From: Planctomycetota bacterium
GTDB lineage: Bacteria; Planctomycetota; UBA11346
Length of the DNA: 34,444 nucleotides
Direction of reading: 5' to 3'
Assembly: GCA_038213805.1 (NCBI GenBank)
Contig: JBBQSO010000060.1
Span: 1 to 34,444 of the forward strand
The translations under genes were made by a program, and so were the position numbers. Below the pieces are notes generated by a model that was not told the DNA's origin, ran no database searches, and saw only the letters and a list, made by a program, of their open reading frames with translations. This document shows, piece after piece, positions 1 through 34,444 of the stretch. How positions within the stretch are numbered: the first letter of the stretch is position 1; each line of letters opens with the position of its first letter.

Positions 1-1155
1 GACTTCATCAAGGCGGACAACGAGCTCCATCTGCACCTGCGCTATGTGATGGGTTCACCACTGCCGGCCTGCCGAGAATGCGGCAGTGCTGGCGTCCACA
101 TCCATGACATGCGTGACCACACCTGGCGTCACCTGGATTTCTGGCAGCACAAGACCTACCTGCATGCCAATGTCCCTCGGGTCCGCTGCGCCGAGGGGCA
201 CGTGCATGTGTTGGACGTGCCCTGGGCCCGCAAGGGCAGTGGCTATACCCTTCTTCTGGAGGGCATGGTGCTGGAACTGGCGAAGGGAATGCCGGTGGCT
301 CAGGTGGCTGAGATCGTCCGACTGGCGGACAAGAAGTGCTGGCGGATCATCGACTGGTATGTGCGCCGCGCAGTGGAGCGGCAGGACCTGAAGAAGGTCC
401 GCCGCATCGGTCTCGACGAGACCAGTCGCCGCCGGCGGCATCGCTATATCACGATATTCATGGATCTGGATGAGCGACGGGTGATCTTCATCGCCGAAGG
501 CAAGGGTAAGGCGACTATCGCGGCATTTGCCGCCTTCCTGCAGCGCCACGGGGGAGACCCATCGCTGATCACCGACGTCAGTTGCGATATGAGCGAGGCC
601 TTCCTGTCCGGCATCGCCCACCATCTGCCCAATGCCCGCGTCACCCTGGACCGGTTCCACGTCGTCAAGCTCATCGGCGATGCGGTCGATGCGGTACGTC
701 GACGCGAGCGCCAGGAACAACCCTGCCTGGCCGGAGCGAAATACTCCGTCCTCAAGCGACCCGATCGTCTCACCGTCGACGAACAACGACTGCTGGCGGA
801 CCTGGAACGACGAAATCTCGAAACCGCCAGGGCGTACCACCTGAGATTGGTCTTCAATGACTTCTTCCGCCAACGGTCATACAGCGATGGCCGGGGCTTT
901 CTCAAGGCCTGGGTCGCCAAGGCTACGACCAGCGGGATCGAAGAGATGGTCCGAGTCGGACAGACCATCCGCAGCCATTGGAAACTCATCGTCACCTGGA
1001 CCCGGACCAGAATCACCAACGGCCTCCTCGAAGGCTTCAATAGCCTGCTCCAGGCCATGAAGTCCTCGGCGCGCGGCTATCGAAGCGTCGAGTTCATCAC
1101 CACCATCGGCTATCTGATCGGGCTCAAACCGAAGGAAGGTTTCCACCACAGGTAA
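1..1155 (+). CDS. ISL3-family transposase (5'-truncated; frame open from base 1)
   Basis: Zinc-finger region CREC...WRHL...VPRVRC..GH; DDE motifs IGLDETS, VSCDMS, LDRFHVV, TNGLLEGFN..LQAMKSSARGYRS. Confidence 0.95.
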   Translation, partial: DFIKADNELHLHLRYVMGSPLPACRECGSAGVHIHDMRDHTWRHLDFWQHKTYLHANVPRVRCAEGHVHVLDVPWARKGSGYTLLLEGMVLELAKGMPVAQVAEIVRLADKKCWRIIDWYVRRAVERQDLKKVRRIGLDETSRRRRHRYITIFMDLDERRVIFIAEGKGKATIAAFAAFLQRHGGDPSLITDVSCDMSEAFLSGIAHHLPNARVTLDRFHVVKLIGDAVDAVRRRERQEQPCLAGAKYSVLKRPDRLTVDEQRLLADLERRNLETARAYHLRLVFNDFFRQRSYSDGRGFLKAWVAKATTSGIEEMVRVGQTIRSHWKLIVTWTRTRITNGLLEGFNSLLQAMKSSARGYRSVEFITTIGYLIGLKPKEGFHHR

Positions 1156-1164
1156 CGAGGAGCC
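1..1164 (+). mobile_element. ISL3-family insertion sequence, right part (left end outside window)
   Basis: ISL3 transposase ORF ends inside ...TTCCACCACAGGTAACGAGGAGCC (1141-1164). Its reverse complement starts GGCTCC, like ISL3 terminal inverted repeats. AT-rich TTATTCCT (candidate 8-bp target duplication) and an interrupted host gene follow immediately. Confidence 0.85.
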
Positions 1165-1573
1165 TTATTCCTTCATCGAGGGCGTGAAGTCCAGCCACCA
1201 CGAGTCGTCGCACTGGACCGAGAGCGCGGACAAGCTCGCCCAGTACCGCCGCATCAACATCTGGCACAGCGAGCAGGTCGCCTACCTGCTTGGCCGTATG
1301 AAGAGCATCAAGGAGCCCAACGGCGGCACCCTGCTCGACAACAGCATGGTGTTCTGGGGCGCCGCCCTGGCGGACGGCAACTCGCACGGGCGCGAGAACC
1401 TGCCGATCCTGCTCGCGGGCCGCGGCGGCGGTGTGATCAAGCCGGGCCGCAGCATCCAGCTGCCCGACAAGACGCCGCTGGCCAATCTCTACCTGTCGAT
1501 GCTGCAGTGTCTGGGCGTACAGACCACGGCGTTCGCGGATTCGCAGAAGGCGATCGCAGAACTGGTGGGCTGA
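1165..1573 (+). pseudogene. C-terminal remnant of a DUF1552-family gene disrupted by ISL3
   Basis: Frame reads YSFIEGVKSSHHESSH...INIWHSEQVAYLLGRMKSIKE..GTLLDNSMVFWG..LADGNSH..NLPILLAGRGGG..PLANLYLSML from 1166, directly at the IS end. This matches the DUF1552 C-terminal pattern. Confidence 0.85.
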
Positions 1574-1576
1574 CGA

Positions 1577-2530
1577 TCAGAGGTTGTCGGCACCATTCTT
1601 CTTGCCGTCCTCGGGCGGCTGCGCGCCGCCCTGGTCGATGAAGGCAGAGATGCCGTCTACAGCTGTGCCGAAAGTTTCGCGCTCCGCATTCAGCGTATCC
1701 TCGGCCGCATTGGCTTGGTCGTCGAGCGCATCCGCCGCAAGGCCTATCAATTCACCCTGCTGGCGCGCATGCAGGGCTTCACGCTGCATGGCGTGGGCGC
1801 TGACCACCGCCGCAGCGATGCGCGCGCGGAGGGCGGTGCGCTGCGCGCGGCGCGCCTCCGCCTCGAGCTGCTCGTCGATCTTCCCGACCTCGTCGTTGAG
1901 GGTATCGACCGCGTGGATGGCGGCCTCTGCCCGCTGGTCGATGATCTCACCCTGAGTCTGCAGCCGCGTGCTGTCCTGGCGCTTGCGCTGCGCCGCGCGC
2001 TGGGCCTCGTGCAGCGCGAACAGCGCCGCGTCGACCCTGGCCTGCACCGCGACCAGCATGGCACGTGGCCCAGCGATCCCGGGCAGGGTTTTGTGCTCGT
2101 CGAGCTTGGCGGTGATCTCCATGCCACCTGCGGTGACCTCGGCAGAGGTGGCGAGCCGCTCAAGCTCGCTCACGTGGTCGTCGAACGCGATCTGCAGCTC
2201 CGCACGCTCGGCCAGTGGTGCGTCCTTGGCTGCCGCCAGCGCGATCTGCGCCGCAGCCGTCTCCTTGAGCAACGCCTGCCACTGCGCCGCGAGCGGCGTG
2301 GTGGAGATCAGCGGGTGCTCGGTGGCCAGCGTCTGGAAGCGCTTGCCGTAATCCGTGACCGGATCGTAGGGCTTCTCCTCCGGCGCGGGGGCCTCGGCGG
2401 GCGCTTCAGGTTCCGCGCCAGCTGGCGGCGGGACAATGGGCGGTGCCGGGGTCTCCTCGGCCACCAGGGGCAAGCCCTGGACGAACCAGAATGAAAAGCC
2501 GAGTACGATGGAGGTTATGGACTTACGCAT
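1577..2530 (-). CDS. Secreted Ala/Glu-rich coiled-coil hypothetical protein (317 aa)
   Basis: GGAGA RBS before the ATG at 2530; signal peptide MRKSITSIVLGFSFWFVQGLPLVA-EE; Pro-rich linker followed by a long helical heptad-like region. Confidence 0.75.
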   Translation of the reverse strand: MRKSITSIVLGFSFWFVQGLPLVAEETPAPPIVPPPAGAEPEAPAEAPAPEEKPYDPVTDYGKRFQTLATEHPLISTTPLAAQWQALLKETAAAQIALAAAKDAPLAERAELQIAFDDHVSELERLATSAEVTAGGMEITAKLDEHKTLPGIAGPRAMLVAVQARVDAALFALHEAQRAAQRKRQDSTRLQTQGEIIDQRAEAAIHAVDTLNDEVGKIDEQLEAEARRAQRTALRARIAAAVVSAHAMQREALHARQQGELIGLAADALDDQANAAEDTLNAERETFGTAVDGISAFIDQGGAQPPEDGKKNGADNL

Positions 2531-2750
2531 GAGATTCTCCCGGCGGCAGGGAACAGCAGGACGTGGCGGCCGGCATTGGCGTGGGTGGCAGGGAAGCCCC
2601 CTGATCACCTTCCGGCGAGGCCTATCCACGGACGCATATCCCTGGAGGCATCGCCGCGATCGGATCAGCCAGGATGGTCAAAGCAAGGTCTCCGACATGC
2701 GCCTGTAATCCCGCTGCGGACGTGGACAGTAACAGCACAGGAACCGACCC

Positions 2751-3029
2751 ATGCCGATAACACCAGTCCAGCCCGCCGGCCTGCCTGCTACTGGTAAAGC
2801 CATCCAGAGCGCGCAGCGGCGTTTCGACGACGACGCGGCCCAGGTGACTGCCGACACGCTGTCCGGCACCGGCGACGGAGCGGCCCCTACGACCCTGACG
2901 AGCGACCTGGTCGCGATGCAGGCGGACTCCATCGCGAACAGCATCCTCTACGGCGTCTTCAAACGGCAGGATCAGCAACAGCAGGAGTTGGCGGATCTAC
3001 TCAAACCGACATCCTCGCAGACGGGTTGA
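2751..3029 (+). CDS. Small protein (92 aa), weakly resembling fused N/C-terminal helices of flagellar rod/hook proteins
   Basis: AGGA upstream of the ATG. AIQSAQRRFDDDAAQV and LTSDLVAMQADSIANSILYGVFKRQDQ..LADLL resemble the axial-protein terminal pattern. Confidence 0.6.
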   Translation: MPITPVQPAGLPATGKAIQSAQRRFDDDAAQVTADTLSGTGDGAAPTTLTSDLVAMQADSIANSILYGVFKRQDQQQQELADLLKPTSSQTG

Positions 3030-3147
3030 CGAGGAATCCCGCCGCCGTGCAGAGCCGATTACCGGCCCCGCAAAACGCTCGCGCGTGCTGTGGGAGCGAG
3101 CGTTCATATGCATCTGCCGCCGTGCCTGCCTCAGTCTATCATTCGAA

Positions 3148-3163
3148 CTGCAGTGCACTGCAG
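3148..3163. promoter_or_regulatory. Perfect 16-bp palindrome CTGCAGTGCACTGCAG, candidate operator
   Basis: Self-complementary and intergenic; lies upstream of a TGG-TACATT extended -10-like element (3186-3194) and the CheY-like gene. Confidence 0.4.
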
Positions 3164-3225
3164 CATGCCGAAGCGTTGGTTATGGTGGTACATTCCTCGG
3201 CCAGTGCCTGACCAGGGGAAACGCC

Positions 3226-3611
3226 GTGCGCACCCTCGTCGTCGATGACCAAGCGGTGAATCGCCTCGTCCTGCACCATCTGCTGGCCCGCTTTGGACCA
3301 TGTGAAATGATGGCGGAAGGCACAGCGGGCATCGCGGCTTGGCTCAAGGCCCTGGAGGACGGGAAGCCCTTCGACCTGATCTGCCTCGACATCCGCATGC
3401 CGGGAATGAACGGTCATCAGGCCTGGCCGAGATCCGCCGGGTGGCGACCGCGCGCAGGACCTGCAGCGGCCAGCACGTGAAGATCTTCATGGTCACCGCG
3501 CTGGGCGATGACGCGGAAGTCACCGCGGCTTTATGCGAGGGCTGCACGGCGTTCATCCCCAAGTCGATCAACCTCGACCTGCTGCTCAGTCACCTGATCC
3601 ACGTCGGCTGA
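3226..3611 (+). pseudogene. Single-domain CheY-like response regulator with a 1-nt frameshift
   Basis: VRTLVVDD...FDLICLDIRMPGMNGHQA in one frame continues as LAEIRR...KIFMVTAL...AFIPKS in another. The shift is at CAG GCC TGG CCG (about 3421-3424), where GCC CTG is expected. Confidence 0.85.
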
Positions 3612-3760
3612 TCTCGCGCGACGATGCGCAGCTCCACGCCGCGCTGACCTGAGAGGGAGGCGCTGCAGCCGTCGAGGCGAGCGCCAGCTGGGACGCAGCA
3701 CGGTCAAAGCGCCCGCTCGCGGGCTGGCACGCGAGTTCTGTGGGGGCGACAGACGCCATC

Positions 3761-3810
3761 TGTAAATTTTGCGCAAAAGCGTCAAACAAACGTTTGCGCA
3801 ACATTATTTC
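3761..3810. promoter_or_regulatory. AT-rich operator/promoter region with nested palindromes (LacI-family-like)
   Basis: TTTTGCGCAAAA (3767-3778), CAAACGTTTG (3787-3796), and inverted arms TTGCGCAAA 3769-3777 / TTTGCGCAA 3793-3801. Confidence 0.55.
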
Positions 3811-3982
3811 ATGAACGCCCCCAACCCTGACCGGTATGGTATTCCAGGCCCGGAACGCGCAGCACCGTGACGGAGCGACGTCACGCTTTTCGCGGGCTCC
3901 CCATCCGGGCCATGACCAGTTCGAGCGCCCGACTCGTTGCGAGCCGCGTGAGTCCTCATCTGCACTACTAGGAAGTCCCTCC

Positions 3983-5119
3983 GTGCCCATCCTCTCCCCC
4001 TGGCATCCGCCTGTCATCACCGGGTTCGCGCTGTGCCTCATCCTGAGCGTGACGCAGACGCGTGCGCACGCGGTCGAACCCTCCGGACCCGCGAGCATCA
4101 TCGCTGCGCATCCATTCCTGCTCTTCGGCATGGGGCCACGCCGCAAGCTGCTGATGCGCGGTGACGAACTGCTCGACGCGCGCAGCGGTCAGGTGCTGCG
4201 CCGCTGGCCCGGTGCCAAAGCCGTGATCAGCCCAGCCGTGCCGACCGTGGTCTTGACCCTGCCAGGAGATCACGGTGGCACGGTGACCATCAGCGAAGAC
4301 GAGGCAGGCGTGTGGCTGGAGGAAGGAGGCGAACGCTCGGCACTGAGCATGGCGCCGGTCACCCTGCCGACCTTCCTGGATGGCAAACGGGACCCGGCGC
4401 GCGCTGCGTTGCTGCGCGTCCTGCACCACGAGATCCTGCTCAACATCGTCGATGGGCAGCCGCTGCCGAATTTGATGGTCTATCACAAGCCCTGGTATCG
4501 CGACGGTGCGATGATGGCCATGGTGCTGGTAAAGACGGGCAACATCGGCCTGATCGCGGAGTGGATCAAGGGCATCCGCGATCCCTATGACCACAATAAT
4601 TCCGGCAGGCGCGAGCCCGACAATCTCGGGCAGGTCCTGTACCTGGTCTCGCTGGTGTCGGATGCCCATCATCCGGTGGTCGCGACCGTGCTGGCCGAAG
4701 CCGAAACCTGGCGCCAGGGTGATCACATCCTCGGCACCAGCGATTTCGCCGAGCATCCGGTGTACCAGACCAAGTGGCTCAAATACGGGCTGCGCGCGCT
4801 GGGTCTTGCAGACCCGTGGATCATTCCAGCAGTCGCGGACAGCTATTCATGCCTGTTCTGGATGGATTACCGAGCGCAACACGTGGGCAATGTCGGCTTC
4901 TCCGACGTCCAATACCCCTACCTGACATGGGCCGCCGGACACTTCTACGGGAAGCTGCCGGCTGCGCCCACGCTGGGATCTCCCCTCAGCTGGGAAGGGG
5001 CGGCCTCGCAGGCGGATTATGCCGGCATGACGAAGATCTCGGACGTCTACACACAGGCCCGGCTCGCCGCGCCCCACACGTGGCATGCGGCGGAGATGTT
5101 CCTGGCGCTGAGCGAATGA
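3983..5119 (+). CDS. Secreted six-hairpin (alpha/alpha)6 glycosidase-like hypothetical protein
   Basis: Probable GTG start at 3983 after AGGAAG (ORF is open from 3836); signal-like ..FALCLILSVTQTRAHA; motifs PWYRDGAM and REPDNLGQVLY; C-terminal PHTWHAAE. Confidence 0.65.
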   Translation: MPILSPWHPPVITGFALCLILSVTQTRAHAVEPSGPASIIAAHPFLLFGMGPRRKLLMRGDELLDARSGQVLRRWPGAKAVISPAVPTVVLTLPGDHGGTVTISEDEAGVWLEEGGERSALSMAPVTLPTFLDGKRDPARAALLRVLHHEILLNIVDGQPLPNLMVYHKPWYRDGAMMAMVLVKTGNIGLIAEWIKGIRDPYDHNNSGRREPDNLGQVLYLVSLVSDAHHPVVATVLAEAETWRQGDHILGTSDFAEHPVYQTKWLKYGLRALGLADPWIIPAVADSYSCLFWMDYRAQHVGNVGFSDVQYPYLTWAAGHFYGKLPAAPTLGSPLSWEGAASQADYAGMTKISDVYTQARLAAPHTWHAAEMFLALSE

Positions 5120-5295
5120 AAGCGCGATTTCCGGCGGCGCGCGTCCTTGCCACGCGTGGTGGCGGTGCGCGTACCGTTCCGCGCCGTCAGCGAAAGTCTA
5201 TAGGGTCGATCCCTCTCTTCGTTCAATGCGGGCACGCAGCTGCCGCAGTCCGCGCCTTTGCCCTGCGCGACATCATCGCGCAGGGATCGAAAAGA

Positions 5296-6642
5296 TCAGG
5301 GAACGATGCGAATAAAGGTGACGCGTTCTGATATTTCGATGGTTGTCGCCTTGGCGGCTGTCAGGCCCTTTTCCCTGAGCGTGGAATCAAGCCCAGTGAT
5401 GCTGGTCAATGCCTTGGGCGTGCGGGCGAAGGTGATGGTGCATGGCAGATCCGGCGGATCCGACTGCTCCTTCTGCCCATAGGGTCGGGACTGGTCCCAC
5501 AGATTGCTGGGCAGCCAGACGGCCAGGTAGTACACGCCATCGCGCTTCTGGAACAGGGCGCTGCGCGCCTGCGCTTCGCTTACCGTGACGTCGAGTGGCA
5601 TGACAGGGGACGGTGCGCCAGGATCACGCAGTACCGTCAGCAGGTTGGACATGGCGATCCCCGCAGGCTTCAGGGTCACGCCATCGGCATGCACCAGACC
5701 GAAATTGGCCTCGGGATCCTGCTGGTCGTCATGCAGGTCGAACAGTTCGTAGATGAAGGTGCGTTTCACACCGCTGGCGAAGGTGTGGAGCAGCATGCGG
5801 GGAAGATAGATCCCAGCCATCTCCATGGTGACGGCGACATGGCCCGCCTTGGCGTGATGCGTCGTGTAGCCCGTCTCAGTGATCATCATCGGCTTGGACC
5901 CGGTGAACTTCCGCCCGCCAGCCAGTCCGCTGGGCAGATCTGCCCCCATCCAGGCAGAGCCGTTTTCCGGCTCCCAACCGCCGGGGTAGGGGTGGATGTT
6001 GCCGCAGTCGGCGAAGGCGCTCAAGTCGCCCAGCTTGGCGCCATAGGTGTAATCGGTGACCGACAGGCAGAGGATCGGAAACTGCTTCCACGCGGCATCG
6101 GCGCGGATGGTGGTCCACAGATCCTTCTGATACTGGGCGGCGCGCTCAACGGCCCAGCCGTTGAGATTCACCTCATTCGGACCCTCGAATGCCTCGATCG
6201 CCTCCTTGGCCTTTGCCGCCAATGGCAGCACGCGTTCCACGGGCATGCCGGTGATGACCGTGCAGTGGATGCCGGAGCGGCCGAGGTCATTGAGGCGCTC
6301 GAAATACGTGGGCCACTGCGAGTCCACCAGACCGTCACGGACATGCCGGACGCCCAGCTTCTGCAGCGCCGCCTTCAGGTTGGTGGCGTGGTCGTAGACC
6401 GACCCCTGATAGTGGACGTGGATGTTGACCCCGACGCTGTCGCAGAAGGCATCCGCGGCGACAGCAGTGACGGTTGCCGCAGCGGCGGTGCCGGTGAAGG
6501 CCAGGGCGCTGAGCGCGGCCGTCAGCACCAAGCGGGCAGCTGAGGCGCCACCATATCTGCCGCAGATGGCGGGCCGCAGTGCGACCGTGGAGTTGCTGAG
6601 ATGTGCAGGTCGCGGCCGCTTGTCGCTCAATGCCATGTCCAT
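5296..6642 (-). CDS. Secreted clan GH-A (TIM-barrel, GH5/GH39-like) glycoside hydrolase
   Basis: Hydrophobic signal ending in AAAA; DSVGVNIH, LGVRHVRD, acid/base EGPNE, NIHPY, nucleophile ITETGY, FIYELFD, EANFGL. Exact start is uncertain. Confidence 0.8.
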   Translation of the reverse strand: MDMALSDKRPRPAHLSNSTVALRPAICGRYGGASAARLVLTAALSALAFTGTAAAATVTAVAADAFCDSVGVNIHVHYQGSVYDHATNLKAALQKLGVRHVRDGLVDSQWPTYFERLNDLGRSGIHCTVITGMPVERVLPLAAKAKEAIEAFEGPNEVNLNGWAVERAAQYQKDLWTTIRADAAWKQFPILCLSVTDYTYGAKLGDLSAFADCGNIHPYPGGWEPENGSAWMGADLPSGLAGGRKFTGSKPMMITETGYTTHHAKAGHVAVTMEMAGIYLPRMLLHTFASGVKRTFIYELFDLHDDQQDPEANFGLVHADGVTLKPAGIAMSNLLTVLRDPGAPSPVMPLDVTVSEAQARSALFQKRDGVYYLAVWLPSNLWDQSRPYGQKEQSDPPDLPCTITFARTPKALTSITGLDSTLREKGLTAAKATTIEISERVTFIRIVP

Positions 6643-6906
6643 TCGCGCATCCTCCCAACGTCGGCGTCACGGAGGCTCCAGCGCGGCAGGCGCTGGGTGA
6701 TCCTCCGGATGGCGGACGTGCGGGCGAAAAGGATGCAAGGTTGGACTGGTATGGTCAATCGCCCGATGAGCTGCTGGTAGCGATACGTCTCGATAGTCTT
6801 GTCAGCCGGACTCTTTCGCCAAACGCATGCGAGGTGCGTCCTCGTGGCTGGATGTTCGCGGCTATTCCCGCCACGAGATCGGCGGTGATGCTCGGGCCCC
6901 CCTCGA

Positions 6907-8085
6907 TCACACGCGCAGGAAGATGCGCTTGCGATAGAGCAGGTACAGCAACCCCCACAACGCCAGCGCCGTGCACAATGCCAGGGCGAAGCCCTCGCCG
7001 CGGCCCGCGTGTGCGCACAGACCGCCGCAGACGTGGCGCACGATGTCGCTGAAGCCGAACAGCGGCTCGATCATGTAGGCGATGATGGCGTTGGCGCCGA
7101 TGACCACGAAGGGGAAGCACCAGCGCCGCCAGCCGAGCACGTCGATGGCGCCGAAGAACAGCGCCAGCAGCAGCAGGCTCCAGCCGCCGGCCCACAGCAC
7201 CATGGTCGGCGTCCACAGGTGCTTGATGATCGGCAGCCACAGACTGCCCAGCCAGCCGCCCACCAGGCAGGCCAGTCCGCAGCCGACGAGGATCCAGACC
7301 TTGCGCGCGTCCGACTGCGGTGCGCGCAGCAGCTGCCCGGCGAGCACGCCGAGCAGCGTGGTCGCACCGAAGCCAAGGCAGGCAAGGATCCACGCGTAGG
7401 GTGTGCCGTCCTGATGGCTGCCAAGCAGCGCGTGGTCGATCCAGATCGCCACGTTGCCCGCCTGCGTGAGATCCCCGGCCACGCCGCCGGCCCGCGGCAC
7501 CAGCAGCAGGATCGTGGCGTGAAGCAGCAGCAAGGCCGCGCATACCGCCGCCTGAGCGGATGGCCGGCGCAGTTCCACCAGACAGACGGTCGCGATCAGA
7601 TATCCCGCGGCGATCGCCTGCAGGGTATTGGAAAAGAATGCCAGCCCATCCCAGCGCGCCGCGAGCAGATGCCCCTGCGCGATCATGCCAAGGATCCACA
7701 ACAGCGCCGCGCGGCGCAGGGCCTTGCGGTAGATCGCCCCCCTGCCTTCGCCCGCATCGAGGCGGCGGCCCAGCGAGAACGGCATCGCCACACCCACCGT
7801 GAAAAGGAACAGCGGCATGATCAGGTCCCAGGCCGTGAAGCCGCCCCAATGGTGCCCGGTCTGCCACGCGACGCCCTCCGGGACCTCGCCCAGAACCATC
7901 TCCAGGCCGCCGGTGATCAGGCGGTGGCCGACATCGCCACCCATGATCCAGAACATCACGAAGCCACGCAGGGCGTCGACGGCCAGGACACGCGCGGGCG
8001 GCGCAAGCGGCGCGGGCGGCGCGATGGATCCAGGCACGGTGTCCAGGCTTGCGGCGGGAATGGCGGCGGGAGTGGCGGTGGTCAT
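6907..8085 (-). CDS. HGSNAT-like / DUF5009 (NagX-type) membrane acyltransferase
   Basis: RVLAVDALRGF, H-HWGGFTAWDLIMPLFLF.VGVAM, NTLQAIA, PIIKHLWTPT, VIGANAI; multiple TM helices. Confidence 0.9.
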   Translation of the reverse strand: MTTATPAAIPAASLDTVPGSIAPPAPLAPPARVLAVDALRGFVMFWIMGGDVGHRLITGGLEMVLGEVPEGVAWQTGHHWGGFTAWDLIMPLFLFTVGVAMPFSLGRRLDAGEGRGAIYRKALRRAALLWILGMIAQGHLLAARWDGLAFFSNTLQAIAAGYLIATVCLVELRRPSAQAAVCAALLLLHATILLLVPRAGGVAGDLTQAGNVAIWIDHALLGSHQDGTPYAWILACLGFGATTLLGVLAGQLLRAPQSDARKVWILVGCGLACLVGGWLGSLWLPIIKHLWTPTMVLWAGGWSLLLLALFFGAIDVLGWRRWCFPFVVIGANAIIAYMIEPLFGFSDIVRHVCGGLCAHAGRGEGFALALCTALALWGLLYLLYRKRIFLRV

Positions 8086-8347
8086 GGCTCGATGCGCCCG
8101 CGCGGGCGTGGTGGGCAGGCCGTGAGCATGCGCGGGCCGCTCGTGCCGCACCACCCGCGGCGGGAGCCATCCGGCCGATTGTCGTCAGCAAACGAGACGG
8201 AAGCGCTGAAGGGGGCGGGCGGGTGCCGACCGTCGCGCGCTGCACCCCTGGGACGCAGCGCCGATCGCGCGCGGCCACCCTCGACAGCAACGATGGGGGT
8301 CATGGTGAAGGCTGCGCGCCGGCTGGCACGAGCATCCTTCCAAGGGT

Positions 8348-11300
8348 ATGATCCCCCTCCAGGAATGCCGGGGGTTCGAGGCGATGGTGGTCATGCCGAT
8401 GAATGAGGTCGCCCGGCTCGCAGCGCTACGCGACCTCGTCATTCTCGACAGCGGGGCGGAGGAGGCCTTCGACGAGGTGACGCGCCTCGCCGCATTGGTC
8501 TGCGCGACGCCGATCGCGCTGATCAGCCTGGTCGACGCGCAGCGCCTGTGGTTCAAGTCCCGGGTGGGGCTGGACGCGATGGAGATGGCGCGCACGCACT
8601 CTTTCTGCGCGGCGGCGATCTGCGCGACCGAAACCCTGCTGGAGGTCGCCGACACCACGCTCGATCCTCGCTTCAGCGCACACCCCCTGGTCACCGCTGA
8701 AGTGGGCATCCGCTTCTACGCCGCGGCCGCGCTGGTCGACAGCGCGGGCCACGCCCTGGGCACGCTGTGCGTCCTCGACCGGCAGCCGCGCACCCTGGAG
8801 CCGCGCCAGCGCGAGACCCTGGTGCAGCTGGCGCGCACGGTGGTGCGGCTGCTCCACGAGCGCGCCACGTCCATGCGGCCGGGCGCGCACGCGCAAGCCG
8901 CACCGCAGAGCGCCGCGGAGGAGCGCTTCCGCGTGCTCTTCGAGTACTCCTCCGACGCGCATCTGATCTTCGACGCCGACGGCATCATCGACTGCAACCA
9001 AGCGGCCGTGGCTTTGGTCGGCTGCGCCGGCAAGAACCAGATGATCGGCCTGCATCCGGCCCGGCTGTCCCCGGAGTTCCAGCCCGACGGCCGCCGCTCG
9101 GACGAGAAGTGCATCGAGATGGATGCGCTCGCCAGACAGCATGGCCACCACCGCTTCGAGTGGGATCACCTGCGCCAGGATGGCAGCATCATTCCGGTGG
9201 AGGTGACCCTGACCCCGGTACCGCTGGCGGGGCGCACGGTGCTGCTGACGGTGTGGCACGACCTCACCCAGCGCAGGTACAACGAGGCCGTCGAGCGGCA
9301 GCGTGAGCGGCGCTGGCTGCTCGCGCTCGAGGCCAGCGGCGACGGCGTGTGGGACTGGGAGCCCGGCAGCCGGCACGTGTACTTCTCCCCGCGCTGGAAG
9401 GGCCTGCTCGGCCACGCCGTGGATGGGATCGGTGACGACTTCGACGCATGGGCGAGCCGCATCCACCCGCAGGACCAGGCCGCGGTGCACGCCGAGCTGC
9501 AGGGTCACCTGGCGGGAGCGACGACGCACTACGTCAAGGAATACCGCCTGGCCTGCCGCGACGGCAGCTGGAAATGGGTGCTGGACCGCGGCCAGATCGT
9601 CGAGCGCCACCCGGACGGGCGGCCGCGGCGCATGATCGGGACGCTCTCCGACCTCAGCGCGCGCCGACACATGGAAGATTCGCTGCAGCTCGAGCAGGAG
9701 CGCTTCCGCGCCAGCCTGGCACGCTTCGACCTGGTCGCTTCCGGAGCGGCGATGGGCATCTGGGAGACCCGCTTCACGACCGACCGCCCTTGGCAGGAGC
9801 AGTTCGGCGACCTGCAGCCGTTCTACTGGTCGCCGCGCCTGCTCGCCATCATCGGCCATGAGGACGGCGACTTCCCGGCGCGCTGGTCCGCGCTGACGGC
9901 GCTCATGCACCCCGACCATGTCGCGCTCGGCCACGCGGCATTCACCGACTGCCTGGACGCGGGCGTGCCTTGCAACGTCGAACTGCGGCTGCGCCACCGC
10001 TCGGGCAGGTACCTGTGGATCCACGCCACCGGCGAGGTGGAGCGCGATGGGGCCGGTCGTCCGCTGCGCATGGCCGGATCGCTGTCCGACATCACGGCGC
10101 GCAAACGCAACGAGGAGATGCTTGGCCAGACCCAGGTACGCCTACTTGATGCGGTCTCGGCCATCGATGCCGGATTCGTGATGTTCGACCACGATGACTG
10201 CGTGGTGATCTGCAATGCCCGCTTCATCGATCTCTACGGCCTGCCCGAATGGTGCAGCCGTCCCGGCACCCCCTACCGCCACATCCTCAAGGCGCTGATC
10301 GACCAGGGCAGCCTGCACGAGCTCGGTGACCGCCAGGAGGAATGGGTCGCCGAATGCCTGACCGCGCACCTGCGCACCGGCCACGACCGCGAAGTGCGGC
10401 TCGCCGGGCGCTGGATCCGCATCGCCGAGCGGCGCCTTGCCGACGGCGACATCGTCTCGCTGCACACCGACGTGACCACCCTCAAGGGGGCGGCCGAAGA
10501 GATGCGCCAGGCGCGCGACCTCGCCGAGCAAGCGACGCGTTCCAAGGCCGAGTTCCTCGCCACCATGAGCCACGAGATCCGCACGCCGATGAACGGTGTC
10601 ATCGGCATGACCAGCATGCTGCTCGACACCGCGCTGACCGCGCAGCAGCTCGAGTACGCCACCATCGTGCGCTCGTGCGGCGAAACCCTGGTCGCGCTGA
10701 TCAACGACATCCTGGACTTCAGCAAGATCGAAGCCGGTGCGCTGCAGCTCGAACGCATCCCCTTCGACCCGCGCAGCCTGATCGAGGACGCCCTGGCGGT
10801 GGTCGCCGGACAGGCGCACGCCAAGGGCCTGGAACTGGTCGCCATGGTCGCCCCGCAGGTGCCGGAAAGCCTGGTCGGCGATCCGGCGCGTCTGCGCCAG
10901 ATCGTGTTCAACCTGCTCAGCAACGCGATCAAGTTCACGGCCCGTGGCGAGGTGGTGCTGATGCTCGACGCCGCGCCGGCCGCCGGCGGCCGCGTCGCCA
11001 CGACGCTCACCGTGCGCGATACCGGCATCGGCATCCCCGAGGCCGCGCGTGCGCACCTCTTCCAGCCTTTCTCGCAAGCTGACAGCACGACCACACGCCG
11101 CTTCGGCGGCACCGGCCTGGGCCTGGTGATCTGCCAGCGCCTCGCCAAGTACATGGACGGCGACATCACCTTCGCGAGCGAGCCGGGGCGCGGCACCGAG
11201 TTCACCTGCCTGATGCGCTTCGCCGTCTGCGCGACCGGCGCGGTGGGAGCGCCGCCACCCGCGACCCCTGGCCTGATCGGCCGGAACGCCCTGCTCATCG

Positions 11301-12484
11301 GCGGGCATCCGCTGGCGCGCCAGTCCTTGCGTGCCCTGCTGCAGGGCTGGGGCATGGCCAGCGCGGAGCTGGCCACCTGGTCTCCGGACGCGGCTTTGTC
11401 GCCCGCCACGCCCGACGTGGTGATCATCGACCAGGAGGTGCCAGGCGGCGGCCAGGCGCTTGGCGCCACGCTGGCCGGCGATGCGCGGCTCGCCGCGGTG
11501 CCGCGCATCCTGGTCGCGCCCGCCGGCCGGCGCGGGACCATGGTCGAGTCCCGCGCCGCTGGTTTCACCGGCTTCCTTACCAAACCGTGGCGGCAGTCGC
11601 AGGTGTTCGACTGCCTGATGGCGGCGTTCGGAATCACCTGCCGCATCGGCGACCGCCAGGTCACGCGCGCGCCGGCGCCAGGCGGCGCCACGGCGACGGC
11701 TCCTGCCGCTGCGACGCGCGTGCTGATCGTCGAGGACAACGCGGTCAACCGCCAGGTGGCGACCGCCCTGCTCGGCCGGCTTGGCTGCCGCTGCGATTTC
11801 GCGTGCGACGGCGAAGAGGCGGTGGCCGCGACCGCCGCGACCGCATACGGAATCGTGTTCATGGACTGCCAGATGCCGGTGATGGACGGCTACGCCGCGA
11901 CCGCTGCGATACGCGCGCGCGAAGGCGCCGGCCCACGCGTGCGCATCGTCGCCCTCACCGCCAACGCCATGGCGGATGACCGCAAGCGCTGCCTGGACGC
12001 AGGCATGGACGATTTCGTCACCAAGCCGCTCAACGATGGCGACCTGGCAGCAGCGCTGGCGCGCGCGGCCGGTGCTGCGGTGGCGCTGCCGCCGGCCATC
12101 TCGCCCGCAGCTCCATCACCGCCCAGCCCGGTGCTGCCGACGCTCGACGGCCCCCTGCTGCTCGCCCTGCGCGCCGTGACCGGGCGACAGGCGATGCACG
12201 CGATCGTGGAGATGATGCGCGACGAGGCGCAGGCCATGCTCGGCGAGCTGCGCTGCGCCGCCGGGTCCGGCGACGCCGCGGTGCTCGCGCAGGTCGCCCA
12301 TCGCCTGCGCGGCTCATCCGGCACACTGGGCATGGCGCAGGTGAAGGCCCTCTGCCAGGACCTGGAGCAGCGCGCGCTGACGCGCCGGCTCGACGGCAGC
12401 CACGAGCTCGTCGAACGCATCGCCAGCGCCGTGACGACCGGCCTATCCGAGCTTGCGGCGCATCCGGCGATGACCGCGGACTGA
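8348..12484 (+). CDS. Cytoplasmic hybrid sensor histidine kinase GAF-PAS(x4)-HisKA-HATPase-REC(degenerate)-REC-Hpt
   Basis: GAF NEVARLAAL..WFKS..SFC; PAS/PAC repeats; [50 protein letters not shown]; Hpt AHRLRGSS. The true start may be 8384 or 8393. Confidence 0.95.
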   Translation: MIPLQECRGFEAMVVMPMNEVARLAALRDLVILDSGAEEAFDEVTRLAALVCATPIALISLVDAQRLWFKSRVGLDAMEMARTHSFCAAAICATETLLEVADTTLDPRFSAHPLVTAEVGIRFYAAAALVDSAGHALGTLCVLDRQPRTLEPRQRETLVQLARTVVRLLHERATSMRPGAHAQAAPQSAAEERFRVLFEYSSDAHLIFDADGIIDCNQAAVALVGCAGKNQMIGLHPARLSPEFQPDGRRSDEKCIEMDALARQHGHHRFEWDHLRQDGSIIPVEVTLTPVPLAGRTVLLTVWHDLTQRRYNEAVERQRERRWLLALEASGDGVWDWEPGSRHVYFSPRWKGLLGHAVDGIGDDFDAWASRIHPQDQAAVHAELQGHLAGATTHYVKEYRLACRDGSWKWVLDRGQIVERHPDGRPRRMIGTLSDLSARRHMEDSLQLEQERFRASLARFDLVASGAAMGIWETRFTTDRPWQEQFGDLQPFYWSPRLLAIIGHEDGDFPARWSALTALMHPDHVALGHAAFTDCLDAGVPCNVELRLRHRSGRYLWIHATGEVERDGAGRPLRMAGSLSDITARKRNEEMLGQTQVRLLDAVSAIDAGFVMFDHDDCVVICNARFIDLYGLPEWCSRPGTPYRHILKALIDQGSLHELGDRQEEWVAECLTAHLRTGHDREVRLAGRWIRIAERRLADGDIVSLHTDVTTLKGAAEEMRQARDLAEQATRSKAEFLATMSHEIRTPMNGVIGMTSMLLDTALTAQQLEYATIVRSCGETLVALINDILDFSKIEAGALQLERIPFDPRSLIEDALAVVAGQAHAKGLELVAMVAPQVPESLVGDPARLRQIVFNLLSNAIKFTARGEVVLMLDAAPAAGGRVATTLTVRDTGIGIPEAARAHLFQPFSQADSTTTRRFGGTGLGLVICQRLAKYMDGDITFASEPGRGTEFTCLMRFAVCATGAVGAPPPATPGLIGRNALLIGGHPLARQSLRALLQGWGMASAELATWSPDAALSPATPDVVIIDQEVPGGGQALGATLAGDARLAAVPRILVAPAGRRGTMVESRAAGFTGFLTKPWRQSQVFDCLMAAFGITCRIGDRQVTRAPAPGGATATAPAAATRVLIVEDNAVNRQVATALLGRLGCRCDFACDGEEAVAATAATAYGIVFMDCQMPVMDGYAATAAIRAREGAGPRVRIVALTANAMADDRKRCLDAGMDDFVTKPLNDGDLAAALARAAGAAVALPPAISPAAPSPPSPVLPTLDGPLLLALRAVTGRQAMHAIVEMMRDEAQAMLGELRCAAGSGDAAVLAQVAHRLRGSSGTLGMAQVKALCQDLEQRALTRRLDGSHELVERIASAVTTGLSELAAHPAMTAD

Positions 12485-12506
12485 AGACCAGGCGCCAGTC
12501 CCCGAT

Positions 12507-12535
12507 TGGACAGGCGGCGTGGCGCGTGGCATACT
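12507..12535 (+). promoter_or_regulatory. Putative sigma70 promoter of the CheY-like gene
   Basis: TGGACA-N17-CATACT with a TGn extension. Confidence 0.45.
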
Positions 12536-12575
12536 GAAAGCTTGGCGGCCTTCTCCATCTGCACTGGATAGCATC

Positions 12576-12974
12576 ATGCGTACCCTCATCGTCGATGATG
12601 ACCCGGTCTGCCGGGCCGTTCTCCAGCATGCGCTTATGGCTCATGGACCCACCTCATTCGCCAGTGACGGGGTGGAGGCGATCGCCGCGGTCGCTGCGCA
12701 GCTCGCCAAGGGCGAGCCCTTCGACCTGGTGACCCTCGACATCATGATGCCGGGCATGGATGGGCACCAGACCCTCAAGGCGATCCGCCGCCTCGAGGAG
12801 CTGTTCAAGGCCGGGCACGGTATGAAAATCGCGGTGACCAGCGCCATGGGGGACAAGGATTCGATCTTCGCCTCATTCCGCGAGCAGGCCGACCTCTACT
12901 TCGTGAAGCCCATCCGCCTCGACCAGTTGATGGACGAGCTGCGCACGCATCAGCTGATCTCCGTACGGGCCTGA
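12576..12974 (+). CDS. Single-domain CheY-like response regulator
   Basis: MRTLIVDDD, FDLVTLDIMMPGMDG, VTSA, YFVKP; no output domain. Confidence 0.93.
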   Translation: MRTLIVDDDPVCRAVLQHALMAHGPTSFASDGVEAIAAVAAQLAKGEPFDLVTLDIMMPGMDGHQTLKAIRRLEELFKAGHGMKIAVTSAMGDKDSIFASFREQADLYFVKPIRLDQLMDELRTHQLISVRA

Positions 12975-13041
12975 CTCGATTTCTCAGGCGGTTCCCGAGG
13001 GAACGCCAGGGCAACCTTCCACACGCTGAAGGGCCCGTTAC

Positions 13042-13070
13042 TTGGGGACTGGTCAGGGCGCGGGTATAGT
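13042..13070 (+). promoter_or_regulatory. Putative sigma70 promoter of the lipoprotein gene
   Basis: TTGGGG-N17-TATAGT, followed by a GGAG RBS. Confidence 0.4.
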
Positions 13071-13096
13071 GATCCACCCCACTCTTGGAGCCTGTC

Positions 13097-14257
13097 ATGC
13101 GCCTCTCGCCCCTGCTTGCATCCCTCACTCTGGCCATCGCGACAGCGGTGATCGGCTGCAGCAGCCCGTTCTCGTCGTCGTCCGGCTCCAGCGCGGTGGC
13201 CGCCATCACCACCCACAACTACACCGGCACGGCGAGCGTCGGCGACTTCATCAGCATGACGCTTGATAGCAGTGCGCATACCTTCAGCTACGTCAACCAC
13301 AGCAACGGCTTGAGCGGCGGGGGCACCTTCACCGTGAACGTCGATGGCAGCTACGCCATGACTGACAGCTCGAGCTGCTTCACCGACGCCTACGAGGTCC
13401 CCGGCTTCGCGCTGGTGCTGCGCGGCACCCGGACCGGCCCGACGCAGGACACGGTGTCCCTGGTCACGGCCCTGCAGTCCCAGGTCAACACCGTCGCCGG
13501 GGTGGCCAACCGCGACTTCAACTACATGCAGTTCCGCACCAACTCCGGCGGCGTCGAGGTCGGCTTCGTCGGCATGGGTCCCGCGGCCGAGATAACCACT
13601 GCGAGCTACTGGCCATACGGCGCCACCCAGCTTGTCCCGGAGGCCTTCCACCCGGCCAGCACCTTTCCCGGCTCGCCGGTCGAGGACACCGCCACCGGCG
13701 CGCTCAAGCTGACCACCGTCGACAGCGGCATCAGTTCCGACAACTTCATATTTGCCACCAGCAGCGGGCTGCTCGCGGTGGACACCGGCAACGGCAGCCT
13801 GGTGTGCTTCCGCCAAGCCGCGAGCACCGCCTTCGTTCCCAGCGTCGCCGGTACCTACCGGGCGTTGGCCTTCGCCAAGAACGGTGCGGACACCGGCAGC
13901 GGCAACACCGAGACGCCGGCGGTGGGCACGGTCGCGAAGCTCAGCATCAGCCTTGACGCGAGCGGCCTGATCTCGGTCACCGACGCCGGAAGCACGGTGC
14001 TCGCCAGCGGTACCATCGCGCCATTCGACAGCACCCTGACCACCGGTATCGGCAATGCCTGCCCGGGCATGTTCCACCTGACCATCCCGCGCATCGCCGC
14101 CGACGGCGTGACCGCGGTCAACCAGGAGCTGTTCCTGACCTTCGTCGGCGATGCGCTGATGTTCTCGTCCTTCCAGCCCGACCCCAGCCTCGGAAGCATG
14201 CGCACCTATGATTACTTCTACGGTGTGGCGCTGAAGCAGAACGCCAGCAACGGCTGA
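13097..14257 (+). CDS. Beta-rich lipoprotein of unknown function (386 aa)
   Basis: GGAG RBS; signal peptide II MRLSPLLASLTLAIATAVIG-C; Ser linker; Thr/Gly/aromatic beta-strand pattern. Confidence 0.8.
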   Translation: MRLSPLLASLTLAIATAVIGCSSPFSSSSGSSAVAAITTHNYTGTASVGDFISMTLDSSAHTFSYVNHSNGLSGGGTFTVNVDGSYAMTDSSSCFTDAYEVPGFALVLRGTRTGPTQDTVSLVTALQSQVNTVAGVANRDFNYMQFRTNSGGVEVGFVGMGPAAEITTASYWPYGATQLVPEAFHPASTFPGSPVEDTATGALKLTTVDSGISSDNFIFATSSGLLAVDTGNGSLVCFRQAASTAFVPSVAGTYRALAFAKNGADTGSGNTETPAVGTVAKLSISLDASGLISVTDAGSTVLASGTIAPFDSTLTTGIGNACPGMFHLTIPRIAADGVTAVNQELFLTFVGDALMFSSFQPDPSLGSMRTYDYFYGVALKQNASNG

Positions 14258-14329
14258 GCCGTCAGGGACCGGTCCCGCCAACGCCGTGGACGGAGGCGGG
14301 GCGGTAGCGCCCCTCACCCAGCGCCGGGA

Positions 14330-15448
14330 TCACGCGTCCGCGATCGGCAGGGTGAACGAGAAGCAGGCCCCCTTGTCCGCCTCCGCTTCCGCCCAGATGC
14401 GCCCACCGTGGCGATGCACGATGCGTTGCGCGATCGACAGGCCGAGGCCGTTGCCCTCGAACTCATCCTCGCGGTGCAGGCGCTGGAAGACCCCAAACAG
14501 GCGGTCGGCATGGGCCATGGCGAAGCCGACCCCGTTGTCGCGCACGTGGTATACGACCTCGCGGTCGACGATACGGGATCCGACCTCGAGCTCTGGACGC
14601 GCGCGGGTACGGGTGTACTTGAAGGCATTGGCCATCAGGTTGAAGAATACCTGCCGGAGCAGTACAGGATCGCCCAGGCACGGGTGGAGGGCGCCCATCG
14701 TGATGTCGACGGCAGTGCCCGTCTGCGCGGCCTGCAGGTCCGCAACCACGCCGAGCACCAGGCCGGCGACCTCGACGCGTTGGGGGACCGCCGGCTGCTG
14801 ACCGAGGCGCGCAAAGCGCAGCAGCCCGGCGATCAGCTCTTCCATGGTGTTGACGTTGCGGATCACGCGCTCGAACAGGTCCTTGGCCTCGGCGGGGAAC
14901 CGCGTGCCGTGCTCGTCGATCAGGATGCCCACGAACCCGCCGATGGCGCGCAGCGGGGCGCGCAGGTCGTGGGAGACCGACGCGGCGAAGGATTCGAGCC
15001 CCTGGTTGATCATCAGCAGTTCCGCGCTGCGCTCGCGCAGGCCTTCCTCGAGCGCCGCGTTCTGTTGGCGCAGGGTGCGCATCATCACGGCACGCGAGAG
15101 CACGTGCAGCAGTTCGGCGCGCCTGAACGGCTTGAGCACGTAGTCGAGTGCACCGACCTGCATCGCCTCGACCGCGGTGGAGATCGAGCCCGCGCCGGTC
15201 ATGATCACCCCGACCATCGCCGGATCGATGCGCGCAGCGCTGCGCAGCAGGTCGATGCCGCCGATGCCGGGCATCTGCAGGTCCGCGAGCAGCACATCGA
15301 AGCGCGTGGTCTCAAGCGCCGCGAGCGCGGCGGCGCCGCGGGTGAACCCGGTGGCTGCGTAGCCGCTGGCGTCCAGCGTCTGGCACAACGCCTCGAGATG
15401 CGGCTGCTCGTCGTCGACGACGAGGATGGGAATCGGTGACGGGGGCAT
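14330..15448 (-). CDS. Receiver-histidine kinase hybrid (REC-HisKA-HATPase)
   Basis: ILVVDDE, LLADLQMPG, DYVLKP; SVSHDLRAPLR; NLMANAFKY; DNGVGF; FQRLH..EFEGNGLGL. Confidence 0.95.
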   Translation of the reverse strand: MPPSPIPILVVDDEQPHLEALCQTLDASGYAATGFTRGAAALAALETTRFDVLLADLQMPGIGGIDLLRSAARIDPAMVGVIMTGAGSISTAVEAMQVGALDYVLKPFRRAELLHVLSRAVMMRTLRQQNAALEEGLRERSAELLMINQGLESFAASVSHDLRAPLRAIGGFVGILIDEHGTRFPAEAKDLFERVIRNVNTMEELIAGLLRFARLGQQPAVPQRVEVAGLVLGVVADLQAAQTGTAVDITMGALHPCLGDPVLLRQVFFNLMANAFKYTRTRARPELEVGSRIVDREVVYHVRDNGVGFAMAHADRLFGVFQRLHREDEFEGNGLGLSIAQRIVHRHGGRIWAEAEADKGACFSFTLPIADA

Positions 15449-15461
15449 GCAGCGGGCCGCG

Positions 15462-18422
15462 TCAGGGTCGCGTGGGCGGAAGGAGGCGGGCGAGCGCCGC
15501 GCGCAGCTCGTGCAGCTTCGGCGGCTTGCTCAGGAGGCTGTCGACGTGGCGCGGCACCTCGGCTTCGCCGGCCAGCCGCCGGCCCCAGCCGGTCAGCAGG
15601 ATGACCGGGGTGCCCGGTGAGAGCGCCTTGACCGCGGCCGCGACCTCGCGGCCGTCGACGTGCGGCATGCCGAGATCGGTGAAGACCGCGGCGAAGGCCC
15701 CGGGCGAACCGAGGGCGGCGCCGAAGGCCGCGATGCCGGCGCGGCCGTGGTCGGCCGTGACCACCTCGTGGCCGTCGCCGGAGAGGGCCTCGCGCAGTGA
15801 GGCGAGCAGCAACGGATCGTCGTCGATGACCAGCAGGCGCAGCGGACCGGGCGGCAGGGCAGCGAGCACGCTGCGCTCGGCCGCGACCGCCGCTGCGGGC
15901 ATCGGGAAAGCCAGGCGCACGGTGGTGCCCTGACCCGGCGTGCTGGCGATGGCGAGCAGCGCATGGTGGCGCTGCGCGATGCCGTAGACCATGGCCAGGC
16001 CGAGGCCGCTGCCGCGCTCGCCCTTGGTGGTGAAGAACGGCTCCAGGCAGCGGCGACGGGTCTCCTCGTCCATGCCCTGCCCGGTGTCCGCGACCGCGAC
16101 CTGCACCGTCGCCGCACCGCCAGCCTCGGTCGCGATAGCGGTCGTGACGGTCACCACACCGCCGGCGGGCATGGCATCGACCGCGTTGAAGATCAGGTTG
16201 ACCAGCGCCTCGCGGATCTCGCTGGCGACGCCCAGCACCGCCGGCAGCCCTGGGGCGAGCTGGGATTCCACGCGCACCACCACACCGCGCTGCTGCGGCA
16301 TGTCGCTCCAGCGCGCGCGCGTCAGGTCGAGCACCTGCGGGACCAGCTCGTTGAGGTCGAGCGGCACCAGCGTGGTCTGGTCATCGCCCTGGCGGAAGAA
16401 CTCCCCAAGGCGCGCGACGGTGTGCGCCACATCGCCGAGCGAGCGCTCGATGACCTGCAGGCTCCGGCGCCCCTTCTCGCTGAGACCCGGCTCCTGCTCC
16501 AGCAGCATGTCGGTGTAGAGCATGGTCGGCGAGATCGCATTGTTGATGTCGTGCGCGATGCCGCTGGCCATCTGACCAAGCGCGCGCAGCCGCTCCTGCT
16601 GCAGTACCGCCTGCTGGGTCTGGCGCAGGTCGTCATAGGACTTCTGCAGCGCCGTGTGCATCTGGTTCTGGTGCGCGGCGAGCGCGACGTGCTCGCTGAC
16701 CTGCTTGAGGAATTCGCATTCGCCGCTGCTGAAGCTGCCGGCCGCGGACCGCGCGGTTATCAGCGCCCCGAAGACGGCGCCATCGACGATCAGCGGTGCG
16801 GCGACGAAGGCCCGCAACCCGCCGCTGAGGAGGCGGCGCGGGAAGGGGAAGTCGACCTGCTCGAGGTCGCCCTCGTAGACCACGCTGCCAGCCACGCACA
16901 GCGACAGACCGTTCTGGTCGATCGGGATGGTCGCTCGCACCGGCATGGTCAAGGTCGCGGCGAGGCCTTCGCTCAGCACCCCGACGTTGGTCACGGTCAG
17001 GGCGTGCGCCGCCGGGTCGAACCGGCACATGCAGCAGAAATCGACGGGCAGCCGCTCTTCGAGGCAGCGCAGCACCACCTGGAAGATGCTGTCCAGGTCC
17101 TGGCGCTCGGCGACGGCGCGGGTGATGCGGTTGAGCAGGTCCAGGCGGGCGAGCTGGGCCTGGACGCGCGCCTCGGCCTGGTGCCGGGCAGAGATGTCGC
17201 GCACGATCTTCGAGGCGCCGACGATGGCGCCCCGTTCATCGCGGATCGGTGAGATGGTGATCGACACCGGGATGGCGCGACCGTCCTGGCGCACGCGCTC
17301 GGTCTCGAAGTGGTCGAGGCGCTCGCCGCGCGCGATGCGCGCAAGGATGTGCGGCTCCTCCCCGGCCCGTTCCGGTGGAATGAGGGTGAGGATCGGCCGA
17401 CCGACGATGTCCGCGGCCGCGTACCCGAACAGCACCTCCGCACCGCGGTTCCAGCTGGTGATGACGCCGGACAGGTCCTTGCTGATGATGGCGTCGTCGG
17501 AAGACTCGACGATCGCGACCAGGTGCCGCCGGGCCTCGTCTGCCTTGCGGCGGTCGCCGAGGTCCAAGGCGAATGCCACCCCACTGGTGCGCGTGGCATC
17601 GAGTGTCGCCGCGCCGAGCAGGACCGGCACGCGCGTGCCATCCGTGCGCTGGTACTCCTTCTCGAACGGCGTGCAGACCCCGTCACGGTGCAGTTCGCCG
17701 AGTGCGTGCGCTTCCGCCGCCGTCCACTCGGATGGGCTGAGGGCACAGCGCGCGAGGGTACCGGCACGCAGCTCGTCGCGGGTGTGGCCGACCAGCTCAA
17801 GGAACCGCTGATTGGCGTCGGTGATGTCGCCGGCCGCGTTCCAGAACAGAATGCCGAGCATGTTCGAATCGACCACGCTTTTGAAGCGCGCCTCGCTGCG
17901 CGCCAGGGCCTCGACCGCGCGCGTCCGCTCCGCGACCTCCGCGTGCAGGGCGGCGTTGGCCGCCTCCAGCTCGGCGGTGCGCGCGCGCACCCGCTGCTCG
18001 AGCTCCCCCTGGTTGGCGCGCAGCGCCGCCTCGGCGCTCTGCAGCTCGCTGATCAGGGGCACGGCGAGGATCTGCGGGATGAGTCGCACGAGCAGGATGG
18101 CGGTGGCGATCGAGGCGATGGCGGTCACCGCCTTCACGGTCCCGCCCAGCCAGTAGAGCGGCAGCCACACCGCGATGACGTCCAGGAGGTGGGTCAGCCC
18201 GCAGGCGACGATGAAGGCCGCAAAACAGAAGAACACCGGCCCGAAGGGCACCCCTTTCCGCTTCCTGATGATATGGATGAGGATGACCGGGATCGACACG
18301 TAGGCGGCGAAGATCAGCGCATCGCTGACGACATTCAGCCACAGCACGCCTGGGTCCCAGCTGTAGCAATGGCCGTGCGGCATGAAGCCGTCACCCGAGA
18401 ACAGGCGCTCGAACCAGGTCAT
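15462..18422 (-). CDS. Ethylene-receptor-like hybrid histidine kinase (ETR1-type 3-TM domain-PAS-PAS-GAF-HisKA-HATPase-REC)
   Basis: N-terminal [33 protein letters not shown]; two [41 protein letters not shown]-terminal receiver IDDD..TDLGMP..KP. Confidence 0.92.
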
Positions 18423-18467
18423 TGGGATCTTCTTCCGCTAGGTTGCGCGCCGCCAGCCATGCGGCGC

Positions 18468-18495
18468 AGCGTGCCGAGCGGGTGTTCCATGTCAA
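18468..18495 (-). promoter_or_regulatory. Putative sigma70 promoter of the ethylene-receptor-like operon
   Basis: Minus strand TTGACA (18495-18490)-N16-CACGCT (18473-18468). Confidence 0.4.
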
Positions 18496-18710
18496 AGCGG
18501 ACGCGCGCCGCGCCCGCCCCGGCGGCCGGCTGGGCCGTGCCAAGCGCGCGCGGTCGGGCGTGCGGGTGCGCGGGGCCTCCAGCGCACCCGCACGCGGCAG
18601 GATGGATTTGGCACTGCGGTCGGCGCCGCCACAGTGCCCTCCGCGCCCCAGCGCCCGCCATCCGGCCACCCCGGACGCGTCCAGCGACCGTCCGAGGAGA
18701 CCATCCCGCC

Positions 18711-19715
18711 ATGCGCATCGCCTGCTTCAGTACCAAGCCCTACGACCGTACCTTCCTCGAAGACGCCCGGTGCGCGCCCGGCCGCGGCGATCTCGAACTG
18801 GTCTATCTGCAGCCCGCGCTCGCCCTCGAGACCGTCGTGCTCGCCGCCGGCTTCCCAGCGGTCTGCGTGTTCGTCAACGATCGTGCCGATCGCCCGGTGC
18901 TTGAGCGCCTGGCCGCAGGTGGCACGCACGTGATCGCGCTGCGCTGCGCGGGCTTCAACAACGTCGACCTCGCCGCCGCCGCCGCGCTGGGCATCACCGT
19001 GGTGCGGGTGCCGGCCTACTCGCCGCACGCCGTCGCCGAGCACGCGGTGGCGCTGATGCTGATGCTCGACCGCCGCCTGCACCGCGCCTACAACCGCGTC
19101 CGCGAGGGCAACTTCGCGCTCGACGGCCTGCTCGGCTTCGACATGCGCGGCAAGACCGTGGGCGTGGTCGGCACCGGGCGCATCGGCGCGGTGGTGGCCC
19201 GCATCCTCGCCGGCTTCGGCTGCGTGTTGCTCGCGCACGACCCGCTGCGGGACCCCGGCGTGAGCGCGCTCGGCGCGCGCTACGTCGACCTCGAGGAGCT
19301 GCTTGCGGCCAGCGACATCGTCACCCTGCACGCGCCACTGGTCCCCGCCACCCGTCATCTGATCGACGCGCGGCGCATCGTCGGCCTCAAGCGCGGCATG
19401 ATGCTGATCAACACCAGCCGCGGCGCGCTGGTCGACACCGTGGCCGTGGTCGCGGCGCTGAAGGACGGCACCATCGGCGCCCTCGGCCTGGACGTCTACG
19501 AGGAGGAGGCCGACCTGTTCTTCCAGGACCACTCGTCGCAGGTCCTGCAGGACGACGTCTTCGCGCGTCTGCTGACCTTTCCCAACGTGGTCATCACCGG
19601 GCACCAGGGCTTCTTCACCGCGGAAGCGATGGCCGCGATCGCCGACACCACCCTGGGCAATCTGACGGCGATCGCGCGCGGCGAGGCGTGCGTGAACGCG
19701 GTCCGCGCGGTCTGA
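18711..19715 (+). CDS. ldhA: NAD-dependent D-lactate dehydrogenase (D-2-hydroxyacid dehydrogenase family)
   Basis: [82 protein letters not shown]. Confidence 0.92.
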
Positions 19716-19835
19716 ATCATCGCGCGTCAACCGCAGGTTGCGCAGGATGTCTGCACGTTTCCGACGCCCATCGCCGCGCCGCGAGCGCCGCTGCGGGCAG
19801 CAGCCGGCCCGGAGCCGGATCCGCCACCCGCGGCC

Positions 19836-22800
19836 TCAGAGGCCGGCTGGCCCCGCGAGCAGCTCGGCGATGCGCTGGACGAGCACCTCCGGGCGGAATG
19901 GCTTGGCCAGGAAACCGACTGCCCCCTGGCTGAGGAGGGCCTCGATGCCCCCGCTCTCGCTGTAGCCCGAGACCACCAGCACGCGGATGCCGGCATCGAT
20001 CTGGCGCAGCGCCGCGAAGGTCTCGGGGCCACCCATCACCGGCATGTTCATGTCGAGGATGACCAGATCGATCTGCTTACAGTGGCTGCGGAAATGCTCT
20101 ACGCCGGCGGCGCCATCGCTGCGGCTGACCACGATGTGGCCGAATTCACTGAGCGTGTCCTCGACCAGCGCGCCGACCAGGCCCTCGTCCTCGATCATCA
20201 GGATGCGCGCGGCCGCTCCCGGGATGGGGCGATCGGGCGCGCTGGCGGCCGCAACGACCTGGGTCGCCGCCAGCGGCAGGAAGACCTGGAAGACGGTGCC
20301 GCGACCAGGCGTGCTCACCACCTCGATGCCGCCGTCGTGCTGCTTGACCGTGCCGTAGACCGACGCCAGGCCGAGTCCGGTGCCCTGGCCCGGGGCCTTG
20401 GTCGAGAAGAACGGTTCGAAGAGGTGGCGCTGGACTTCGGCTGACATCCCTTCGCCGCTGTCGCTGACGGTGATGCGCAGGTGGCGGCCGCACCCCATGC
20501 CGCCGCCCAGACGCGCGACCTGCTCCGCATCGAGGTCGACCACGCTGGTGGCGAAGCGCAGCTGGCCGCCTTCCGGCATGGCGTCGCGGGCGTTGAGGGC
20601 GAGGTTGAGGAAGGCGTTCTGCAACAGGCCGCGATCGCCGGTGACCACGGCCGCATCGGCGCGCAGCGCCAGCTCGATGCGGATACGCTTGTCGAGGCTG
20701 CGCCCGAGTACGTCCTGGAGCTCGGCGAGGATGCCGTGCAGATCGACGGCGACGATGGCGTGGCGACCCTTGCGCGAGAAGCTCAGCAGCTGGCGCACGA
20801 GGTCGGCGGAGTGTTCGGTGGCGCTGACGATGTGGCGCAGGTGCTTGGCCAGGCCCTCGTCCTCGGCGCGCTTGAGGGCGAGCTGCCCGTAGCCCTGGAT
20901 GACGGTCAGCTGGTTGTTGAAGTCGTGCGCAATACCGCCGGCGAGGCGGCCGACCGCCTCCATCTTCTGCGCCTGGCGCAGCTCGTCCTCCAGGCGCCGC
21001 CGCTCCGAGATGTCGGTGACCATCGCCATCGCGCCGGCGTAGGCGCCGTGCTCGCCATGGATGGGGTTGGTCGCGACCAGGGTCCACAGCGCGGAGCCGT
21101 CGCGACGGCGGAAGGTGAAGTCGTGCTGCTCAGCGATGCCTTGCCGACGCCGTGCGAGGTTCTTCTCGGCAGCCGCGCGGCCCTCATCGTCCATGAAGTC
21201 GAAGATCGGCCGACCAAGCATCTCTGCCGGGGTCCAGCCGAGCATCGCCGCCATCTTCGGGTTGACGAAGCTGGTGCGGGCCTGGGCATCGATCGTCCAG
21301 ATACCCTCGTTGGCGGTTTCGACGATGCGGCGGTAGCGTTCCTCGCTGGCGCGCAGCCGGGCCTCGCCAAGCTTGCGGTGGGTGATGTCGAAGAACGACG
21401 AGACCACGCCCAGGGCGGTGCCGTCCGCGTCGCGGACCACCTCGGAGTTCGAGCAGATCCAGGCGTAGCTGCCGTCCGGGCGGGGGATGCCCACCTCGAC
21501 GTCGCGCACCGGCTGGCCGGTGCGCAGCGCGACCACCGACGGCTGCTCCTCCAGCGGGAAAGGCGTACCGTCGCCGCGCACCAGCCGATTGCGGATTTCC
21601 AGCTTGGGATCGCCGAGGTCGCCGACCGGGAAGCCAAGCACGCGCTCCACGGCATCGTTGATCAGTACCACGCGGCCTTCCAGATCCATCAGTACCAGGC
21701 CCTCGGAAAGCGCGCGCAGCACGGCGCTGCTGCGCGCCTCGTTGGCGCGCAGCGCATCCGCGATGCGCTGGCGCTCGGTGATGTCGCGCAGGAAACCCGC
21801 GAAGCGGTGCTGCCCGGCGATCAGCGTGTGGGAGAACGAGATCTCAAGTGCGACCTCGTGGCCGTCACGGTGCAGGCCGGGAACCTGCGTCGCCCGCCAG
21901 TCGAGGCGCTTGCTGCCGTCGGCCAGGTAGCGGGCGAAGCCATCGAGATGCCCCTGCCGCAGCCGCTCCGGCTGGAGGATGCTCAGGGATTGGCCGACGA
22001 CCGCCGCGGGGTCGTGGCCGAGAACGGTGCGCAGTGCGGGGTTGGCGTACTGGATGACCCCCCGTTCATCGATGATCAGCACCGCGTCGCTGGTGGTCTC
22101 CCACAGCATCCGGTAGCGCTCCTCGCTTTCACGGATGGCGCGCTCGGCGGCGCGGCGCGCGCTGATGTCGGCGACGAAGCCGACCATGCGCGTGATGCCG
22201 CCAGTCGCATCGAGGACGAAATTGCCGTCGTCCTGCACGTGCAACCAGGCGCCGTCCTTGCGGGCCACGCGGTATTCCATGCGGAACGGTGTGCGCGTGG
22301 CGATGACGCGCGCGACCTCGGCCTCGAAACCGGCGCGGTCGTCGGGGTGGATGAGCGACACCCAGTGCGCCAGGCCGCCGGCCAGCTCTGCGAGCGTGAA
22401 ACCAAGGATGCGCATGGTGTCGCCGGCGTAACTCACCCGATTGGTGACCGGATCCCAGTCGTAGAGCAGCTGGCCGCTGGCGTCGATGGTCGCCTCGTAG
22501 CGGTTCTTCCACTCCACCACCGATGACTCGGCCCGGCGGATCTCGGTGACGTCGACCACTACCACGCGGCAAGCGCGGGTGTCGTCTGCCGCGAGCGCGG
22601 TGAGGCGAACGCTGCGCGGCGGCGCGCCGTCGCGCCACAGGCGCAGTTCGCACACCTGCGCCCCACCACCGGAGAAGGCCTGCTCCAGGCAGGCTGCGCA
22701 GGCGGCGCGGTCGGCCTCGACCACGAACAGCGCCAGGCGCCCCCCGGGCTGGTGGTCGTGGGCAAGCCCGAGCAGATCCGTCCCGGCGCGGTTGGCCTGG

Positions 22801-25019
22801 ACGATGCTGCCGGCCCGGTCGAGGGTGAAGTAGCCCACCGGTGCGGAGTCGAACAGGTCGGTGTAGCGGGCCAGCCCAAGCTCGGCCGCGCCCCGCGCCC
22901 GCGTCAGCTCCTCGTTCATGGTGCGCAGCTCCTCGGCCGCGGTGGTCAGCTCCTCGTTGGTGGACTGCAGCTCCTCGTTGGTCGAGGTCAGCTCTTCGCG
23001 CGAGGTCTGCATCTCCTCGCGGGTCACCTGCAGCTCCCCGCGGGTGGCGAGCAGCGCCTGCTCCATGGATTTCAGGCGCGCGCTCTGGCGGTTGGCGCCG
23101 CTCGCGCGGCTGGCGGCCGCCGGCGCACCGCTGGTGGTGACGTCGGCGAACATGACCAGCACCATCCCCTGCAGCGCCGCCGGCTCGGCCAGCAGCTGCA
23201 CGGTGATGTCCACGGCGTGCGCGACGCCGTCCGCGTCGGCCTGCACCGCGGCCACGGTCACCGCCGCCGGCTGGCCCAGGGCGTCGTGGAAGGCCTCGCT
23301 CAATGCGGCGTCCAGGCCGGCGCGCGCCATGGCGAGGATGTTCCAGTTGGCCTTGCCGGTGGGCAGCTCGAGGTAGCGTCCGGTCTGGCCGCAACTGTGC
23401 AGCACGTCGCCGGCGATAGTGACCAGGACCGAAGCTGGAGCGAAGCGGCGCTCCAGCTGCTGGTCGGTGAGCGCCTGGAGGTCGGCGGTGATCTGGGAGT
23501 TCATGGGCTGGGCACTCCGGAGCGGTGGCGCGGCGGGCGGGACGGGCGCGGGGCCCAGGGACATCGCGAACGGGGCCGGGGGCGGGTGCGCGTCGCGGCG
23601 CCGGTAGAAGCGGCCGGAACCGGGCAGCGGGACGAACACGGTGCTGGCCGCGCCCACGGACTCCGAGCTGCCGAGCAGCAGCACCCCACCGGACGCCAGG
23701 CTGTAGTGGAAGCGCGCGAGGATGGCGTCGTGCACCGTTGGCGCCAGGTAGATCATCAGATTGCGGCAGGTCAGCAGGTCGAGGCGCGTGAAGGGCGGGT
23801 CGGCGAGCAGGCTGTGCGGCGCGAAGATCACCATCGCGCGGATCTCCTTGCCCACCTGCAGGCCGTGGGCGTCGGTGGTGAAGAAGCGGCGCACGCGCTC
23901 TGGGCCGATGGCCGCGGCGCTGGCGGCCGGATAGCGGCCGCGACGAGCGTGGGCGATGGACTCCTGATCGAGGTCGGTGGCGAAGATCTGCAGCGTGCAC
24001 GCGGGCACCTGCGGAGCGCGCTCGAGGGCCTCGCAGAAGGCCATGGCCAGCGAGTAGGCCTCCTCGCCGGAGGCGCAGCCGGCGACCCACGCGCGCAGCG
24101 CGCCACCATCCGGGTGGCGCGCGAGCAGCGCCGGGATGATGTCCGCGCGCAGCTGCTCCCAGACCTCCGGATCGCGGAAGAAGCTGGTCACCCCGATCAG
24201 CATTTCGCCGAACAGCAGCCTGACCTCGGCCGGGTCGGTGTGCAGCAGGGCCGCATAGTCCGCGATTCCGGGCAGGCGGCGCAGGCCGGCGCGCCGTTCG
24301 ATGCGGCGGTGGAGCGTGGTCTTCTTGTAGTTGGAGAAGTCGTGCCCGGTCTGCGTGCGCAACACCTGGAGGATCTCGGCGAGCGCGCCATCGCCCCCGG
24401 CGCCCTCACCCGCGCGGGCGGGCGGTGGGCGGCACAGCGCGGACATGATCAGACCGGGGAGCTGTTCTGGCGCGGCGACCAGCATGGCGTGCCCGCCGGC
24501 GATGGCGCTGGCGGGCATGCCGGCCGCCCCGGCCGTGGCCGGCTCCTGCGCCGCGGTCATGCCGCCGGCCTCGCTCAACGCGGCCAGTCCCAGCGTGCCG
24601 TCGTGACCCGTTCCCGACAGCACCACGCCGACGCCGTCCGGCCCCTGGTCCCTGGCCAGCGCGCAGAAGCAGGCGTCGATGGGCTGCCGGCCACCCGCCC
24701 GTTGCACCGGCGCGAGCCGCAGGATGCCGTCGGCGATGCTCAGCTCATGATCGGGCGGCAGCACGTAGGCATGATCGGGGGCGATGCGCGTGCCGTCGAC
24801 GATCGCCGCCACCGGCATGGCGGTGGCCCGCGCGAGCAGTTCCAGCAACAGACCCCCATGCGCGGGATCGTGATGCTGGACCACCACGTAGGCCAGGCCG
24901 CTGCTCCGCGGCACGTTCGCGAGAAAACCGGTCAGCGCCTCGAGCCCGCCGGCGGAGGCGCCGAGGCCGACGACCGGGATGCGGCACGGGGATGCGCCGT
25001 GGTGCGGGACACCGCTCAT
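19836..25019 (-). CDS. CheB-CheR fusion multi-PAS hybrid histidine kinase with C-terminal receiver
   Basis: CheB GASAGG / VQH / SGTGHDG; Che[38 protein letters not shown] coiled coil; about six [13 protein letters not shown]; HATPase; REC LDMNMP..KP. Start is 25019 or 25085. Confidence 0.93.
22905..23020 (-). repeat. Coding heptad repeat (EELxSTNEEL) of the CheB/CheR kinase coiled coil
   Basis: CAGCTCCTCG-like units recur at 21-nt spacing and encode [38 protein letters not shown]. Confidence 0.8.
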
Positions 25020-25281
25020 GCCGGAGCCGGCCGCCCAGGCCGCGCGCAGCCCCTTGGCTCGCCCATCGACTTCATCGCAATCCACGCAGGTCCGTCATGC
25101 CGGACCAGGATGGTCGCCGAGGTGGAAAATCAAACTTCCTCGCTGCCCCATCGCCCACTCGGCCGCGTCATGCGCCGGCGCGGGCCGACGGACAGCTGGA
25201 CTTGATCTCAGCCCGGGGCGCAGATATTGCGGAGTTGCAGAGGGCGCAGGTCGGCGCCGCCACCTGCCACCTTCCCGGCGT

Positions 25282-25674
25282 TCAGCGCCCCCGCAGGAAG
25301 GCGGCCCAGGTGTGCCGCTCCGCCCACACCAGGAACAGCGCCAGCACCGGCAGCATCAGCACCATGGGATTTTCCAGGCCCTCGCCCTTGGTCACGAAGA
25401 TGTGGTAGGCGAGAATGTTGACGATGATCGGACCCAGGATCAGCAGGGCCAGGCGACGGGTCCGCGGGACCATCACCAGCAGCCCGCCGAGCAGCTCGAG
25501 CGACTTCACGAAGTCCATGTAGTGGGTCGGGATCAGCGCGCCCATGAACAGGGCGGGCGGCGAGCCGGCGGGCGGCATCTTCTCCGGCGTGTAGAGGTGG
25601 AAGAAGTACGTGACCGAGGCCATCAGGAAGAGCAGGCCGAGGAGGACCCCGGCGATGAGGGCGGCGATGCGCAT
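25282..25674 (-). CDS. DoxX-family membrane protein (130 aa)
   Basis: LLGLLFLMASV.YF..P...FMGAL..Y...VK.LELLGGLL...LALLILGPIIVNILAYH; about four TM helices. Confidence 0.8.
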   Translation of the reverse strand: MRIAALIAGVLLGLLFLMASVTYFFHLYTPEKMPPAGSPPALFMGALIPTHYMDFVKSLELLGGLLVMVPRTRRLALLILGPIIVNILAYHIFVTKGEGLENPMVLMLPVLALFLVWAERHTWAAFLRGR

Positions 25675-25799
25675 GGGATGCTCGCTGTTCGGGAGGGAAG
25701 GCACAGGCGTGCGGGTGACGCCGTGGCATGGATCTAGGCGCTGAGGACCCACGCTGCAACAGGATCCACAGTGCCAGAGCTACCGCGTGCGCATGTCCC

Positions 25800-25814
25800 T
25801 GGCACAGCAGTCGC
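25800..25814 (+). promoter_or_regulatory. Possible sigma54 -24/-12 element upstream of cydAB
   Basis: TGGCAC-AGCAG-TCGC (GG-N10-GC spacing). Confidence 0.3.
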
Positions 25815-26049
25815 GGCATGACCGTTCACCTGCGTGCGCCAGCCGGCGCGCACGCCGTTCAGCGGGAACGCGCACGGCCCAGCGCATCGGCGCGACCCCC
25901 TGCGAATGGTGGACGGCAGCACCCAACAGCAATGGCGCTCGTCCGCTTGACCGGTACATTCCAACCAGAACGAACCGGCACACCGCGAAGCCCACCGGCC
26001 AAAGCCATGGCAACCCGTCCCGGAACCCCCGCGCCGCGCAGGATCCAGC

Positions 26050-27423
26050 ATGTTGGATGACCCACTTCCCTGGCACCGTTTCCACTTCGCCTTCACCATC
26101 GTCTACCATTACCTCTTCCCACAACTGACCATGGGCCTGGCGCCCCTGCTCGCGATCTGGAAATGGCGGGCGATCGTCACCGGCAGTGCGGATCACGCGC
26201 GGCTGCTGCGCTTCTGGGCGCGCATCTTCGGCGTGACCTTTGCCGTCGGCGTGGTCACCGGCATCCCGATGGAATTCCAGTTCGGCACGAACTGGTCGGC
26301 CTTCACCCGCTATTCGGGCAGCGTCATCGGCCAGACCCTGGCCATGGAGGGGATGTTCGCGTTCTTCCTCGAAAGCGCCTTCATCGGCGCCCTGATCTGG
26401 GGCGAAGGCCGGCTGTCCCCGCGCATGCACCTGCTCGCCGCCTGCGCCGTGGCGGTCGGCAGCTGGCTGTCGGGGTACTTCATCCTGGTGACCAACGCGT
26501 TCATGCAGCATCCGCAAGGCCACGTGGTGGGCGCGGACGGGATGCTGCACCTGGCGGACCTGGGCGCGTTCATGCTCAATCCGTGGGCCTTGGTGATGTT
26601 CGCCCACACCATGGCCGCGGCGCTGGTGACCGGCGCCTTCGTGGTGGCCGGGGTCGGCGCCTTCTACGCGCTGCGTGGCAGCCATGCGGCGCACGCCCGG
26701 CTCTGCCTGCACTGGGGCTGCGGCGTCGGCCTGATCGCGGCCGTGGTGGTCGCCTTCCCCACCGGCGATCTGCAAGCCAAGCTGGTCGCCCGTGACCAGC
26801 CGGTCGCATTGGCGGCGATGGAGGGCCGCTTTGAGAGCGGCAGCGAAGCGCGGCTCACCCTCATCGGCCAACCGAATCTGCGCACCGAAACCATCGACAA
26901 CGCCATCCAGATCCCCGCCGCGCTCAGCTTCCTCGCGACCGGATCGTTCCACGGCCCGGTGCCCGGCCTCAAGGCCTTTCCACCCGACCAGTGGCCCGAC
27001 AACGTCGCGGTGCTCTATTATGCGTTCCACATCATGGTGGGACTCGGCACGTTGTTCATCCTCCTCATGGGGGCCGCGCTCATCCAGCGCTGGCGCGGCC
27101 GCCTGCTCACCTGCCGTCCCCTGCTGTGGGCGCTACTGCTCGCCGCGCCCTTCCCCTACATCGCCAACACCGCCGGTTGGGCCACCGCTGAACTCGGGCG
27201 CCAGCCGTGGCTGGTTTATGGCCTGTTCCGCACCAGCCAGGGCTCCAGCCAGGCGGTGCACAGCGGCGATGTGGTGTTCACCCTGATCGGCTGGAGCGGG
27301 CTCTACCTGGTGCTGGGCGTACTCTACCTGGTGCTGATCGGACGCGAGATCCACCACGGTCCGACCGATGCGCCGCAACCCGCCGCGATCCCCACCCCCT
27401 CGCCGGAGCCGCCCCATGGCTGA
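26050..27423 (+). CDS. cydA: Cytochrome bd terminal oxidase subunit I (short Q-loop)
   Basis: FAFTIVYHYLF (His19 equivalent), GVVTGIPMEFQFG, EGMFAFFLES, NAFMQHP, FAHT, LAAMEG, FHIMVG, TAELGRQPW. Confidence 0.96.
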   Translation: MLDDPLPWHRFHFAFTIVYHYLFPQLTMGLAPLLAIWKWRAIVTGSADHARLLRFWARIFGVTFAVGVVTGIPMEFQFGTNWSAFTRYSGSVIGQTLAMEGMFAFFLESAFIGALIWGEGRLSPRMHLLAACAVAVGSWLSGYFILVTNAFMQHPQGHVVGADGMLHLADLGAFMLNPWALVMFAHTMAAALVTGAFVVAGVGAFYALRGSHAAHARLCLHWGCGVGLIAAVVVAFPTGDLQAKLVARDQPVALAAMEGRFESGSEARLTLIGQPNLRTETIDNAIQIPAALSFLATGSFHGPVPGLKAFPPDQWPDNVAVLYYAFHIMVGLGTLFILLMGAALIQRWRGRLLTCRPLLWALLLAAPFPYIANTAGWATAELGRQPWLVYGLFRTSQGSSQAVHSGDVVFTLIGWSGLYLVLGVLYLVLIGREIHHGPTDAPQPAAIPTPSPEPPHG

Positions 27424-28447
27424 AAGCTGGTACGCCATCGTCGCGCTGATGCTGGTGGTCTTCGCGGTGTTCGAAGGCTGGGATTTCGGGGTCGGTGCCG
27501 CCAGCTTCCTGGTCGCGCGCACTTCGGCCGAGCGCCGCCAGGTGGTCGCGGCGATCGGCCCGCTGTGGGTCTGGCACGAAGTCTGGCTGGTCGCTGCGGG
27601 CGGCGTGCTGCTGATGGCCTTCCCGGCGGTCATGGCCACCGCCTTCTCCGGTTTTTACATCGCATTGTACTTGCTGCTCTGGTGCCTGCTGCTGCGCGGC
27701 ATGGCCCTGGAGTTCGGCGGTCACCTCGCCGACGGCCTGTGGCGGGACTTCTGGGACGTCGTGCTCGCGGGTTCCAGCATCCTGCTCGCGCTGCTCTTCG
27801 GCGTCGCCTTCGGCAACCTCATCCGCGGCATCCCGCTTGATCAGGACGAACATTTCGCACTCGCGCTGTTCACCGGGTTCTCGCCGGTCGGCAACGTCGG
27901 CATCCTCGACTGGTACACGGTCAGCGTCGGCGTGCTGACCGTGGTGCTGCTGACCGCGCACGGAGCTTCCTACCTGACGCTGCGCACCAGCGGCCCCGTC
28001 CAGGAGCGCAGCCGGCGGCTGTGCCGATGGTTCTGGTCGCTGACCGTCGTCGTGCTGGCGCTGGTCACCTGGGAGACCCGCACCGTGCGCCCTGAACTCT
28101 TTGACGCCCCGCTCGGCCGGCCGCTGGTGTGGCTGGCCACGGCGCTGGTCGCCGGCGGCGCCACCGCCCTGGTGGTCGGCGCGCGGCGCCGGCACGAGGG
28201 GCTGCACTTCCTCGGCTCCGCGCTGGTGATCGTCGGACTGGTCGGTGGGGCCTTCGCCGCGCTCTTTCCCGACATGTTGCATTCCACCCTGGACGCGCGG
28301 TATTCGATGACCGCCCGGACCAACGCCGCTGACGCGCACGGCCTGACGCTGGCGCTCCTCTGGTGGCCGATCGCGCTGATCGCGACCGTGGGGTACGCGC
28401 TGCTGAACCTCCGTGCGTACGCGTCGAAGGCGGGGCCGGATTCCTAA
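27416..28447 (+). CDS. cydB: Cytochrome bd terminal oxidase subunit II
   Basis: Overlaps the cydA stop; EGWDFGVG, IGPLW..HEVWLV.AGG.L..AFP, FSGFY, LRGMALEF, GVAFGNLIRG. Confidence 0.94.
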   Translation: MAESWYAIVALMLVVFAVFEGWDFGVGAASFLVARTSAERRQVVAAIGPLWVWHEVWLVAAGGVLLMAFPAVMATAFSGFYIALYLLLWCLLLRGMALEFGGHLADGLWRDFWDVVLAGSSILLALLFGVAFGNLIRGIPLDQDEHFALALFTGFSPVGNVGILDWYTVSVGVLTVVLLTAHGASYLTLRTSGPVQERSRRLCRWFWSLTVVVLALVTWETRTVRPELFDAPLGRPLVWLATALVAGGATALVVGARRRHEGLHFLGSALVIVGLVGGAFAALFPDMLHSTLDARYSMTARTNAADAHGLTLALLWWPIALIATVGYALLNLRAYASKAGPDS

Positions 28448-28546
28448 GGGACGCATCTGCAGGTGGTCGTCGAAGGCCAGGCTGCGCCGGGGGTACATCC
28501 GCCATTGCGGGCAGAGGATGCGCATGCGCACCATCCGCACGGATCC

Positions 28547-30385
28547 TCAGCGGGGATAGGTCGCATACCCCGCCGCCCGGATGGCCTTCACCAACTCCGC
28601 CCCGATCGCCGCGCCGTCGGCCTTCTCGCGGCGGTCATAGGTCAGCGCGCCGTTGGTCTCGTTCTCGACGTCGGTGAGCTGGGTGATGACGATGGCGCTT
28701 TCGCCCAGCTGCGGGCTGGTCGCCAGGCGCCCGCGGATCGAGGCCACCAGGGCCAGGCCCCAGCCGGCCTCGCCGATGACGGAGGCGCGCGCCGCCTCCG
28801 GGCGCGGCGCGTCGCCTCCGTAGCAGTGGTAGTCGATGAGATCGCCGAGCCCGGCGTCCCACAGGTTCGCGCCCTGGTTCGCGCCGCCGCCCGCGCCGCT
28901 CTCGGCGTCAATCAGGCGCGTGCGGTCCTCGTCGCGGATGGCCGCGACCATGCGCTCCTCGCGGGCGCGCCCCGCAGGCGCCAGCGCATCGGCTTCGCCC
29001 GGCTGCCGCTTCTCGGCCAGCGGCAGGCCCCAGCCCTCGTTGAACGGCACCCACACGATGATCGACGGATGGTTGACGCGGCCCTGGACCATGCGCCGCA
29101 GTTCGGACTCGAAGTTCCCCTCCAGGTCGTCGATGCAGGCGGTCCTGGCATGGTAGCCCATCTCGGGGACGCCGGGCATGTCCTGCCACACCAGCACGCC
29201 CAGCCGATCTGCCCAGTAGTACCAGCGGTCCGGCTCCACCTTGACGTGTTTGCGCAGCATGTTGCAGCCAAGCCGCCTGGCCGCCTCCAGGTCGCTGCGC
29301 AAGGCCGCGTCGCTTGGCGCCGTGTACACCCCGTCCGGCCAGAAACCCTGGTCGAGCAGGCCGATCTGCAGGACGAAGGTGTTGTTGAGCAGCATCCGCG
29401 TCCGCCCGTCCGCGCCGGGACCAACCGCGATCTTGCGCAGGCCGGCGTAGCTGGTCACCACATCGCAGACGCGTCCTGCCGCATCTTTGAGCACCACGCG
29501 CAGGTCGTAGAGGAACGGCGCGTCCGGCCACCACAGCTTCGCCTGTGCGATGGGCAGGACGAGTGTGGTGCCCGACGCGCCCGAACCGTGCGCCACCTCG
29601 CGTCCGCCATCGCTGACCACGACCTCGACCGTCAGGGCCACGCGCGCAGAGGACGAGGCCACCACCGTGAGCGCACCGGCATCGACATCGCCGACGATGC
29701 GCAGTGCGGCGATATGCTGCTGCGGTACCGGCTCCAGCCACACTGTCTGCCAGATGCCGGTGGTCGGCGTGTAGAAGATCCCGCTCGGCCTGAGCGCCTG
29801 CTTGCCGCGCGGCTGCCCGCCTTCCACCGGGTTCCAGACCGAGATCGTCAGCACCTGCTCCGCACCCGCGCCGAGCGCTTCGGTGAGGTCGACATCCCAG
29901 CCATCATAGCCGCCGGTGTGCTTCCCGACCGGCCGCCCATTGAGCTGCACCTCCGCCGCCCAGTTCACCGCGCCGAGATGCAGGATGACGCGCTGCCCCG
30001 CCCACGCCGCGGGCACGGTAAAGGCCCTGCGGTACCAGACCCGCTGTTCGGGCGCGATACGCCTTTCGATCAGCGACAACACCGACTCCGGCGCGAAGGG
30101 CACGCGGATGCGCTCGCCATAGGTCGCCGGCGGCGCCGCCGCGCGGTCGACGACCGCGAAATCCCACATGCCATTCAGGTTCAACCACTGCTGCCGCACC
30201 AGTTGCGGACGCGGGTAGTCGTCCAGCGGCATGGCCGCAGCGTCGAGCGCGCCGCCCCAGCGGGTGATGGGGACGCCTGCCGCTGGCGGCCAGGGCTGCT
30301 CAGCTGCGCTGGCCACGGCGCAGAGGCCGATGAGCACGCAGCATAGGATGGGGGAAAGGGCTGGATGCCTGGTCGTCGCGATCAT
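28547..30385 (-). CDS. Secreted GH2-family glycoside hydrolase
   Basis: GAGGAG RBS; signal peptide; YPRPQL.R..WLNLNG.W, VPFAPES, LHLGAV, GIWQTVWLE, LDQGFWPDG.YTAP, RKHVKVE, NHPSI..W..FNEGWG, IGE, TQLTDVE. Confidence 0.93.
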   Translation of the reverse strand: MIATTRHPALSPILCCVLIGLCAVASAAEQPWPPAAGVPITRWGGALDAAAMPLDDYPRPQLVRQQWLNLNGMWDFAVVDRAAAPPATYGERIRVPFAPESVLSLIERRIAPEQRVWYRRAFTVPAAWAGQRVILHLGAVNWAAEVQLNGRPVGKHTGGYDGWDVDLTEALGAGAEQVLTISVWNPVEGGQPRGKQALRPSGIFYTPTTGIWQTVWLEPVPQQHIAALRIVGDVDAGALTVVASSSARVALTVEVVVSDGGREVAHGSGASGTTLVLPIAQAKLWWPDAPFLYDLRVVLKDAAGRVCDVVTSYAGLRKIAVGPGADGRTRMLLNNTFVLQIGLLDQGFWPDGVYTAPSDAALRSDLEAARRLGCNMLRKHVKVEPDRWYYWADRLGVLVWQDMPGVPEMGYHARTACIDDLEGNFESELRRMVQGRVNHPSIIVWVPFNEGWGLPLAEKRQPGEADALAPAGRAREERMVAAIRDEDRTRLIDAESGAGGGANQGANLWDAGLGDLIDYHCYGGDAPRPEAARASVIGEAGWGLALVASIRGRLATSPQLGESAIVITQLTDVENETNGALTYDRREKADGAAIGAELVKAIRAAGYATYPR

Positions 30386-30519
30386 GACTGGCTCCTCGCA
30401 TGGGACCGGACCGGCAGCGCCTGCCCGGCGACCTGCCACCCCGGGTTGCATGCAGCGGGCATGCACTCTCGAAGTTCCCGGTTGGTACCTGTGGCCGGGC
30501 CATCCGCTGCCACGCTGGA

Positions 30520-30538
30520 CTGGAAATGCCTGGAAATG
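30520..30538. promoter_or_regulatory. Tandem direct repeat CTGGAAATG x2 (10-bp period) upstream of the GH2 gene
   Basis: CTGGAAATG-C-CTGGAAATG in the intergenic region. Confidence 0.35.
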
Positions 30539-30620
30539 GCGGCTTGCGCCGCGGCATTCACGCATCGGATCCGCCCGCGCGGCGCTGGCTTGAGCCGTAC
30601 CCTCCGCCGCTGCTGGGCGA

Positions 30621-33600
30621 TCAGCCCAGCGGCCCTGCGTCCGTGCTATCCACCCCCGCCCCCAGCAGCCCATCGAGCTTCTCGAGCGCGAACTCCTCCA
30701 CCAACCCCAGTACCCCCGCCGCCGTCACCCGGTCCGACCAGGTCGCTGCCAGGGCGGTGATCTCCGCCACGTCGCCGGTGACCAGGGCGCGGCGCAGGGT
30801 AGCGCGCTGTTCTTCCGGCAGCGCCGCGAGACGGCGGCGCAGGTCGTGCGTTGGTGCGGCGGCGGGTGCGGCCGCGCCGGCGCCCTTCCAGGTGAAGCGC
30901 ACCGCCAAGCGCCGTTCGAGCAGGGTGAACAACTCCTCCTCGCGGTAGGGTTTGGGGCAGATCTCGTCGCAGCCGCCGGCGAGGATGCGCGCGCGGTCCT
31001 CGGCGAAGGTCGCCGCGGTCAGGGCGACGATCACCGGCTGGTCGCCGGTCAGGGCGCGGATCGCACGGGTCGCCTGCAGGCCGTCGAGCACCGGCATGTC
31101 GAGATCCATCCAGATCAGGTGCGGTCGCCACGCGCCGGCCATCGTGACCGCGGCGGCGCCGTCGCCGACGGCGCGCGCGTCCAGCCCGGCGCCGCTGAGG
31201 ACCTCGAGCAGCAGCCGCTGGTTGTCGAGATTGTCCTCGGCGATGAGGATGCGCGGGGACGGGCAACCGGGAGCGAGGCCGATGACCTCGCGGTGCGTGG
31301 TGACGGTACGCTCGGCCTGGTCGACGACCGCGGCCGGCAGGGTGACGGTGAAGGTCGAGCCCTGGCCGACGCCACTCTCCGCGCTGAGGTCGCCGCCCAG
31401 GGTGCGGGCGAAGCCGCGGCTGATCGCCAGCCCCAGGCCCGAGCCCCCAGCACGGCCGCGCGCGGGACCGACCTGGACGAAGGGCTGGAAGAGCCCCGCG
31501 AGCTCATCCGGGGCGATGCCGGGGCCGCTGTCGCGCACTGCGACGCGCAACTGTCCGGCCGCGTGCTCCACGATGATGGCGATGGCGCCGGTGGCGGTGA
31601 ACTTCACCGCGTTGGCCAGCAGGTTGACCAGGATCTGGCGCAGCTTGCGCTGGTCGCTGCGCAGATAGCGCGGCAGGCCCGGCGCGAACGTGACGGTCAG
31701 CGCCAGGCCCTTGTCGCGGGCGCGCAGCAGGAACAGGCTGCGCAGGTCCTCGACCAGCGCCGGCAGGTCGAAATCCTCGGCGTCGCAGGTGCTACGCCCG
31801 GCCTCGATGCGCGACATCTCGAGGATGTCGGTGATCAGCGCCAGCAGGTGCTCGCCCGAACGGTTGATGGTCGCGACCGCGCCGCGGTGCGCGGCACTCA
31901 ACGCCGGGTCGCGGCCGAGCAGCTGCGCGTAACCGAGCACGGCGTTGAGCGGCGTGCGGATCTCGTGCGACATGCTCGCCAGGAACTCGCTCTTGGTGCG
32001 GTTCGCCGCCTCCGCCTGGCGCGACAGGCGCTCGGCCTCCAGACGCGCGGCTTCGAGGTGCTGCTGGTTGGCGCGCAGGCTGTCCTCGACCAGGCGGCGC
32101 CGGCGCACCTCGCGGCGCAGGCGCTGGTTCCACAGCAGGAAGAGCGCCAGCACTGCGCTGGCCACGGCCGCGGCCTGCCACAGCGAGCGGTGGCTGAAGC
32201 CCGGCTGCCAGGTGAGGTGGACCCAGCGGTTGCGGATGGCGTCGCGCTCCTCCGGCGGGATCGCCGCCAGGGCCTTGGCGAGGATGCCGCGCAGCTCAGG
32301 CCAGTCGCTGCGCACGGCCATCGACAGGCGGTAGGAGTAAGGCGTCTCGCCGACCACGCGCACGCCCTGGTCGCCGGTCTCGAGCAGGCGCTGCGATGCG
32401 GTCGGCAAGCAGGTGACGAAGGCCGCGGCGTGGCCGTCATGCAGGGCCTGAATGCCGGCGCGGGTGTTCTGCACGCGCAGCAGGTCCAGCTCCGGGTGGT
32501 CGTGGCGCAGCAGCTCCTCCTCGGCGTAGTCCTGCTGTACCGCCACGGTGCGGCCGGCGAGGTCGCCGAGCTCGTGGATGTAGCCGGTGCCGTCCTTGGC
32601 GAAGATGACGATCGGGAAGGCGATGTAGGGCGCGGTGAAGGCTAGGAAATCGCGGCGCTGCGGGGTGTCGACGAGGCAGGCGGCCATGTCGGTCCGGTGC
32701 GCGCGCAGCCGGCCGAACTGCACCTGCCAGCTGGGTTCGTCATCGAGCTCGAAGTGGATGCCGAGCATGATCCCGATGCGGTCGAGGTAGTCGCTGGCCA
32801 TGCCCTGCATGGCGCCGTCCTCGGCGCGCCACTCGATCGGCGCCCAGTCCTTGTCGACCGCCACCCGCACCAGCGGATGCCCGGCGAGCCAGGCGCGCTC
32901 GCCGTCGTCCAGGCCGGGGTCGCGCTGCACCGCGGCGCCCTCGACCTGCGGCAGCCACCGCACGCGGATCGCGCGGTGCTCCGCCGGGGTGATGGCGGCG
33001 ATCGCCTTGTCGATGATCGCCACCAGTTCCGGCCAGTCGTTGCGGACACCGAGGTGCTGGCGGCCGGCCTCGGAGAAGAATAGCAGAGCGACACGCAGCC
33101 CGCCGACCAGGTTGCCGTCGAGCACGTGCTGGACCACGGGCAGTTCGTCGAAGAAGGCGTCGGCCCGCTCCGCGGCGACCAGGCCGACCGCCTCATGGAC
33201 GGTGTCGACCTCGATAAGCGTGGCCGTAGGGCACTGCTGGCGGAGGATCGGCGTGCGCACCGTGCCGCGCACCAGCGCGATTCGCGCCCGGGCGAGGTCG
33301 GCGAGGCGCGTGACGGCGGGGAAGCCGCGCCGCGTCGCGACCGCGAGCGCGGTCTCGGTGTAGGGCACGGAGAAATCCAGGTGCTCGCGCCGCTCGGCGG
33401 TGTTCTTGGCCGACATGATGCCGTCGACCTCGTGTGCCAGGGCGCGGCGCAGGGCCTCGTTCCAGGTCGCGCCGACCAGGCGCACGTGCAGCCCCGCCTT
33501 GGCCGCGATCAGCTGCACGTAATCGACGCTGATGCCGGCGAAGCCGCCGCCGGGCAGGCGTTCGTTGAGCGGCGGGTTGCCGTCGTCGAGGGCGATCACC

Positions 33601-33737
33601 ACTTCGCCGTGGGCGGCGATCCAGGCGCGCTCCAGCGGGGTCAGGCTGTTGGCGACGGTCGCGTCCTCGGCCACCGCTGCGGCGGCCAGGGCGACCAGCG
33701 CGGCGAGCACGCAGCATGAGCGCGCGAAAGCGCTCAT
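30621..33737 (-). CDS. BvgS/EvgS-like hybrid sensor kinase: two periplasmic solute-binding (family 3) domains-TM-HisKA-HATPase-REC
   Basis: Signal peptide; LTPLERAWI.. and LDDGERAWL.. repeated Venus-flytrap domains; TM helix then [49 protein letters not shown]. Confidence 0.95.
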
Positions 33738-34444
33738 GGCGCGCTCGCGCGCGGCTGGACGTCCGCCGTGAAGCGCTCGAGCTGCTCGAGCGCAAGACCC
33801 TCGGCCAGGCGGTCGATGGCGTGCGCCGTGCCACGATCGCCGAGGCGGGCGGTGACCGCGGTGATGGCGACAAGATCCCCGGTGACCACCGCCGCGCGCA
33901 GCGCCAGGCGGTCGCTCGCCGGCAGCGCGGCGAGTCCCGCCGTGAGCTCAAGCTCTGCGACCGGCTCGGCGACCGGCGGGCCGGGCTCACGCCAGATGAA
34001 GCGCAGACCGAGGCGCTCCTCGAGCAGCGCGAACAGCGCCTCCTCCCGGTAAGGCTTATGCACCAGGCCGTCGCAGCCGGCGGCGATCAGGCGTGCGCGG
34101 TCCTCCGCGAACACCGCGGCGGTCAAGGCGAAGATCAGCGGCTGCGCGCCGGGCTGCGCGCGGATCGCCCGCGTCGCCTGCAGACCGTCGAGCACCGGCA
34201 GGTCGAGGTCCATCCAGATCAGCTGGGGCTGCCAGTCGCGGGCGGCCGCGACGGCGGCGGCGCCGTCGCCGACCGCGCGCACCGCGAGTCCGGCGCCGGC
34301 GAACAGCTCAAGCAGCAGGCGCTGGCTGTCGGGATGATCTTCGGCGATGAGGACGCGCGCCGCGGGACTGCCCGGCGCGAGGCCGATGACCTCGCGGCCG
34401 CTGGGAGAGGCGTGCGCGGCGCGCGCCGCCGCGCCCACGGGGAT
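33734..34444 (-). CDS. C-terminal receiver part of a paralogous (probably hybrid kinase) gene; 5' part outside window
   Basis: Frame is open to the window edge; [32 protein letters not shown] overlap with the next gene. Confidence 0.88.
   Translation of the reverse strand: MPVGAAARAAHASPSGREVIGLAPGSPAARVLIAEDHPDSQRLLLELFAGAGLAVRAVGDGAAAVAAARDWQPQLIWMDLDLPVLDGLQATRAIRAQPGAQPLIFALTAAVFAEDRARLIAAGCDGLVHKPYREEALFALLEERLGLRFIWREPGPPVAEPVAELELTAGLAALPASDRLALRAAVVTGDLVAITAVTARLGDRGTAHAIDRLAEGLALEQLERFTADVQPRASAP

Follow-up and report, generated by a model that had tools for sequence, protein, structure and literature searches.

The window analysed here is a 34,444-nt stretch of contig JBBQSO010000060.1 from a Planctomycetota bacterium (assembly GCA_038213805.1), and its reverse strand carries an open reading frame for a hybrid sensor histidine kinase of 986 aa (P0001; 15462..18422, with codons 1-120 at 18063..18422). 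The domains follow one another in the order ethylene-binding domain, long helix, PAS, PAS, GAF, HisKA (with His624), HATPase and receiver (REC, with Asp916). The start is an ATG at 18422, and GGAAGAAG sits 6 nt upstream of it; because Ser9 and Phe13, which both lie N-terminal to Met14, are conserved in relatives (invariant in 14 proteins), the long N-terminus that begins before Met14 is supported. Third-position G+C is 0.91 in the kinase frame and similar in other likely genes of the window, and a relative of the same length (P0002, 986 aa) aligns without gaps at 85% identity. A scan of positions 13900-18800 returned no promoter-like site and one terminator-like site, which did not rise above shuffled sequence, and Rfam and tRNA scans of the whole window gave no match.

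At the N-terminus, residues 26-121 (18060..18347, reverse strand) match the Pfam family ETR1_N (PF25487) over positions 2-97 of its 97-position model, with a score of 120.7 bits (E = 3.3e-35) against a cut-off of 27 bits. Hydropathy peaks at about residues 26-54, 56-90 and 92-127 delimit three hydrophobic segments, and AlphaFold2 predicts helices at 24-54, 61-83 and 90-120 (mean pLDDT 85.6); segments and predicted helices alike fit a three-helix membrane domain. A preliminary description of this DNA had named seven ethylene-binding residues and a lysine in the third helix (VKAVTA), and counting along the translation located every one of them: D34, Y41 (the counterpart of ETR1 Y32, which we take to be a binding residue), I44 and P45 in helix 1, I71, C74 and H78 in helix 2, and K97 within V96-K97-A98-V99-T100-A101 in helix 3. 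The alignment to AzoEtr1 that it had proposed, for which we took the AzoEtr1 sequence from a plasmid of Azospirillum brasilense Sp7, is gap-free at about 42% identity, and with a constant offset of -1 it brings the eight residues into register with AzoEtr1 D35, Y42, I45, P46, I72, C75, H79 and K98. Register with Arabidopsis ETR1 was derived indirectly, from this alignment together with published equivalences that pair ETR1 D25, C65, H69 and K91 with AzoEtr1 D35, C75, H79 and K98 (PMC11819568), and it therefore yields an offset of +9 for the residues of helices 1 and 2 and of +6 for the helix-3 lysine; I35, P36 and I62 are likewise named as ETR1 residues in published work. The claim of a constant +9 offset without gaps thus holds for the seven residues and fails for the domain as a whole, because the H78-K97 spacing is three residues shorter than that between ETR1 H69 and K91. 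Together, these comparisons support the view that the N-terminus is a true homologue of ethylene-binding domains, with the predicted copper ligands C74 and H78 one helical turn apart in helix 2 and all of the binding residues in place. Searching the domain sequence against the PDB yielded no match at E ≤ 10, and a Foldseek search of the predicted model against the PDB gave none at E ≤ 1e-3 (137 at E ≤ 10).

The domain belongs to a very large family, with 8744 cluster representatives recovered at E ≤ 1e-3. Among 258 relatives that we compared (49-85% identity), all seven binding residues are identical in 246 and none has an insertion or deletion between positions 34 and 97, a sign of strong constraint on these residues. 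Chance similarity of residues in a hydrophobic N-terminus, or an open reading frame that is not a real gene, can be set aside as having a negligible probability: both are refuted by the Pfam match, the thousands of homologues and the 85%-identical full-length relative, and the third-position G+C also speaks against them. Reviews describe ethylene-binding domains in many proteobacteria and cyanobacteria, and we found loci encoding them in Verrucomicrobiota, Myxococcota, Bacteroidota, Acidobacteriota and Actinomycetota as well; when the literature was searched for ethylene-receptor terms alongside Verrucomicrobia or Myxococcota, no paper listed contained the ethylene terms. Because the domain is common in environmental bacteria, we regard the gene as an ordinary member of its group, that is, a further predicted member of the already known family of ethylene-receptor-type kinases and one more predicted receptor in a family that Pfam models and reviews call widespread. 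The preliminary description had stressed that functional bacterial examples are few, which is true of experimentally tested receptors, whereas the rarity this implied is contradicted by the family size and by the frequency of the complete residue set. A tree of low resolution clusters the domain with those of soil Verrucomicrobiota, Myxococcota and Pseudomonadota and apart from two cyanobacterial rows. Lineages without a known plant link thus retain the complete set of binding-site residues.

Ahead of helix 1, and outside the Pfam match, lies the motif P15-H16-G17-H18-C19-Y20-S21-W22 (HGxC..W; 18357..18380, reverse strand). It is almost invariant, with C19 in 258 and H16 in 256 of the 258 relatives, and HGxC recurs in all nine diverse bacterial domains aligned, AzoEtr1 and two cyanobacterial ones included. 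C19 is the only cysteine N-terminal to helix 1, whereas plant receptors carry two N-terminal cysteines that form inter-chain disulfides, a pair that is absent here; cyanobacterial proteins have likewise been reported with one N-terminal cysteine (PMC6682694). Published mention of the motif extends only to this "one cysteine" as a possible substitute for the plant disulfide, and no paper came up when the literature was searched for the motif strings. The motif is predicted to be periplasmic from the positive-inside rule, given the RKRK at 53-56. As a speculation that we think has a fairly small chance of being right, H16-G17-x-C19 might form a second conserved metal site, which would either pass periplasmic Cu(I) to the buried C74 and H78 or fill out the copper coordination where the two protomers meet. 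Bacterial ethylene-binding domains would in that case be self-loading with respect to their cofactor, and the site would be relevant to the debate over copper stoichiometry and to the question of how the receptors acquire copper; the motif offers a cheap, testable lead for copper loading.

The remainder of the protein, encoded like the rest on the reverse strand, is a chain of signalling domains. A long predicted helix (aa 125-185; 17868..18050), possibly a signalling helix or coiled coil, bridges membrane helix 3 and PAS 1 in the full-length AlphaFold2 model, which is informative here for shape only because pLDDT in this stretch is about 41-74. PAS families of Pfam match two stretches of the kinase: PAS 1 covers approximately aa 178-290 (17553..17891; PAS_8 at 178-226, with AlphaFold2 strands and helices at 190-287), and PAS 2 covers aa 300-415 (17178..17525; PAS at 300-410, E = 2.4e-24, and TIGR00229 at 297-419). 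The GAF domain follows at aa 441-582 (16677..17102; E = 1.6e-10), with C509 invariant and C464 and C569 each present in at least 90% of the 14 proteins. The kinase core comprises a HisKA dimerisation and phospho-acceptor domain (aa 615-676; 16395..16580), in which His624 of the AHDINN sequence is invariant in the same 14 proteins, and a HATPase_c catalytic domain with N and G boxes (aa 733-842; 15897..16226; E = 9.7e-20). The C-terminal receiver (aa 864-977; 15492..15833) has an acidic pocket at D867-D869, the phospho-acceptor Asp916, near-invariant in that set, and Lys966. With both phospho-acceptors intact, the earlier designation as a hybrid kinase is borne out; the protein itself lacks an Hpt domain. 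Its characterization as a plant-like GAF-HK-REC protein, on the other hand, is not supported: a helix of 60 residues and both PAS domains separate the binding domain from the GAF domain, and the best solved relatives of the kinase core are the bacterial KinB, ZraS, CckA and FixL. The PDB contains ETR1 kinase and receiver fragments, and none of the 46 PDB sequences found at E ≤ 1e-5 in a search with the kinase core is a chain named as an ethylene receptor.

The position of two PAS domains and a GAF domain with conserved cysteines between membrane domain and kinase would also suit a protein in which signals enter through this cytoplasmic part and the three-helix domain is mainly a membrane anchor or dimerisation module. 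We consider such a role improbable, because the near-invariance of D34, Y41, I44, C74, H78 and K97 across the 258 relatives would be unexpected for a plain anchor; moreover, relatives fuse the domain to numerous other outputs, GGDEF-EAL and HWE kinases among them, as expected for a sensor module. The PAS and GAF domains could nevertheless dominate as inputs, a point that counts against reading the protein as an ethylene-responsive kinase.

Among known receptors, AzoEtr1 is described as an ethylene receptor of a proteobacterium, shown as such by experiment in A. brasilense Sp7 (PMC11819568); it has D, C, H and K at the positions equivalent to those here and shares the HGxC motif, PAS and histidine kinase domains follow in both proteins, and a receiver-domain gene lies directly downstream in both. 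AzoEtr1 is, however, reported as a protein of 525 aa with one PAS domain and with neither a GAF domain nor a receiver of its own, whereas the window protein has 986 aa, a PAS-PAS-GAF series and a fused receiver, and the partner of AzoEtr1 is given as a plain 160-aa receiver protein where the window kinase is followed by a REC-kinase. The closest published architecture, compared by its published description, is that of GeiEtr2 from Geitlerinema sp. PCC 7105, which has 1025 aa with a binding domain, PAS/PAC, GAF, kinase and receiver, but a cyanobacterial host; the experiments demonstrated that Geitlerinema cells bind ethylene, rather than GeiEtr2 alone (PMC6682694). Layouts of about 1000 aa that combine the binding domain with GAF, HisKA, HATPase and REC occur in 13 of the 120 relatives listed, at 47-85% identity. 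SynEtr1 (Slr1212/UirS/PixA) of Synechocystis PCC 6803 shares the N-terminal ethylene-binding domain and the histidine kinase, and reportedly signals by passing phosphate to a response regulator encoded next to it; it differs in having a cyanobacteriochrome (light-sensing) domain, which makes it a dual receptor for light and ethylene (PMC6682694), whereas the window protein gives no sign of a bilin-binding role and its host is not a cyanobacterium. ETR1 itself resembles the window protein in its Cu(I)/ethylene-binding domain of three helices, where the binding residues correspond at +9, and in having GAF, histidine kinase and receiver in the same order. In ETR1, a subfamily 1 receptor, the GAF domain comes directly after the membrane domain, unlike the arrangement here with a helix and two PAS domains between them, and the kinase core of the window protein resembles the bacterial KinB, ZraS and CckA types; plant signalling is described as largely independent of kinase activity and as passing through CTR1.

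Downstream on the same strand, a gene for a 372-aa REC-HisKA-HATPase protein (14330..15448) starts 13 nt past the kinase stop and is likely an operon partner and the next step of the relay. In other genomes, 20 of 36 open reading frames immediately downstream of binding-domain genes contain a receiver domain, and in one case (L040) a comparable REC-kinase, 27% identical, follows a binding-domain kinase; under strict criteria, no full-length orthologue of the 372-aa protein was found beside other binding-domain genes.

On balance, we judge it reasonably probable, by analogy with tested receptors, that the gene product is a hybrid kinase that senses ethylene in a Cu(I)-dependent manner. It would be a homodimeric protein of the inner membrane with ETR1_N as its input module, and each protomer, if it behaves like ETR1, SynEtr1 and AzoEtr1, would hold Cu(I) through C74 and H78 of helix 2. 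By the same comparison with tested homologues, D34 would place H78 and pair with K97 of helix 3, and ethylene would sit at the copper in a site lined by Y41, I44, P45 and I71. Ligand binding could then alter helix packing and be transmitted through helix 125-185 and the PAS-PAS-GAF series to a helix at 566-643 that carries His624, with the PAS and GAF domains probably supplying further inputs. Ethylene is reported to inhibit ETR1 kinase activity, and in accounts of Synechocystis and Azospirillum loss of the receptor mimics ethylene; on the analogy of such an inverse-agonist model, ethylene would probably reduce autophosphorylation here. Phosphate might be handed from His624 to Asp916 in the fused receiver and from there, directly or by way of an Hpt carrier (the Hpt domain of the protein encoded at 8348..12484 is a candidate), to the REC-kinase, a route that is a guess because the downstream partner is itself a REC-kinase and the hybrid kinase lacks its own Hpt domain. 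An arrangement of this kind suggests that an ethylene-type sensor can feed a multi-kinase relay, from hybrid kinase to REC-kinase.

The identity of the ligand invites another explanation, namely that the Cu(I) site is real and the physiological signal in this host is something other than ethylene, such as another pi-acceptor or alkene (propylene, acetylene, CO or isocyanides), oxygen or redox state at Cu(I), or copper availability. The size of the family, its spread through soil and water phyla without a known plant association and the mere handful of members tested all lean towards it, and the D-2-hydroxyacid dehydrogenase and cytochrome bd oxidase encoded by neighbouring genes are at best a hint of an oxygen or redox theme. 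We nonetheless think a non-ethylene signal unlikely, given that every member tested to date (ETR1, SynEtr1, Geitlerinema cells and AzoEtr1) binds ethylene and that the residues lining the ethylene site, beyond the copper ligands, are conserved here.

The host context agrees with the preliminary description in showing nothing cyanobacterial: G+C in the window is 0.64-0.73, the nearest named relatives of CydA are from Vicinamibacteria and Kofleriaceae MAGs (66-68% identity), which belong to two separate phyla, and the domain stands away from the cyanobacterial rows of the tree. A scan of genome contigs gave no close genome, its best match being 59% identical over part of the protein, and megablast of positions 12000-34444 against plasmids produced only short patches at 70-85% identity. 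No ecology ties this uncultured high-G+C host to plants, and none of the 23 window open reading frames scanned is a copper-handling gene; both observations weigh against the ethylene-sensing kinase. Should binding prove true, it would favour the view that soil bacteria in general use ethylene, or some comparable ligand of Cu(I), as a signal from their environment. In plant-independent soil bacteria the domain may read accumulated ethylene as a proxy for poor aeration, an idea weaker than the metal-site proposal for the HGxC motif and prompted by the cytochrome bd and lactate-dehydrogenase-type neighbours.

The span flagged from sequence as an ETR1-type sensor domain (18063..18422) comprises codons 1-120 of a minus-strand ORF that encodes a 986-aa hybrid kinase (15462..18422). 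The kinase ATG lies at 18422 with GGAAGAAG 6 nt upstream, and S9 and F13, both N-terminal to the internal Met14, are invariant in 14 related proteins; because residues ahead of Met14 are conserved in relatives, the long start is favoured, and translation likely begins at ATG 18422. The Pfam family ETR1_N ("Ethylene receptor 1-like, N-terminal domain"; PF25487) matched aa 26-121 over model positions 2-97 of 97 (120.7 bits, E 3.3e-35), a resemblance beyond chance. Counting along the translation bore out the seven residues of the preliminary description (D34, Y41, I44, P45, I71, C74, and H78) together with the VKAVTA lysine, K97, and we take Y32 of ETR1 to be the counterpart of Y41. Hydropathy indicated three membrane helices, as expected, and an AlphaFold2 model of the domain (50 sequences, mean pLDDT 85.6) placed helices at residues 24-54, 61-83, and 90-120; no solved structure resembled the domain, either by sequence or by fold at E<=1e-3.

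To place these residues relative to ETR1, we used the Azospirillum brasilense receptor AzoEtr1 as an intermediate. A plasmid tblastn search with the domain matched 19 records, seven of them from Azospirillum, and the A. brasilense Sp7 record contained a 525-aa ORF whose start and length correspond to the cloning primer and the figure in PMC11819568. The alignment of the domain to AzoEtr1 that had been proposed as a check was free of gaps, with an offset of -1. AzoEtr1 C75, D35, H79, and K98 are reported to be equivalent to ETR1 C65, D25, H69, and K91 (PMC11819568), and ETR1 I35, P36, and I62 are reported as essential (PMC6586836). Together, the alignment and these equivalences, through which the register was obtained rather than from the ETR1 sequence itself, place D34, C74, and H78 at +9 to ETR1. 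This agrees with the +9 given earlier. The helix-3 lysine, K97, falls at +6, so the stretch from helix 2 to that lysine differs in length by three residues from its ETR1 counterpart.

A second conserved element, P-H-G-x-C-Y-x-W (aa 15-22; 18357-18380, minus strand), precedes membrane helix 1 outside the Pfam match, and contributes H16-G17-x-C19 followed by W22. All 258 relatives kept C19 and 256 of them H16, and the HGxC motif recurred in every one of nine diverse bacterial domains compared by alignment, AzoEtr1 and two cyanobacterial ones among them. The sole remark in PMC6682694 concerns a lone cysteine at this location as a possible stand-in for the plant disulfide, and a literature search for the motif strings returned no paper containing them. 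By the positive-inside rule the segment should face the periplasm, and the motif may serve in copper entry or as a second metal site, rather than supplying a disulfide cysteine alone.

The domain proved very common, contrary to the rarity implied earlier. Of 672 candidates from a word-indexed protein search, 490 passed E<=1e-3, and the listed rows carried PF25487 by eye. An exhaustive search recovered 8744 cluster representatives at E<=1e-3, with 6466 still left at <=1e-10 and 1023 at <=1e-30. Among the 258 relatives returned by both searches combined, 246 had all seven residues identical, and the stretch from position 34 to 97 was free of indels in every one. The domain was present at 49 of the 80 loci kept from a genome scan, spanning Verrucomicrobiota, Pseudomonadota, Myxococcota, Bacteroidota, Acidobacteriota, and others, a range that reaches far beyond the two groups, proteobacteria and cyanobacteria, named in the published accounts consulted. 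Those accounts already describe ethylene-binding domains with varied outputs in many members of both groups, and here we also observed fusions to GGDEF-EAL and HWE-kinase outputs; the kinase therefore adds one member to an already known family. Functionally tested bacterial examples are indeed scarce, AzoEtr1 being termed the first ethylene receptor reported in a proteobacterium. On an Acaryochloris plasmid Gln replaces the helix-3 Lys, and on a Rhodovastum plasmid the helix-1 Asp is absent and Asp occupies the Lys position; these natural variants could show which positions are important.

In a quick tree of 59 domains, with rows from Verrucomicrobiota (22), Myxococcota (7), Bacteroidota (3, Pontibacter), Acidobacteriota (3), and Acidimicrobiia (1), the domain paired with that of P0002, a full-length relative (support 99). 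The pair fell within an unresolved soil-phyla group, apart from AzoEtr1 and two cyanobacterial rows, in a tree where 31 of 56 inner branches were without support. As previously described, we saw no cyanobacterial features in the window; named relatives of its CydA, 66-68% identical, were from Vicinamibacteria and Kofleriaceae MAGs. The genome scan turned up no closely related genome, and a search against plasmids gave no match to the window.

Downstream of ETR1_N, Pfam placed two PAS domains (about aa 178-290 and aa 300-415, the latter at 17178-17525), GAF (aa 441-582; 16677-17102), HisKA (aa 615-676), HATPase_c (aa 733-842), and REC (aa 864-977), all on the minus strand, with the phospho-sites His624 and Asp916 in place. 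This layout had been called plant-like, but in plant receptors, as published, GAF directly follows the membrane domain, whereas here two PAS domains intervene; the order instead matches the published description of the cyanobacterial GeiEtr2. The binding domain, GAF, HisKA, HATPase, and REC were common to 13 of the 120 relatives listed (47-85% identity over full length), one of them, P0002, 85% identical without gaps. In a model of the entire protein (14 sequences, mean pLDDT 72), the long helix 125-185 joined membrane helix 3 to the first PAS, and helix 566-643 ran from GAF into the phospho-acceptor region. The best solved relatives of the kinase core were KinB, ZraS, CckA, and FixL, with no ethylene-receptor chain among its 46 PDB matches. 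Across 14 proteins of this architecture the GAF cysteine C509 is invariant and C464 and C569 occur in at least 90%; these could provide redox or metal input, or be structural only. The second PAS (aa 311-406) matches PDB chain 5iu1_A, named "CTR1-like protein" (E 2.4e-8), probably through ordinary PAS similarity without a tie to plant ethylene signalling.

The kinase, whose place in the family, conserved site, order of domains, and gene adjacency are demonstrated, is best read as a Cu(I)-dependent ethylene sensor governing a phosphorelay, with copper, ligand, and partner all putative; the earlier interpretation is right in kind and overstated on rarity and plant-likeness. Ethylene would probably reduce the activity of the kinase, following the published inverse-agonist model. 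Alternatively, the Cu(I) site could read another ligand or a redox signal, or the kinase could be driven mainly via PAS/GAF. For the ethylene-sensing phosphorelay, a candidate partner is the 372-aa REC-HisKA-HATPase gene that begins 13 nt past the kinase stop on the same strand. Receiver domains occurred in 20 of 36 ORFs downstream of other binding-domain genes (from 44 complete genes, eight without a nearby ORF of at least 100 aa; five more genes ran off contigs), and one of the 20 is likewise a REC-kinase, 27% identical to that of the window.

Five sensor kinases are encoded within the 34 kb of the window. These include a 1378-aa PAS-kinase-REC-Hpt hybrid (8348-12484, plus strand), whose Hpt could serve the ethylene-type kinase, a 1749-aa protein in which CheB methylesterase, CheR methyltransferase, several PAS, histidine kinase, and REC are fused (19836-25085, minus strand), and a kinase that combines two periplasmic solute-binding domains with REC (30621-33737, minus strand), the end of which is overlapped by a receiver protein (33734-34438, minus strand). 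A divergent D-2-hydroxyacid dehydrogenase gene lies upstream of the ethylene-type kinase, with cydAB further on, and no copper-handling families were seen in the 23 window ORFs scanned. ORFs 1577-2629, 3836-5119, 5296-6642, 6907-8154, and 13085-14257 matched no Pfam family. G+C across the window is 0.64-0.73, with positions 1-6000 lower (0.64-0.65 versus about 0.70 elsewhere); this segment, which carries an ISL3-family transposase (46-1155), is possibly acquired DNA.
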